Notes: generated from the sequence alone by a model not told the origin. A DNA stretch of 63,419 bases, filler included, from 6 parts of 6 records of this genome joined end to end with filler, not necessarily neighbours in it; one strand, 5' to 3'; counted from the first letter of the whole stretch, positions 1-63,419 are shown. A program made the numbers and translations.

Positions 1-65
1 GAGAACCTTTTTCAAAAGGTTTTCTGGTCCCGCAGAAGGCGACCGCCGGTAGGCCCGCCGGAGGC
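1..65 (+). repeat. Extragenic palindromic (REP-like) element, truncated at window start
   Basis: Hairpin GAGAACCTTTT-TC-AAAAGGTTTTC followed by three degenerate CCGCCGGAGGC units (30-40, 43-54, 55-65); same motifs recur at 12949-13015. Confidence 0.65.
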
Positions 66-91
66 TGCCTTCCCAAAATGAAAACGAGCAT

Positions 92-126
92 AAAAAGCCC
101 TGCCTCGATTATCCGAGACAGGGCTT
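92..126 (-). terminator. Intrinsic terminator of malic enzyme gene
   Basis: Minus strand AAGCCCTGTCTCG-gataat-CGAGGCAGGGCTTTTT, about 25 nt after the stop. Confidence 0.8.
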
Positions 127-150
127 GATTTGATGATTTAGTCTAAAGGA

Positions 151-1470
151 CTAGATATCGTAATCGAAGGAATCGACCACGGCCTTGGTACGGGCCTTGG
201 AGGCTTCCATACGGGCTTCGAGGTCTTTCTTGTACTGGTCGAGGTCGAGCTGGATTTTGGCAACGCCGGTATCCATGGCGGCCTTGGCAACAGCGGGAGC
301 CAGCCAGGTCAGCACACGCGGATCAAGCGGCTTGGGGATGATGTAGTCGATACCGAAGTCGAGACTGTCCACGCCGTAAGCATCGCAGATATCCTGCGCA
401 ACGGGTTCTTTGGCCAATTTGGCCAGAGCGTCGGCTGCGGCGATTTTCATTTCTTCATTGATAGTCGTGGCGCGACAATCGAGCGCACCGCGGAAGATGA
501 ACGGGAAACCGAGGACGTTGTTCACCTGATTGGGGAAGTCGGAACGACCTGTGCCCATGATGATGTCGGGGCGCACTTCCTTGACGTCGGGATACGGAAT
601 CTCGGGATCGGGATTGGCGCAGGCAAAGATGATGGCGTTCTCAGCCATGGTTTTGACCATGTCCTGATTGATGGCGTCCTTGACGGACAGGCCGAGGAAC
701 ATGTCGGCACCGACCATGCAGTCGGCCAGAGAACCGCGATCTTCGGCTTGAGTAAAGCTCTGTTTGAATTCGTTGAGACCTTCGCGCCCGGCGTGGATCA
801 GGCCACGGGAATCGAACATGAAGATGTTTTCGCGCTTGATGCCCATGTGAACGTACAGATTGGAACAGGCGATGGCAGCGGCCCCTGCACCGGAAACGAC
901 GATCTTGATATCTTCGATCTTTTTACCGGAGATTTCGAGCGCATTCATGATGCCTGCGGCTGAAATGATAGCTGTACCGTGCTGATCATCATGGAAGACG
1001 GGGATTCCCATTTCTTTCTTGAGACGGGTCTCGATTTCAAAGCATTCTGGAGCCTTGATGTCTTCGAGGTTGATGCCGCCGAAGGTCGGTTCGAGCATCT
1101 TGCAGAAAGAAACGATTTCATCAGGCGTTTTGGCGTCGATGTTGATGTCGTAGACATCGATATCGGAGAAAATCTTAAACAGAACGCCCTTGCCTTCCAT
1201 GACCGGCTTACCGGCTTCAGGGCCGATGTTGCCAAGGCCCAGAACGGCGGTACCGTTGGAGACGACTGCAACGAGGTTCCCCTTGTTGGTGTAGTCGTAG
1301 ACCTTTTCTTTGTCCGCAGCAATTTCGCGGCACGCTTCGGCAACGCCCGGGCTGTAAGCCATGGACAGATGCTTCTGGTTTTCGCACGGCTTGATGGAGA
1401 TGACCTCCAGTTTGCCCTTGCGTTTGTCGGAATGGTAATCCAATGCCTCTTGCTTCGTGAACAGTGCCAT
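151..1470 (-). CDS. NAD(P)-dependent malic enzyme (no PTA domain)
   Basis: [54 protein letters not shown] motifs. Confidence 0.95.
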
Positions 1471-1747
1471 GATCAGGCCTCCATATTATTCTGTTTGCCA
1501 ACTTTGGTAAGGGTGTTTTTCATTTTGCGTCAAGTAGAATTTTTCTTTGTGCGCCAATGCTTTGAGTCCGATTCAAACTGACATAACTGACTTATTGTTT
1601 GAGCGTTCAATCAAATCAGTGGGTTGGGCTTTACTGCACTGGTCAATAGCCTTCGTTTGTCTCAATATGGCGGTTATGCTTTTTTGAAATTGGTCTTCAT
1701 GAAACAGGGGACCGGGTTGCCCCGATCCCCAAGTTTTGATTGTCTTT

Positions 1748-3676
1748 TTAAGCAGACGCGCCGCCAAACATTTTCTTCAGCGGACTGAACCAGATGCCAC
1801 TCATGAACCATGAGTAGGCAAATACGCATACCGTTATGATGGAGAACCACATCATGATTTGCATTGGTGGGGCATCCAGCGAGAAGGCTGGGATATAGGC
1901 GAACATGAAGGGTGCCAGATACAGGAATTTGGCGAATTTGAACGACGTGAAAGCCGTCTTCCACATGTTGGCCTTGGCAATGGTTGCTCCGGCGAATGCT
2001 GCGATGCAGACCGGGGGCGTGATGTTGGAATCCTGCGACAGCCAGTACACGATCATGTGTGCAGCCACCTCGTTGACGCCCAAATGGGTCAACGCAGGCA
2101 CGGCCACGACAGCGGTGATCAAATAGGCGGCAGTGACAGGGACGCCCATGCCGAGAATGAGCGATGCCAGCGCGATGAGCAGGATGGTCGCCACCAGATT
2201 GCCGTTTGCCAGCTCAATGACGATGTCGGCAAAGGTCAACACGAGGCCGGAGTATGTCAGCACGCCGATGATGATACCGATAACGCCGACAGTCGCGCCG
2301 ATTTTGAGTGAGTTGATGGTCCCCATACGGGCAGCCACTACAAATTCACCCAGTTCGTTTTTCATGCCTGATACGGTCTGCCTGCGATAGGCAAATACAC
2401 CTGCGGCCATGATCAGTCCGTAAAGCAACAGGATGCGGCCAGACAGGAATGGTTTGACTGCTTTCATGGCTTCGGGACCACCAGCGGCACCGACTATTTT
2501 GACCAGCCAGGGAGACACAACCATCAATCCCATGATGCAGAGCAACGTCGGATCGATGCGTTGGCCTTCATCCTTGAAGGACAAGCCGATACAGGTAGCC
2601 AGACCTACAATGGCGGAATAGCCGGGCGAATAGCCCGCAAGCATGAATATGGTGATGAAGACGAGCGGCAGTGTGTAGAGCCACTCCTTCTTGAATATCT
2701 GCATGGCAGAGTATTTATATCTTTCTCCTACCACACCGCCCTTTTTGGCTTCGTAATGTACCATGACGAAAACCGAAAAGAAGTACATGACCGCCGGGAA
2801 AATGGCGACCAGCATAATGTGTGAGTAAGGAAGACCTGTCATTTCTGCCATGATGAATCCACCCGCGCCCATGATTGGGGGCATGAACATGCCACCGATG
2901 GATGCTGCTGGTTCGATACCGCCTGCAACGTGAGGCTTAAACCCTGCTTTTTTCATCATTGGAATGGTGAATGCGCCAGTGGATACGGTGTTGGCTATGG
3001 CTGAACCGGATATGGACCCGAACAGGCCGGAAGCGATAACCGATACTTTGGCCGGGCCGCCGATCTTGTGTCCAACTGCTGCCAGCGGGAAGTCGATGAA
3101 GAATTTCTGTGCACCGCATTTCTCCAGAAACGCGCCAAAGAGCACGAACAGGATGATATACGTTGCCAGAACATTCGCCATGATGCCGAATACGCCGTCT
3201 GACCTGTAGAAAATGGAGGTGCATAATTCAGGGAAAGACGCACCCGCATGGGCAATGAGTTCCGGCATATGTTCGCCGTACATGCCAAAGAGCAACATGC
3301 CAACGCCGATAACGACGAAGACATTGCCGACAACGCGTCGAGCCAGTTCAACGCCGAGCAAGACGCCGACCATGGCCATCCATTGGTCCAGATCTGTCTC
3401 AATGCCGGTACGGTAGTTGATGGCTTCGAAGTTGACGATCCAATACCCTACGGTGACAGCCGATGCTGCCATGAGCAGGTAATCAATTATACGGAAAAAA
3501 AGGTTTCTGGATTTGTAGATCAGGAAGACCAGAATATAGGTCACGATAACATAAATACCCCGATGGTATTGGGTGGCCGCAGGCTCGAAAATGGCAGACC
3601 ATGAATAGAACAGAACCAGGCCCACGGACAGAAAATCAAAAAAGAATTGCTCAATTTTTGTCAACTTGTCGTACAT
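1748..3676 (-). CDS. TRAP transporter fused 4TM/12TM permease (TAXI type)
   Basis: Highly hydrophobic; GGPAK, SGSAIAN, ASIGGMFMPPIMGA, LGMGVP, NITPPV motifs. Confidence 0.93.
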   Translation of the reverse strand: MYDKLTKIEQFFFDFLSVGLVLFYSWSAIFEPAATQYHRGIYVIVTYILVFLIYKSRNLFFRIIDYLLMAASAVTVGYWIVNFEAINYRTGIETDLDQWMAMVGVLLGVELARRVVGNVFVVIGVGMLLFGMYGEHMPELIAHAGASFPELCTSIFYRSDGVFGIMANVLATYIILFVLFGAFLEKCGAQKFFIDFPLAAVGHKIGGPAKVSVIASGLFGSISGSAIANTVSTGAFTIPMMKKAGFKPHVAGGIEPAASIGGMFMPPIMGAGGFIMAEMTGLPYSHIMLVAIFPAVMYFFSVFVMVHYEAKKGGVVGERYKYSAMQIFKKEWLYTLPLVFITIFMLAGYSPGYSAIVGLATCIGLSFKDEGQRIDPTLLCIMGLMVVSPWLVKIVGAAGGPEAMKAVKPFLSGRILLLYGLIMAAGVFAYRRQTVSGMKNELGEFVVAARMGTINSLKIGATVGVIGIIIGVLTYSGLVLTFADIVIELANGNLVATILLIALASLILGMGVPVTAAYLITAVVAVPALTHLGVNEVAAHMIVYWLSQDSNITPPVCIAAFAGATIAKANMWKTAFTSFKFAKFLYLAPFMFAYIPAFSLDAPPMQIMMWFSIITVCVFAYSWFMSGIWFSPLKKMFGGASA

Positions 3677-3865
3677 TGTACACTCGTGGCGACCGCGCGA
3701 TGGGTCGCGGTTGGAACGTCACACCACCAGAAGCCACAGGCCTGGGGGGAGTGATGATATATGACAGGGCACGGGATCGGACATAGCCGCCCGCCCTTGA
3801 AAGCGGACGGGCCTTGTGGCCCGCCCGCCCGAGTATCTGTAGGGTCTTTCAGACCGATTGGTCGT

Positions 3866-4834
3866 CTACTTGAGGACGCCCTTTTCTTTCCAGAACTTGA
3901 TTGCGCCGGGATGCAGAGGGATGACGTTGGGGTCGATACCCTTGATGCCGTTGGCAACAGACATGTCCTTGAAGGTCTTCTTTTGTTCGAGCATGTGCTT
4001 GAGGCCAGCGTCTGACCAGACAGCGGACATCATCTCGTACACGACTTCTTCAGGCACATCGGCGTTGGCGACGAGCAGGGCGGAGTCAAAGAAGGAGGGA
4101 ACGTCCTGATCCACGCCACGGTATGTACCGGCGGGAACGGACAGTTTGCCGAAGTAGGGATATTTTTCGAAGTAACCAGTGGAATTGGCGTCTGCGGCCA
4201 GATCAATGAGTTCGATATCATTGGTCTGCGCAGCCATGATGACAGCGCCGGACGGGAATGCGGTAAACAGCCAGAACGCGTCGAGCTGTTCGTTACCGAA
4301 AGCCTGGGCAGCATCGTTGTAGCCCATGGCATTCCGTTCGATTTTGTCCCATACGCCCATGTGGGTAAAGAAAAGTTCACAGTTGGCGAATGCGCCGGAA
4401 CCGGCGTTGCCGACACCAACTTTCTTGCCTTCCAGGTCCTTTGTAGACTTGATGCCGGACCCCTTGCGCACGACAAGCTGGGCGGGGGCACCATAGAGGT
4501 AGCCGACAGCCATGACTTTTTCGTACTTGCGGGGATCGTTTTTCATCTGGCCGTTACGACCGAGAAAAACATGACCGGCATAGACGGTGGAGAAAGCAAC
4601 ACGACCGGCGTTGGTGGTGCGAAGGTTTTCGACGGAGCCGCCGGAAGACTGCGCCTTGATAGAGAAGTTCTCACTGTTTTTGACAGGTTCGAATACCTGG
4701 ATGCCGTTGGCGACAACCTGGAAGGTTCCACCAGCAGGCCCGCCGCCGAAGACGTAGCGTTTTTTCGCATGCGCAGAAAAAGACATGCCGAGGACAACGG
4801 CAAGCGCAAGGGCCAGGATGATAATCCGTTTCAT
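3866..4834 (-). CDS. TAXI family TRAP solute-binding protein
   Basis: Start moved to ATG 4834 (AGGAGG RBS, signal peptide MKRIIILALAL); GGGPAGGTF, SGGSVEN, GNAGSG, IPLHPGA motifs. Confidence 0.93.
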   Translation of the reverse strand: MKRIIILALALAVVLGMSFSAHAKKRYVFGGGPAGGTFQVVANGIQVFEPVKNSENFSIKAQSSGGSVENLRTTNAGRVAFSTVYAGHVFLGRNGQMKNDPRKYEKVMAVGYLYGAPAQLVVRKGSGIKSTKDLEGKKVGVGNAGSGAFANCELFFTHMGVWDKIERNAMGYNDAAQAFGNEQLDAFWLFTAFPSGAVIMAAQTNDIELIDLAADANSTGYFEKYPYFGKLSVPAGTYRGVDQDVPSFFDSALLVANADVPEEVVYEMMSAVWSDAGLKHMLEQKKTFKDMSVANGIKGIDPNVIPLHPGAIKFWKEKGVLK

Positions 4835-5146
4835 GTTTCCTCCTAAAGGACCACAGAAGTTAGTAAGGACCGCAACTATTTTTACCATCGATCTATAACG
4901 TGGTAAAAAACACCTCGAACGAAATTCTTCGATCGATAGAACGTTGTGGCACAGTACGCCAAATATTTCAACGGATTTCTCTTGTTTAAGGTCTGTCACA
5001 TGCTGATTTTATTAGGGATTTAATATCATTGGCTTTTTTGACCGAACGGTCAAAGTCGAGACCTCCACCGCGGTTGAATTCCTCACTTTTGCTATTTGCA
5101 TGGCGTGTGCTACATGCCTTCACGCTGTTTGATTGAGGAGGTGTAC

Positions 5147-5896
5147 ATGCTTGAAGAATTAAGAGTTGTTCTTTTCAGACCCAAATACTCCGAAAACATT
5201 GGCTCGGTGGCCCGCGCCTGTTTGAATATGGGGGTGTCCAACCTTGTGGTGGTGGACCCATGTGGTTTCAATATGGAAAAGGCTTTGCCGCTTGCGACAG
5301 TCCATGCTCGCCATGTGCTTGAATCCGCGGCCATTGTTGAAACATTGGCGCAAGCTGTGGATGAGTGTACTGCCGTCTTTGGCACTACGGCACGGACCGG
5401 CGGTTGGCGTAAGGGCATCCTGACCCCTGATTCCATGGCTGAGGTTGTTGACGAACGTTTGCGCGGAGGAGGCCGGGTCGCTTTGGTTTTTGGCCCGGAG
5501 GATAAAGGGCTGACCAATGAAGAGACGGCTCTCTGCTCCGGTTTGATGACCATTCCTACAAGTCGGGAAGGGACCTCGCTGAATCTTGCGCAGGCTGTGG
5601 TTGTTGTCTTGTATGAATGTTTCAAGCGGTCATTGGATGCGCCTTTTGTTCCGGGTGGTCCGCCGGAAGAAAGGCCTGCGACCGTTCAGGAGCAGGAAAC
5701 CATGTTCCACAATTTTCAGGAAACGTTGCTCGCCATCAATTTCCTCAAGGATGACAACCCTGATTACTGGATGTTGCCAGTACGGCGGTTCTTTTCCAAA
5801 ATAAATTTGAGGCGCAACGAGTTCAATTTGCTCATGGGTATTTCTCGACAGGTGCAGTGGTTTGCCAAAAAGTATGGCCCAGCCGAGAAAAAGTAA
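5147..5896 (+). CDS. trmJ: TrmJ/LasT-family SPOUT RNA methyltransferase
   Basis: ENIGSVARA, FGPEDKGL, SLNLAQAV motifs; GAGGAGG RBS before ATG 5147. Confidence 0.85.
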   Translation: MLEELRVVLFRPKYSENIGSVARACLNMGVSNLVVVDPCGFNMEKALPLATVHARHVLESAAIVETLAQAVDECTAVFGTTARTGGWRKGILTPDSMAEVVDERLRGGGRVALVFGPEDKGLTNEETALCSGLMTIPTSREGTSLNLAQAVVVVLYECFKRSLDAPFVPGGPPEERPATVQEQETMFHNFQETLLAINFLKDDNPDYWMLPVRRFFSKINLRRNEFNLLMGISRQVQWFAKKYGPAEKK

Positions 5897-5994
5897 TGTC
5901 CTTTTTTATGCCAGAAAATGGCTTTTGGGGGCTCTCAATTCCACCTCTTCAAGCGACTTTTCAAATGCCCCTTGTATAGCGTATACCCACCCCC

Positions 5995-6741
5995 ATGATT
6001 CGCATCCGACTTACTATCGCCTATGACGGCACTGATTACTGCGGCTGGCAGTTACAACCTAATGACAGAACCGTGCAGGGAGAGCTTGAAAAAGCCCTTG
6101 CGGTCATTATGGGTGGTCCGGTTCGAGTCCATGGCTCAGGACGGACTGACTCGGGAGTCCATGCTCTGGGGCAGGTGGTGCATTTTGACTGCGAGGAGAA
6201 ATGCGCGGCGCACCCGTGGAGACGGAGCCTTAACGGGTTGTTGCCCAAGGATGTTCGCGTGGTTTCTCATGAAGTCGTTCCGTCAGATTTTCATGCGCGG
6301 TATTCCGCTGGCTCAAAAATATATGAATATACACTATGGCACGAGCGGGATTTTTGTTTGCCCCAGCGCAGTCGGTTTGTGTGGAATTGTGGAAAGGTAG
6401 ACCTTGAGGCCATGGAAACGGCTGCACAAGTTCTTGTGGGTGAACACGACTTTGCTGCTTTTCAGAATAAAGGGACTGTGGTCGGAACAACCATCCGGCT
6501 CGTGAATGAGATTTCCCGACATCCCGGCATCACGGAGTATGAATCGGTTTGGCGGTTCACTGCCAAGGGTTTTTTGAAGCAGATGGTGCGTAATATGATC
6601 GGCTGTCTTGTGGCCTGTGGACGCGGGAAGCTGACGCCGGTAGACGTTGCGGCTATTCTTGAGTCCGGTGATCGTACATTGGCTCCCGCCACGGTTCCGC
6701 CGCAAGGGTTGACCCTTGTGCGGGTGGAATATCCCTACTGA
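5995..6741 (+). CDS. truA: tRNA pseudouridine(38-40) synthase
   Basis: AYDGT, GWQ, SGRTDSGVHA, GEHDF, FLKQMVR, PPQGL motifs. Confidence 0.96.
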   Translation: MIRIRLTIAYDGTDYCGWQLQPNDRTVQGELEKALAVIMGGPVRVHGSGRTDSGVHALGQVVHFDCEEKCAAHPWRRSLNGLLPKDVRVVSHEVVPSDFHARYSAGSKIYEYTLWHERDFCLPQRSRFVWNCGKVDLEAMETAAQVLVGEHDFAAFQNKGTVVGTTIRLVNEISRHPGITEYESVWRFTAKGFLKQMVRNMIGCLVACGRGKLTPVDVAAILESGDRTLAPATVPPQGLTLVRVEYPY

Positions 6742-8643
6742 TTATTTAATGGCGATGTCACGGTCTTTCAAACTGAAATAGAACGTTGAGGCTTCCATGC
6801 GCTTGGCGATCTGTTTGGCTTTTTTCCCGAATTGGATGGTCGTGCCCGGGTAGGCCAGTCGTTTGATTTGGATGTCGATGCCGTCCATTTCCTGTTGGTG
6901 AGCCAGTACTAATTCCGTGATCCGTTCATTGATGGTTTTGCGCCGTTGGGCGAGAGTCGCCCGATGCTTGAGCACTTCGGCCACAGCCTGACGTTTTTCC
7001 TTAGGGGTTCGGGAGAGGATTGCCTTTGGCGGCTCCGAGCCGAGGGCCTCGTCGATTTTTTTGATAGCTTGGACTATTTTGTTGCGTTCCAGAAGAAGTT
7101 CGTCGTCTTCCTTGTATTCCATATATACGCCGATGACTGTCGTCACACCAAGTTCCGAGCCAACTTCGTTTATTTCATGCCCTTTGCGGGTCAGTATCGT
7201 ACCACCGTTGATAACGCCTTTGCCTGAAGTGGCAAAAAGGCGACCTTCGGCTTGAATCGTGGAGTTCAGGATTTCATTGGCCACATGGACATCACCCCCG
7301 GCCTTGATGTTTGCGTTGGTGAGATATCCTGCGATAACGTCGCCATCACAGACAATCTGTCCACCATCCGGCATAAGGATGCCTCCTTTCACCTCCACCT
7401 GCCCTCCGGCGTAAACCGTGGCACTTTCGATGGAGTCCTCCACGATGACATGCAATGGGGCAGAGACGGAGAAGCCGGCCTGAATTGAACCAAGAACTTT
7501 GATCGAGCCGTGTTCGACCTTCACGTTGCCGGAGTTCAGATCCACGTTGCCGGGAATAATCAGACATTCGGTGACGGAAAGTGTGCCCTTTTCCATGACC
7601 ACAACACCTTTGGCCTTGGATTCGAACGTTACCTTGTCGTCCTGAACAATGACGTTTTCACCAAGATGGACGTGCAAGGCTTTTCCTTCGTGGGCGGGAA
7701 TAGTCTTGCCGTAAATATCAATACCGCCTTCTCCTGCAGTCGGTAAATGCAGCCTGCCTATCACCTGTCCCGGGTTGACCATGGGATAGGTCCCACGGTT
7801 GCGGAAGTCCAAGCGTCCGGCCTCATCTTCGGTGCCAGCGGTTTCACGGGTGGTGACAAGGTATTCCAACCATCCATCGCGTCCCGGAACAGGATGTCCG
7901 CCTTTGACGATAACCTGATTTTGTAGAGGGATTCCAAGGTCTTTGGCCTGAGCCAGTTTTGTGTCAAGCAGGTCCATATCAAGATCAATGACAACACCGA
8001 GATCACGCATTTCCTTGTCAATGCGAGCCGGAGTGATGGGAGTTCCCTTGAAATCCTGATGGTGGAGGTTGCCTGTGACAACAACGGCATCGTCTGAAAT
8101 ATGTGCGATGGGATCAACAGAGACAACGTTGTCTTTAATCCGCGCCATGCCCCATACCTGTGCCACGTAGGACTCGGTAATAGGGTCCCACTCCACATTT
8201 TCGCCTGTCTCGACAGAAATGTCTTCCGGTGTGAAGTTGCCCTTTGGTGTCAAGACCCGTCCATCAATAGTCTGTCCGTTACTCGCCTGTTGTGCCTGAC
8301 GGAATCGAATGAATCTGTCCCCCGGGAAAACCGGGAATTCCAGATCGCCGAGGCCCATGAGCGTCGCGTCTATGGGCTCTTTTGCCGGGATGCCGTGTAC
8401 AAGGGCAATGCCTTTGAACTCGTTTCCTTGCGCGATGGCGGTGATGATTCGTTGAGCTGCGTCGTTATCGATGGGGAGTTGAACCCCGGCTTCGGCCACC
8501 TGTCTACGGAGAAGTTCCACACTTGGATTTTCCCCACCATTGGGCGGGAAATAGCGATTGACACCGAGTTTCATGCCGTCTTCAGACAGGGCAAAACGAA
8601 ACCGAGCGTCCGAGCTTTCCTTGAGTGCTTTTTCATCTGCCAT
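6742..8643 (-). CDS. FapA / DUF342 family protein
   Basis: GRLDFR, GIDIYG, GENV, GNVDLNSGN, beta-helix-like repeats, C-terminal YPGT; start ATG 8643 inferred. Confidence 0.85.
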   Translation of the reverse strand: MADEKALKESSDARFRFALSEDGMKLGVNRYFPPNGGENPSVELLRRQVAEAGVQLPIDNDAAQRIITAIAQGNEFKGIALVHGIPAKEPIDATLMGLGDLEFPVFPGDRFIRFRQAQQASNGQTIDGRVLTPKGNFTPEDISVETGENVEWDPITESYVAQVWGMARIKDNVVSVDPIAHISDDAVVVTGNLHHQDFKGTPITPARIDKEMRDLGVVIDLDMDLLDTKLAQAKDLGIPLQNQVIVKGGHPVPGRDGWLEYLVTTRETAGTEDEAGRLDFRNRGTYPMVNPGQVIGRLHLPTAGEGGIDIYGKTIPAHEGKALHVHLGENVIVQDDKVTFESKAKGVVVMEKGTLSVTECLIIPGNVDLNSGNVKVEHGSIKVLGSIQAGFSVSAPLHVIVEDSIESATVYAGGQVEVKGGILMPDGGQIVCDGDVIAGYLTNANIKAGGDVHVANEILNSTIQAEGRLFATSGKGVINGGTILTRKGHEINEVGSELGVTTVIGVYMEYKEDDELLLERNKIVQAIKKIDEALGSEPPKAILSRTPKEKRQAVAEVLKHRATLAQRRKTINERITELVLAHQQEMDGIDIQIKRLAYPGTTIQFGKKAKQIAKRMEASTFYFSLKDRDIAIK

Positions 8644-8789
8644 GAATTCCACCGCGAATCACAGAAAGGTTGCACGAATAGAGGGCCTGTGGACAAGTCT
8701 TGTACTTGTGTACAAGCCATCGGTGATTATCTACCACAGGACTCTTGAGTCTGGCAATTCTTTGAAAAAACCGAGGTTTTCGAAAATAG

Positions 8790-10040
8790 TTATGATTCGT
8801 CTTGTCGGGAGAGATGCCAGTAAAGTTCTTCAAGAAGAGCCACAAGGTCGGCATGAATGCCGCCCGGTTCTGGGGGGATGCCAAACAGGGCGCGACGTTG
8901 TTCGCGAAGGCCCTCTTTGGAAATTGCCAACGGGTCGGAGTGGAAGACAGTCATGGAGAGTCGTTCGGCCAGGAGATATCCGGTCAGGCCGTTGATGAGC
9001 AGGTCCATGAGTACTTTAAAACGATTGCGGTTTTTTGCCCAGAAAATGAGAGTTTCGTCGTTCGGTTTGGTGGCCAGAGATTCACAGATAAGTGAATAGA
9101 GGGAGTTGATGCCTGCGCCGGGAATACCGCGCCGCCAACCAAGTAGCCATGGGTTGCGCCAGAATAGGAGGAAATGTTCAGTGCCGGTGGTGATGATTTG
9201 TTCCATGGCCTTTCGGGCATCTTGCAGTACCTTATCGTCCCATTTCTCCGGGCGTGCGGCCACGTCCCATGCCGGGACCGGACCGTTGTCGAAATGTTCG
9301 TTCAGGGTTTCGCCCAGAAGATGTTGGAGCCAGCGGTTGGCATGGGGTGAGGCGGGTGTCTCCAGATGGGCATAACTTAAAATGACTTTGCCTTGACCGA
9401 AGTCGTTGGCCGTGACGCAAGGCAGCCCTTCCATGAAGTCTGGGCGTAAGTGAATGCCGTACAGGTTTTCCCAGTCGGTCATGGTCCCTTTGGGCAGGGT
9501 GGAGAGATTAATATCAGCTACCCAGAAATCCGGGCCGGGTTTGCCGTATCGGGCCAGTACAGTCACAGAGTCATCCATCGGGGAAAATCTACCGGGCCAC
9601 CAGACTGGGAGCAGGGCTGTGTCCATGCCGTCAGGAACCAATGGATTTTCGCTAGCGAGCGTTGTCTCAACATGGCCGGACAGGAAGTGATGAAGACGGT
9701 TTTTATACCCTCTACGTGTCCATGGAGACAGGCTCAGGCCGTATGGCCCATTGAGGGCGAGCCCGGTGCCGCCGCAGAATCCGATATAGGTGCCGCCGTT
9801 GTGGACGAAATCACAAATGGCATCCATGCCGCGAGCGGTCAGACGATCTGCTTTACCTTTGGCACGTCCTCCGGGAACGATAAGAACCTTGGGCGTGTCG
9901 CCAAGCTTGCCAGAGAGCGCTCCATCAGCTATTTCATGGCCGCGCACGAGACGATGCGGGATACCCCACGCGGACAGCGCCCGTGTGACTAATAATCCCC
10001 AAAAATGAGACTCGTCCCAATATATATGTATACTTGACAT
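8790..10040 (-). CDS. BPL_N-like (class I glutamine amidotransferase-like) protein
   Basis: VPGG, GGTYIGFCGG nucleophile elbow, GKVILSYAHLE; start ATG 10040 inferred. Confidence 0.7.
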   Translation of the reverse strand: MSSIHIYWDESHFWGLLVTRALSAWGIPHRLVRGHEIADGALSGKLGDTPKVLIVPGGRAKGKADRLTARGMDAICDFVHNGGTYIGFCGGTGLALNGPYGLSLSPWTRRGYKNRLHHFLSGHVETTLASENPLVPDGMDTALLPVWWPGRFSPMDDSVTVLARYGKPGPDFWVADINLSTLPKGTMTDWENLYGIHLRPDFMEGLPCVTANDFGQGKVILSYAHLETPASPHANRWLQHLLGETLNEHFDNGPVPAWDVAARPEKWDDKVLQDARKAMEQIITTGTEHFLLFWRNPWLLGWRRGIPGAGINSLYSLICESLATKPNDETLIFWAKNRNRFKVLMDLLINGLTGYLLAERLSMTVFHSDPLAISKEGLREQRRALFGIPPEPGGIHADLVALLEELYWHLSRQDES

Positions 10041-10171
10041 ATGCGGCCCCCTCGACAAGGGTAGTCCGCACGCTATCAAGGCCTGCCCCGAGAGGCAAGC
10101 GCAACCATACGATATTTCAGGCCGTCGGCACCCCGTGTCGACGTTTTTGCCCTCATAAAGGAAGGATTTTC

Positions 10172-12838
10172 ATGGCACGTAAAGAGTTGGCCAAAGCCTA
10201 CGAACCGTGGGATGTCGAGGAAAAGTGGGAAAACCACTGGGAAGAAAACAAGACTTTTACGCCCGATCCCGAGGCTGAAGGCGATCCGTATTCCATCGTC
10301 ATTCCCCCGCCGAATGTTACCGGCGTGCTGCATATGGGGCACGCACTCAACCTGACCATTATGGATATCCTCTGTCGGTTCAATCGTCAGCAGGGCAAGA
10401 ATGTGTTGTGGGTTCCGGGTATGGACCATGCCGGTATCGCCACGCAGAACGTGGTTGAACGTCAGCTCAAGGAAGAAGGCCTCACCCGTCACGATCTCGG
10501 TCGTGAAAAGTTTATTGAGCGCGTCTGGGATTGGAAACAAGAAAAGGGCGACCATATCCTGAGCCAGATTCGCCGCATGGGCGCGTCTGTTGACTGGAGT
10601 CGTGAGTGCTTCACCTTTGACGATCAGCGCGCCAAGGCTGTCCGCAAAGTCTTTGTCGAGCTGTATGAACAAGGATTGATTTACAAGGGTGATTACATCA
10701 TCAACTGGTGTAACCGTTGTCATACCGCCTTGGCCGATGATGAAGTTGAACATGAGCCGAAACCCGGTAAGCTCCATCACGTTGAGTATAAGCTGGGCGA
10801 CGGTTCCGGCACATTGATCATCGCCACCACCCGTCCCGAGACCATGTTGGGTGATACGGCCATCGCGGTGAATCCCGAGGATGATCGTTTCAACCATCTG
10901 ATCGGCAAGACCGCTATTCTGCCCATTATTGGTCGTGAGTTGCCGATTATCGGTGACAAGTATGTCGACATCGAGTTCGGAACAGGTTGCCTCAAGGTGA
11001 CTCCGGCTCATGACATGAATGACTGGGAATTGGGTCGCAAGCATAACCTCGAAATCATTTCCGTGTTGAACGAGGACGGCATCGTTAACGAGAACGCCCC
11101 TGAGAGATATCAGGGTCTCGACACCGTGGCCGCTCGCAAGCTTATTCTCGAAGAACTCGAAAATCTTGGACAGCTGAAGTCCATTGAGGATCACGACCAC
11201 AAGGTCGGCGTCTGCTACCGTTGCAAATCCGTGATCGAGCCGCATGTTTCCACACAGTGGTTTGTGTCCATGAAGCCGTTGGCTGAAAAAGCCCGCGCAG
11301 CCGTGCCGTCCAAGACACAGATTTTCCCGGAACATTGGACCAAGACATACTACAACTGGTTGGACGAGATTCGTGACTGGTGTATCTCCCGTCAGATTTG
11401 GTGGGGACACCGCATCCCGGCCTGGACTTGCGAGGAGTGCGGCGAATTGACCGTGGCCATCGACGATCCGACTACCTGCTGCAAGTGCGGTTCTGCGAAT
11501 ATTGTTCGCGATGAAGACGTGCTCGATACGTGGTTTTCATCCGCTCTCTGGCCATTTTCGACCATGGGGTGGCCCGATGAGACTAAGGAGTTGGCGAAGT
11601 ATTATCCGACTTCCTGTCTGGTTACCGGCTTTGACATCCTGTTCTTCTGGGTTGCACGCATGATGATGATGGGTCTCCAGTTCATGGATGAAATCCCGTT
11701 CCATCATGTTTATATCCACGCCCTTGTCCGTGACGAAAAGGGTAAAAAGATGTCCAAGTCCACGGGCAATGTTATTGATCCGTTGGACATGATCGGAAAA
11801 TATGGTGCAGATGCCCTGCGTTTCACCCTGACGAGTTTTGCTGCCATGGGCCGCGATATCAAGCTCTCGGAGCAGCGTATTGAAGGCTACAAGCATTTCA
11901 TGAACAAGATTTGGAATGCTACCCGTTTCGCCATGATGAATCTGCCGGACGAAATTCCGGCAGTGGAATTGTCCGAAGCGGACGGTCTTGCAAACCAGTG
12001 GATTCTGCACCGTCTTGAAGAGGTCAAGAAATCCATTACCAAGGCCACCGAGGAATACAAATTCAACGAGATTGCTCAGATTCTCTACAAGTTCATCTGG
12101 AGCGAGTTCTGCGACTGGTATCTGGAAATGGTCAAGCCTGCGCTGTACGGCGAGGATGAAAAGGCCAAGGCTGTCACACAGAAAGTGTTGTGGACTGTTT
12201 TGTCCGAGATTATGGTTCTGCTTCATCCTGTGACACCGTTTATTACACAGGAAATTTGGTCCGTACTGCCCCGTCCGGCTGGCGATGATCGTTCCGAGGA
12301 TATCGCAACACTGCCGTTCCCGGACACTCGTGATGAGTGCCTGAATGATGCAGTCGTCAAGGAAATGGAACTCTTCATGGGTGTGGTCTCCGGTACCCGT
12401 AATATTCGTACCGAACTTTTGATCGAACCGGCCAAGAAGCTCGACCTGCTCATCAAGACCGTGTCTGACGAGGACAAGGCCGTGCTTGAGGCGAACGTCA
12501 ACCTGATTCAGTCACTTGCCCGTTTTGATACTGTGACTATTGGCCCGGACGTGAAAGCGCCCAAGGCTTCCGGCGCAGCCGTGGTACAGGGCAATGAATT
12601 GTCTGTCCCGTTGGAAGGCGTAGTGGATTTCGAATCTGAATTGGCTCGTCTGGACAAGAACATGGTCAAGCTTGAAAAGACTATGAAGGGCGTGTCCGGC
12701 AAGCTTTCCAATCCCGGCTTCGTGAACAACGCTCCCGAGGCGGTTGTCGAAGGTGAGAAAAAGAAGTTGGCTGAGATGGAAGAAGAAAAGACCAAGCTGT
12801 CCGAACTCAAAGCACGCCTCGAAAGCGTGATGGGATAA
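10172..12838 (+). CDS. valS: Valine--tRNA ligase
   Basis: PPPNVTGVLHMGH, WCISRQ, DTWFSS, KMSKS motifs, C-terminal coiled coil; AGGA RBS before ATG 10172. Confidence 0.98.
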   Translation: MARKELAKAYEPWDVEEKWENHWEENKTFTPDPEAEGDPYSIVIPPPNVTGVLHMGHALNLTIMDILCRFNRQQGKNVLWVPGMDHAGIATQNVVERQLKEEGLTRHDLGREKFIERVWDWKQEKGDHILSQIRRMGASVDWSRECFTFDDQRAKAVRKVFVELYEQGLIYKGDYIINWCNRCHTALADDEVEHEPKPGKLHHVEYKLGDGSGTLIIATTRPETMLGDTAIAVNPEDDRFNHLIGKTAILPIIGRELPIIGDKYVDIEFGTGCLKVTPAHDMNDWELGRKHNLEIISVLNEDGIVNENAPERYQGLDTVAARKLILEELENLGQLKSIEDHDHKVGVCYRCKSVIEPHVSTQWFVSMKPLAEKARAAVPSKTQIFPEHWTKTYYNWLDEIRDWCISRQIWWGHRIPAWTCEECGELTVAIDDPTTCCKCGSANIVRDEDVLDTWFSSALWPFSTMGWPDETKELAKYYPTSCLVTGFDILFFWVARMMMMGLQFMDEIPFHHVYIHALVRDEKGKKMSKSTGNVIDPLDMIGKYGADALRFTLTSFAAMGRDIKLSEQRIEGYKHFMNKIWNATRFAMMNLPDEIPAVELSEADGLANQWILHRLEEVKKSITKATEEYKFNEIAQILYKFIWSEFCDWYLEMVKPALYGEDEKAKAVTQKVLWTVLSEIMVLLHPVTPFITQEIWSVLPRPAGDDRSEDIATLPFPDTRDECLNDAVVKEMELFMGVVSGTRNIRTELLIEPAKKLDLLIKTVSDEDKAVLEANVNLIQSLARFDTVTIGPDVKAPKASGAAVVQGNELSVPLEGVVDFESELARLDKNMVKLEKTMKGVSGKLSNPGFVNNAPEAVVEGEKKKLAEMEEEKTKLSELKARLESVMG

Positions 12839-12948
12839 CGCAAACGACTGTGTTGATCCACAATATATAAACAGAAAATTAGACTCCCACTTCATTTCCA
12901 TTCTCGCGAAGCGCGATAAAAAGTTTGGGAAAAGGAGGGGATGGGGGT

Positions 12949-13015
12949 CTGGGTGAAGGGGAGGGAAAGCCCTTTTCAAAGGGTTTTTCTTCCCCTTCAC
13001 CCAGCCGCCGGAGGC
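12949..13015 (+). repeat. Extragenic palindromic (REP-like) element
   Basis: Long hairpin CTGGGTGAAGGGGAGGGAAAGCCCTTT-TC-AAAGGGTTTTTCTTCCCCTTCACCCAG followed by CCGCCGGAGGC. Confidence 0.7.
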
Positions 13016-13034
13016 AAACATCATGGCAAACGTG

Positions 13035-13134
13035 NNNNNNNNNNNNNNNNNNNNNNNNNNNNNNNNNNNNNNNNNNNNTTAATTAATTAANNNNNNNNNN
13101 NNNNNNNNNNNNNNNNNNNNNNNNNNNNNNNNNN
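13035..13134. other. Artificial contig spacer
   Basis: N run with central TTAATTAATTAA; sharp GC change across it. Confidence 0.99.
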
Positions 13135-13173
13135 CGTGAGAGGCCAGCGTCCTAACCGCTAGACTATGAGGGC
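13135..13173 (-). tRNA. tRNA-Glu(CTC), 5' half (contig edge)
   Basis: Reverse complement GCCCTCA TA GTCTAGCGGTTAGGAC G CTGGC CT CTC AC G: acceptor 5' strand, D arm, anticodon CTC. Confidence 0.85.
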
Positions 13174-13185
13174 CTACAACAAGCT

Positions 13186-13214
13186 ATTATATAGTTTAAT
13201 ACACGAAATGTCAA
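13186..13214 (-). promoter_or_regulatory. Sigma70/A promoter of tRNA-Glu
   Basis: TTGACA-17 nt-TATAAT, perfect consensus. Confidence 0.88.
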
Positions 13215-13660
13215 ACACAAATTTTACTCTATGTTCTGGATTTTCAAAACATGCGTTACACATTAAGCAGATACCCCCCTCCAGTACTGGAGAGGCGATT
13301 TTCTACCAAGAATAAGAAGAGGAAAGTTGTTATCCCATATAGTAATCATTATGATAATTTATAGGATTTTCAATAAATTTGATTGTTCGTTTCAACTCTT
13401 TCATTATAGTTCTCAATGTTATCATTGTATTCATCAAGTGCACCATAAACAACATTAAAAGGAGCATAATATGCTGGTAACAACCTAGTTATTTTTATGA
13501 TTAAAATAATTGTATCATAACCATGTAGTTATATAAATCCCTCATTAGTTTTATTAGGATTATATCATAATTTTTTAGTATAAAAATTTTTACACCAGAA
13601 ATTTAAAATAGTATTGTAAGTATCACAATTCCCGTTTATTAAGAGTAATTGAAAAAATAG

Positions 13661-13689
13661 TTGACAAAACTCTAATAATATAATAATAT
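13661..13689 (+). promoter_or_regulatory. Sigma70/A promoter of the tro operon
   Basis: TTGACA (13661)-17 nt-TAATAT. Confidence 0.6.
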
Positions 13690-13705
13690 ATAAATGAAAA
13701 TAAAG

Positions 13706-13721
13706 TTAAGGCATGCCTTAA
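13706..13721. promoter_or_regulatory. Probable DtxR/TroR operator
   Basis: Perfect 16-bp palindrome TTAAGGCATGCCTTAA between promoter and RBS of the regulator gene. Confidence 0.7.
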
Positions 13722-13732
13722 AAGGTGAAATT

Positions 13733-14404
13733 ATGAACAGAGCAGAAGAAGATTATATCAAAGCAATATGGATTATAAACGAGTCTAATCCTGATGACGA
13801 GTATGTTTCAAACTTATCATTAGCAGAAGCTGTAGGGAACACTCCGCAGTCAGCAAATGAGATGATTAAGAAATTAGCAGGTAAGAAGCTGCTGATTTAT
13901 AAGCCGTATAAAGGCACAGTACTGACAAATGAAGGTAACAGAATAGCAACTTCATTGATACGCAGACATAGACTTTGGGAATTATTCCTGATTGATGTTC
14001 TAGGATACACATGGGATAAAGTGCATGAAGAGGCTGAAAAATTGGAACATGTCGTATCTCCATTGTTTGAGGAGAAGCTATATAACTATTTAGGCAAGCC
14101 AAAATATTGTCCGCTTGGATATCCTATACCAGCATTGGATGGAACGTTTCCGAAGCAGAGAAATCTATCATTGAGTCAGGTGGAACTTAACAATAGCTAT
14201 CAAATAGTACGAGTAATTGATGACAAAGATTTTTTATTATATATAGATACATTGGAGCTAAAGCTGTTTGATATTTTTACAGTTGAAAACATTGATAACT
14301 TTAGTAATATCATTTCATTGAAAAAGGACAATAGACTAATACATTTAAGCAAAGATGCAGCAGGAAATATATTCGTAACCGAAATAGAAAATGGAGGAAA
14401 TTAA
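13733..14404 (+). CDS. DtxR/MntR/TroR-family metal-dependent repressor with C-terminal FeoA-like domain
   Basis: AEEDYIKAI, RRHRLWELFL, VHEEAEKLEH, CPLGYPIP; start moved to ATG 13733 (AAGGTG RBS). Confidence 0.92.
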   Translation: MNRAEEDYIKAIWIINESNPDDEYVSNLSLAEAVGNTPQSANEMIKKLAGKKLLIYKPYKGTVLTNEGNRIATSLIRRHRLWELFLIDVLGYTWDKVHEEAEKLEHVVSPLFEEKLYNYLGKPKYCPLGYPIPALDGTFPKQRNLSLSQVELNNSYQIVRVIDDKDFLLYIDTLELKLFDIFTVENIDNFSNIISLKKDNRLIHLSKDAAGNIFVTEIENGGN

Positions 14405-14405
14405 A

Positions 14406-15332
14406 ATGAAAAAAGCAATTTTTGTATTCGTATTCAGCATTCTTGTATTAATTGTTTCAGCATTTACAGGATGTGTACAGGAGGAACAGGACTCTGGAAA
14501 ATATACTATAGTTGCAACAACTACAATGCTTGCAGATATGGCTAATGAAATAGGTGGAGATTTGGTAGAAGTTATTTCATTGATGGGACCGGGAATTGAT
14601 CCTCATTTATATAACGCAAGTGCAGGGGATGTTGACAAAATGACCAGTGCAGACATGGTTGTATACAATGGACTTCACTTAGAAGGCAAGATGGGTGAGA
14701 TATTCGAAAATCTGGAAAATACAGATAAAATAATTGTTGAAATTGCAGACGGATTAGAAGAAAGCAATCTGTTAACTAACGAGGAAGCAGATGTCCATGA
14801 CCCTCATATCTGGTTTGATGTTAAACTGTGGAAAGAGGCTTCAAACAATCTTTATGAAGCGTTTATAGAAATGGATCCAGCAAATGAAGCAGTATACTCA
14901 CAAAACTATGAAGCTTTAAAAGCTGAACTAGATGAGCTTGATGAATACGTCAAAGAGCAGGCAAGTCTGGTACCAGAGAAGTCCCGTGTCTTGATTACAG
15001 CTCATGATGCATTCGGGTATTTTGGTAAGGCTTATGGATTTGAAGTAATGGGATTGCAGGGAATATCCACTGAATCTGAAGCAGGTACATCAGATGTAAC
15101 ACAATTGGCAAACTTCATTGTTGAAAATGAAATAAAAGCAATATTTGTTGAATCAAGTGTACCGAAGAAAAATGTTGAAGCATTGCAGGAAGCTGTAGCT
15201 GCACAGGGATTTAACGTCGAAATCGGCGGTGAGCTGTTTTCAGATTCATTAGGTTCAGCTGGTACAGCTGAGGAGACTTACGTAGGAACTGTAAAGCATA
15301 ATATTGATACAATTGTAGGTGCACTAAAGTAG
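14406..15332 (+). CDS. troA: Mn/Zn/Fe ABC transporter substrate-binding lipoprotein (TroA/MntA)
   Basis: Lipobox FTGC, DPHLY, DPHIWFD, TAHDAFGYFG, ELFSDSLG; GGAGG RBS. Confidence 0.92.
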   Translation: MKKAIFVFVFSILVLIVSAFTGCVQEEQDSGKYTIVATTTMLADMANEIGGDLVEVISLMGPGIDPHLYNASAGDVDKMTSADMVVYNGLHLEGKMGEIFENLENTDKIIVEIADGLEESNLLTNEEADVHDPHIWFDVKLWKEASNNLYEAFIEMDPANEAVYSQNYEALKAELDELDEYVKEQASLVPEKSRVLITAHDAFGYFGKAYGFEVMGLQGISTESEAGTSDVTQLANFIVENEIKAIFVESSVPKKNVEALQEAVAAQGFNVEIGGELFSDSLGSAGTAEETYVGTVKHNIDTIVGALK

Positions 15333-15347
15333 ATAAGAGGTACTAAT

Positions 15348-16088
15348 ATGTTAGATAAATATGAATATGTAGTAGATATTGAGGATATGACAGTTGCGTA
15401 TCAGGAAAAGCCTGTATTATGGGATATTGACTTAAAGATTCCTAAGGGAGTTTTGATGGCGATAGTAGGTCCTAATGGTGCAGGGAAATCAACTTTGATA
15501 AAAGCTGCATTAGAATTGGTTAAACCCATAACAGGAAAAGTACTGTTTAATGGTGAGAGTTATTTATCACAAAGGAAAAATATAGGCTACGTTCCTCAGA
15601 GGGGGAGCGTAGACTGGGATTTTCCAACAACTGTATTGGATGTAGTACTGATGGGGCGATATGGTCATGTAGGATGGATACGACGAACAGGCAAGAAGGA
15701 CAAAGAACTGGCTGTACAGGCACTTAAAAAAGTGGGTATGCTGGACTTCAAAAACAGGCAGATAAGTCAGCTAAGCGGAGGGCAGCAGCAGAGAGTTTTT
15801 TTGGCACGTGCTCTTGTACAGGATGCAGAGATATATTTTATGGATGAACCGTTTCAGGGAGTAGATGCAAAAACAGAAAAAGCTATAATTGAGCTGTTAA
15901 AGGATTTAAGTCAGAAAGGTAAGACAGTAATAGCTGTTCATCACGATTTGCAGACTGTTCCTGAATATTTTGACTGGGTGGCTTTACTGAATGCGAAGCT
16001 AATTGTTAGCGGTCCGGTTGATGAAATCTTTACAGAGGAAAATTTGCGCAAGACTTACCGCAGTACTGGTCAGCTGCTGGAAAGCTAG
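15348..16088 (+). CDS. troB: Metal ABC transporter ATPase
   Basis: [32 protein letters not shown]. Confidence 0.93.
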
Positions 16089-16096
16089 GTGATTTG

Positions 16097-17230
16097 ATGA
16101 ATATTTTTGAAATGCTTAGTACAGATTACACTCTGCGTCTTGTATCCTTTGGTTCTGCTTTAATCGGTATAATCAGCGGTGTAATAGGCAGCTTTGCAGT
16201 ACTGAAAAAACAAGGGCTTTTAGGCGACGCAGTTTCTCATGCAGCACTACCTGGCATTGCAGTAATGTTTGTTATACTGCAGAATAAAAATACAGAATTA
16301 TTCCTCCTAGGAGCTATTATATCAGGGCTTTTGGCAACATGGCTGATTAATACAATTGATAAGTACTCAAGAGTGAAATTTGACAGTGCAATGGCACTTA
16401 TATTATCTGCATTCTTCGGACTTGGTTTAGTACTGCTTACGTACATTCAAAAAATTCCAAATGCAAATCAGGCAGGTGTTTCAAAGTTCATTTTTGGTCA
16501 GGCATCTACAGTGCTTAGGCGGGATGTTAACCTGATTATTATAGTAGGTTTTGTGCTTATTATACTGACAATACTTTTCTGGAAAGAGCTAAAGATATTA
16601 ACATTTGATGCAGAGTTTGCAGAGAGTTTGGGTTTTCCGCAGAAGAGGCTTACATTTATTCTATCCAGCATGCTGGTTGTTGCAATAATAATCGGACTGC
16701 AGACTGTAGGCGTAATACTAATGAGTGCTATGTTGATTGCTCCCGGAGTAGCTGCAAGGCAGTGGACAAATAGGCTGAGTGTGATGGCTATTCTAGCTGG
16801 AATGTTTGGTGCAATAAGCGGATTTGTAGGAACATTTATTTCTTCATCTATTAGCCAAATGCCTACTGGTCCAAGTATAGTAATTGTTATTAGCATTATT
16901 GTAATTTTCAGCCTATTCTTTGCTCCCAATAGAGGCTTGGTGTGGAAAAGGATCAGGATAATTCGCAGCCGTCATAATCTAGGTGAAGACAGAGTATTGT
17001 TTAACTTATACAATCTGGCAATGAATCATAATGACAAATATCACAGTCATCCTGTAGCTGTAATTAAACCAATTGAATTTAGTGCAGGTAATAGTGACAA
17101 AAGAATTAATAGGATACTAAATGATTTAGAATCAAAAGGTTATGTAAAAAATGAAGTCTCTGATAAATGGTCACTAACAGATGAAGGATTTGAATACATT
17201 GGAAACCACCCATTAGGAAGGAGGTCATAA
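16097..17230 (+). CDS. troC: Metal ABC transporter permease with C-terminal wHTH-like tail
   Basis: GDAVSHAALPG, FIFGQA, ARQWT motifs; soluble tail ending LESKGYV...WSLTDEG. Confidence 0.9.
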   Translation: MNIFEMLSTDYTLRLVSFGSALIGIISGVIGSFAVLKKQGLLGDAVSHAALPGIAVMFVILQNKNTELFLLGAIISGLLATWLINTIDKYSRVKFDSAMALILSAFFGLGLVLLTYIQKIPNANQAGVSKFIFGQASTVLRRDVNLIIIVGFVLIILTILFWKELKILTFDAEFAESLGFPQKRLTFILSSMLVVAIIIGLQTVGVILMSAMLIAPGVAARQWTNRLSVMAILAGMFGAISGFVGTFISSSISQMPTGPSIVIVISIIVIFSLFFAPNRGLVWKRIRIIRSRHNLGEDRVLFNLYNLAMNHNDKYHSHPVAVIKPIEFSAGNSDKRINRILNDLESKGYVKNEVSDKWSLTDEGFEYIGNHPLGRRS

Positions 17231-17231
17231 T

Positions 17232-18356
17232 ATGAGTGCTCAACTAGAAATTCAATTAATCGCAATTGTTGTTGCAGTTGCTTGCAGTATACCAGGTGTA
17301 TTTTTGGTGCTAAGAAGAATGGCAATGATGACAGATGCAATTACTCATACAATTCTCCTTGGTATAGCCGGTGCATTCTTTTTGACTTATGATCTAAGTT
17401 CTCCGCTTCTGATTGTAGGAGCGGCTCTGGTTGGTTTATTAACGGTATATTTAACAGAAATATTAACTAAAACAAGGCTTGTGTCTGAGGACTCTGCAAT
17501 AGGAATAGTATTTCCGCTGCTATTTAGCACCGCTATAATAATCATCAGCAAGTTTGCTTCTAATGTACATTTGGATGTTGATTCAGTTCTTCTTGGCGAG
17601 CTGGCATTTGCACCATTTAACAGGCTAAATGTATTTGGAATCGATATAGGACCGAAGGCGCTGTACTCCATGGGAATAGTACTTATTATAAATCTTGTGT
17701 TGGCAATAGTGTTCTTCAAAGAACTTAAAATCAGCATTTTTGATGCTGGATTAGCCGCTTCTTTGGGATTCTCGCCAATACTAATACAGTATGGATTGAT
17801 GGCATCAGTGTCTGTAACTACAGTTGCAGCCTTTGAGGCAGTAGGTTCAATATTGGTAATTGCATTTATGATAGGACCACCTGTAACTGCATATTTATTA
17901 TCTGATGATTTGAGAAGGGTAGTTATATTGAGTACTGGCATTGGTGCATTGAATGCTATTATAGGATATTCTCTTGCTCGTTACTACGATGTTTCAATAG
18001 CAGGTTCAATGGCGGTAATGACAGGGATAACATTCCTGCTGGTTTTTGTATTTGCTCCTAAAAGAGGTATGATTACAATAGCCAGAAGACGACACTTACA
18101 GCGTATAGATTTTACTACGAAGTCAATACTTTTCCATATCTGCAACCACTCAGAAGATTATAATGCTTCTGTAGAGAATGGGATAGATACAATTTATGAG
18201 CATATTAATTACAGCAGAGACTATGTTGCTAAGCTGATGAAGAAGCTGATGGCAGATGGATTAGTATATATAGAAAATAATACCTATACTCTTACACAAA
18301 ACGGAAAAGTGTATGTGAAAGAAAGTTATGAAAAACTAGCAGGTATGGGTAATTGA
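17232..18356 (+). CDS. troD: Metal ABC transporter permease with C-terminal wHTH-like tail
   Basis: DAITHTILLG, VHLDVDSVLLGE, AFEAVG motifs; tail ending LMADGLV...YTLTQNG. Confidence 0.9.
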   Translation: MSAQLEIQLIAIVVAVACSIPGVFLVLRRMAMMTDAITHTILLGIAGAFFLTYDLSSPLLIVGAALVGLLTVYLTEILTKTRLVSEDSAIGIVFPLLFSTAIIIISKFASNVHLDVDSVLLGELAFAPFNRLNVFGIDIGPKALYSMGIVLIINLVLAIVFFKELKISIFDAGLAASLGFSPILIQYGLMASVSVTTVAAFEAVGSILVIAFMIGPPVTAYLLSDDLRRVVILSTGIGALNAIIGYSLARYYDVSIAGSMAVMTGITFLLVFVFAPKRGMITIARRRHLQRIDFTTKSILFHICNHSEDYNASVENGIDTIYEHINYSRDYVAKLMKKLMADGLVYIENNTYTLTQNGKVYVKESYEKLAGMGN

Positions 18357-18378
18357 TTCAGAATGAAAGGAGATAACT

Positions 18379-18957
18379 ATGAGATTTTTACCTGAATTTA
18401 GCCTAGGTCTGTTTAACGGATGGCTGCCATTTGTTTTATACGTTTTAGGATTTGGAATAACTATTTTTTCTTTCTCAAAAGAAGTGAGAGCAAGACTGTA
18501 CGATCGTTCACTATGGACAAGGAAGCAAAAGAGGCTGACAAAAACAGGCAAGCTATTCTCATTGTTTAACATGATTTTGTTTATTATTAGTCCGATTAAG
18601 ATAAATCAATGGGGATTTAGTATAGGCATTTTATTATATTGCTTGGGCTTTGCAGGACTAATTATCGCATTGTTTAACTATAAGAATACTCCTTTAGGTG
18701 AACCTGTAGTAAAAGGATTGTATAAATATTCAAGAAATCCTCAGATTGTTGGTATTTGGATATTATTTGCAGGTATATGTCTTATGATAGGATCTTATTT
18801 TATGATTATTATATTTATAGGGTCGCTGATATTCCTGCATAACTCTATACTGGCAGAGGAGGATTCCTGCAGACAGCAGTACGGTAAAGATTATGAAGAT
18901 TATTTGATAAAAGTACCTAGATATTTTGGTATTGTAAAGAGATCTAAGGCTGTGTAA
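18379..18957 (+). CDS. Isoprenylcysteine carboxyl/phospholipid methyltransferase-family membrane protein
   Basis: Hydrophobic; GLYKYSRNPQ, EE, YGKDY...VPRY motifs. Confidence 0.75.
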   Translation: MRFLPEFSLGLFNGWLPFVLYVLGFGITIFSFSKEVRARLYDRSLWTRKQKRLTKTGKLFSLFNMILFIISPIKINQWGFSIGILLYCLGFAGLIIALFNYKNTPLGEPVVKGLYKYSRNPQIVGIWILFAGICLMIGSYFMIIIFIGSLIFLHNSILAEEDSCRQQYGKDYEDYLIKVPRYFGIVKRSKAV

Positions 18958-18991
18958 TAAAATCTATTAAAAAATAAAAGAGATAAATAGT

Positions 18992-19753
18992 ATGAATATT
19001 TTAGAAATAAATGACCTGTGTGTAAAAGCAGGTGACAAACAATTAATAAAACATCTAAACCTTATAGTGCCCGAGGGGGAAGTACATGCTATCCTTGGTC
19101 AGAACGGAAGCGGTAAGACTTCTCTTATGATGACCATTATGGGCTTTTCTAATTACGAAGTTGGCAGCGGACAAATCATTTACAAAGGGCAGGATATAAC
19201 TCAGCTTGATGTGTATGAAAGAGCGAAATTAGGGATAGCTATTTCTCAGCAACGCCCTCCTACAATAGATGGTGTTAGGCTTGGCAGCATTTTAAAGTAC
19301 ATACTTAGAGATAATGATAAGGCGGAAGAAAAGATTGTTCAATTGGCTTCTGCTGCTGGAATGGATGGCTTTTTGGACAGATGTATAAATGACGGACTGT
19401 CTGGCGGTGAAATAAAAAAAGCAGAACTTTTGCAGCTGCTGGCAATGTCACCGGATTTTGCAATGCTGGATGAACCGGATTCCGGGGTTGATATTGAAGC
19501 ACTGAATTTGGTTGGTAAGATGATGAATGATTTATTCACTCCAGATAAGAACCAATCTGTAAAACGCAATTCAGGTATAATAATAACTCATACCGGAAAT
19601 ATACTAAAATACTTCCATATTGATAAAGCTCATATTATGCATAACGGCAGCATCGGATGCTCAGGTAATCCCTCTTTGATATTGGATACTGTAAGCGAAT
19701 GCGGCTATGAAAAATGCATTAACTGTATGAAAAAGGCAGGACAAAATGTGTAG
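18992..19753 (+). CDS. sufC: SufC-like ATPase (SMS-type SmsC)
   Basis: GEVHAILGQNGSGKT, LSGGEIK, LDEPDSGVD, IITHTG, C-terminal GYEKCINC. Confidence 0.88.
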   Translation: MNILEINDLCVKAGDKQLIKHLNLIVPEGEVHAILGQNGSGKTSLMMTIMGFSNYEVGSGQIIYKGQDITQLDVYERAKLGIAISQQRPPTIDGVRLGSILKYILRDNDKAEEKIVQLASAAGMDGFLDRCINDGLSGGEIKKAELLQLLAMSPDFAMLDEPDSGVDIEALNLVGKMMNDLFTPDKNQSVKRNSGIIITHTGNILKYFHIDKAHIMHNGSIGCSGNPSLILDTVSECGYEKCINCMKKAGQNV

Positions 19754-20873
19754 TAATGCAAATATAAATAATATAATTAATGATGAAGATAAGCGTGCAC
19801 TGGAAAACGTAGGGATAATATCGAACAGTGATAAGCGTGCGGCAACAATGATAGTACGAGACTATGAACCGGTTTGCATAAGCAGTGATAGTGATAAATT
19901 TGAAATGATGTCTATTGCCGCTGCACTTAATAAATATGAATGGCTGCGTAAGGAGTACTATTTTAATGCAGTTTCGGCTGATTTTGATGATGTAACCAAA
20001 ATCTGTGCAGCTCAGAAAAATCAATCCGGCTACTTTATCCATGTAAAGGAAGGGGCAAAGGTTGAATTACCATGTCAAGCTGCGATGTATATGGCAAGAG
20101 AAGACATAGAGCAGATACTGCATAATATTATTGTCCTTGAGGATAATTCTGAGCTTGAATTAATAGCTGCCTGCACAACTCACCAAAGCGTAAGTAAGGG
20201 AAAGCATCTGGCGGTAGAGGAACACTACATTGGGAAAAATGCTAAACTTACCACTACTATGGTACATTCATGGGGAGAAGATGTGGAGGTATATCCTCGG
20301 ACAGGTACAATAGTTGAGGAAAACGGGCAGTATGAGAGCAATTATATTTCATTGAAGTCAGCAAAGAAAGTACTCTCAAATCCTCAGACTTATTTAAACG
20401 GAGCCGGAGCTGCGGCTAAATATCTGACTATTGTATTGGGTATGCCCGGTTCATTCATTGATACAGCAGGCAGTATATATTTGAATGCAGATGATACCAG
20501 TGCGGAATTGCTTCACAGAGGAGTTTCAACTGGTGGAATAATGCATCAGGGGGGTATGCTAATTGGCAATGCTAGGTGCAGGGCACATGTAGATTGTGCT
20601 GGTATGCTTCTGGATGAAACGGGGACAGGTTATATTGAATCAATACCAGGACTTAAGTCAATGCATCCAGATGCCAGAATGAGTCATGAAGCCAGTGTTG
20701 GCAAGATAGCACCTGAGCAGGTGGAATATTTAATGTCACGTGGTTTAAACGAGCAGGAAGCAATTTCGCTATTAATCAGAGGCTTTTTAGGAGCTGATAT
20801 TTCTGGGCTTGGTGATGCATTGGATGCAGAAATTGCAGATATCGCAGAGATTGCAGGTCATGGTGAAGAGTGA
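19746..20873 (+). CDS. sufB: SufB/SufD-family Fe-S scaffold (SMS-type SmsB)
   Basis: AHVDCAG, IPGL, SHEASVGKI, YLMSRGL, IRGF motifs; 8-nt overlap with sufC. Confidence 0.85.
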   Translation: MCSNANINNIINDEDKRALENVGIISNSDKRAATMIVRDYEPVCISSDSDKFEMMSIAAALNKYEWLRKEYYFNAVSADFDDVTKICAAQKNQSGYFIHVKEGAKVELPCQAAMYMAREDIEQILHNIIVLEDNSELELIAACTTHQSVSKGKHLAVEEHYIGKNAKLTTTMVHSWGEDVEVYPRTGTIVEENGQYESNYISLKSAKKVLSNPQTYLNGAGAAAKYLTIVLGMPGSFIDTAGSIYLNADDTSAELLHRGVSTGGIMHQGGMLIGNARCRAHVDCAGMLLDETGTGYIESIPGLKSMHPDARMSHEASVGKIAPEQVEYLMSRGLNEQEAISLLIRGFLGADISGLGDALDAEIADIAEIAGHGEE

Positions 20874-20915
20874 ATAGTTGATAAATTATATTTGAATTAT
20901 TAGTTAATGAAATAC

Positions 20916-20962
20916 AAAAAAGCACTCCCATAGATACATATAAAATGTACCTATTGGGAGTG
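20916..20962. terminator. Hairpin between convergent sufB and SRPBCC genes
   Basis: CACTCCCATAG...CTATTGGGAGTG inverted repeat; T tract on minus strand. Confidence 0.6.
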
Positions 20963-21085
20963 AAAAAATTTATGTACAGTTTGAGTAAATATGTCGAATA
21001 TTTTTCCTTTTGAAACACATAACATAATATAGCATTTAGCTGCGTACTTTTGTAGTATTACACAAAAGGGTAAAAGGTGTTTTGT

Positions 21086-21580
21086 TTATCCTTCAATCTC
21101 TGGATACACACCAGTTTCTAGAATCTGTTTAAGATAGAGATTATCCTCTTTCATATCATTCAAGATTAATTCCCAATTAGCTTTATTCTTAAATAGTACA
21201 TCAAATAGCAACCAATTAACCAATTTCCCCCAGAGGGTGTTAGGTTTTCCGAATTCCTCAATATGAGTGAATTTACACCCCGAGTCAGTTGCATTTCCTT
21301 CAAAGTAGATATTTCCAAGTCCTGACATACTGGAAAAGGCAATTGTGAAAGCATCATCTTTTTTTTCATGCTTTGTGATTGTACCAGTTACTTCATATGG
21401 TACACCCATGACTATCTCTTTGAATTTTATTTTATCGCCTACATCCCATTTGCCTGATATTTTTTCAAAGTAATCATGATAGGGACTCCATTTTGAGAAG
21501 TTTTTATCCAATTCATACAGCCAATCATATAAACTATCTAAAGGAACTGAAATGTTAATGCTGTCATTTAGTACAATCAT
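21086..21580 (-). CDS. SRPBCC/START-like family protein
   Basis: DSININV...LYDWL...WSP...VGDKI...FTHIEEFG...MKED pattern; start ATG 21580 inferred. Confidence 0.65.
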   Translation of the reverse strand: MIVLNDSINISVPLDSLYDWLYELDKNFSKWSPYHDYFEKISGKWDVGDKIKFKEIVMGVPYEVTGTITKHEKKDDAFTIAFSSMSGLGNIYFEGNATDSGCKFTHIEEFGKPNTLWGKLVNWLLFDVLFKNKANWELILNDMKEDNLYLKQILETGVYPEIEG

Positions 21581-21824
21581 AGTTTCTATATCTTTCTTAA
21601 TATATTTATACTGAGATGTGTTCAAATTAATTTATTTAGAGGACAGATGACAAGTCCGTCCTCCATATAATCAAATTCTCTTTATGTATACCGTGGTTAT
21701 AAGATTTAAATATTTACTTTGAAAGGCTAGTAATTATTAAGAAGATATACATGCTATACTTTGAAGTATAAGAAAATTTAATCTATAGTTTTAAGTACAA
21801 TCCCATCGTTGACATAGTTTTATG

Positions 21825-21872
21825 AGTTAGCTAAAGCTAACTATATTGTATCATATAGAACTTATTTGTCAA
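21825..21872 (-). promoter_or_regulatory. Sigma70/A promoter with adjacent palindromic operator
   Basis: TTGACA-16 nt-TACAAT with TG extension, followed by AGTTAGCT-AA-AGCTAACT palindrome (21825-21842). Confidence 0.6.
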
Positions 21873-22442
21873 TAATATTTTAAAGTAAATAATTTAGAAA
21901 ACTAAAAACAGTTTAAGACATGCCTGAGTCAAAGCAGCTGTTTCAAATCTTTATATATTACATCTCCAATTGTATAACCAACACCTTGATATGTACTTTA
22001 TGAATTATATGTATGATTTCTATTCCCGATATAATTCTTTTAGTTGTTTTAGGAGTTTAATTAAAAACACTATAATTGATGGAATGTATCTTTAGATTTG
22101 CAGTTCAGTGTTACATACTCTGTTCATAGTCTTTCTTTGTTCTTATAAACCTGAACAATGTATCTGTATAAGTTATTTGCTGTATTCACTTTGCTTAATC
22201 TTTGTTCAGAATATTATTTGCTTTTTTGTGTAAAAAGGCGAGTTAAGCAAACCTTTCTTTGCAGGCAGTCTATTGACTGTAAAATCACAGCTTTTACTCT
22301 CTCTACTCAAATATAAGCAGCCGATAAATTCTCCGTCTTTAGCAAGATTATATGAATTCCACTGAAAGAAATGTCTTTTTGTGGAAACATATGAAAACAA
22401 TTAAGCTACAGTATAAAACTATAAGGATTAAACTGTGGTAGG

Positions 22443-22482
22443 AAATAAAAGTGAACTACTCATATTGAATAAATAGTTCACT
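22443..22482 (-). terminator. Terminator of nucleoside phosphorylase gene
   Basis: AGTGAACTA...TAGTTCACT stem followed by TTTATTT on minus strand. Confidence 0.65.
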
Positions 22483-22521
22483 ATAAGTTATTTATAAGGT
22501 TGTGTTTGAATATAAAGAATC

Positions 22522-23313
22522 TTACTTATTATCATTCATATAAATCTGATGCATAGTTTCGCAGGCAATGAAGTTCAGTCTTTCCACATTATCATTCGAA
22601 TAGTTGATATCTTTTTCATAGTCAAAGATTTTACCTTCTTCAAATTGTTTTAGTAAGTTTGTTACACATACACATAATGCCCCGCCTCTTAAACCAAATA
22701 GACGGCTTAGTATCATAATGATGCTGCTTTCCATATCACCGGCTAATACTTTCATCTGCTTTAAATCACTAAGGAAGTAATCCCAGTCGTGTCTGTGATA
22801 TCCTGAAAATGATGCATCACTTTCTGGACGATTTGCAAATAAAGCATCTGTTGTTCTTGTTGTACCTACATGATAAGTTAGGTCCAATCGCTGAGCAGCT
22901 TGAATCGCAGCCTGCACCACCTCATGGTGAGCAACAGCAGGGTATTCTATTGGCACATACTGAGGAGATGTTCCTTCAAATCTGCATGCTGAATCAAAAA
23001 TTGCAATATCCCCTTTATTTATATAGTTTTGGATGCCTGCACATGTTCCCATACGCAGGAATGTCTTTGCACCACATCTTGCTAGTTCTTCTACTGCTAT
23101 TGCTGTTGAAGGGCATCCCATACCTGTACTGGTGCAGCTTATTGGCATACCTTTATATATTCCGGTATAGGTTACGTGTTCACGATTATCAGCTATTAGC
23201 TTTGCTTCATCCCATAGCTTTGCTACTAATGGAACTCGCTTAGGATCACCTGGTAGCAGCACATAAGGTGCTATATCTTTTTCAGTTGTTTTTATATGGT
23301 ACATAAGAGCCAT
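22522..23313 (-). CDS. udp: Uridine/nucleoside phosphorylase
   Basis: LLPGDPKR, NREH, STGMGCPS, EEL, RMGTC, R.EGTS, DME motifs. Confidence 0.85.
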   Translation of the reverse strand: MALMYHIKTTEKDIAPYVLLPGDPKRVPLVAKLWDEAKLIADNREHVTYTGIYKGMPISCTSTGMGCPSTAIAVEELARCGAKTFLRMGTCAGIQNYINKGDIAIFDSACRFEGTSPQYVPIEYPAVAHHEVVQAAIQAAQRLDLTYHVGTTRTTDALFANRPESDASFSGYHRHDWDYFLSDLKQMKVLAGDMESSIIMILSRLFGLRGGALCVCVTNLLKQFEEGKIFDYEKDINYSNDNVERLNFIACETMHQIYMNDNK

Positions 23314-23315
23314 AG

Positions 23316-23415
23316 NNNNNNNNNNNNNNNNNNNNNNNNNNNNNNNNNNNNNNNNNNNNTTAATTAATTAANNNNNNNNNNNNNNNNNNNNNNNNNNNNN
23401 NNNNNNNNNNNNNNN
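23316..23415. other. Artificial contig spacer
   Basis: N run with TTAATTAATTAA. Confidence 0.99.
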
Positions 23416-24029
23416 TCTTCGATGGTCGCGGGGAATTCGGTGTACTCGGTACTCAGGTTAAAAGTCAGAACCGCATCTGCCGGAGTTACGCTGAAGCTGA
23501 TGCTTCCCGTATAGGCTTCCACCTGTCTGCGGGAGGAATACCCGGAAGCTCCCTCTTTACCGGCAATTATATTCGCCAGTTCCTGACACTTGGTCCGGAG
23601 CTCCTCAATCGTTGAGAGAGAATAGAGGGTGACGATGGCGTTCTTCTCGATCTCCCCTGATTCTACCGACATCAGATTGATCGAAACGATGTATCTGCTT
23701 CCACTCTTGTTGATCGATCCCATAATCAGGAAGTCTGCACTCAGGAGCTGCCCGATCTCAACCGCACAGGTCTGATCGGCACACCCGCTCAGGGAGAATG
23801 CCTGTTCATCAAGGATTGTATCCCGTTCATTCTGGGCGATAATCCGAAAGGAATCGGTTGCCAGAAAGGCCCCTTCCAGAAAGGTTGTAAATCCTACCAA
23901 CTCCTGTTCGGCCACGCCCTCTGAGGTTTTCAGGGGAATAATCGCGACGCTCGCCTTTTCACTGCCTGCAGCTCCTAACCCGGCCGCAAGAAGGACAAAA
24001 ATCATAAAAAAGTATGCTGTTTTTCTCAT
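23416..24029 (-). CDS. Exported CsgG/TolB_N-like domain protein, probably followed by a PEGA-like domain (3' truncated)
   Basis: Signal peptide; ILDEQAFSLSGC...CAVEIGQLLSAD...GSI pattern; SVTPADA. Confidence 0.6.
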
Positions 24030-24070
24030 TACCTACACCTGTATTTGTTCATCCGATTTTTGGACATTGT

Positions 24071-24099
24071 ATTCTATGATACACGAAACTTCTTGTCAA
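24071..24099 (-). promoter_or_regulatory. Sigma70 promoter
   Basis: TTGACA-17 nt-TAGAAT about 40 nt upstream of ATG 24029. Confidence 0.65.
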
Positions 24100-24236
24100 A
24101 TTATAACACATAATTTCAAACAGCATTAGGAAATACAACATTCCTGCAAAATTCTCTTCCTTTACAACCACCCCATGATGATTTACTATGGGTAAATCTG
24201 TTTTCACAGGATACAGGGAATAATGAGGAGTGCATT

Positions 24237-25166
24237 TTGATCGAAAATTACCTGATCATCTTTAATCCTACGGCAGGAAAGGGACAGGCGGTGAAAAAGC
24301 TGCCGGCAGTCCATGAATTTATGAACGACAGGCAGCTCGAATACGAACTCATCTGCACCGAAAGGGTCGGCCACGCGGCAGAAATCGCAGAAAACCATGC
24401 CCAGGATGAAAATACGGCCATTATTGCCGCCGGTGGAGACGGGACATGTAATGAGGTGATCAACGGCTTAATGAGGGGAAAGGGAGAGTCCGTCCCGGTT
24501 TTCGGCGTTCTGCCCATGGGCCGGGGCAATGATTTTTCCTACGGAGGCCATGTTCCGGCGGTGCTGGAGGAGGCCCTGGAAATTCTCGCCGAAGGCAACA
24601 CCTCATCCCTGGATATAGGTCTGATCACAGGGGGCTACTACCCCGAAGGCCGGTATTTCGGCAATGGTATAGGCTGCGGATTCGACACGGTTGTGGGGCT
24701 GGAAGCTGCCAAAATGACCCATGTCCACGACGCCCTGGCCTATGTCTTCGGAGCCGCCCGGACGTTGATCAAATTCTCCGACTCTCCGGAAATCGAGATA
24801 AGCTACAACAATTCCTCTAAAACCTTGAGAGCCATCCAGATCTCCCTAATGAACGGCACCCGGATGGGAGGGATTTTCTTTATGGCGCCGGAAGCGGTCA
24901 ACAACGACGGCCTCCTGGATCTCTGCATTGTCGAGCATAAGAACAGAAGGCAGCTGATCAAAACAATCCTGCATTACACCAAGGGAACCCAGAAGGGATT
25001 GAAAGGGATCACCATGGATCGGGCGGAGAGTTTTCGGCTGAAAGCCCTGAAAGGGGGGATGATTGTACACGCCGACGGAGAGACCATCTGCATTGAGGGA
25101 AAGGAGCTGGAGGTGCAGTGCATCCCGGGTCCTTTAAGTATAATCCACCACCGGAATGGAGAATAG
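24237..25166 (+). CDS. Diacylglycerol kinase (YegS/DgkB) family lipid kinase
   Basis: NPTAG, AAGGDGT.NEVINGL, PMGRGNDF, GCGFD, ADGE; TTG start with GAGGAG RBS. Confidence 0.9.
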   Translation: MIENYLIIFNPTAGKGQAVKKLPAVHEFMNDRQLEYELICTERVGHAAEIAENHAQDENTAIIAAGGDGTCNEVINGLMRGKGESVPVFGVLPMGRGNDFSYGGHVPAVLEEALEILAEGNTSSLDIGLITGGYYPEGRYFGNGIGCGFDTVVGLEAAKMTHVHDALAYVFGAARTLIKFSDSPEIEISYNNSSKTLRAIQISLMNGTRMGGIFFMAPEAVNNDGLLDLCIVEHKNRRQLIKTILHYTKGTQKGLKGITMDRAESFRLKALKGGMIVHADGETICIEGKELEVQCIPGPLSIIHHRNGE

Positions 25167-25854
25167 GAGAGAAGAGCCTACCCGGCTCCGGATTCTACTG
25201 GTTACAACCCTGCTTAAAACGGTGATTCGGGTGATCGCCAGGGTCAATTCCCGGGAATTGAGAAAAATTCCCAGAGAGGGTCCCCTTATCATCTGTATAA
25301 ACCATATCAACTTTCTGGAAGTCCCCCTTATCCAGACCTGGCTGATGCCCCGGAAAATGAGGGGATTTGTGAAGAGGGAAACCTGGGAAAATCCTTTTAT
25401 GGCCTTTCTTCTTGACACATACAGAGCCATTCCTGTAGACAGGGGGGGTATTAATATGAATGCTTTCAGGGAGGTGCGGAACCACCTGGAGGCGGGGAAT
25501 TTTATTACCCTGGCTCCCGAAGGAACCCGAAGCGGCGATGGAGTGCTTCAGGAAGGAAAACCGGGAATTGTCGCCATGGCCCTAATGGCCGGTTCTCCAA
25601 TTCTCCCTGTAATTCATTTCGGAGGCGAAAAGTTTTGGGAAAACTTCAAAAAGTTCCGCCGTACGAAAGTGGAGTGGCGGGTCGGACGCCCCTTCCGGCT
25701 GGACAGCAATGGAAAAACCGATGCGACAGTCAGGGAAGAGATGACCCGGGAAGTCATGTTCCAGATGGCAGCCCTTATGCCTGAGGAACTGCGCGGAAGT
25801 TACGCCGATTCGGACCGGCAGACAGAAAAATATCTTAAATTTGTTGAACTGTAA
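25156..25854 (+). CDS. Lysophospholipid acyltransferase (PlsC family)
   Basis: NHINFLE (HX4D variant), IPVDR, APEGTRS motifs. Confidence 0.87.
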   Translation: MENRREEPTRLRILLVTTLLKTVIRVIARVNSRELRKIPREGPLIICINHINFLEVPLIQTWLMPRKMRGFVKRETWENPFMAFLLDTYRAIPVDRGGINMNAFREVRNHLEAGNFITLAPEGTRSGDGVLQEGKPGIVAMALMAGSPILPVIHFGGEKFWENFKKFRRTKVEWRVGRPFRLDSNGKTDATVREEMTREVMFQMAALMPEELRGSYADSDRQTEKYLKFVEL

Positions 25855-25862
25855 GGAAGAGC

Positions 25863-26552
25863 ATGGAAATCCATATTTTTGACATCGATCACACTTTAAT
25901 CAAAAAATCGACAACCCATTGTCTGCTGAAAACATGTATGAAACATGGTCTCGTGACTCTCCCCCAGCTCCTCCGCTTCCCCTGGAAATGGTTCCTTTAT
26001 AAACTGGCGATCATCGAACCGGAGTTCATTGAGCATGAGGTTCGGAACTTCAGTGGTATTCCCAAATCACTGCTTGCCGATCTTTCACGGGAATCCTTTT
26101 TGGACCACGGGAAAGGGGCCCTTTTTGCCGAAGCAGTTTCCCTTCTGGAAGAACTGAAAAAGAAAGGCCACCGGATAATCGCGGCGACCTCCTCCCTCGA
26201 TCTTTTCATTGAACCAATCATGGAATTCCTGGGATTTGATGAATGGGTAGCCACCAGCCTGGAATTCACCGAAGACGGCAAAACAACCGGCCGAACGGAA
26301 GGTCATTCGGTTTTTGGAAGAAGCAAACTCACGGCCGTTGAAAAATACTTCAAGGAGAAGGGTCTCTCCCTGGAGCATGCCGCCTTCTATTCGGACTCCT
26401 ACAACGATCTGCCCCTTCTGGCCGCCTGCGGCAAACCGGTTCCGGTCAACCCGGACCGCAGATTAAAGCAGGAAGCGGAAAAAAGGGGCTGGAAGTGCCT
26501 CAATTTCAGAAAAACTCTGGGAGATAACGGCTCACTTATTTTTCAAGGATAA
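25863..26552 (+). CDS. HAD-IB family hydrolase
   Basis: FDIDHTL, ATSS, K, YSDSYNDLPLL, VNPD motifs. Confidence 0.88.
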   Translation: MEIHIFDIDHTLIKKSTTHCLLKTCMKHGLVTLPQLLRFPWKWFLYKLAIIEPEFIEHEVRNFSGIPKSLLADLSRESFLDHGKGALFAEAVSLLEELKKKGHRIIAATSSLDLFIEPIMEFLGFDEWVATSLEFTEDGKTTGRTEGHSVFGRSKLTAVEKYFKEKGLSLEHAAFYSDSYNDLPLLAACGKPVPVNPDRRLKQEAEKRGWKCLNFRKTLGDNGSLIFQG

Positions 26553-26985
26553 ACCAGATCTCTCCCAGACCGGAGGCCAGTCCGCGAACGGCGGTCAGAA
26601 CCACAGCAGAGACTTCGCGCCCCCTGGCCCGGCCGATAATATCGTTTTCGACGAGAAAATCCTCAACAGCTTCCACGGCCTCAACGGAGCCTTCGTTCAT
26701 TCCGTCCTCGGGAAATGCCCAGACCTCTCCGGAGACAACAACCCGTCCGTTCTCCTCCCGATCGGAGAGACTGATGACGGGAACGCCCTTCTCTTCTCCC
26801 CGAAGGAGGAAGACGGAGATGTCGGTTAAGGGGATATTGAAAATTTTTCCCACGGTCCCTTTGACCTTCACGGTTTTTCCGTTGTAATCTCCGGGATTCT
26901 GATCGATTCGGCCGGGGGTAGTGGCACAGCCGGTGGTGATAATAAGAAGCATAAGAAGAACAGCAGGGAATAATAATCGTTTCAT
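26536..26985 (-). CDS. Hypothetical lipoprotein (OB-fold-like)
   Basis: Lipobox TTGC; YNGKTVKVKGTV pattern; AGGAG RBS. Confidence 0.6.
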   Translation of the reverse strand: MKRLLFPAVLLMLLIITTGCATTPGRIDQNPGDYNGKTVKVKGTVGKIFNIPLTDISVFLLRGEEKGVPVISLSDREENGRVVVSGEVWAFPEDGMNEGSVEAVEAVEDFLVENDIIGRARGREVSAVVLTAVRGLASGLGEIWFILEK

Positions 26986-27014
26986 AAAGTAAAATCTCCT
27001 TGTTCCTGTACAAC

Positions 27015-28073
27015 TTACCGCAAAGAATCCAGAAAAACCTTCATATCGGAACCGGCTTCGGCATATTTTTGTTCAAACCACTCCCGATTGCCTTCGTAGA
27101 TCTGATAGAGATCCAGATAGGCGTTATTGACCGGGATATCGGCGAAACCAAGAAAACGATCGGAGCTGTACCGATCAGGATAACGGGTTCTGAAATCCTC
27201 CTGGAAAACAGCTATAATCTCCTGTTTCTTCGCAAAAGCCTCTACTCTCAGGAGTTGAGCCTTATCAGAGGCGGCCTCTTTACCCGGAGGAAGGTCGAGG
27301 GTGGCGTAATAATCGGACAGCTCATCCCTGAGAGCAAAAATATCTTCCAAAAACAGTTTGTAGTCCCGGTCCGTCTCATCAATCGCCTGATACTCCGGAG
27401 ACTCCTCTCCATAACCTTCGGCCACATAGAGCCGGGCCCCGGTCTCGCCGACGAAGGTCGCCAGGTCCTCATTGAAGGGAATGTCATTTTTCCGCCAGAG
27501 AGTTGCGTGGGTCTGTTCATGAATAAGGAGATTGGCCAGCCGGTGAACCGGGTAATCACTCATATAGCTGTAGAGGGGGTCCTTCAGAAATCCCAGGGTG
27601 GAAAATCCCTCCACTCCGCGGACCCAGACATCGAATCCTTTCCCCCGAAGCCGGGAAGCTTCCCGCTTGGCATCCCGGTGTTCATAGTACCCCTTGTAAG
27701 GCATCTTTCCCAGAAAAGGATAGGACCATTGATAGGTCTCAAAAGAAAGAGGATCACAGGCAGAGACCACATAGGCCAGAACATCCTGACCGGTATCAAG
27801 AAAGGTCGTGTAGTTTTTATTGTCATTGAGCCCCAGATCCTCCCGGGAAAACCGGCGGATATCCTCCACCAGAAGGAGAAACTCCCGGGTTTCAGCCGGG
27901 GTATCGGACTGAGTCAACAGCCGGGAAACAGGGTTGGCCTTTATCTGATGGGAGAGCAGGTATCGACCCTGTTTTGTATAGTAACAGCCGGAAAAAAGCC
28001 CCATTATCACCGCTCCAAAGCAGAAAACAGCGGCTGTTCTGAGAGCTCTCCGCGGTTTTCGATAATTACTCAT
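27015..28073 (-). CDS. Putative zinc aminopeptidase lipoprotein
   Basis: HEQTH zincin motif with downstream FNED; FSTLG..DP; lipobox FSGC; NNA motif. Confidence 0.8.
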   Translation of the reverse strand: MSNYRKPRRALRTAAVFCFGAVIMGLFSGCYYTKQGRYLLSHQIKANPVSRLLTQSDTPAETREFLLLVEDIRRFSREDLGLNDNKNYTTFLDTGQDVLAYVVSACDPLSFETYQWSYPFLGKMPYKGYYEHRDAKREASRLRGKGFDVWVRGVEGFSTLGFLKDPLYSYMSDYPVHRLANLLIHEQTHATLWRKNDIPFNEDLATFVGETGARLYVAEGYGEESPEYQAIDETDRDYKLFLEDIFALRDELSDYYATLDLPPGKEAASDKAQLLRVEAFAKKQEIIAVFQEDFRTRYPDRYSSDRFLGFADIPVNNAYLDLYQIYEGNREWFEQKYAEAGSDMKVFLDSLR

Positions 28074-28075
28074 TC

Positions 28076-28858
28076 CTACTCCCTGATCCCTGACAGAAAA
28101 CCTTCAATATCCCGGATAAGTTCGGCAGGCCGGTCTACATGGACCCAGTGCCCGGCCCCATCGACGGTCCGAATCTCCGCCCGGGGAAAGAGAGAGAGGA
28201 TCATATCAGAATCCTTTGCTTCTTCAATATAATTGGATTCTCCTCCGCGGATAAAGAGAACGGGACCGTCATAGGACCGCCCCTGCTCAATTCCTTCCCA
28301 GATATGGGAGTAATTGGCCAGGATGCCGGGCATATTAATCCGCCATCGGAAGGAGGAGTCTCCGGTACGCACCAGGTTTTTCAGGAAAAAACCGCGCATG
28401 GTCCGGTCGGGGATGGCCGCAGCCAGAGCTTCCATCGCCTCCTGCCGGGTACTCAGATGGGCGACATCAAGCTCTTTAAGAGCCTCAATCTCTCTCGTGT
28501 AACGGGCGGGAAATCCCTTGGGAGCAATATCAACAATAATAAGCGCCTTCACCCGGCGGGGATGGGAAAGGGCGGCCTCCATGGCTGTTTTCCCACCCAT
28601 CGAGTGGCCGAGAAGAATAACCTCGCCCAGATCCATCCCGTTGGCGGTATCGATCAGATCTTCGGCCATGAAAGGATAGGACATCTCATCGGCATGAGGA
28701 GAGCCCCCGTGGTTCCGGGCATCGGGACAGAGGGTTAAATAACGGTCCTTGAACCGCCGGGCAATCCCCTTCCAGTTTTCACCGGAACCTAAAAATCCAT
28801 GGAGAAATATGAAGGGAGTTTCGCCGGCAACTCCCATCGGTTCAGCTTTCAGTATCAT
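28076..28858 (-). CDS. Alpha/beta hydrolase (YbfF-like esterase)
   Basis: HGFLGS, DARNHG, GHSMGG, VDIAP, AGHWVH. Confidence 0.9.
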   Translation of the reverse strand: MILKAEPMGVAGETPFIFLHGFLGSGENWKGIARRFKDRYLTLCPDARNHGGSPHADEMSYPFMAEDLIDTANGMDLGEVILLGHSMGGKTAMEAALSHPRRVKALIIVDIAPKGFPARYTREIEALKELDVAHLSTRQEAMEALAAAIPDRTMRGFFLKNLVRTGDSSFRWRINMPGILANYSHIWEGIEQGRSYDGPVLFIRGGESNYIEEAKDSDMILSLFPRAEIRTVDGAGHWVHVDRPAELIRDIEGFLSGIRE

Positions 28859-29643
28859 TTTTCACCACAACAATTCACGATATCGCCGACACCATCCAGT
28901 ATGTAGTTGGGGCGATAGGCGAATTGGTTCATATTCTCCCGGGTTGTCACCCCGCTTAATACAAGGACGGTTTCCAGACCGGCCTCAATACCGGATATCA
29001 CATCCGTATCCATCCTGTCCCCGACAATCACGGTCTCATCCCGGTGGGTCTGAAGAACTCCCCGGGCGTGACGCATCATCAGGGGATTGGGTTTTCCGAC
29101 AAAATAAGCCTTGGAACCGGTGGCCAGTTCTATGGGACTGATCAGGGCTCCGGTAGCGGGCATAATCCCTTTCTCAACCGGCCCGGTCAGATCGGGGTTC
29201 GTTCCGATCAGCTTGGCTCCTTTTAGAACCAGATTGACCGCATGCTCCAGGGTATCAAGATTGTAATTCCGCGATTCTCCCACAATAACGTAGTCGGGGT
29301 TCACATCATTCATTGAGAATCCCACATTATAGAGAGCATTGATCAACCCCGCCTCGCCGATAACATAGGCGGAACCTCCGGGACACTGGCTGGCCAGGAA
29401 AGCGGCCGTCGCCAGGGCGGAAGTATAGAAATTCTCAACAGGGACTTCCACTCCCAGCCGTTTAAGCTTCTGCTGCAGTTCCCGGGGAGAACGCTCACTG
29501 GCATTGGTCAGAAAGAGAAAGGGTTTCCCCTCCGCAGTCAGCCAGTCGACAAACTCCTTTGCCCCGGGCAAAAGCCTGTTCCCGTGATAGATAACACCGT
29601 CCATATCACAGATGAAGGCTTTCTTATTTCGTAATTCTTCCAT
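28855..29643 (-). CDS. nagD: HAD-IIA hydrolase (NagD family)
   Basis: DMDGV, LTN, TNPD, GKPNP, VGDRMDTD. Confidence 0.88.
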   Translation of the reverse strand: MEELRNKKAFICDMDGVIYHGNRLLPGAKEFVDWLTAEGKPFLFLTNASERSPRELQQKLKRLGVEVPVENFYTSALATAAFLASQCPGGSAYVIGEAGLINALYNVGFSMNDVNPDYVIVGESRNYNLDTLEHAVNLVLKGAKLIGTNPDLTGPVEKGIMPATGALISPIELATGSKAYFVGKPNPLMMRHARGVLQTHRDETVIVGDRMDTDVISGIEAGLETVLVLSGVTTRENMNQFAYRPNYILDGVGDIVNCCGEK

Positions 29644-30496
29644 TTTTTCTTCTCCTTAGTTCCCACAGTTTATCTTCCACCTCTTCCACAATCCAGTCCG
29701 GAGCCGAAGCTCCCGCGGTTATCCCGATAATTTCGTAATCGATAATCTCTTCGGGCAGGTCGTCGGCCCCTTCGATATGCCAGGAGGGTTTCCCCGATTC
29801 CCGGGCAATATGATAGAGCCTGGTGGTATTGGCACTGGTCTTACCGCCGACAACAAGAACGGCGTCGACCTCATCGGTCAACTCTTTCACCGCATTCTGC
29901 CGTACAATAGTTGCAGGGCAGACGGTCCGGGCGGCTTCAAAAAGGAAGCCCCCTTCGGCAGCTTTTTCCTCCAGAACCCTTATAATATTGTTGTATTTAT
30001 CTTCCCGGAAAGTGGTCTGACAGAGCATGAAAGTGTTTCCTGTCAGTTCCAGCTTTCGCGCATCCTCGGCATCACTGATAACACGACAGTTTTCCGCATG
30101 TCCGGCCACAGCCAGGACCTCTCCGTGCCCCGGATCCCCCGCAAGGATAACATCAAAACCCTCCGCCGACTTTGAAGCCGCCAGATTCTGGGAAGAAACA
30201 ACCTTGGGACAGGTTCCATCGATGAGATCCACTCCCTTGGCCTCAAATGCCTTTTTATCCGCAGCCGGAATTCCATGGGCCCGGATGATCACCGTCCCCT
30301 TTTCTATCTCTTCAGGTCCGGAAATAATACTGACGCCCCGGGCGGCGAGCTGATCGAGCACCCGCCGGTTGTGTATCAACGGGCCGACGGTACAGATTTT
30401 CTCACAGGAGTTGTTCTCCACAGCCTCATCAACCAGCCCCAGAGCCCGCCGAACTCCCATACAGACCCCGAAAGTTTTTGCTCGTACTATAGTCAT
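29624..30496 (-). CDS. ispH: 4-hydroxy-3-methylbut-2-enyl diphosphate reductase
   Basis: GVCMGV, LIHN, RAHG, DGTCPKV, QTT, VCPAT, SANT, TAGASAP. Confidence 0.94.
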   Translation of the reverse strand: MTIVRAKTFGVCMGVRRALGLVDEAVENNSCEKICTVGPLIHNRRVLDQLAARGVSIISGPEEIEKGTVIIRAHGIPAADKKAFEAKGVDLIDGTCPKVVSSQNLAASKSAEGFDVILAGDPGHGEVLAVAGHAENCRVISDAEDARKLELTGNTFMLCQTTFREDKYNNIIRVLEEKAAEGGFLFEAARTVCPATIVRQNAVKELTDEVDAVLVVGGKTSANTTRLYHIARESGKPSWHIEGADDLPEEIIDYEIIGITAGASAPDWIVEEVEDKLWELRRRKNGRITK

Positions 30497-30598
30497 AACA
30501 AGGGAAGGTTATACATAGAGAGGGTATTATTCAACTGTCCGGATAAGAAATCCGGAATTTCAGAGGATTATTCATGAAAAACAAATGGTTAATCAGTG

Positions 30599-30886
30599 CT
30601 AAAAATGGAACCGCTTGTTAAGAGCCGAAAAAAGCCTTTCATTGGTCTTTTCAAAGGAATCCCGGGAATCGACAAGCTTCCGTATCGCATTACAGAACTC
30701 ATCAGGGACCTCCAGGGAACCGAAATGATTAAAAGCCATCCTGGGGTCTGTTGCGTGAAAACATTCGTTTTTCTCATTGATGCAGACTTGTATCCCTTCG
30801 ATCCAGATCTCCAGAATTTTGGTTGCCTGCTCTTTTTTCAATGTGTTCGTGGACACTCTCGTTGTGTAAAGTACGCCTCTCATCAA
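30599..30886 (-). CDS. Hypothetical protein
   Basis: 95-aa ORF filling an otherwise empty gap; no recognisable motif. Confidence 0.45.
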   Translation of the reverse strand: MMRGVLYTTRVSTNTLKKEQATKILEIWIEGIQVCINEKNECFHATDPRMAFNHFGSLEVPDEFCNAIRKLVDSRDSFEKTNERLFSALNKRFHF

Positions 30887-31026
30887 CCCTAGAATCGGCG
30901 GGTATCTTTATAAAATAAAACACTTTATTACATGAACTCTTTACCCCTCATCCAGAGAGGCCTTCTCTAAGAATAAGAATTTCTATAAAATAGCCTCAAT
31001 AGACAGATCCATACAAGAGGAACAAA

Positions 31027-31374
31027 ATGACATTCCGGGATATTGCTGATTCCCTTAAATGTAAAATCATAGTAGAAAACGAAAATTTCGATGAAGCGAA
31101 AATCGAACACATCGTTGCAGGTGATTTGATGAGTGAGGTTTTAGTCGCCGAAGAGGAAAAAATGCTGCTCGTATCCTCTCTGACATCAGATCAGGTCGTT
31201 CGAACGGCCCATATTGTAGATGCCCTGGGGATCCTCCTGGTCAACGACAAGTCCCCCCTTGCCAGCACAGTCAATCTGGCAAAAGATTTCAATCTGAATC
31301 TACTCTCTGTAGATCTTCCCATGTTCGAGGCCTGCGGGGAACTCCATAAGGTTCTCAAGGACCGGCCGTTTTAA
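31027..31374 (+). CDS. DRTGG domain protein
   Basis: GDLMSEVL, QVVRTA, MFEACG pattern; AGAGGA RBS. Confidence 0.8.
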   Translation: MTFRDIADSLKCKIIVENENFDEAKIEHIVAGDLMSEVLVAEEEKMLLVSSLTSDQVVRTAHIVDALGILLVNDKSPLASTVNLAKDFNLNLLSVDLPMFEACGELHKVLKDRPF

Positions 31375-31377
31375 AAA

Positions 31378-32310
31378 ATGAATGTTCTCCCTGGGAAAGA
31401 TCCTTCCCCCCTGGCATTGATCGAGCTGATTCAGAGACTTAAAGTCAAGGATGTTATGAGCGCAAGCCTGGTCACTGCTGAAAGAACAACATCCTTGAAA
31501 GAAATTCGGAAAATGATGAAGGATAATAATATCTCCGGGGTTCCTATCGTCTACTGCAGACGCCTTATTGGGCTGGTCAGTCTGGAAGATATTATGAACG
31601 CCCTGGACGGCGGTTATATTGAAGAACCGGCTGAGGGGCATATGACCCGGAACCTCATCGTTCTCGAAGAAGAAATGCCCCTTTCCATGGCGGTTGAGAT
31701 GTTTGAAAAATATCCATTCAACCGTTTTCCTGTTCTGAATGAGAAAAAGCAGCTGGTCGGGATCATCTCAAACAGGGATATTACCAATAAGCTGTTGATG
31801 GAGATGAACAAAGAGATCCGAAAACTGGAAGAGAGCCTTGGATCAGGGCCGGAAAAGGATCTGGAGACAACGGTTCGCCGGTTTCCGATTATCCGCCACG
31901 ACTTCAACCACGCGGGAAAGGCTTCTACGGAGATCAAGAAAAAGCTGAAAGAAGCGGGCTTAAAAAACCCTTTTATCCGCCGGGTATCGGTCGCAGCCTA
32001 TGAACTGGAGATGAACCAGGCCGCCCACTCCCTGGGAGGAGAATTGGTCTGCCGGTTCCATCAGAACAGGATCGAATTGATCTCCCGGGATAAGGGCCCC
32101 GGAATCCCTGATATAGAAAAAGCCATGGAGGAGGGATTTTCCACAGCGACCGAATGGATTCGCTCCCTGGGCTTCGGCGCAGGGATGGGACTGCCCAATA
32201 TAAAAAGAGTATCAGACGAGTTTACAATTCAATCGGATCCTGAAGGAACCGAAATCCATACAGTGTTCATAATTTCCAATCCCGAAGAGGAGAAAATCAA
32301 TGACAATTAA
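31378..32310 (+). CDS. CBS-pair plus anti-sigma-type HATPase (Ser/Thr kinase-like) fusion
   Basis: Two CBS repeats (VKDVM, ISGVPIV, RFPVL) then YELEMN, DKGPGI, GFSTA, GFGAGMGL. Confidence 0.82.
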   Translation: MNVLPGKDPSPLALIELIQRLKVKDVMSASLVTAERTTSLKEIRKMMKDNNISGVPIVYCRRLIGLVSLEDIMNALDGGYIEEPAEGHMTRNLIVLEEEMPLSMAVEMFEKYPFNRFPVLNEKKQLVGIISNRDITNKLLMEMNKEIRKLEESLGSGPEKDLETTVRRFPIIRHDFNHAGKASTEIKKKLKEAGLKNPFIRRVSVAAYELEMNQAAHSLGGELVCRFHQNRIELISRDKGPGIPDIEKAMEEGFSTATEWIRSLGFGAGMGLPNIKRVSDEFTIQSDPEGTEIHTVFIISNPEEEKINDN

Positions 32311-32629
32311 TGACCTTGAAAATCAGCTGGGCTTTGAATGCCTGCAGTGTGAATATGAAGACGGCCCGCTCGAGGGAGCCTATACTTCGGATCTCTTAAG
32401 CGATGTTATGGCCAATGCCCCGAGCAATTCGGTGCTGATCACCATCCAGGCCCATAAAAACACCGTGGCCGTGGCCACTCTGGCGGATGTCAAGGCCATC
32501 CTCCTCTGTAATAAGCGAATACCCGAGGATGACATGCTTGCAGCGGCAAAAAACGAAGGGGTCGCCGTCTTTCAAACCGAAAACAACCAGTTTGAAGCCT
32601 CCTGCCTTGTGGGCTCAGCTCTGCATTAA
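32300..32629 (+). CDS. DRTGG domain protein
   Basis: YTSDLLSDVMA, ITIQAHKNTVAVA pattern. Confidence 0.8.
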   Translation: MTINDLENQLGFECLQCEYEDGPLEGAYTSDLLSDVMANAPSNSVLITIQAHKNTVAVATLADVKAILLCNKRIPEDDMLAAAKNEGVAVFQTENNQFEASCLVGSALH

Positions 32630-32645
32630 CACGACCAGGCAAAGC

Positions 32646-32745
32646 NNNNNNNNNNNNNNNNNNNNNNNNNNNNNNNNNNNNNNNNNNNNTTAATTAATTA
32701 ANNNNNNNNNNNNNNNNNNNNNNNNNNNNNNNNNNNNNNNNNNNN
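32646..32745. other. Artificial contig spacer
   Basis: N run with TTAATTAATTAA. Confidence 0.99.
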
Positions 32746-32746
32746 C

Positions 32747-32791
32747 GGCAGGACTGTCGGCGCCGGCGTCATCGCCGAAATCATAGAATAG
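32747..32791 (+). CDS. tuf: Elongation factor Tu, C-terminal fragment
   Basis: GRTVGAGVIAEIIE* directly upstream of rpsJ. Confidence 0.9.
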   Translation, partial: GRTVGAGVIAEIIE

Positions 32792-32818
32792 GAACAATAA
32801 GATAGGAAACCGGGCGTT

Positions 32819-33130
32819 ATGATGAACAGCCAGAAAATCAGAATAAGGCTCAGGGCTTACGATCACAAATTGCTTGATCAGTCAGCCCAGGAGATTGTAG
32901 ACACAGCCAAGAGAACCGGCGCCAGGGTGGCGGGACCAATACCGCTGCCGACGAACATCAGCCGAGCCTGTGTTTTGCGTTCACCGCATATCGACAAGAA
33001 GTCAAGAGAGCATTTTGAGGTTCGTACTCACAAGAGGCTCTTGGACATTCTGGACCCGACCCAACAGACCGTGGACGCTCTGATGAAGCTGGATCTTTCG
33101 GCCGGGGTGGATGTTGAAATAAAGCTGTAA
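32819..33130 (+). CDS. rpsJ: 30S ribosomal protein S10
   Basis: [21 protein letters not shown]. Confidence 0.98.
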
Positions 33131-33189
33131 CCCTATCGACCGATCACACCCCGAGGGGCTGAGATTTGGTACTAGGTTCAGAGAGAACA

Positions 33190-33804
33190 ATGGCAAAAGG
33201 AATAATAGGAAAAAAACTGGGAATGACGCGCCTGTTCATAGAAGAAGGCGTGGCTGTGCCGGTGACGGTTATTCAGGCGGGGCCCTGCACCGTGGTACAG
33301 AAGAAAACCGTGGAACAAGACGGTTACGAAGCTCTGCAGCTAGGGTTCGGCGAAAGCAAGAGAGTGAATCGCCCCATGTCCGGCCATTTCAAAGCGGCCG
33401 GCGGCGGCAAATTTACCGTCGTCAAGGAATTCGAAATAGAGAATTCCGAGGACTATGAACCCGGCTCCCAAATAACGCTGGAGATATTCGATATCGGAGA
33501 TAAGCTGAACATTTCCGGCATCACCAAGGGCCGCGGTTTCGCCGGTGTTATGAAGCGCCACGGATTCGGCGGCGGCAGGGCCTCCCACGGCAGCAAGACT
33601 CACCGGGCCACCGGTTCGATCGGCTGCGCTGCTGATCCCAGCCGAGTTTTCCCCGGTCGGAAAATGGCGGGTCGCATGGGCGGTAAAAAGATGACGGCCA
33701 GAAACATGGAAGTCATGGACGTCAGGCCGGAATACGGCGTGATCCTTGTCAAGGGCGCGGTGCCGGGGCCGAAAAACGGCGTTGTTTTAATGAAAAAGAA
33801 TTAG
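33190..33804 (+). CDS. rplC: 50S ribosomal protein L3
   Basis: GKKLGMT, KGRGFAG, VKGAVPG; start ATG 33190. Confidence 0.97.
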   Translation: MAKGIIGKKLGMTRLFIEEGVAVPVTVIQAGPCTVVQKKTVEQDGYEALQLGFGESKRVNRPMSGHFKAAGGGKFTVVKEFEIENSEDYEPGSQITLEIFDIGDKLNISGITKGRGFAGVMKRHGFGGGRASHGSKTHRATGSIGCAADPSRVFPGRKMAGRMGGKKMTARNMEVMDVRPEYGVILVKGAVPGPKNGVVLMKKN

Positions 33805-33819
33805 GCCGGCGAGGGAATC

Positions 33820-34443
33820 ATGCCAGTCGTTGACGTATATAACACAAATAAGGAAAAAGTTGGCGAGGTAGATCTGCCGGATCAGATTTACGGTGTCGAA
33901 GTAAAGCAGCACCTCGTTCATGAAGTCGTGGTGGCCCAGCAGGCCAGCCGTCGTACAGGGACCGCGTCGACCAAGACAAGGTCGGAAATCGCCGGCAGCA
34001 CGAAAAAACCCTACAGGCAGAAAGGCACGGGCCGAGCCAGAGCCGGCAGCCGAAAATCTCCGATCTGGAGAGGCGGCGGCGTCACGTTCGGGCCGAAGCC
34101 GAGGGATTTCAGTTATCGTCCTCCCAAAAAGGTGAGACGTAATGCTCTTAAAGTCGCATTGACCGCAAAACTCCAGGATCTGGAACTTCTGGTGGTCGAC
34201 GCCATGGAGCTTGGCGAAATCAAAACCAAAAAATTCGCGGAAACCATGAAGAACCTGGCGCTCGACAGCGCCCTGGTCGTAACCGAGGGCGCCAATGACA
34301 CCCTTGAAAAGTCTTCCAGGAATGTTCCGGGTTTCAAGGTTTTGCGCGCCGACGGGCTCAACTGTTACGATGTGCTGAAATACAAGCACCTGGTCCTGCT
34401 CCAGTCGAGCTTACCAAAGATAGAAGAGAGGTTGCTCAAATGA
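33820..34443 (+). CDS. rplD: 50S ribosomal protein L4
   Basis: KPYRQKGTGRARAGS, FGPKPR. Confidence 0.97.
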   Translation: MPVVDVYNTNKEKVGEVDLPDQIYGVEVKQHLVHEVVVAQQASRRTGTASTKTRSEIAGSTKKPYRQKGTGRARAGSRKSPIWRGGGVTFGPKPRDFSYRPPKKVRRNALKVALTAKLQDLELLVVDAMELGEIKTKKFAETMKNLALDSALVVTEGANDTLEKSSRNVPGFKVLRADGLNCYDVLKYKHLVLLQSSLPKIEERLLK

Positions 34444-34730
34444 GAGAACCGTATCAGGTAATTCTGCGCCCGCTTATTACTGAGAAAAGCACGCTGGCCA
34501 AGGAAATGAACAACAAGGTGACCTTTGAGGTCGACATGAAGGCCAATAAGGTCGAAATCCGCCGGGCGGTGGAAAAAGCCTTTGGTGTTCGGGTGCTTGA
34601 TGTCAGGACGCAGAACAGGCAAGGAAAAAAGAAAAGAGTAGGCCGCTTTTTCGGCAGGCGTTCCAATTGGAAAAAGGCTGTCGTCACAATGGCGCCTGGA
34701 GACCACATCGACTTTTTCGAGGGCGTCTAA
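34440..34730 (+). CDS. rplW: 50S ribosomal protein L23
   Basis: PLITEKS, ANK.EI, WKKA. Confidence 0.97.
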   Translation: MREPYQVILRPLITEKSTLAKEMNNKVTFEVDMKANKVEIRRAVEKAFGVRVLDVRTQNRQGKKKRVGRFFGRRSNWKKAVVTMAPGDHIDFFEGV

Positions 34731-34752
34731 GAGTTTCGAAAGGTAATTTGAG

Positions 34753-35577
34753 ATGGCCATTAAGAAAGTAAAACCAACTTCGCCGGGCCGTAGGACCCAA
34801 ACCTACAGCACGTTTGAAGAGATAACCCGGACAGAACCGGAGAAGAGCCTGCTCAGGCCGCTGCCCAAAAAGGGCGGTCGCAACAACTATGGGCGAATTA
34901 CATGTAGGCATCGGGGCGGCGGACACAAACGCCGTTATCGTGTGATCGATTTCAAAAGAGAGAAAATCGACATCCCGGCCAAGGTCTTCTCCATTGAATA
35001 TGATCCCAACCGCGGGGCGAGAATAGCTCTGTTGCACTACGTAGACGGCGAAAAGCGCTATATACTGGCGCCCCAGAACTTGAAAGTCGGCGATACCGTG
35101 ATTTCCAGTGAAAAAGCCGACATAAAGCCCGGAAATACGCTTCCGTTACGAGCGATTCCCCTGGGCACGCTGCTGCACAACATAGAGATGAAACCCGGAA
35201 AAGGCGGACAGATCGTCCGGGGAGCCGGTACATACGCCCAGTTAATGGCCAAGGAAGGACGCTACACCCTGTTGAAGCTTCCGTCAGGCGAGCTTCGCTT
35301 GGTATTTGCCGAATGTAAAGCCACTATCGGGCAGTTGTCGAACGCCGATCGCAGCAATTTGTCCATCGGCAAAGCCGGCAGGACAAGATGGCTGGGACGC
35401 AGGCCTCATGTCCGCGGCGTGGTCATGAACCCGGTTGACCACCCTCACGGCGGCGGCGAGGGCAGAAGCTCGGGCGGCCGGCATCCGGTAAGTCCCTGGG
35501 GCGTACCCACCAAGGGTTATAAAACCAGGAAAAAGAACAAGGCCAGCAACAAGTACATCGTGAAGAGGAGAAAGTAG
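34753..35577 (+). CDS. rplB: 50S ribosomal protein L2
   Basis: [24 protein letters not shown]. Confidence 0.98.
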
Positions 35578-35581
35578 GCTC

Positions 35582-35869
35582 ATGCCCCGAAGTGTAAAAA
35601 AAGGTCCCTTCGTGGATGACCACGTGTTGGCTAAGGTTTCCGCTGCCATTAACGCCCAGGACAGAAGAGTTATCAAGACCTGGAGCCGGCGTTCAACGAT
35701 CATTCCTGAAATGGTCGGCTTGACTTTCGCCGTTCACAATGGCAAGAAGTTCATTCCGGTATTTGTTACGGAGAACATGGTTGGGCACAAGCTCGGAGAA
35801 TTCGCGCCGACCAGGACGTATTTCGGCCATGCCGGCGACAAAAAGTCCAGAATGAAGGGCAAGAAATAG
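35582..35869 (+). CDS. rpsS: 30S ribosomal protein S19
   Basis: KTWSRRS, GHKLGEF. Confidence 0.98.
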
Positions 35870-35877
35870 GTTAGACC

Positions 35878-36210
35878 ATGGAATCGAAGGCAGTGGCAAA
35901 ATTTATCCGTATTTCGCCGAGAAAAGCGCGGATAGTAGCCGAAAATATAAAGGGCGCTCAAGTAGAGGCGGCAATCAACACACTCACCTTCACCCCGAAG
36001 AAAGCCGCTGGCGCTTTGCTCAAGGTGGTGAAATCCGCCCTCGCCAATGCAGAGCAAAATCCCAATGTTGACGTAGACACGCTCTTTGTCAAAAAGGTTT
36101 TTATCGACGAAGGGCCGACCATGAAACGGTGGCGGGCGCGCGCACAAGGCCGGGCGTACCGCATTAATAAGCGGACCAGTCATATAACTGTGGTCCTTGA
36201 AGAGGCATAG
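35878..36210 (+). CDS. rplV: 50S ribosomal protein L22
   Basis: RISPRKAR, RAQGRA, KRTSHI. Confidence 0.97.
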   Translation: MESKAVAKFIRISPRKARIVAENIKGAQVEAAINTLTFTPKKAAGALLKVVKSALANAEQNPNVDVDTLFVKKVFIDEGPTMKRWRARAQGRAYRINKRTSHITVVLEEA

Positions 36211-36222
36211 GAGGATTTCGTT

Positions 36223-36882
36223 TTGGGTCAGAAAACTCATCCGATAGGCTTTCGCCTTGGAGTGATCAAGACCTGGGAATCCCGCTGGTTCGCTCGCCGC
36301 GACTTCGGGCTCCTGGTCGTAGAAGATAAAAAGATAAGGCAGTTCGTCAAGGATCGCCTATTCCAGGCAGGCATTTCAAATATAGAAATCGAAAGGGCGG
36401 CCAACAAGGTCAAGCTGAGAATTCACACCGCCCGGCCTGGCATCGTAATCGGTAAAAAAGGCGCGGAAATCGAGAACCTTCGCGGCCAGATCGAAAAACT
36501 GGTCAAAAGAGAAGTTCTTATCGATATCGTAGAAATCCGCAAGCCTGAAATAGACGCTCAGTTGGTGGCGGAAAACGTGGCCCAGCAGCTGGTCAGACGC
36601 GTCGCCTTCCGCAGGGCCATGAAAAAATCCGTGAGCCTGGCGTTGAAGTTCGGGGCCCAGGGGATAAAGATTCAATGTTCCGGTCGGCTCGGGGGCGCTG
36701 AAATGGCCCGTCGGGAATGGTATCGCGAAGGTCGCGTACCCCTGCATACTTTGCGGGCCGACGTGGACTACGGCTTTGCCGAGGCAAAGACGACTTACGG
36801 GATCATCGGCATAAAGGTTCACATCTTCAAAGGCGAAGTTTTATCCGCTGATGAACAGGAAAGAGTTAAGGAGGGCGTATAA
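36223..36882 (+). CDS. rpsC: 30S ribosomal protein S3 (TTG start)
   Basis: [30 protein letters not shown]. Confidence 0.98.
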
Positions 36883-37299
36883 ATGTTAGCCCCCAGGAAA
36901 ATTAAATACAGGAAAAAGCAGAAGGGCCGCATGAAGGGCAACGCCAAGGGCGGCGCTCACTTGGATTTTGGTGAATTCGGCCTGCAAGCCATCGGACGCG
37001 GGTTCATGACCAACCAGCAGATAGAGGCCGGTCGTGTGGCCATCACCAGGCACGTGAAGAGGGGCGGAAAAATTTGGATAAGGATTTTCCCTGACAAGTC
37101 CGTCACGAAGAAGCCTGCTGAAACCCGTATGGGAAAAGGAAAAGGCTCTCCCGAAGGATGGGTCGCGGTTATTAAACCCGGGCGCATACTGTTTGAGATG
37201 GACGGCGTTCCGGAAAACGTGGCCAGGGAAGCAATAAGACTTGCCGCGCAGAAACTTCCATTTGCCTGCCGCTTTGTCAAGAGGGGTGAGGTGATATGA
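36883..37299 (+). CDS. rplP: 50S ribosomal protein L16
   Basis: [17 protein letters not shown]. Confidence 0.98.
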
Positions 37300-37505
37300 A
37301 AGTCAAGGATATCAAAGAATTGAGTCTGGAAGAGTTGCGCGACAGGGTTAAACAGCTCCAGGAGGAACTGTTCAACCTCCGTTTTCAGCATGGCACCAGC
37401 CAGTTGGAAAACCCGATGCGGCTTCGTCAAACCAAACGCGATATTGCCAGGATATTGACGATAATCGGAGAAAAGGAACGGGCAGGCGCCCGTAGCGAGG
37501 GTTAG
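37296..37505 (+). CDS. rpmC: 50S ribosomal protein L29
   Basis: [14 protein letters not shown]. Confidence 0.96.
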
Positions 37506-37510
37506 GCGAC

Positions 37511-37768
37511 GTGGAAACAAGGCGCAATAGAAAAAGAATGGTCGGCGTAGTCGTATCAGACAAGATGGACAAAAGCGTGGTTGTAGTAGTCAACCGCCTG
37601 GTTCAGCATCCGGTATACAAAAAATATATCCGCCGACGCGCGAAATTCATGGCTCACGATGAACTGAACAGCGCGCAGGCCGGGGACAAGGTCGAAATCG
37701 TACAGTCCAGGCCCCTCTCCAAGAGCAAAAGATGGCGGCTAAGTAAGATAATCGAACGTCGGGCCTAA
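37511..37768 (+). CDS. rpsQ: 30S ribosomal protein S17 (GTG start)
   Basis: [21 protein letters not shown]. Confidence 0.97.
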
Positions 37769-37781
37769 GGGAGAGATCGGA

Positions 37782-38150
37782 ATGATTCAACCGGAAACCA
37801 GACTAAATGCGGCCGACAACTCCGGGGCCAAGAAGCTTTATTGCATCAAGGTCCTTGGCGGCTCCAAGAGGCGTTACGCCTCGGTGGGAGACATCATCGT
37901 AGTGTCGGTCAAGGAAGCCCTGCCCAACTCGAAAGTCAAAAAAGGCGACGTGATGAGGGCGGTGGTAGTGCGCACAGCCAAGGAAGTCGGCAGGGCCGAC
38001 GGATCGTACATCAAGTTTGACGATAATTCCGCTGTGCTTTTAAACGCTCAGTTAGAGCCGATCGGAACGCGTATATTCGGTCCGGTCGCCCGGGAGCTCA
38101 GGGCCAAGAAGTTTATGAAAATAGTGTCCCTGGCGCCGGAGGTAATATAG
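37782..38150 (+). CDS. rplN: 50S ribosomal protein L14
   Basis: [19 protein letters not shown]. Confidence 0.98.
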
Positions 38151-38206
38151 TTAGAGAAGTCACGGGGCGGTAAAGAATCCGCCGGGACGGGTTTTAAGGA
38201 ATAATC

Positions 38207-38536
38207 ATGCAGTCAAAGCGCTATCACATCAAAAAAGATGACCGGATAATGGTCATCTCAGGCAAGGAACGAGGCAAGGTCGGCAAAGTCCTGAAAATCC
38301 TGCCGAAGAAAGACCGGGTCATAGTTGAAAAGGTCAACATGATAAAACGGCACACCCGGCCGGGCGGCATTGCCCAAAAAGGTGGAATAATAGAAAAGGA
38401 AGGCTCTCTCCCGATCTCCAACGTGGCCTTGATATGTTCCAAGTGCACAGACCCTGTCCGAGTGGGGCGAAAGGTGCTTGATGACGGGCGCCGAGTTCGG
38501 GTATGCCGCAGGTGCGGAGAGACACTGGACGACTAA
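38207..38536 (+). CDS. rplX: 50S ribosomal protein L24
   Basis: KOW motif [25 protein letters not shown] pair. Confidence 0.96.
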
Positions 38537-38556
38537 GGAACCCTTTGGAGAATGAG

Positions 38557-39105
38557 ATGACAAGACTCAGGGAACGATATAAAGACGAAATCGTAGGCCG
38601 AATGGTGAAAGAGTTTAATTACTCGAACATCATGCAAGTTCCTAAAATACAGAAAGTCGTCCTCAACATGGGACTGGGCGAGGCTATCCAGAATGTGAAA
38701 ATCCTCGACGGAGCCGTGGACGAACTGACTGCCATTGCCGGACAGAAGGCCGTAATAACTAAAGCCCGCCGCAGTATAGCCGCTTTTAAACTTCGTGAAG
38801 GCATGCCTATCGGAGTAACGGTAACTTTACGGCGCGACAAGATGTATTTCTTTCTTGATAAGCTGATCAATGTCGTATTGCCGAGGGTCAGGGACTTTCG
38901 CGGGATTTCCCCCAAGGCTTTTGACGGCCGCGGCAACTATACGCTGGGGCTTAAGGAACAAATTATATTCCCGGAGATTGACTACGATAAAGTAGACAAG
39001 GTCAAGGGAATGAACATTACAATCGTCACTACAGCGAATACGGATGAAGAAGCCCGCTTCCTCTTGAGAGAAATGGGCATGCCGTTCCGCAGGCAGGGTC
39101 AATAA
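38557..39105 (+). CDS. rplE: 50S ribosomal protein L5
   Basis: [25 protein letters not shown]; start ATG 38557. Confidence 0.97.
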
Positions 39106-39116
39106 GGAGGTAAGTT

Positions 39117-39302
39117 TTGGCCAAAAAGTCAATGATAGCCAAAGCAAAGCGTGAACCGAAATTCAAGGTCAGAGGTTACAACCGCTGTCCTATATGTGGG
39201 CGTCCCAGAGCTTACCTTCGTAAATACAACCTTTGCCGCATTTGTTTTCGCGAGATGGCGCTCAGGGGCGAGATCCCTGGCGTTGTCAAGGCAAGCTGGT
39301 AG
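39117..39302 (+). CDS. rpsN: 30S ribosomal protein S14, Zn-binding short type (TTG start)
   Basis: 61 aa, RCPICGRPR...LCRIC. Confidence 0.97.
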
Positions 39303-39317
39303 AGGGGGAGGTCCGAG

Positions 39318-39716
39318 ATGAGCATGACCGATCCGATAGCCGATCTTCTGACAAGAATGAGAAACGCGTTAATCGCGAAACATGACCGCGTGGACATACC
39401 ATCGTCCCGGGTCAAGGTTGCCATTGTGCGCATTCTCAAAGAAGAAGGCTATGTCAAGAATTTTAAGGTTCTTAAAGACAACAAGCAAGGCGTACTCAGA
39501 ATATTTTTGAAGTACACTGAAGAAAACAAGCCCGTAATCAAAGGTCTTAAGAGGGTCAGCAAACCGAGCCGCAGGGTTTATGTGGGCAGGGATGAAATTC
39601 CGAAGACTCTCTCAGGATTGGGCGTAGGCATCGTTTCCACTTCCCGAGGCATTATGTCGGACCGGGAGGCAAGGCGCCAGAACGTCGGCGGGGAGATGAT
39701 GTGTTCGGTCTGGTAG
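39318..39716 (+). CDS. rpsH: 30S ribosomal protein S8
   Basis: DPIADLLTR, SKPSRRVY, STSRG. Confidence 0.98.
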   Translation: MSMTDPIADLLTRMRNALIAKHDRVDIPSSRVKVAIVRILKEEGYVKNFKVLKDNKQGVLRIFLKYTEENKPVIKGLKRVSKPSRRVYVGRDEIPKTLSGLGVGIVSTSRGIMSDREARRQNVGGEMMCSVW

Positions 39717-39739
39717 ACCGTTCTTAAGCGAGGTTAGCG

Positions 39740-40279
39740 ATGTCACGTGTCGGGAAACAGCCTATAAATATACCAGGCGGGGTTACGGTCAACTATGCCG
39801 AGCCGTCTCTTACGGTCAAAGGCGCCAAGGCGACCTTGCATAGAGAGATTCACCCCAAGGTAGAATTGAGTATCGAAGGTTCAGTCATTACGGTAAAGCC
39901 GGTAGACGAAAGCCGTGAAGCCAGGGCGTTGTGGGGTTTAACCAGAACCCTGGTCAACAACATGGTTGTCGGCGTAAGCACCGGGTTTAGCAGGGTTCTG
40001 GAAGTCATAGGAGTCGGTTACAGGGCCGACGTTCAGGGTAAGAACATACATTTCGCCCTGGGATATTCACATCCTATTGATTTCCCGCTGCCGGACGGAA
40101 TCTCCGCAACAATAGACAAGCAGAACCGCATCACCCTTGAAGGGGCGGACAAGGAACTCCTCGGCCTGACGGCGGCGCGAATACGTGCGCTGAGAAAACC
40201 CGAGCCTTACAAGGGCAAGGGGATCAAGTATGCCGAAGAGGTCATCCAGCGCAAGGTTGGCAAGGCTGGCGCAAAGTAA
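39740..40279 (+). CDS. rplF: 50S ribosomal protein L6
   Basis: MSRVGK, GVGYRA, PEPYKGKGI. Confidence 0.98.
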   Translation: MSRVGKQPINIPGGVTVNYAEPSLTVKGAKATLHREIHPKVELSIEGSVITVKPVDESREARALWGLTRTLVNNMVVGVSTGFSRVLEVIGVGYRADVQGKNIHFALGYSHPIDFPLPDGISATIDKQNRITLEGADKELLGLTAARIRALRKPEPYKGKGIKYAEEVIQRKVGKAGAK

Positions 40280-40304
40280 CAACAGGAATTAAGAGGTAAG
40301 CCAA

Positions 40305-40673
40305 ATGGGTAAGACAAATCCCCAGGCCTTGGCCAGAGTCAGAAGACAACAGCGGGTGCGGAAGAAAGTCCTCGGGACTACGGAACGCCCCAGGCTGTGC
40401 GTCTTTCGCAGCGCTCGTCATATGTATGCTCAGATAATCGACGACACCGGCGGAACCACGATAGTGGCCGCGTCGACCATGTCGCCTGAGCTGAAAGACA
40501 AGGTCAAGGGACTTAAAAAAATAGAGGCGGCCAAGTTGGTGGGACAAAAAGTAGCTGAAAAAGCCAAGGCCAAAGGCATCGTTAAAGTCGTGTTCGACCG
40601 CAACGGTTTTCTGTATCACGGCCGAGTTGAGGCTCTGTCCAAGTCCGCCAGAGAAGCAGGGCTGGAGTTTTAG
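40305..40673 (+). CDS. rplR: 50S ribosomal protein L18
   Basis: [20 protein letters not shown]. Confidence 0.97.
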
Positions 40674-40685
40674 GGAGGACAGATT

Positions 40686-41189
40686 TTGTATAGACGGGAA
40701 ACCGAAGAACAAGGATTTATCGACAAGGTCGTACATATCAACCGCGTGGCCAAAGTTGTCAAGGGCGGACGACGCTTCTCCTTTTCGGCGATAGTGGTCG
40801 TCGGCGACGGCGAGGGCAGCGTTGGTTTCGGACTTGGTAAAGCCAACGAAGTGCCGGAAGCGATTAGAAAAGGCGTGGAACGGGCCAAGAAGGACATGAC
40901 CAAAATTGACCTGCTGGGCACAACCGTTCCTCATGAGATCGTCGGCCATTACGGCCCCGGTCGAGTCCTTCTGAAACCGGCCGCCAAGGGAACCGGCGTT
41001 ATTGCGGGTGGTCCTGTTCGCGCCGTGCTCGAGGCTGCCGGTGTAAAAGACATCCTGACCAAGATTCTGGGTTCGAATAACCCTCATAATGTAGTCAGGG
41101 CGACTTTGGCTGGTCTCAGGGAAATGCGCGGTCCGGAAACGGTCGCTGCCGAACGCGGCGTCGAGGCCGAAAGGGTGCGGAACTTCTAA
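40686..41189 (+). CDS. rpsE: 30S ribosomal protein S5 (TTG start)
   Basis: [21 protein letters not shown]. Confidence 0.98.
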
Positions 41190-41234
41190 GACGGTCCGGC
41201 TGACCCAGACGATAAAGATTCGAGGTATTTTCAA

Positions 41235-41414
41235 ATGGCCAAGGAGATTAAGATAACCCAGATTCGCAGCACGATAGGCCGCCTGCCCAAGCATCGTCGG
41301 ACCTTGCGCGCACTAGGGTTGAAAAAGATAAACGATACGGTTGTCCAGCAGGATACGCCGGTCATCCGCGGAATGATCAAACAGGTCAACTATTTGATCA
41401 GTGTTGAGGAGTAA
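41235..41414 (+). CDS. rpmD: 50S ribosomal protein L30 (below ORF-track cutoff)
   Basis: Hand translation [67 protein letters not shown]; canonical position. Confidence 0.96.
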
Positions 41415-41416
41415 CC

Positions 41417-41863
41417 ATGCGTCTGCACGATTTAAGACCGCCCAAAGGCGCTCGCCAAAAAGCAAAAAGGGTTGGGCGCGGAGAAGGCTCCGGTTGGGGC
41501 AAGACCTGCGGCAAAGGGCATAAAGGACAGCGCTCGCGTTCCGGCGGAGGCGTACGCCCCGGATTTGAAGGCGGCCAGATGCCTCTGCAGCGCCGGCTGC
41601 CGAAGCGCGGCTTCAATAATATATTTAAAAAGAAATTCGCCTTGGTCAACCTCAGGGACCTGGCCCGCTTTGAAGCAGGCAGCGTAATCGATCCCGAAGG
41701 ACTGGCCGCGGCCGGAATAATCGGTAAGCCGACTGAAAAGGTTAAATTGTTGGGCCAGGGAAAACTGGACAAACCGTTGACCCTTAAAATACATGGCATC
41801 TCGGCCGGAGCCCGTGAAGCGGTTGAAGCCGCCGGCGGTTCGGTCGAGGTCCTGACAAAGTGA
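41417..41863 (+). CDS. rplO: 50S ribosomal protein L15
   Basis: [27 protein letters not shown]. Confidence 0.98.
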
Positions 41864-41867
41864 TATT

Positions 41868-43682
<1,815 letters not shown>

Positions 43683-43782
43683 NNNNNNNNNNNNNNNNNN
43701 NNNNNNNNNNNNNNNNNNNNNNNNNNTTAATTAATTAANNNNNNNNNNNNNNNNNNNNNNNNNNNNNNNNNNNNNNNNNNNN
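43683..43782. other. Artificial contig spacer
   Basis: N run with TTAATTAATTAA. Confidence 0.99.
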
Positions 43783-44370
43783 TTCACAGGTCTTAATCCT
43801 GATGGATCTTATTTAACCAAGGAAATCGCTGTAACTGTAGATGAGCTTTCGTTTGATGTTCCTGAAGAGTGGGGATTACTTTGTGGAACAGGCGAAAAAA
43901 CCTGGGTTTGGGACGATACCCAAGCTGACAATTCAAATTCAGGAACACCTGGTCCTACCGTTTTTGGTAACGGTGGTTATCTTGGATGTTCTTCTCCGTG
44001 TTGGTGGAATGTCTCTCTTGCCGATGTTGATGCACAAGCTCCAGGTGAAGGAGATGGTGCTGAGATGGTATTTTCAGTAAGTGGTGCTTCATTAACCAAG
44101 AAATTTACAGATGGATCAACAGAGGAAGGTTCTTTTTCCTTCGATATGAGTAAAACAACCGACGATGGAAACGGTGGAATTTGGGCCAAAGGTAAATTGA
44201 ATACTAAGAATACAACGGTTTTGGCAGGAATTATTCTTAACGATAATACGGATGCTTATGAATATGATATTCTTATGTTAGATGAAGATTATTTGTCCTT
44301 GTCAGTGCCGCGTGCAGGTGTTTCTAGTGCATGGGGTGAAGCTACTTTCTGGATGTTTAAAAAGAAATAA
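43783..44370 (+). CDS. Bacteroidota surface/PUL-type protein, 5' truncated
   Basis: Frame open from contig edge: LLCGTGEKTWVWD, FGNGGY...PCWW, YEYDIL, WGEATFWMFK. Confidence 0.6.
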   Translation, partial: FTGLNPDGSYLTKEIAVTVDELSFDVPEEWGLLCGTGEKTWVWDDTQADNSNSGTPGPTVFGNGGYLGCSSPCWWNVSLADVDAQAPGEGDGAEMVFSVSGASLTKKFTDGSTEEGSFSFDMSKTTDDGNGGIWAKGKLNTKNTTVLAGIILNDNTDAYEYDILMLDEDYLSLSVPRAGVSSAWGEATFWMFKKK

Positions 44371-44393
44371 AGTATAACAACAAAAACATTACA

Positions 44394-44822
44394 ATGAAAA
44401 AAATAAAGGCTTATTTGGTAATAGTTATTTGTTCTATATCAATTTTTGTTTTTGCTAATAATGCAGAATCGAAAAAACGAAATAGTGCAATTTCGAATAA
44501 TGATATAGTAACTACAACAACTAATATTGGTCAATTTTCGTCAAGTGATGTAAGGATTGCAGTAACGGCAAATCCTGTATATACTTTTGGTGGACAATTA
44601 ACTCTCTCAGGAACAAATGAAAATTATTCGATTTCATCTAGTAATTATCATCCTGTGGTGTTCTACAATATTCCAGAAGGAACTTATACCGTTTCAGATA
44701 TATCTATGTCTAGTTGTAATGGTGCTTCAAAGGTATTTTGTAATGGGCAGGAGATTGTGAATGGTTCAAGCGTAACTTTTGTTGCGGCTAGTGGAGGATC
44801 TATACAGTTTCAATGCAATTAA
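44394..44822 (+). CDS. Small secreted hypothetical protein
   Basis: Signal peptide; Ser/Thr/Asn-rich beta-strand pattern (NIPEGTYTV). Confidence 0.6.
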   Translation: MKKIKAYLVIVICSISIFVFANNAESKKRNSAISNNDIVTTTTNIGQFSSSDVRIAVTANPVYTFGGQLTLSGTNENYSISSSNYHPVVFYNIPEGTYTVSDISMSSCNGASKVFCNGQEIVNGSSVTFVAASGGSIQFQCN

Positions 44823-44845
44823 AGCGAATAGTCTAGTTTATATTG

Positions 44846-44877
44846 AAAAGAGGGCGTTGTTTTTTGCGTCCTCTTTT
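44846..44877 (+). terminator. Intrinsic terminator
   Basis: AAAAGAGGGCG...CGTCCTCTTTT. Confidence 0.65.
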
Positions 44878-44982
44878 CTATTTTTAAGGTGCTTAATGAA
44901 AAAGATTCTTTCGCTTCATTGCATCCAGAAGCGCAGTGAGGAATCTCTTCTAAATAAATTATATACTCTAAAAAACAGTATA

Positions 44983-45582
44983 ATGCGAAATGTTTTATAT
45001 TTAATTGCTTTTTTTTTCATTCTTTCAGCTTGTTCTTCCGAGAATAACTTCCAAATAAACGGGCAACTTCCCGATAATTCGTACGATGGTGAATGGATTT
45101 ATCTGGTGCCACTTGTAAATGCTCCGGTTGAACGTGTTGATTCAACGGTTATTGAAAACGGTGCTTTTGTTTTTAATGGCAATGTTAAAGTGCCCGAAAT
45201 TTATGTAATCCGTCCCCGTCCGTTTATACGCCTATCGTTACAAGAATTGCTTGTGGTAAAAGAGCCCGGACAAATTAATGCTTATATTGGGCAACGAAGC
45301 AAAGCAAAAGGCACAGCTTTAAACGATTCGCTGCAAAGCTGGAAAGAGCAAAAGGAGGTCTGGGATGTTAAATCAAGCCTGCTTCAGCAACAGTTTACTA
45401 CTGCCGATGATTCAACAAAAGATGAATTGTTAAAACGAAAGAAGCAAATTAACACGCAAAAGAATACCTATAACTTTGAATTTGCCAAAAACAACAAAAA
45501 CAATGTAGTTGGTGAGATGGTGATTCGGTTTACTAAAGCTTCGTTTACAGATATGCAAAAAAGGGAATTGGGAATTGATTAA
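44983..45582 (+). CDS. DUF4369-like lipoprotein
   Basis: Lipobox LSAC; FQING...IYL...DSTVIENGAFVFNG...EPG...GTALND; start ATG 44983; no CxxC thioredoxin domain. Confidence 0.7.
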   Translation: MRNVLYLIAFFFILSACSSENNFQINGQLPDNSYDGEWIYLVPLVNAPVERVDSTVIENGAFVFNGNVKVPEIYVIRPRPFIRLSLQELLVVKEPGQINAYIGQRSKAKGTALNDSLQSWKEQKEVWDVKSSLLQQQFTTADDSTKDELLKRKKQINTQKNTYNFEFAKNNKNNVVGEMVIRFTKASFTDMQKRELGID

Positions 45583-45588
45583 TAAAGC

Positions 45589-47322
45589 ATGAGGAAAGAC
45601 AAAACAAATTGGCTTTTTATTACTCCTGTAGTCATTTTTATGGCGACCTACTCATTTTATCATTTTTTCTACTCTTATCACCTCTTTTTTAAAGAACAAG
45701 TTCAACTCTTCCTTTATACCCCCGATTATATTCTTTCGTATTTTAATAAACCAGCAAGTCTTTCCCGTTTATGTGGAGATTTCCTAGTTCAGTTTTTCTA
45801 CCTGCGAGGAGGTGGACCATTGGTTTTAGCTATAATCTTTTGTGTTGAATGGTTATTGCTTAGGGCAGTTCTAATAAAAAACTTCTCATCGGAAATGGCA
45901 GGTTGGTGGGCCTTAATTCCCATTGCTGCCGATTTTACTCTACATTTAAATCTTCTGCATACACCAGCAGACTCAATGGGAGTAATACTGGTTATGCTTA
46001 TATTTTTAATCCTTTCATTACACAAACATAAAACCATTAACAAGGGAATAGCCATTGTTTTGGGTATTTTGGGTTATTATTTATTAGGCAATGCTGTTTT
46101 ACTTTTGCCTTTCTTTCTTTTATTTAAAAAAGATCAGTTTAAGCCTTTGTTTGTTTTAATGGTGCTGATATTGGTGCTTCTCGTACCTTATGTTTTACGT
46201 CCTAATTTTTTACTTACACTTGAACAAACTTATTTATACCCGGCATTCACCGTAAAAAGTCTAATGCTCCCAATCTGCATCGTAATTGTATTTTCGATGG
46301 TTAGGTTTCTAAAGTCAAAGTCGGTATTTTTAATATTCGCAAAACCATTTGTTTTAGTACTTATTGTTGTTGTAGGTTTTGTTGGAATTCGATTAAACGC
46401 CAATTTCGATCGGGAAAAGATTTTGACTCTCGACAGTGAAACCTACTTTGGTAACAGCAGCAAGGTATTGCGGTATGCTGAGAAAGAGTTGATAGAAAGT
46501 CGTTTTGCAACTTACTATACCAATATGGCTCTTGCTGAAAAAGGAGAGTTGCCCGAACGGCTTTTGGAATTTTATCAACCCGGAATTTTTGGACTTTTAT
46601 TACCGGTTTCGCAGCACGAAAACTGGCAAAGCATACTTTTTAGCAATGAGCTTTTTTATCTTATAGGAGATATGAATTTTGCGCAACATTCGGCAATGCT
46701 TGGAAATACTTTTTCTCCGTATAATCGAAGCTCAAGAATGATAAAACGGCTGGCTGAAATTAATATGGTTACTAAGGATTTTGAAGGCGCTGAAAAATAC
46801 CTGAAAATGCTTACAAAAACCTTTTTCCATAAAAAATGGGCTGAAAAACGATTGGCTGAAAACAACAATGAATCAAAAAAAATATGGTTGGCTGAAAAAC
46901 GAAGCCAAATTGCCAAGACTGATGTTATTCGAACGGCTTTTGACTATATTAAATCAATTGAATTTTTGGTTCAACAAAATCCTAATAACAACGTGGCGTT
47001 AGATTACCTGTTGTGCTATCACTTGTTAAATAAAGACTTGCCAGCCTTTCAACAAGCCTACGATACCTATGCATTAAAAACAGAAAGTGTGCCTGCAAAG
47101 ATTTATGCAGAGGCATTACTTATTATTTTGTTTCGTAATAATGCTTCGGAGCAAGAATTTGAACAATACGGAATAAACCCTGAACAACTAAACAATTTTG
47201 TGAGCTATACAGAATTATTCGAAGAAAGTAAGGGGGAATTGGATAAGCTACAGAGAAAATTTGGAACCACTTTCTGGTTTTACTATCATTTTGCAACCAT
47301 GAAAGGAGGATGGGATGAATAG
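45589..47322 (+). CDS. DUF6057-like polytopic membrane protein, copy 1
   Basis: HLFFKEQVQLFL, roughly 9-10 TM segments, then TPR-like helical domain, ends GTTFWFYYHF. Confidence 0.75.
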   Translation: MRKDKTNWLFITPVVIFMATYSFYHFFYSYHLFFKEQVQLFLYTPDYILSYFNKPASLSRLCGDFLVQFFYLRGGGPLVLAIIFCVEWLLLRAVLIKNFSSEMAGWWALIPIAADFTLHLNLLHTPADSMGVILVMLIFLILSLHKHKTINKGIAIVLGILGYYLLGNAVLLLPFFLLFKKDQFKPLFVLMVLILVLLVPYVLRPNFLLTLEQTYLYPAFTVKSLMLPICIVIVFSMVRFLKSKSVFLIFAKPFVLVLIVVVGFVGIRLNANFDREKILTLDSETYFGNSSKVLRYAEKELIESRFATYYTNMALAEKGELPERLLEFYQPGIFGLLLPVSQHENWQSILFSNELFYLIGDMNFAQHSAMLGNTFSPYNRSSRMIKRLAEINMVTKDFEGAEKYLKMLTKTFFHKKWAEKRLAENNNESKKIWLAEKRSQIAKTDVIRTAFDYIKSIEFLVQQNPNNNVALDYLLCYHLLNKDLPAFQQAYDTYALKTESVPAKIYAEALLIILFRNNASEQEFEQYGINPEQLNNFVSYTELFEESKGELDKLQRKFGTTFWFYYHFATMKGGWDE

Positions 47323-48766
47323 CTATTTAAATTGTTGTTTGGGATCTCTATTGCTGTTGTTACTGTCGTGTCAATCTTCTCATAAAAATGTACAGGAAAG
47401 CTCTGATTTTCCAAAAATATTCCCTGATTACATTGATGTAACTATCCCCAAAAACATTGCACCATTAAATTTTCTATTACGTGATTCGTGCGAACAGGTA
47501 GTAGTGGAAATTATGGGTAGTGAAAAAACAATCTTGGTAAGAGGGAAACAAAAAGTTCAGGTTCCGCTAAAAAAGTGGAAAGAAATGTTGTCGGTTGGAA
47601 AGCAAAGTTTGAAAGTAACTGTAACCACCTTTAAAAATGGAAAATGGACTGCTTTTAAACCTTTTTTCTGGGAAGTTAAACCGGACCTAATTGATGGCTA
47701 CTTAAGCTACCGCTTGATTGAACCTGGATACGAGGTATGGAACAAATTGCAATTGGTGGAACGTAACATTGAAAGTTTTGAAGAACGGGTATTGGCAGAT
47801 AACAACTTAACCGAAGGAGCCTGTATGAATTGTCATATTTATGGGAACCAGGATCCAGCTCTTTCCATGTTTCATATGCGTGGTTCTAAAGGAGGAACGG
47901 TATTAAACCGCAACGGTAAACTTCGTAAAATTAATACCCGCAGCAGCGATATGATTGCCAATGCAACCTATGGAAACCTACATCCATCCGGGCAATATGG
48001 TGTATTCTCATCTAACATTGTTATTCCTGAATTACATACCTATGGTAGTGAGCGGTTGGAAGTTTACGATCGTGCTTCAGATCTTTTGGTAATCGATTTT
48101 GATAAAAATGAAGTGCTTGTAAAAGATGTGTTGAACGATACAACGGCATTCGAAACTTTTCCGGTATTTTCAGCGGATGGCAGTTGTATTTATTACTGTT
48201 CGGCACCTTATAAACCGCTGCCCGATAGTATTCGATCTTTAAAATACAGTATTCACAAAGTTGACTTTAATCCTGCAACAGGTTCGATAGGAAATAAAAT
48301 TGATACCGTATGGAATGCCAAACAACATGAGGGCTCAGCATGCCATTTAAAAACATCGCCTGATGGGAAATACTTATTATACACGGTGGCCGACTACGGA
48401 ACTTTTCCAATCTGGCATCAGGAAGCCGATTTACAAATGATACACCTCGAAACCGGAAAAATTGAAAATTTAGAGGATGTTAATGCTTTTCGATCTGATT
48501 CGTACCACAGTTGGTCGAGCAACAGTCGTTGGTTTGTTTTTGCCAGTAAGCGCGATGATGGAATTTATGGGAAGCCGTATTTTGCTTACCTCGATGAAAA
48601 TGGAAAGGCTCATAAACCATTTGTTTTACCGCAACGTGATCCGGCAAAGTACGATTTTATGTTGAAATCGTTTAACATTCCCGAACTATCGAAAGGGCAG
48701 GTTCCCTTTGATGCAATGGACATTGAAAGGTTGTATAAAAACCTGGAGGCTGAAACTGTAAACTAA
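47315..48766 (+). CDS. TolB/PD40-like beta-propeller lipoprotein with CxxCH, copy 1
   Basis: Lipobox LLSC, YRLIEPGY, CMNCH, FSADG, SPDGK, SYHSWSS, PFVLPQ. Confidence 0.8.
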   Translation: MNSYLNCCLGSLLLLLLSCQSSHKNVQESSDFPKIFPDYIDVTIPKNIAPLNFLLRDSCEQVVVEIMGSEKTILVRGKQKVQVPLKKWKEMLSVGKQSLKVTVTTFKNGKWTAFKPFFWEVKPDLIDGYLSYRLIEPGYEVWNKLQLVERNIESFEERVLADNNLTEGACMNCHIYGNQDPALSMFHMRGSKGGTVLNRNGKLRKINTRSSDMIANATYGNLHPSGQYGVFSSNIVIPELHTYGSERLEVYDRASDLLVIDFDKNEVLVKDVLNDTTAFETFPVFSADGSCIYYCSAPYKPLPDSIRSLKYSIHKVDFNPATGSIGNKIDTVWNAKQHEGSACHLKTSPDGKYLLYTVADYGTFPIWHQEADLQMIHLETGKIENLEDVNAFRSDSYHSWSSNSRWFVFASKRDDGIYGKPYFAYLDENGKAHKPFVLPQRDPAKYDFMLKSFNIPELSKGQVPFDAMDIERLYKNLEAETVN

Positions 48767-48790
48767 AAAACAAAATTTTATCTCAGGAAC

Positions 48791-50569
48791 ATGAAGCACA
48801 AGATATTTACAAGTATTTTTAGTCTGGAAAAGTTACTCCCGCTGGTGTTTGGAGCCGCTGTATTTGTTTTCTTTGGCTTTTACTACCCTTTTCATTTAAA
48901 TTACCAGGAACAATTTCAACTATTTTTATTTTCCAGCGAATATTTCCTGGGGTATATCGGACGTCCGGGGGGAGTGGCTGATTATTTGGGAACTTTTTTA
49001 ACCCAGTTTTATTTCTATTCAAAAATTGGGGCACTGGTTCTTGCCATTATGTTGGTAGTACTTCAGCAATTGGTTTATAAAATCGGTCTTAAATTAGGTG
49101 CAAAAATGCATTGGGTGCCTCTTTCGTTTATTCCTTCTGTTTTATACTGGAGTTTGCTATGCAATGAGAATTACCTGCTGGGTGGTTTGGTTGCCATGTT
49201 ATTATTAGCGTGTTTTTGTACATTTTATCTGTACCTGAAAAAAGGAACCATTCAAACCGTAGTAGGGCTGGTTTTGCTTGTTGTTTTATATTGGATGGCC
49301 GGAGGTGTTCATGTTTTCTTTGCTCTTTTTGTATTGTCATTAAAGTTTTTTGAACGAACAAAACCGGGCAAACAAGATCTGGGTCGAGCAATAGGAGTGA
49401 TGGTTATTACTTTGTTGTTGCCGTTTCTTGCGAAATATCTTGTACTTCAATATCCAATGATGAAATTCTGGATAGGTACAACTTATTTTCGTTTCCCGGT
49501 TAATGCACCAATAGCGGCTACTCTTATTGGTTCTTTAATTTTTATCCTACCTCTTTTAATGGCTGTTCTTTCAACCCAATTGAATGAAAAACGGAAAACT
49601 ATTTTAATATCCTTACAGCTTGTTGTTTTAATCGGATTTGGATCTGTTATTATTCATAAATCAGCTGACTTTTCCAAAGAAGAGGTGATGGCCTACGATT
49701 TTTATATCCGGATGAGAAAGTGGGATCGCGCTATAGCTATGGCCGATAAAAAGCATCCAACAAGTCCCTTATCAGTGGCATGTTTAAATTTGGCATTGGC
49801 AAAGCAAGACTTGTTGGGAGAGCGTATGTTTTCATATTATCAAAAAGGTATGGGAGGATTAATACCAGATTTTAAGCGCGATTTTACTATTCCGATAATG
49901 GCAGGTGAAGTGTATTACCATTTGGGGTTGATAAATACGGCTCAACGATTTGCATTTGAAGCAATGGAAGCTTTACCCGATTACCAGAAAAGTGCACGTA
50001 CAGTAAAACGACTGGCCGAAACCAATATTATTAACGGAGAATACAAATTGGCAAGAAAGTACTTGCATTTGCTTCAAAAAACCATGTATTACAAAGCTTG
50101 GGCTACGCAAGCTCTGCAAATAATGACGGATGAGGAACAAGTTGAAAGTCATATTGAGTGGGGCTGGTTGAGAAAAGCCCGGATTCAGAAAGATTTTTTG
50201 TTTAGCGAACAGGAAAAAGAAAACATGTTGGGGCAGTTGTTTACCCATAACAATAAAAATCGTATGGCTTTTGAATACCTGCTGACTAGCAGTCTCGTAA
50301 AAAAGGATCTGCAACAATTTATCAATTATTTCGCTTTATCAAATTCATTAAATTACAAGCATATTCCTAAAAACTTTCAGGAAGCTTTGGTTTATATCTG
50401 GGAAGTGACCAACAAAGATAAGAACCGGGAAATTCCTTATCCGATAAATGCGAATGTCCGGGCCAGGTTAACGGACTATAAAAAATTATATGGGCAAACT
50501 CGCGATGCACAAAAAATTCAAAGAAACCACGGTAATACTTACTGGTACTATTATCATTTCAGAAATTGA
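48791..50569 (+). CDS. DUF6057-like polytopic membrane protein, copy 2
   Basis: HLNYQEQFQLFL, PGG, TM region, KRLAE, AFEYL, GNTYWYYYHF. Confidence 0.75.
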   Translation: MKHKIFTSIFSLEKLLPLVFGAAVFVFFGFYYPFHLNYQEQFQLFLFSSEYFLGYIGRPGGVADYLGTFLTQFYFYSKIGALVLAIMLVVLQQLVYKIGLKLGAKMHWVPLSFIPSVLYWSLLCNENYLLGGLVAMLLLACFCTFYLYLKKGTIQTVVGLVLLVVLYWMAGGVHVFFALFVLSLKFFERTKPGKQDLGRAIGVMVITLLLPFLAKYLVLQYPMMKFWIGTTYFRFPVNAPIAATLIGSLIFILPLLMAVLSTQLNEKRKTILISLQLVVLIGFGSVIIHKSADFSKEEVMAYDFYIRMRKWDRAIAMADKKHPTSPLSVACLNLALAKQDLLGERMFSYYQKGMGGLIPDFKRDFTIPIMAGEVYYHLGLINTAQRFAFEAMEALPDYQKSARTVKRLAETNIINGEYKLARKYLHLLQKTMYYKAWATQALQIMTDEEQVESHIEWGWLRKARIQKDFLFSEQEKENMLGQLFTHNNKNRMAFEYLLTSSLVKKDLQQFINYFALSNSLNYKHIPKNFQEALVYIWEVTNKDKNREIPYPINANVRARLTDYKKLYGQTRDAQKIQRNHGNTYWYYYHFRN

Positions 50570-50575
50570 ACAGGT

Positions 50576-52045
50576 ATGAAATATTTTAATTCTAAAAACA
50601 TATTTTTCTTCTATGCGATAATTTTGTTGGTTTCATGCAAAACCGATATAAAATCGGACATAAAGAAAAACGTATCCCCGAATATTTTTCCTGATTATTG
50701 CGATGTAACCATTCCGTACAACATTGCCCCCTTAAATTTTAAAATGAAAGATGGAGCAGAAGCAATTGCGGCCCGAATAGAAAGTTCTAACGGGAGTTCT
50801 GTTCTGGTAAAGGGAAAAAAGCAAGTGGTAATTCCTCTAAAACAATGGATAAACCTGTTGGATGAATCAAAGGGGCAGGCACTAACGTTTACCGTATTCG
50901 CCCAAAACAATGGCAAATGGACCGAATATTTACCTTTTAATGTATTTGTAAGCAACGATGCCATAGATTATGGAATAGCATACCGTTTAATTGCCCCGGG
51001 CTACGAGATATACAGTAAGATGGGGATTTATCAGCGCGAACTTTCTACCTTTAAACAAGATGCTATTATTGAAAATACTTTGTTAACCGGTAGTTGTGTG
51101 AATTGTCATTCGTTTCGTTTAACCAACCCGGATGATATGAGTTTACACATCAGGGGGAAAAAAGGAGGAACTGTTTTGATGAGCAATGGTGAGGTTAAGC
51201 TGTTAAATACAAAAACTCCAAAAACCATATCGAATTTTGTTTACCCATACTGGCATCCAAACGGCAACTATGTGGCTTATTCTGTAAATAAAACAAAACA
51301 GGTATTTCACGAAACAAAAGAAAAGAGGGTGGAAGTAGTGGATGCAGCATCTGATGTGGTGGTGTACGATGTAAGAAACAATCAAACCATTTATTGCGAT
51401 CAGTTAATGACCGAAAACGAGTTTCAAACGTTTCCAAGTTTCTCGGCAGATGGTAAGAAACTGATCTTCTGTGTTGCCGATGCAAAACGAATTCCTTTTG
51501 AATACAAAGAGGTACACTATAACCTTTGCAGCATCGATTTTGACGCTTCTGCCGGAGCCTTTGGCGAAAAAGTAGATACATTATTTAACGCTTCTGTCCT
51601 GGGGAAAAGTGTAACATTTCCGCGACCATCACCCGATGGTAAATACATTATGTTTACCCTTGTTGATTATGGTAATTTCTCGATTTGGCACAAAGAAGCC
51701 GATTTGTTTCTGCTTGATGTGGAAAAAGGGGAGGTTAAGGCAATGGAAGCAGCCAATAGTAAAGATACTGAAAGCTACCATTCATGGTCGTCCAACTCGC
51801 GCTGGTGCGTATTTAGTAGCCGTAGAATTAATGGTTTGTATACCCGTCCTTATTTTGTGCACATCGACAAAAATGGAAATGTTGGCAAACCTTTTCTGTT
51901 GCCTCAGAAAAATCCAGATTATTACGAAAACTTGTTGTATTCGTATAATATTCCTGAATTTATAAATAAGAAAGTAGAGTTAGATGTACGGCAAGTGGAG
52001 AAACTGGCTAACACTTCAGGCACTAATGTAACGCAACGAGAATAG
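50576..52045 (+). CDS. TolB/PD40-like beta-propeller lipoprotein with CxxCH, copy 2
   Basis: Lipobox LVSC, YRLIAPGY, CVNCH, WHPNG, SPDGK, SYHSWSS, PFLLPQ. Confidence 0.8.
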   Translation: MKYFNSKNIFFFYAIILLVSCKTDIKSDIKKNVSPNIFPDYCDVTIPYNIAPLNFKMKDGAEAIAARIESSNGSSVLVKGKKQVVIPLKQWINLLDESKGQALTFTVFAQNNGKWTEYLPFNVFVSNDAIDYGIAYRLIAPGYEIYSKMGIYQRELSTFKQDAIIENTLLTGSCVNCHSFRLTNPDDMSLHIRGKKGGTVLMSNGEVKLLNTKTPKTISNFVYPYWHPNGNYVAYSVNKTKQVFHETKEKRVEVVDAASDVVVYDVRNNQTIYCDQLMTENEFQTFPSFSADGKKLIFCVADAKRIPFEYKEVHYNLCSIDFDASAGAFGEKVDTLFNASVLGKSVTFPRPSPDGKYIMFTLVDYGNFSIWHKEADLFLLDVEKGEVKAMEAANSKDTESYHSWSSNSRWCVFSSRRINGLYTRPYFVHIDKNGNVGKPFLLPQKNPDYYENLLYSYNIPEFINKKVELDVRQVEKLANTSGTNVTQRE

Positions 52046-52049
52046 AAAA

Positions 52050-53837
52050 ATGAACGATAATAGCAATAAAAATATCTCGAGGTTTGCTAACCTGTTTTTC
52101 TTAGTAATACTGTTTGTGTTTTGGCGTTTCTTCTATGTCAATCACTTGGTTCAAAAAGAACAAATGCAAATGTTCTTGTGGAGCTGGGATTATTTTATTC
52201 TTCATTTAAAGCAGCCGGGTGGTTTGGTAATTTATTTAAGTGAATTTGTAATCCAGTTTTTTCTGAACAAATGGTTGGCTGCCGGTTTTATGTCGCTTCT
52301 TCTATATTCTTTGGCTTTAAGCATTAATAAGGTATATATTAAGTTGAAGAATCGCAATTTTATTGTATTGTCGTTTATCCCGGCTATTACGTATCATTTT
52401 TTTCTTTTTGATAAATATTTCCAGCTATCAGGGCTTGTTGCTGTAATTCTTTCCATTGGTTCTCTTGTTATTTATTTGAACATTAAGCGAAGAGTTTTTG
52501 CGGGAATTCTACTTCTTTTACTCAATTACTGGTTGCTGGGAGGTGCCTATATTCTTTATACACTATCAGTAATAATTATTGAATTATTACTGTTGTTCAA
52601 GAAAAATGAAAAAATAAGTGTATTGCCCCGAATAGTGCCAACCCTTATCGTTTACGTGCTTCTGGGGCTACTTATTCCGTTTTTTTCCTACCAGCTGCTT
52701 TTAACCGAAAACCTTTTGGAAAGCTATGTCTCGAGAGCATTTTATCAGATTAGCCTTATTTTTCCTACTCAACTGTACCTGTTCCTGGGGGGTATTCCTT
52801 TGCTTTTTGTAATTGCCGGTTTTGTTTCTTTTACAAGGAAAGAAAAGCAATATCTTTTTACTCTTCTATTTTCGATAGGTGTTTTGGCACTTTTTGTAAT
52901 TGGTTCGGTAATATTGCCCAATTACAATGAAGAAAGAGAGATGCAATTTGACAACCTGGTCGTTCAAAAGGAATGGAATAAGGTAATTTCTTTAGCTGAA
53001 AAAAAAGTACCCGTCGGTAAAGTTGAGAAAACAGCACTTTCGCTGGCGTTGGCTCAAACCGGACAAATGACTTCAAGGCTGTTTGAGTTTAATCCATCAC
53101 TTGATAACTTCTTTATTACTTTTAATCGTCAGGGGATGGCACCTTTACTGGCCAACGAACCTTATTTTTATTTGGGACTTACCAATTTTTCAAAAATGTT
53201 GTGTATTGAATCAATTGAATCGAAACCTGATGGTAAAATGCCGGTACGTTCTGTTAAACGATTTGTGGAAAATTGTATTATCGACGGTCAATATAAGGTT
53301 GCTACACGGTATTTATGGTATGTTGAAAAAACGCTGTTTTACCGTAAATGGGCAAAAGATGCGCGAACTTGCCTAAACAACAACGATAAAGTTGAACAGC
53401 ACCCGTTATGGGGTGCATTGCGAAGTAAGAAAACTATGGATGACTATTATTTTCAAAGCGAAAGAAATGACGTTGCTTTGATTACATTGTTGCGCAGTAA
53501 TCCTCAAAACAAAACTGCATACGAATACCTGATGAGCTGGTATTTATTGCAGAAAGATTTTGATGAGTTTTTGAAATATTTACCCTTATCAAAATCGATG
53601 GATTATGAAAATTTTCCCTTGGTTTTTCAGGAAGCATTGGCCTATGTGAAAACCTTATTTGATGAGGTGCCGGATGGATTAGAACAGTTTCCTGTTTCTG
53701 CTCAAGTGCAACAAAACTTAAACCGTTATGCCAGGGTTTTTCAACAGGGAGGAAGTAATAACCCGACTGAGATGAAAAAACAATTTGGGCATACGTATTG
53801 GTATTATGTACATTTTATTGAAACTGAGAATGAATAG
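52050..53837 (+). CDS. DUF6057-like polytopic membrane protein, copy 3
   Basis: HLVQKEQMQMFL, PGG, TM region, AYEYL, GHTYWYYVHF. Confidence 0.75.
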   Translation: MNDNSNKNISRFANLFFLVILFVFWRFFYVNHLVQKEQMQMFLWSWDYFILHLKQPGGLVIYLSEFVIQFFLNKWLAAGFMSLLLYSLALSINKVYIKLKNRNFIVLSFIPAITYHFFLFDKYFQLSGLVAVILSIGSLVIYLNIKRRVFAGILLLLLNYWLLGGAYILYTLSVIIIELLLLFKKNEKISVLPRIVPTLIVYVLLGLLIPFFSYQLLLTENLLESYVSRAFYQISLIFPTQLYLFLGGIPLLFVIAGFVSFTRKEKQYLFTLLFSIGVLALFVIGSVILPNYNEEREMQFDNLVVQKEWNKVISLAEKKVPVGKVEKTALSLALAQTGQMTSRLFEFNPSLDNFFITFNRQGMAPLLANEPYFYLGLTNFSKMLCIESIESKPDGKMPVRSVKRFVENCIIDGQYKVATRYLWYVEKTLFYRKWAKDARTCLNNNDKVEQHPLWGALRSKKTMDDYYFQSERNDVALITLLRSNPQNKTAYEYLMSWYLLQKDFDEFLKYLPLSKSMDYENFPLVFQEALAYVKTLFDEVPDGLEQFPVSAQVQQNLNRYARVFQQGGSNNPTEMKKQFGHTYWYYVHFIETENE

Positions 53838-55305
53838 GATAATTTACTTGCTGTGGATTCTGATTATTGCCCTTGTGAGTTGTAAGGAACAAAAACCTGA
53901 GCATGCAATTAATGTAAATAAATTACCGGATGTTTTTCCCGTAAATTTTAATGCAACAATTCCATTTAATACTGCACCCTTAAATTTTAAGCTGAAAGAT
54001 GATTGCAAAAAGCTATTTGTTTTGGCTAAGGGCGAGAAATCTACGCTGGAAAAAGTTTTCAATGGCAATAAAACAAATTGGAACCTTAATGACTGGTCAG
54101 CTTTTTTGGAAGAAAACAAAGATGATAGTATCTCATTTACCGTGTATTCAAAGGTAAATGAAGAATGGAGGCAGTATAAACCTTTTAGCTATTTTATTTC
54201 GCCCGACCCTATAGACAGCTACCTGATTTACCGATTGATAACGCCGGGATACCAAACCTGGAACAAAATGGGATTGTATCAACGTAATCTGACCAATTTT
54301 GAAGAAATAACCATTCTTGATAACAAAATAATGCCTCATTCCTGTATGAATTGCCATACTCTTTCGGCTAATAACCCCGATAATATGGTTTTTCATATTC
54401 GCGAAAATAAGTCCGGTACTTTTTTAATAAAAGATGGGAAACTGCAAAAACTCCTTTCAAAAAAAGAAACTCCGTTTAAAAGTGTTTCTTTCCCGTCGTG
54501 GCATCCTTCTGAAAAATACATTGCCTTTTCCATTAATAAAGTGCGACAGGTATTTCCTGCACAAGGGACAGAACGGGCTCATGCTTTTGATATGGGGTCT
54601 GATATGGTGATTTACGATGTGGAAAAGAAAGAATACATCATTTCACCAGTGCTTTATAAGGAAGAATCGTTCGAAGCTTTTCCTTGTTTTTCTCCCGATG
54701 GAAAGAGCCTTTATTACATAACTGCTCCGGCAGCTCCAATGCCTAAGGAGATCCGGAACATTCAATACAGTTTATGTCGTACTGATTTTAACTCGGAGAC
54801 CGGTGAAATAGGAAAAGATGTGGATACCTTAATTACACCCAATGTTACAGGAAAAAGCCTAACAATGCCCCGTGTTTCCCCAAACGGGAAGCATATTTTA
54901 CTTACTTTGTCAGATTACGGGAACTTTCCGGCTTATAACGAAGAGGCTGATTTGTATTTGTATACCATTGCCGACTCTTCATTAACAGAGTTAGAAACAT
55001 TAAACAGCAACCAGGTTGAAAGCTATCACTCGTGGTCTTCAACCGGGCGGTGGGTGGTTTTTAGCAGCCGCCGTATGGATGGTTTGTTTATGAATGTTTA
55101 TGTGGCTCATGTTAACGAGAATGGTCGTTTTGATAAACCTTTTCTTTTGCCACAAAAAGATCCCGATTTTCATCAATCTTTTCTTCTCTCGTTTAATTTA
55201 CCCGAGTTTGCCATTAAACCGGTTCCGGTAAGTCCTCAACAGATTGAACGTTTGGCTTCAAAAGCAGATCGTTCTTCAAACCAAAATCAACTAACAACCC
55301 ACTGA
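53830..55305 (+). CDS. TolB/PD40-like beta-propeller lipoprotein with CxxCH, copy 3
   Basis: Start ATG 53830 (ATGAATAG overlap); lipobox LVSC, YRLITPGY, CMNCH, WHPSE, SYHSWSS, PFLLPQ. Confidence 0.8.
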   Translation: MNRIIYLLWILIIALVSCKEQKPEHAINVNKLPDVFPVNFNATIPFNTAPLNFKLKDDCKKLFVLAKGEKSTLEKVFNGNKTNWNLNDWSAFLEENKDDSISFTVYSKVNEEWRQYKPFSYFISPDPIDSYLIYRLITPGYQTWNKMGLYQRNLTNFEEITILDNKIMPHSCMNCHTLSANNPDNMVFHIRENKSGTFLIKDGKLQKLLSKKETPFKSVSFPSWHPSEKYIAFSINKVRQVFPAQGTERAHAFDMGSDMVIYDVEKKEYIISPVLYKEESFEAFPCFSPDGKSLYYITAPAAPMPKEIRNIQYSLCRTDFNSETGEIGKDVDTLITPNVTGKSLTMPRVSPNGKHILLTLSDYGNFPAYNEEADLYLYTIADSSLTELETLNSNQVESYHSWSSTGRWVVFSSRRMDGLFMNVYVAHVNENGRFDKPFLLPQKDPDFHQSFLLSFNLPEFAIKPVPVSPQQIERLASKADRSSNQNQLTTH

Positions 55306-55519
55306 ATTTCTAGTGTTAAGTATTCAATTTTTATACAAGCAAATCTAGAAGGTGGTGTTTTTAGTCCAAACTTTTATCTCATACACCACCATTAGCAGGT
55401 CTTCTTATTTTACTATAGCATAAGTTTTATAATGAATTAGAAGAGGTGTTAAATTTGTAGGGCAAACGCTTTAATCCCTGAATTAAGTTAATTTGTATGC
55501 CATCATGCACCTTACTTTT

Positions 55520-56371
55520 CTATTTATTTAAAACATATCTTTTCATCCAGTTTTCTGCTAATCCGGGCCAAATTTCCGCAGCAGGATTACCTTTTCGCAA
55601 TCCGTACCCATGTCCACCTTCAGGCATAAAATGAAACTCAACAGGAATATTGTTTACTTGTAATGCATCAACAAGTACAAGGCTACTGTGTCCAGCCTTG
55701 TCGTCTGCAGTGCCAAAAAGAAACATGGGCGGTGGATTATTGTCCACTAATAACTCCTGAGTTAAAGTTCTGTAAGGACCTTGCGAAAAATAGGCACCGT
55801 AGATCAGCACTGCAAAATCGGGACGACAGGAAATAGTATCCATTTCATCGACACGTGGATAAGTTTCTTTATTATAGCGGGTACTAACACGAGCACTCAG
55901 GCTACCACCGGCTGAAAAACCCAGAACACCCAGTTTGGAATCTGCAAGACTCCATTTTGCAGCGTTCCCCCGAACAATTCTCATGGCACGTTGGATGTCA
56001 TATAAAGCTGCCAATTTTTTATTTGGAACACGGTATTGTAAAACAAATGCAGTATACCCCAGTTTTGTTAGCCATTCGGCTACTTCATATCCTTCCAGGT
56101 CCATAGCAAGTATTCTGTAACCACCTCCTGGACAAATGATTACTCCAGCACCATTTCTTATGGATTCTTTAGGCTCATAAACAATAAGTGCCGGATTTGT
56201 AACATCAGTTAAACGAATAACATTTTTACTCGTATCCGGAGTTTGCACGGGATCATGTTTCGGCTCAGTTTCGCAAGGAACATCACCTGGCCATAAATAT
56301 ATTGTATTCTTTTGGGCATAATTAAATACCGAAATGAGTACTAGAACTGTTGTGACGAAAGAAAATTTCAT
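55520..56371 (-). CDS. Secreted alpha/beta hydrolase (carbohydrate esterase-like)
   Basis: CPGGGY, GFSAGG, RPDF, GGHGYG; signal peptide. Confidence 0.85.
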   Translation of the reverse strand: MKFSFVTTVLVLISVFNYAQKNTIYLWPGDVPCETEPKHDPVQTPDTSKNVIRLTDVTNPALIVYEPKESIRNGAGVIICPGGGYRILAMDLEGYEVAEWLTKLGYTAFVLQYRVPNKKLAALYDIQRAMRIVRGNAAKWSLADSKLGVLGFSAGGSLSARVSTRYNKETYPRVDEMDTISCRPDFAVLIYGAYFSQGPYRTLTQELLVDNNPPPMFLFGTADDKAGHSSLVLVDALQVNNIPVEFHFMPEGGHGYGLRKGNPAAEIWPGLAENWMKRYVLNK

Positions 56372-56741
56372 AGTTGGTTTATTTTATCTGTTACTAAAAG
56401 TATTCTAAAAGTCTTGACCAAATGAACTCTGTAGTCGAACCACTTATAAGATACTACAAAATAGATATTTTTCTTTTTGTTAAACAAAATTCAAAAAACT
56501 ATTTCACAAAGCAGTATCGTTTGGTCAAGAATGGGTGAGGAACAAGTCGGCTTGTACCTTCTGGATGGATTCAAAGTGCATCCCTTATTCTTGAATCTGG
56601 TTTGATTGATTGTAAGATTAGCAGATCAAAAGTATAACACAGAGTTTAAATATCCACAAAATGGAAAGATGAGTTATGGACACCGTATGGTAATCTAAAA
56701 TGGGTGTTTTTGTGCCATTTTTTTGCATTTCTCCTAAAAAG

Positions 56742-56776
56742 AAAAGCGCCTAAATCCCTGAACTTAAGCGCTTTTT
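56742..56776. terminator. Inverted repeat, possible terminator
   Basis: AAAAGCGC...GCGCTTTT near the contig end. Confidence 0.4.
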
Positions 56777-56793
56777 GTTGTTGTTTGTTTTCA

Positions 56794-56893
56794 NNNNNNN
56801 NNNNNNNNNNNNNNNNNNNNNNNNNNNNNNNNNNNNNTTAATTAATTAANNNNNNNNNNNNNNNNNNNNNNNNNNNNNNNNNNNNNNNNNNNN
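56794..56893. other. Artificial contig spacer
   Basis: N run with TTAATTAATTAA. Confidence 0.99.
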
Positions 56894-57097
56894 AAGACAC
56901 CCGAAGAAAAACAACTTAGTGCTGCTTCCTTCCAGACCTGACACGGTTCGCTATCTCTCCGCCGCAAAGGACCTCATTATCAACATTACCTTTTAGAGTC
57001 AGACCAAAACCAGTCTGCACCTCAAATCGGAATTCACTTCTACTAAAGCGGGTTGTAGATCACAGGGCACCGCTACCTCCCCAGCTAGTGTGACAGG
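56894..57097 (-). ncRNA. ffs: Large (Alu-domain) bacterial SRP RNA, 3' truncated
   Basis: Reverse complement has Alu-type 5' GGGGAGGTAGCGGTGCCCTGT and S-domain GAACCGTGTCAGGTCTGGAAGGAAGCAGCAC (56919-56949). Confidence 0.92.
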
Positions 57098-57101
57098 GAT
57101 T

Positions 57102-57130
57102 ATTATAGCGAAATATCTTGTTCATGTCAA
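57102..57130 (-). promoter_or_regulatory. Sigma70 promoter of SRP RNA
   Basis: TTGACA-17 nt-TATAAT, perfect consensus. Confidence 0.88.
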
Positions 57131-57273
57131 TGTTTTTTTTACATAATTAAGAAAGTATTAGCTATCTCACTATCATAAAAAACTCGCAAAATATTGTTTT
57201 CCATATTCTAGCGCTTTTTTCATTCGGTATAATTTTTTTACATATTTTTATTTAATTTTACTCTAATCTATTT

Positions 57274-58629
57274 CTAGATATTAAAAAAAAGTTTAACTAA
57301 ATTGAAATAAACCAGCAAAGACATTACATCAATAATAGTTGTTAGTAACGGACTTGCCATTAAAGCAGGATCAAGTTTTACACTTTTTACCGCAATTGGA
57401 AGTATCCCACCGACAATTTTTGACATTATTATCGTAAACATCATACTTAAAGATACCATGATTGATATCTGCATCTTATCCTGTCTTCCTACTAAAGCTA
57501 TCTCAAGATAATAAAGTCTAAAGAAATTTATTACAGCAAGCACTATTCCTACTAATATACTTGTCCTTACCTCTCTCCAGATCACTTTAAAGATATCATT
57601 TAGCTTTACATTCCCTAGTGACAGATCTCTTATTATCAGAGCTGATACCTGAGCTCCTGCATTACCTGAGGTTCCACTCAGTAGAGGAATAAAGCTCGAT
57701 AGAACCGTAAGCTGTACTAAGATTGATTCATATTTACTGATCACGGCAGAAGTAAGCGAAGCTGAAATCATTAGTATCGCAAGCCACGGAATTCTCTTTT
57801 TTGCCATTTCAATAGGCCCTACTTCAAGATAGTTCTCTTCTAAAGGAGTAATGGCCGCCATCTTTTGGATATCTTCTGTATTTTCTTCTTCAATTACATC
57901 TACGATATCATCAATTGTGATAATTCCTGTTAGTCTGTTTTCTTTATCGATTACCGGCATAACAAGTAAATCATATTTTTTAAATTTCTCAGCGATCATT
58001 TCCTGATCATCTGTTGTATGTACTGCAACAATATCCTCGTCTGCAATATCAAGTACTTTTGTTTCTTTGGCAGATAGTATCAAATCTTTCAGCGAGACTG
58101 CACCTAAGAGCTTTCTCGTCTTATCAGTGATAAAACAAGTGTAGATAGTCTCTTTCTCTTCTCCTACCGCTCTAATGTGTTCCAGAGCCGCTTCTACAGT
58201 CATATCTTTCTTAAGCGAAAGATACTCTATAGTCATTATACTCCCTGCAGAGTCCTCAGGGTACTTTAAAAATTGATTAATTATAACTCTATTTTCTTGA
58301 GTCGTACTTCTGATTATTCTCTTAACTAAATTGGCAGGCATCTCTTCGATCATATCAATGATATCATCCATGAACAACTCATCAACAAGTTCTCTCATCT
58401 CGATATCACTAAATGCTCTGATTAAAGCCTCCTGATCATCAGGTTCAAGATAAGTAAACACCTCTGCAGCTTCATCTTTTGGTAAAATTCGATATATTAA
58501 TAATGCATCTTTTGTACCTAATAGTTTTAAGATTTCACTGACATTAACCGCGTTTAATGTTTCTAGTTCCGTTTTTAATTCTAAATATTTCTTCTGAGAC
58601 AATAACTCCTCGAATAATTTGATTTCCAT
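57274..58629 (-). CDS. mgtE: Magnesium transporter MgtE
   Basis: YPEDSAGSIMT, CBS pair, KRIPWL, GNAGAQ, DPALMASPLLTTIID. Confidence 0.95.
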   Translation of the reverse strand: MEIKLFEELLSQKKYLELKTELETLNAVNVSEILKLLGTKDALLIYRILPKDEAAEVFTYLEPDDQEALIRAFSDIEMRELVDELFMDDIIDMIEEMPANLVKRIIRSTTQENRVIINQFLKYPEDSAGSIMTIEYLSLKKDMTVEAALEHIRAVGEEKETIYTCFITDKTRKLLGAVSLKDLILSAKETKVLDIADEDIVAVHTTDDQEMIAEKFKKYDLLVMPVIDKENRLTGIITIDDIVDVIEEENTEDIQKMAAITPLEENYLEVGPIEMAKKRIPWLAILMISASLTSAVISKYESILVQLTVLSSFIPLLSGTSGNAGAQVSALIIRDLSLGNVKLNDIFKVIWREVRTSILVGIVLAVINFFRLYYLEIALVGRQDKMQISIMVSLSMMFTIIMSKIVGGILPIAVKSVKLDPALMASPLLTTIIDVMSLLVYFNLVKLFFNI

Positions 58630-58806
58630 AATTCCTCCTTAACGCTTGTTTTTATTATATTAATAAAAACCTTAGCGGAGGGAATTACTGTTCTAGATTT
58701 AATTATGCATACCATTTTTTATACCTCCAAAGGAATTATTTTTGCTTACTGCTTATCTTATAGTATATACCTTAGCATCTATTTAAACCTGCATTTCAGC
58801 ATATCC
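58628..58806 (-). promoter_or_regulatory. Structured mgtE 5' leader with uORF (candidate attenuator)
   Basis: GGAGGT-7 nt-ATG at 58715; hairpin 58628-58688 pairs GTAATTCCCTCC with the mgtE SD GGAGGAATTAT. Confidence 0.55.
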
Positions 58807-58812
58807 TTTTGA

Positions 58813-58841
58813 ATTATAACACAATTTTTTTTTTGAGTAAA
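58813..58841 (-). promoter_or_regulatory. Sigma70 promoter of mgtE
   Basis: TTTACT-17 nt-TATAAT with TG extension. Confidence 0.65.
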
Positions 58842-58842
58842 G

Positions 58843-58887
58843 AAAAGAGCTTTGTGTGACTAAACTTAATTCACACAAAGCTCTTTT
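58843..58887. terminator. Strong intrinsic terminator (bidirectional form)
   Basis: 17-bp perfect stem AAAAGAGCTTTGTGTGA/TCACACAAAGCTCTTTT just after the stop at 58902. Confidence 0.88.
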
Positions 58888-58901
58888 TGATTTATTAATA
58901 T

Positions 58902-61025
58902 TTAAAATTTAAATAATTTTTTAGCTTCTTCTTCTAATTTCTTTTCTAGTTCTTTTTGTTTTTTCTCTTCTTCAGCCTTTATTTTTGCTTCTTCTTCAGC
59001 TTTTTTCTTTTCAAGCTCCAATCTTACTTTTTCCTCTTCGGCTTTTATTTTAGCTTCCAATTCTTTTTGAGCTTTTTCTTTCTCGGCTTGTATTCTGGCT
59101 TCTTCAGCTTTTATTTTCGCCTCTAACTCTTTTCTGGCTTGCTCTTCTGCATTTTTTAGCTTTTTATCCTTCTCATTATCTAATTTATCTAGTTCTTCGT
59201 TAAACTTATCTTCAACTTCAGAGATGCCTTTAAAGCTCTCTACAGCTTTTCTTTGATCTTCAGACAGAAGATCTCCGGTTCTCTTCTCAAGATCGTTAAC
59301 ATCCGCCAATAACGAGGCTCTGTATGCTTCAATCTTTAGATTCACCTCTTTTTTGACTTTCTCTTCAGCTTTTTTCAACTCTTCTTTATAAACATCATCC
59401 AATTTATCTGAGAAAAGGTCAGTTAAGTTTGATTTAAGGATAAATTTATTATCTTCATATCCCATATTTAGAGTAAGTGTATCAATATCAGCAACTACTC
59501 CTTCAACCACCTTTTGTGTAATCTCATCACCTGTATCGCCAGGCTTAGCAAATTCAATATTAAAAATCTCAACATTAAGCATCAGACTAAACACACCATG
59601 ATCCATAGTCACATGTGATTCAGCTACTGCATCACTTTTTTTCATCTTTGCAAAACCAAGTGACTCATCTCTAAGAACAATTCCATCTTGATTAATTTCA
59701 ACTTTTTTCAGATTCGCATCTCCTCTAAAATCGATTATAGAATCAAGAGTTGTAAGTTTTTTATCTGCAATATTAGTAAGTGAAATAACTATCGGGTTAC
59801 CTGTTCTGTTTTGATTATCTGTAATATCTGTTATAACTCCATCAAATTCAGCACTATTCTGGAATACTTTAACTGTTGTCTTTTTAATCCATAATCTAGG
59901 CAGTTCAGGCATAGATTCATTTTTAGCCTTTTCTAATTCTTCTGCGCTTAATTCTTTTTTCTCTCCAAAAATACCGGTAATTTTATTATAAGTATCTGTT
60001 AATTTGAATATAAGAGTTGATGCTTTGCCTCCAAGTAATCTTTGAGTAAGCGCTTCCAATTGCTCTCTATTCATATCCCCAACAGCTTTAATATTATTTA
60101 GATCATCTTCAACTGACTTAGCCAGATCATTTTTAATTGCTGTAAGTTCACTTATATCTTTATCAAAATTTTTCTTATCTTTATCGATGTCATCAACGAT
60201 ATCTCTTCCATCATCAACTACATCTTCGATTTCGTCTTTCTTTTCTTCTAATCTTTTTAATTCCTTTTCAAAATTTTTAAAACTTTCAACATCTTTTATA
60301 TCATGAAAAAGTGAAACTAAGTTTGAAGTATCTAAATCGATATCATTAACATCTGTTTCAAGTTGTTTTATTCTATCGTCATAAGCTCTTTTAGTAACCA
60401 GATTATTCCAGTACTCCTCTTTTTCCTCTACTTTTTCTTCAGCAGCTTCGAACTCTTCTTGAAGTTTAATATCAAACTCCTTTTCCAGATTTTCAGTAAA
60501 ATTTTGATCATCGAAATCATCAAAAGCTAAGGCTTCCTCAGTTTTTTCATCAACTATTCCACCAAAATAATCTTTAACCTCTCTCGAAAATGCAGATTCC
60601 TCTTTTTCCTCTTTCACTTGTTCAACTTCAGTTTCTTTTGGTTTTAACTCATCAGGTAACTCACCTGATTCAGCTCTATCTGTACCAAGTAAAACTTCAC
60701 CAACATTTAACTCTTCAATTAGAAATTTACCTGCAAGCAAAGGTCTTGGTACCATTTTGAAGTTAGCATTATTTATTTCATATGCATTTTTCATGTAATC
60801 ATTTTTATCTGCAACTTGTAATCGATCCCATGTTACATCAAGAGTAAATAAAGGATTTTGCAGTCCTTCTATCTCTACTACAGCACCATTTGCAGCACTT
60901 CCTTTTAATTCAACAATCGCCTTAATTATCTGAATCCTCATTGCATATATAGCCGTAACTACCAATACAACTAATGCTATAACAATTGTTATATTTCTAA
61001 TAAACTTCTTAAAAAACTTCTTCAT
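58902..61025 (-). CDS. TIGR03545-like (AsmA-related) membrane-anchored protein
   Basis: N-terminal TM, ANGAVVEI, LQVAD...KN, GTDRAESG, LPRLWIKK, long coiled coils. Confidence 0.65.
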   Translation of the reverse strand: MKKFFKKFIRNITIVIALVVLVVTAIYAMRIQIIKAIVELKGSAANGAVVEIEGLQNPLFTLDVTWDRLQVADKNDYMKNAYEINNANFKMVPRPLLAGKFLIEELNVGEVLLGTDRAESGELPDELKPKETEVEQVKEEKEESAFSREVKDYFGGIVDEKTEEALAFDDFDDQNFTENLEKEFDIKLQEEFEAAEEKVEEKEEYWNNLVTKRAYDDRIKQLETDVNDIDLDTSNLVSLFHDIKDVESFKNFEKELKRLEEKKDEIEDVVDDGRDIVDDIDKDKKNFDKDISELTAIKNDLAKSVEDDLNNIKAVGDMNREQLEALTQRLLGGKASTLIFKLTDTYNKITGIFGEKKELSAEELEKAKNESMPELPRLWIKKTTVKVFQNSAEFDGVITDITDNQNRTGNPIVISLTNIADKKLTTLDSIIDFRGDANLKKVEINQDGIVLRDESLGFAKMKKSDAVAESHVTMDHGVFSLMLNVEIFNIEFAKPGDTGDEITQKVVEGVVADIDTLTLNMGYEDNKFILKSNLTDLFSDKLDDVYKEELKKAEEKVKKEVNLKIEAYRASLLADVNDLEKRTGDLLSEDQRKAVESFKGISEVEDKFNEELDKLDNEKDKKLKNAEEQARKELEAKIKAEEARIQAEKEKAQKELEAKIKAEEEKVRLELEKKKAEEEAKIKAEEEKKQKELEKKLEEEAKKLFKF

Positions 61026-61047
61026 CTCCGCCTCCTCTTTTCTTACT

Positions 61048-61716
61048 TTAGCATTTTTTTAATACAAAATTTGCTTCTCCGCTTTTCTCTAATAATTGTT
61101 TTGCTATTTCAGCAACACTTTTTGGAGAGCTTAAAAAATCTTCCATTTCAGTAAGTGAAAAGTTTTCTAAAAATTCTGCATCTGCAATTAATATTTTATC
61201 TCCCTGAGTAAAAAAATATTCATGCATGTTTGCAATTAAAACTTTATTTTTTCCTAATGCATTAGATATTTTTTTACTAAAAGGGTGTGATTTTAATCTA
61301 TCATAATCTATTATTCCCATTTTGAATAACTGATACGCTTCAGTATCTTCGTCAGTTATTTGTTTTAACTCGCCGTCACTATAAACATATAAGCCTGCAT
61401 TACCAACATGCGCAATTATAAGTTCTTTTTCATCTTGATAATAACATACTACACTTATCTCTGTTTTCCTTTCGGCAAAAACTTCAGTATTTATTTCTTG
61501 CAATGTTTCTCTCAAACAACCTTTTATATTATTCTTTTGAAAATCAGCATTAAATTTCTCAAGAATTTTTTTTGATACTTGATCTACATCTACAAATTCA
61601 TCTTTTGAACTGCAAAGAACATAAAACTTTTCATCATCACTTACAACACTTCCGTTTCCAAGTGCTTCAAATTGAGCTTTATTATTTTTTGTAAAAATTT
61701 TTGATAAAAATTTCAT
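61048..61716 (-). CDS. Degenerate PP2C/PrpC-like protein
   Basis: IAHVGNAGLY, LKQIT, HP....ISNALG, GDKILI; metal-binding Asp motifs altered. Confidence 0.65.
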   Translation of the reverse strand: MKFLSKIFTKNNKAQFEALGNGSVVSDDEKFYVLCSSKDEFVDVDQVSKKILEKFNADFQKNNIKGCLRETLQEINTEVFAERKTEISVVCYYQDEKELIIAHVGNAGLYVYSDGELKQITDEDTEAYQLFKMGIIDYDRLKSHPFSKKISNALGKNKVLIANMHEYFFTQGDKILIADAEFLENFSLTEMEDFLSSPKSVAEIAKQLLEKSGEANFVLKKC

Positions 61717-61944
61717 TGCTCCTCCTTTAATTACTTCACTGTATATTTTTCTAAACAGTTTAATTACAGACCTCTGACTTTATATAACTAGTTATAAATC
61801 TTATTAATTTATCTTCCAGATTATAAATCACTTAACTTAAGCATAACTTAAATAAATCGCAAAAATAAACAGATCAAAAAATTTTAAATTAATATCATAA
61901 AAATTTAATTTTTCTAATCTGTTTATATCTAAAGCACATTATAA

Positions 61945-63417
61945 TTAACTAGACGAAAGAGATAAATATTCTACTTTATTTCTTCCACCTTCTTTTGCTT
62001 TATACAAGGCTTCATCAGCAACATCTAGTAGTTTTTTATCTGAAAGTCTACCACTAGGATAAGTTGATGCCACGCCTATTGTTATCGTTACAAAGCTGGA
62101 TATATCAGAATGTTCGTGAGTTAATCTAAGCTCATCTTCAACATGCTTTCTAAGTTTTTCAGCTAATTCTACTGAATTCTCCAGTTCAGTATCAGGTAGG
62201 ACAACTACAAATTCATCTCCGCCATATCTTGCAACTAAATCTATTGCTCTTTTAAAAAACTGATCAGCTGCTTTTGCAATTTTTATGATACACTCATCAC
62301 CTGCTAAGTGACCATAATTATCATTATATTGTTTGAATCTATCAATATCAAACATAATAACTGACATCGGAGTTTTGTACCTGACAGCTCTCCACCATTC
62401 TCTTTTAATCACTTCTTCGAATCTTCTTCTATTTGCTATCTCAGTTAAACCATCTTTTAGAGATAGTGATAATAATTTCTGATTTACATCTTTTAATTTC
62501 ATAGATTTTTGTGCATTATTTATCGCTATTGCTACATAATTGGTGAAAGCTTTAATAATCGTTTCATCTTGGGAACTATAGTCTTTCTCTGGTTTTTTAT
62601 CGAGATACAGACCTCCGACAACTCTTTCTTCTATAATAAGTGATAGATATAATTCTGAATTATTACTGCCATGAAAGATCGTTTCATCTCTGCTGTTTCT
62701 CAAATGAAACTCTTGAAATGTTCTTTCCATATGACTCTTCTTCTCAGCATTCTCTGCTTCATTTCCTGTTAAATAACTAAATTCAAAACTCTTACCTGTT
62801 TCATCATAAATTACAAGCCCAAAATCTTTTAAAGAAACTATTCTCTTAAAATACTTGTGTGTTTTAGATACAACTTTATCCAAATCAAGTACAGAAGTAA
62901 TATCTTGTCCCATTTCACTTATTACTTTAATATCATTATATAATTTCTCAACTTCTCCGGTTCTCTCTTTTAGTTTTATATTTTTAATCTGAACCAAATC
63001 TTTTTCATGTTCAATTTTGATAATTTTAAGCTGATTTTTCAAATGTAATACTTTTTTTTCAGCTTCTTTACTCTGGCTTAACTGTTCTTCTTTATAGTAA
63101 TTTTTATAATAATTAAGTGCTTCTCTATATTTTTGATTTTTCTCATAAAACTCAGCAAAATATGAGTATATCTTAGAAAGTTTCATTTTATAATTATTAT
63201 TTATTGAAATTTTATGCGTTTCTTTTAATATTTCAATAGCTTCATCTTCTTTTTTATATTTAAGTAAAAATTTATAAAAATCAAGCAAAACATTCACAAG
63301 AAAATATATAACTTCTTTCTCTTTTAGAATTTTAATTGCCTTTTCATAATTTTCACGAGCTTCAACAAACATATCTTTACTTGAATAAATTTTAGCTAAA
63401 CAAAAAAAGATATCAGG
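61945..63417 (-). CDS. TPR-GAF-GGDEF diguanylate cyclase, 5' truncated
   Basis: DGLTEIANRR, DIDRFKQYND.YGH..GD, RAID I-site, RYGGDEF; frame open to window end. Confidence 0.92.
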   Translation of the reverse strand, partial: PDIFFCLAKIYSSKDMFVEARENYEKAIKILKEKEVIYFLVNVLLDFYKFLLKYKKEDEAIEILKETHKISINNNYKMKLSKIYSYFAEFYEKNQKYREALNYYKNYYKEEQLSQSKEAEKKVLHLKNQLKIIKIEHEKDLVQIKNIKLKERTGEVEKLYNDIKVISEMGQDITSVLDLDKVVSKTHKYFKRIVSLKDFGLVIYDETGKSFEFSYLTGNEAENAEKKSHMERTFQEFHLRNSRDETIFHGSNNSELYLSLIIEERVVGGLYLDKKPEKDYSSQDETIIKAFTNYVAIAINNAQKSMKLKDVNQKLLSLSLKDGLTEIANRRRFEEVIKREWWRAVRYKTPMSVIMFDIDRFKQYNDNYGHLAGDECIIKIAKAADQFFKRAIDLVARYGGDEFVVVLPDTELENSVELAEKLRKHVEDELRLTHEHSDISSFVTITIGVASTYPSGRLSDKKLLDVADEALYKAKEGGRNKVEYLSLSSS

Positions 63418-63419
63418 TT

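Follow-up and report, generated by a model that had tools for sequence, protein, structure and literature searches.

Three gene pairs on one contig

The window, the whole stretch of DNA that we analysed, is 63,419 nt long and consists of six contigs joined by 100-nt linkers of the form N44-TTAATTAATTAA-N44; all positions are counted from its first nucleotide. Two of these artificial joins, neither assigned a strand, lie at 43683..43782 (recognised from the sequence) and at 56794..56893, and the contig between them (43783-56793 of the window) carries the array described here. Six co-directional open reading frames (ORFs) on the plus strand, from 45589 to 55305, make up three pairs, each encoding a DUF6057 membrane protein (M) and a PD40-propeller lipoprotein (L). 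The type-1 pair comprises M1 (45589-47322, 577 aa) and L1, a TolB-like propeller lipoprotein with a CMNCH motif (47315-48766, 483 aa). The type-2 pair comprises M2 (48791-50569, 592 aa) and L2 (50576-52045, 489 aa, with CVNCH at residues 174-178), and the type-3 pair comprises M3 (52050-53837, 595 aa) and L3 (53830-55305, 491 aa from its ATG, again with CMNCH). The L3 ORF can also be extended 5' to a TTG at 53785. At the M1/L1 (47315) and M3/L3 (53830) junctions, the start of L overlaps the stop of M by 8 nt in ATGAATAG, and the remaining junctions leave gaps of 24, 6, and 4 nt.

The paralogues are diverged, with 24-30% identity among the M proteins and 40-42% among the L proteins. Still, the Pfam profile of DUF6057 (PF19529, gathering score 29.8 bits) matched M1 (E 6e-129, 431.9 bits), M2 (E 1e-179, 599.1 bits), and M3 (E 9e-131, 438.0 bits) over profile positions 4-569, and L1, L2, and L3 matched PD40 only. 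Each L has a signal peptide and lipobox, and all three share the lipobox Cys, YRLIxPGY, CxNCH, HxR, DYGxF, EADL, SYHSWSS, and PFxLPQ, each of which is invariant; HLxxxEQxQ(L/M)FL and GxT(Y/F)WxYxHF are likewise invariant in the three M proteins. The preliminary description of this DNA had reported the paired array, its 8-nt overlaps, its other gaps of 4-24 nt, and these motifs, and our ORF, junction, and profile analyses bore out all of them, with DUF6057 found in every M and PD40 in every L.

Because the window was joined from six contigs, the SecY and adk genes upstream and the MgtE gene downstream lie on other contigs and are not true neighbours of the array. A break in GC content at 43.7 kb was considered as a genomic-island border and dropped, since it coincides with the assembly join. 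In contrast to SecY, adk, and MgtE, an alpha/beta-hydrolase (BD-FAE / Abhydrolase_3) esterase gene, convergent with the array on the minus strand (55520..56371), is a true neighbour on the same contig, and the sole one among these genes. Upstream, the contig opens on the plus strand within a gene of a "278-aa" lipoprotein family (43783..44370, tblastn), of which the 3' part is retained and the rest is truncated by the contig end; its product is 63% identical to residues 92-275 of the counterpart in one related locus (L001). This family follows SusD in related loci, lies upstream in 58 of 80 of them, and had no match in a Pfam search. It is followed by a 142-aa ORF (44394..44822, plus strand) with a signal-peptide-like start and no family, which was absent from the 80 related loci searched. 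A terminator-like hairpin of 13 pairs and a T-run (44845..44878, plus strand) stands just 5' of the next gene; the promoter/terminator scan as a whole did not exceed shuffled sequence (14 vs. 10.4 +/- 3.4), and Bacteroidota promoter types lie outside its scope. That next gene encodes a DUF4369 lipoprotein (44983..45582, plus strand; PF14289, E 1e-13) with 54% identity to its L001 counterpart and, judging from the translation, a start at the Met before an ILSAC lipobox. DUF4369 is the usual immediate upstream partner of type-1 pairs, preceding 44 of the 46 arrays that open with a type-1 pair.

Conservation of the pairs and their operon

We compared the array with 80 genome loci, which were retrieved with type-2 patterns and hence form a set seeded on type 2. 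Across these loci, L lay directly 3' of 145 of the 155 full-length M genes (six of the others sit at a contig edge, and four have no L following), and M preceded 144 of 147 L genes. Trees of the two families gave matching M and L types in 142 of 146 pairs, and the type-1 clade held the identical 52 pairs in the M and L trees, with support of 98 and 99. The trees were also congruent overall (Mantel r 0.89), a value that partly reflects species relatedness. The synteny of the two families and the co-diversification of cognate partners, both proposed beforehand as checks, were found. Prolixibacteraceae and Prevotellaceae mark the extremes of the nine or more named families in which M and L are adjacent, and the 77 arrays typed included 31 with the pattern 1-2 and 11 with the pattern 1-2-3. 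The array in the window is the conserved 1-2-3 array of Prolixibacteraceae. The earlier label of a triplicated module therefore holds for the three diverged pairs but not as a local triplication.

The usual operon reads SusC-SusD-lipoprotein-DUF4369-(pair)n. SusC and SusD, identified by Pfam Plug/CarboxypepD_reg and SusD, were encoded upstream in 44 of the 48 other loci having at least 6.5 kb of upstream DNA. They are not visible in the window because the contig of the array begins inside the gene that normally comes after SusD. GH97 or GH26 genes adjoin the loci of two isolates, and some arrays, such as L052, have no SusCD. The neighbouring genes had been read as a hint of glycan modification or utilisation; this stands in related loci for the SusC/SusD linkage but not for the esterase, which is not a conserved neighbour in the 80 loci.

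The DUF6057 profile search returned 2283 cluster representatives at E <= 1e-30, and of the 201 genomes sampled from the order, 22 carried the family; carriers include gut Parabacteroides and Prevotella as well as rumen and sediment Bacteroidales. The best 150 proteins of that search were 375-677 aa long. A separate search for M-L fusions or other longer forms gave none, which is weak evidence. An apparent L fusion in one locus (an 849-aa ORF in L077) proved artefactual, created by the N stretch of a scaffold gap. An Atlas look-up returned only PD40/TolB-named Bacteroidota clusters. The previous statement that such pairs are annotated only as DUF6057 and TolB-like was correct. At the level of abstracts, DUF6057 and PF19529 were each named in no paper, and broader literature searches listed no work on this pair.

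Predicted structures of the two proteins

The model of M2 (pLDDT 88.8) has nine transmembrane (TM) helices and two parts, a GT-C-like fold at about residues 5-297 and a periplasmic TPR domain at about residues 292-592. In a wide VIA-align search, the model matched Pmt4 (9e61_A, Z 12.5, 269 residues, rmsd 5.4), Pmt1/2 (6p2r_A, Z 12.0), STT3 (6s7t_A, Z 10.3), ArnT (5f15_A, Z 9.3), ALG12 (9s6t_A, Z 9.0), and AglB (3waj_A, Z 8.9), all over about residues 5-300 or beyond, although the tool cautions that helical proteins can give Z values in a range that includes about 12. Among the 50 matches listed, no membrane-protein family other than GT-C covered residues ~5-297, and residues 292-453 and beyond matched TPR proteins. 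Foldseek of the M2 model against the PDB returned nothing at E <= 1e-3, a PDB sequence search gave no match for M, and the membrane halves of M1-M3 matched neither PMT and PMT_2 (PF02366, PF13231; GT39/GT83-like) nor any other GT-C family in Pfam, even at E 10. In the reverse direction, three Bacteroidia PMT_2 proteins (from loci L081, L083, and L084) matched positions 71-223 of the DUF6057 profile (E 2e-6 to 2.5e-4), and when the M alignment was compared with four PMT_2 proteins in hhalign, the match was weak (probability 14.5%, E 0.0019, 104 columns). Given that range of Z and the lack of a Foldseek hit, the VIA-align matches argue with moderate strength for a GT-C fold in the membrane domain of M.

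Within the HLxxxEQxQ motif of M2, Glu40 lies nine residues past TM1, in the first periplasmic loop. Its alignment column holds Glu in 112 of 114 covering rows and His in the other two (32 more rows lost the column to N-terminal trimming), and this conservation makes it a candidate catalytic residue. Invariant charges are few inside the membrane module, and most fall in the TPR domain. In the conserved locus (80 loci), GT2 genes that could supply a polyprenyl-phosphate sugar donor are absent. A role for M as a sensor or regulator was rejected, as no more than 4-12 residues make up each of its cytoplasmic loops.

L2 was modelled as an N-terminal beta domain (residues ~30-128) followed by a six-bladed PD40 propeller. 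TolB was by far its best fold match (1c5k_A, Z 26.0, rmsd 3.2, 269 residues; Foldseek E 1e-13), and the propeller lipoprotein BtuG2 was also among the matches (8ptf_A, Z 15.3). In sequence, L2 and L3 scored 33.9 and 37.6 bits against the 343-bit cut-off of the TolB equivalog TIGR02800, and L1 had no match. A PDB sequence search with L returned only hits with E >= 0.004. CxxCH was present in all 147 full-length L proteins, always as C-[MVILF]-N-C-H. By sequence this is a haem c motif, and its role in the pair is putative. At least 97% of 146 L proteins agree at around 45 positions. Cys, His, Asp, and Arg are among the residues concerned, with His178, His227, His402, and several Arg as examples, and such positions look like an active or ligand site. 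No cytochrome family in Pfam or NCBIfam matched L, no haem-binding propeller was among its fold matches, and the L2 model, which was built without cofactor, places CxNCH in a beta strand of the propeller (residues 174-181). Of 30 DUF6057-bearing genomes checked, 29 had a CcsA-type gene (PF01578), but this co-occurrence barely discriminates for haem c because 172 of the 201 sampled genomes have CcsA anyway, as do 151 of the 179 same-order genomes without DUF6057. One 2.4-Mb, possibly incomplete genome (G442) has two intact CxNCH pairs and no PF01578 match over the cut-off. The transferase-like function that we discuss below does not account for the C-x-N-C-H of L.

Predicted complex of M and L

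Prediction of M2 together with residues 129-489 of L2 (the N-domain was omitted) yielded an interface with an ipSAE of 0.86 (0.86-0.87 in three runs, with at least 90% of contacts in common and a partner pLDDT of 88), and the best of three control pairings reached 0.00. For comparison, 51 of 78 solved complexes attained an ipSAE of 0.86, as did 2 of 108 mismatched pairs. The M2 contacts (residues 48, 50, 215-236, and 361-479) all fall in segments that the positive-inside rule puts in the periplasm, and the L2 interface includes residues 163-171, just ahead of CxNCH. L is thus more probably periplasmic than surface-exposed, if the predicted complex is right. On the M side, interface positions were more conserved than the rest (0.504 vs. 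0.426, Mann-Whitney p 8e-4) and enriched in positions that distinguish type 1 from type 2 (4/44 vs. 8/489, Fisher p 0.012). On the L side, conservation of the interface equalled that of the rest (0.598 vs. 0.599), and the excess of type-specific positions was not significant (4/35 vs. 17/326, p 0.13). The type-specific interface residues of the model speak for partner specificity and have no bearing on the earlier suggestion that the three paralogues handle different substrates. An interface between cognate partners had been anticipated, as had the idea that each pair is a dedicated membrane-plus-lipoprotein complex, which is now well supported by synteny, matched types, and the predicted complex.

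Possible functions of the pair

The explanation that we favour, at slightly less than an even chance, is that the pair makes up an enzyme akin to lipid-linked-sugar transferases, with the propeller as its dedicated subunit. It builds on gene anatomy, synteny, co-diversification, fold resemblance, and the predicted complex, all of which were observed or computed here. Each pair would encode a 1:1 envelope complex, in which M would be an inner-membrane protein with nine TM helices and a cytoplasmic N-terminus. Its membrane module would have the GT-C fold of PMT/STT3/ArnT-type enzymes, whose sugar donors are linked to polyprenyl phosphate, and its C-terminal 300 residues would form a periplasmic TPR domain, giving the layout found in TMTC-type protein O-mannosyltransferases. 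L, built from a TolB-like N-domain and a propeller of six blades, would dock on the TPR domain and periplasmic loops of its own M. From this arrangement we infer catalysis, a donor, an acceptor, and a link to the SusCD cargo: M may use the near-invariant Glu-Gln in the first of its periplasmic loops to transfer a sugar, or some comparable lipid-linked group, at the periplasmic side of the membrane, and L may be its dedicated acceptor-presenting subunit or the acceptor itself. The pair would have duplicated long ago as a unit, giving three types that each kept their own partner, and the array normally closes a SusC/SusD operon for import across the outer membrane.

A doubtful but possible alternative is that L is a c-type haem lipoprotein, with haem attached covalently to C-x-N-C-H via CcsBA, and that M and L together make a redox module or a haem-dependent enzyme module in the periplasm, in which M serves as a membrane dock or maturation factor rather than a glycosyltransferase. 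The strict conservation of the motif (147/147), the conserved His and Arg residues, and the place of residues 163-171 in the predicted interface are consistent with this, as is the name "cytochrome c-binding protein" given to a homologue in one database record. The CcsA-type gene of 29 of 30 carriers would also fit, although it is common in same-order genomes without DUF6057 too and had no match over the cut-off in G442. Moreover, haem attachment does not need the Asn that is invariant inside the motif, no cytochrome family in Pfam or NCBIfam matched L, and its fold matches included no haem-binding propeller. The strand position of the motif, in place of the usual helical turn of haem c sites, is a weak point against haem in a model that lacks cofactor. 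It seems improbable that the two ideas combine, with L a novel haem protein bearing a single c-type haem covalently inside its TolB-like propeller and docked on a GT-C-derived M, as a hitherto undescribed haem-dependent envelope enzyme that alters a glycan, either lipid-linked or imported by SusCD, and that comes in three co-evolved specificities within a single operon.

We also judge it unlikely that the pair is non-catalytic, as a scaffold or receptor like Tol-Pal/CpoB in which an inner-membrane TPR protein, M, holds an outer-membrane-anchored L that spans the periplasm below the SusCD transporter and captures its cargo or passes it on. The fold match to TolB, the predicted grip of the TPR domain on the propeller, the linkage to SusC/SusD upstream, and the match to BtuG2, the propeller lipoprotein that belongs to a TonB-dependent transporter, all suit such a role. 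However, L scores far below the TolB cut-off (34-38 vs. 343 bits, with no match for L1), tolQRA and pal are absent from the conserved neighbourhood (80 loci), and some arrays, such as L052, lack SusCD. A scaffold would also leave unexplained the near-invariant Glu-Gln of the GT-C-like module and the ~45 positions of L conserved in at least 97% of proteins. Finally, the three pairs could be tandem duplicates whose M and L are uncoupled and adjacent merely through inherited gene order. Close relatives do share gene order by descent, and the tree congruence is partly kinship, but adjacency across at least nine families, junctions that overlap or leave 4-24 nt, matching types in 142 of 146 pairs, and a predicted complex at 0.86 vs. 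0.00 make this very improbable.

DUF6057 is a large family without a described function. New here are its probable GT-C fold and periplasmic TPR domain in a TMTC-like layout, a predicted cognate M-L complex that uses only periplasm-facing parts of M, and the operon order that places the pairs behind SusC, SusD, a lipoprotein, and DUF4369. Reading it as a GT-C/TPR protein that resembles an enzyme and has an obligate propeller lipoprotein partner opens the family to testing through particular residues, namely Glu40 of M and Cys174, Cys177, and His178 of L2. Accounts of SusCD loci usually stop at surface binding, hydrolysis, and import, and this reading would add an inner-membrane/periplasmic step. 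Should haem prove to be bound at the CxxCH site, a c-type haem in such a position would have no precedent.

Comparison with known systems

M most resembles TMTC1-4 and the PMTs (GT39), with which it appears to share a multi-pass membrane module of GT-C fold (Z 12.0-12.5, ~269 residues) and a conserved acidic residue soon after TM1, in the first extracytoplasmic loop. PMTs function as dimers of paralogues, and types 1 and 2 co-occur in the arrays (31 with 1-2 and 11 with 1-2-3 among 77 typed). Unlike PMT, M has no Pfam PMT/PMT_2 match, nine predicted TM helices, and no MIR domain. In the TMTCs, a C-terminal TPR domain lies on the extracytoplasmic side (PMC11292533), a feature that M is predicted to share. 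Unlike both PMT and TMTC, M has an obligate propeller lipoprotein partner and sits in a SusCD operon.

With TolB (TIGR02800; 1c5k, 7mx5, 2hqs), L shares an N-terminal domain and a six-bladed PD40 propeller, and its predicted hold by a TPR-bearing envelope protein recalls CpoB/YbgF. By contrast with TolB, L is a lipoprotein with an invariant C-x-N-C-H and many invariant polar residues, it falls ~300 bits below the TolB model, and no Tol-Pal genes lie nearby. Like c-type cytochromes of the CcsBA/System II route, L is an exported protein with a strictly conserved CxxCH, and 29 of 30 host genomes checked have a CcsA-type gene, as do most same-order genomes without DUF6057; unlike c-type cytochromes, L has no cytochrome domain, its motif is modelled in a propeller strand, and one host has no detectable CcsA. 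SusCD-attached propeller lipoproteins such as BtuG2 (8ptf) are like L in being propeller lipoproteins of a SusC/SusD operon. BtuG has no inner-membrane partner gene, whereas L is predicted to bind an inner-membrane protein.

Three gene pairs in the window

Six open reading frames (ORFs), all running in one direction (+), occupy 45589-55305. They encode three membrane proteins of family DUF6057 (PF19529), M1 (45589-47322), M2 (48791-50569), and M3 (52050-53837), each followed by a PD40-propeller lipoprotein, L1 (47315-48766), L2 (50576-52045), and L3 (53830-55305). Two of the junctions are ATGAATAG overlaps, and the remaining gaps measure 24, 6, and 4 nt. ORF calls and Pfam thus bear out the six-gene, three-pair array of the preliminary description, together with its overlaps and short gaps, and every motif that it listed is invariant across the three copies. 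The DUF6057 match spans the whole of each M protein (E 6e-129, 1e-179, and 9e-131 for M1, M2, and M3), while the only Pfam matches of L1 to L3 are PD40 repeats. Homologues carry the precomputed Pfam accessions PF26549 and PF26550, neither of which was reported for L in our Pfam search. Within the window, paralogue identity is 24-30% for M and 40-42% for L.

The window is six concatenated contigs, as five N44-TTAATTAATTAA-N44 linkers, each 100 nt long (13035-13134, 23316-23415, 32646-32745, 43683-43782, and 56794-56893) set apart six pieces with GC contents of 0.53, 0.36, 0.51, 0.53, 0.37, and 0.31. Because GC alternates between ~0.52 and 0.31-0.37, contigs of more than one organism may be present. 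Gene neighbourhood across any linker is meaningless; since linkers flank the array's own piece (43783-56793), SecY/adk (41868-43734) and MgtE (57274-58629) are not neighbours of the array. On a separate low-GC contig lies a metal-uptake operon (13694-20873, +) encoding a DtxR-type iron-dependent repressor, a ZnuA-like binding protein, an ABC ATPase, two ABC-3 permeases, a PEMT-like membrane methyltransferase, a second ABC ATPase, and a SufBD-like protein. In the last contig (GC 0.31), at 58902-61716 (-) and 61945-63372 (-), a 707-aa and a 222-aa ORF that had no Pfam match adjoin a GAF-GGDEF diguanylate cyclase gene.

Operon context

In related loci, flanking-ORF clustering and Pfam gave a usual order of SusC-like TonB-dependent transporter, SusD-like protein, a 278-aa lipoprotein that belongs to no family, a DUF4369 lipoprotein, and the pairs. 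The array piece begins within this 278-aa lipoprotein gene, which comes after SusD in related genomes, and keeps its end; then come an additional 142-aa ORF, DUF4369, and the three pairs. The 142-aa ORF (44394-44822, +), which looks secreted, separates the 278-aa-family gene from DUF4369 and had no counterpart in 80 related loci. A 13-pair hairpin and T-run (44845-44878) lie 3' of it. The paralogues fall into types 1 to 3; DUF4369 was upstream of 44/46 arrays beginning with a type-1 pair vs. 2/21 type-2-first arrays with upstream room, which assigns it to the type-1 module. A chorismatase-like gene (FkbO/Hyg5 N-domain plus RidA/L-PSP) follows the array in 32/80 loci, mostly on the same strand and at a median distance of 17 nt from the last pair (e.g., 16531-17853 in locus L008); it is absent from the window. 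The Dysgonomonas macrotermitis locus carries GH97 and an AraC regulator ahead of SusC.

Pairing and paralogue types across genomes

With each species represented by one genome, a pattern scan returned 374 stretches encoding a DUF6057 relative, from which the best 80 loci were kept. L directly follows M in 145 of the 155 full-length M genes; six of the others are at a contig edge and four have no L. Conversely, M precedes 144/147 L genes. Orphan M genes close the array in L053 (~10-11.8 kb), L057 (~10-11.8 kb), and L079 (0.5-2.4 kb), after which come opposite-strand genes and no L. Full M genes number one in 22 loci, two in 42, three in 15, and four in 1; the seeding of these loci on type-2 sequences biases this census and the array orders given below.

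FastTree trees of M and of L were built from 146 complete pairs. The two types agree in 142 of them (52 type 1, 78 type 2, and 12 type 3), and all four mismatches combine a type-2 M with a type-3 L. The type-1 clade contains an identical set of pairs in both trees (support 98 and 99). Synteny and matched types both favour the earlier proposal that each pair is a dedicated complex. The order 1-2 is seen at 31 loci and 1-2-3 at 11, chiefly Prolixibacteraceae. The nearest tree relative of each window paralogue is the same-position gene in Draconibacterium/Maribellus rather than its window neighbours, and the best homologues reach 69% identity for M2 and 80% for L2. Named hits come from Draconibacterium, Maribellus, and Prolixibacteraceae under the labels "DUF6057 family protein" and "TolB family protein." On these sequence comparisons, the window array is therefore an ordinary 1-2-3 array of Prolixibacteraceae, and the triple array is old.

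Full-length DUF6057 occurred in 3/401 genomes drawn evenly from the class, in 22/201 genomes of the order, and in 0/14 control genomes, Bacteroides thetaiotaomicron among them. Among 1.84 billion cluster representatives, a profile search returned 2283 proteins at E <= 1e-30; none of the top 150 is an M-L fusion, as their lengths are only 375-677 aa. The Draconibacterium isolate G001 (the genome of locus L001) has five DUF6057 matches in all, including genes away from its 1-2-3 array on contig C4 (132313-134028 and 833351-835084), so one genome can hold several loci.

Predicted structures of M, L, and their complex

Confidence in the M2 model is high (pLDDT 88.8, pTM 0.86). Sequence and model helices indicate nine transmembrane (TM) helices, an N-terminus inside, and periplasmic residues 292-592, a topology based on short Lys/Arg-rich loops (N-terminal KxK, KIGLKLGAK, KK, ERTKPGKQDLGR, and EKRK). 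In an exhaustive structural comparison, residues ~5-297 aligned with GT-C glycosyltransferases, namely Pmt4 (Z 12.5, 269 residues, rmsd 5.4), Pmt1/2 (Z 12.0), STT3 (Z 10.3), ArnT (Z 9.3), ALG12 (Z 9.0), and AglB (Z 8.9), although such values can arise among helical proteins. The remainder aligned with TPR proteins (Z ~10). Foldseek with the M2 model found no match at E <= 1e-3, M matched none of the GT-C Pfam families, and hhalign of M against four PMT_2 proteins gave a probability of just 14.5%. Still, Bacteroidia proteins passing Pfam PMT_2 also match DUF6057 profile positions 71-223 (E 2e-6 to 2.5e-4). GT-C enzymes carry a catalytic acid right after TM1, and the Glu in the motif straight after TM1 of M is kept in 112/114 rows covering the column. 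Both observations support a GT-C link for DUF6057. We consider the M fold probably GT-C-derived, while an active transferase is a possibility to which we give somewhat less than even weight.

The L2 model (pLDDT 89.3) comprises a lipobox, a beta-rich N-domain (~residues 30-128), and a six-bladed propeller. When full-length M2 was folded with the L2 propeller (residues 129-489, N-domain left out), three runs gave an ipSAE of 0.86 vs. 0.00 for the best control, with at least 90% of contacts in common and a partner pLDDT of 88; 51/78 solved complexes and 2/108 mismatched pairs attain this ipSAE mark. This prediction supports M2-L2 binding and is in line with the dedicated complex proposed in the preliminary description. 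M2 contributes residues 48 and 50 of the first periplasmic loop, 215-236 of the TM7-TM8 loop, and 361-479 of the TPR domain, all periplasm-facing parts, where a lipoprotein can be. The L2 side of the interface takes in the PGYE motif region (140-148), the stretch 163-171 right before CxNCH, and a flexible loop (243-253). The predicted M interface is more conserved than other M positions (p 8e-4) and enriched in positions fixed differently between types 1 and 2 (4/44 vs. 8/489, p 0.012). The predicted L interface showed no significant excess of conservation or of type-specific positions.

Alternative explanations

M-L adjacency could, though improbably, reflect mere inheritance; species relatedness explains part of the correlation between M and L distance matrices (r 0.89, reached by 0/999 permutations). 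The pair might instead be a non-catalytic Tol-like scaffold beneath SusCD. TolB is the best fold match of L2 by a wide margin (Z 26.0; Foldseek E 1e-13), and of 48 loci offering 6.5 kb or more of upstream sequence, 44 have both SusC and SusD. L fell short of the TolB equivalog cut-off (34-38 bits vs. 343), and the Parabacteroides sp. ZJ-118 locus lacks SusCD and carries DUF4369, two pairs, and a GH26 gene.

A third reading would make the pair a haem c redox module. Some 45 L positions reach 97% conservation or more across 146 L proteins, including Cys174, Asn176, Cys177, His178, Arg193, His227, Asp256, and His402. The motif is invariably C-[MVILF]-N-C-H, is carried by 147/147 full-length L, and by sequence reads as a haem c attachment site. 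In the L2 model it sits in a strand, and cytochrome family searches against L found no match. CcsA-type genes occur in 29/30 carrier genomes vs. 151/179 non-carriers of the same order. In one 2.4-Mb genome, G442, two M-L pairs are intact and carry the motifs CMNCH and CVNCH (locus L087, G442:C1:745000-755811). This assembly had no Cytochrom_C_asm (CcsA) match over the cut-off, which, if the assembly is complete, counts against haem attachment by CcsBA.

Proposed function and comparison with known systems

Our favoured reading of the pair is a 1:1 inner-membrane/periplasmic complex of a GT-C/TPR protein and a dedicated propeller lipoprotein; both the complex and co-inheritance of M and L are supported by the evidence. 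Most probably, a lipid-linked sugar would be passed to an acceptor held by L, or L itself would be the acceptor. Loop 243-253 of L, which has Ser/Thr in each of the three copies of the window and in the model sits in a conserved M groove, is a speculative candidate acceptor. The papers searched did not mention "DUF6057" or "PF19529," and the result listings of broader literature searches held nothing on the M-L pair. What appears new here is that a GT-C enzyme-like protein has an obligate partner of a kind without precedent. The modelled GT-C/TPR layout of M resembles that of TMTC, with the dedicated propeller lipoprotein L as its partner.
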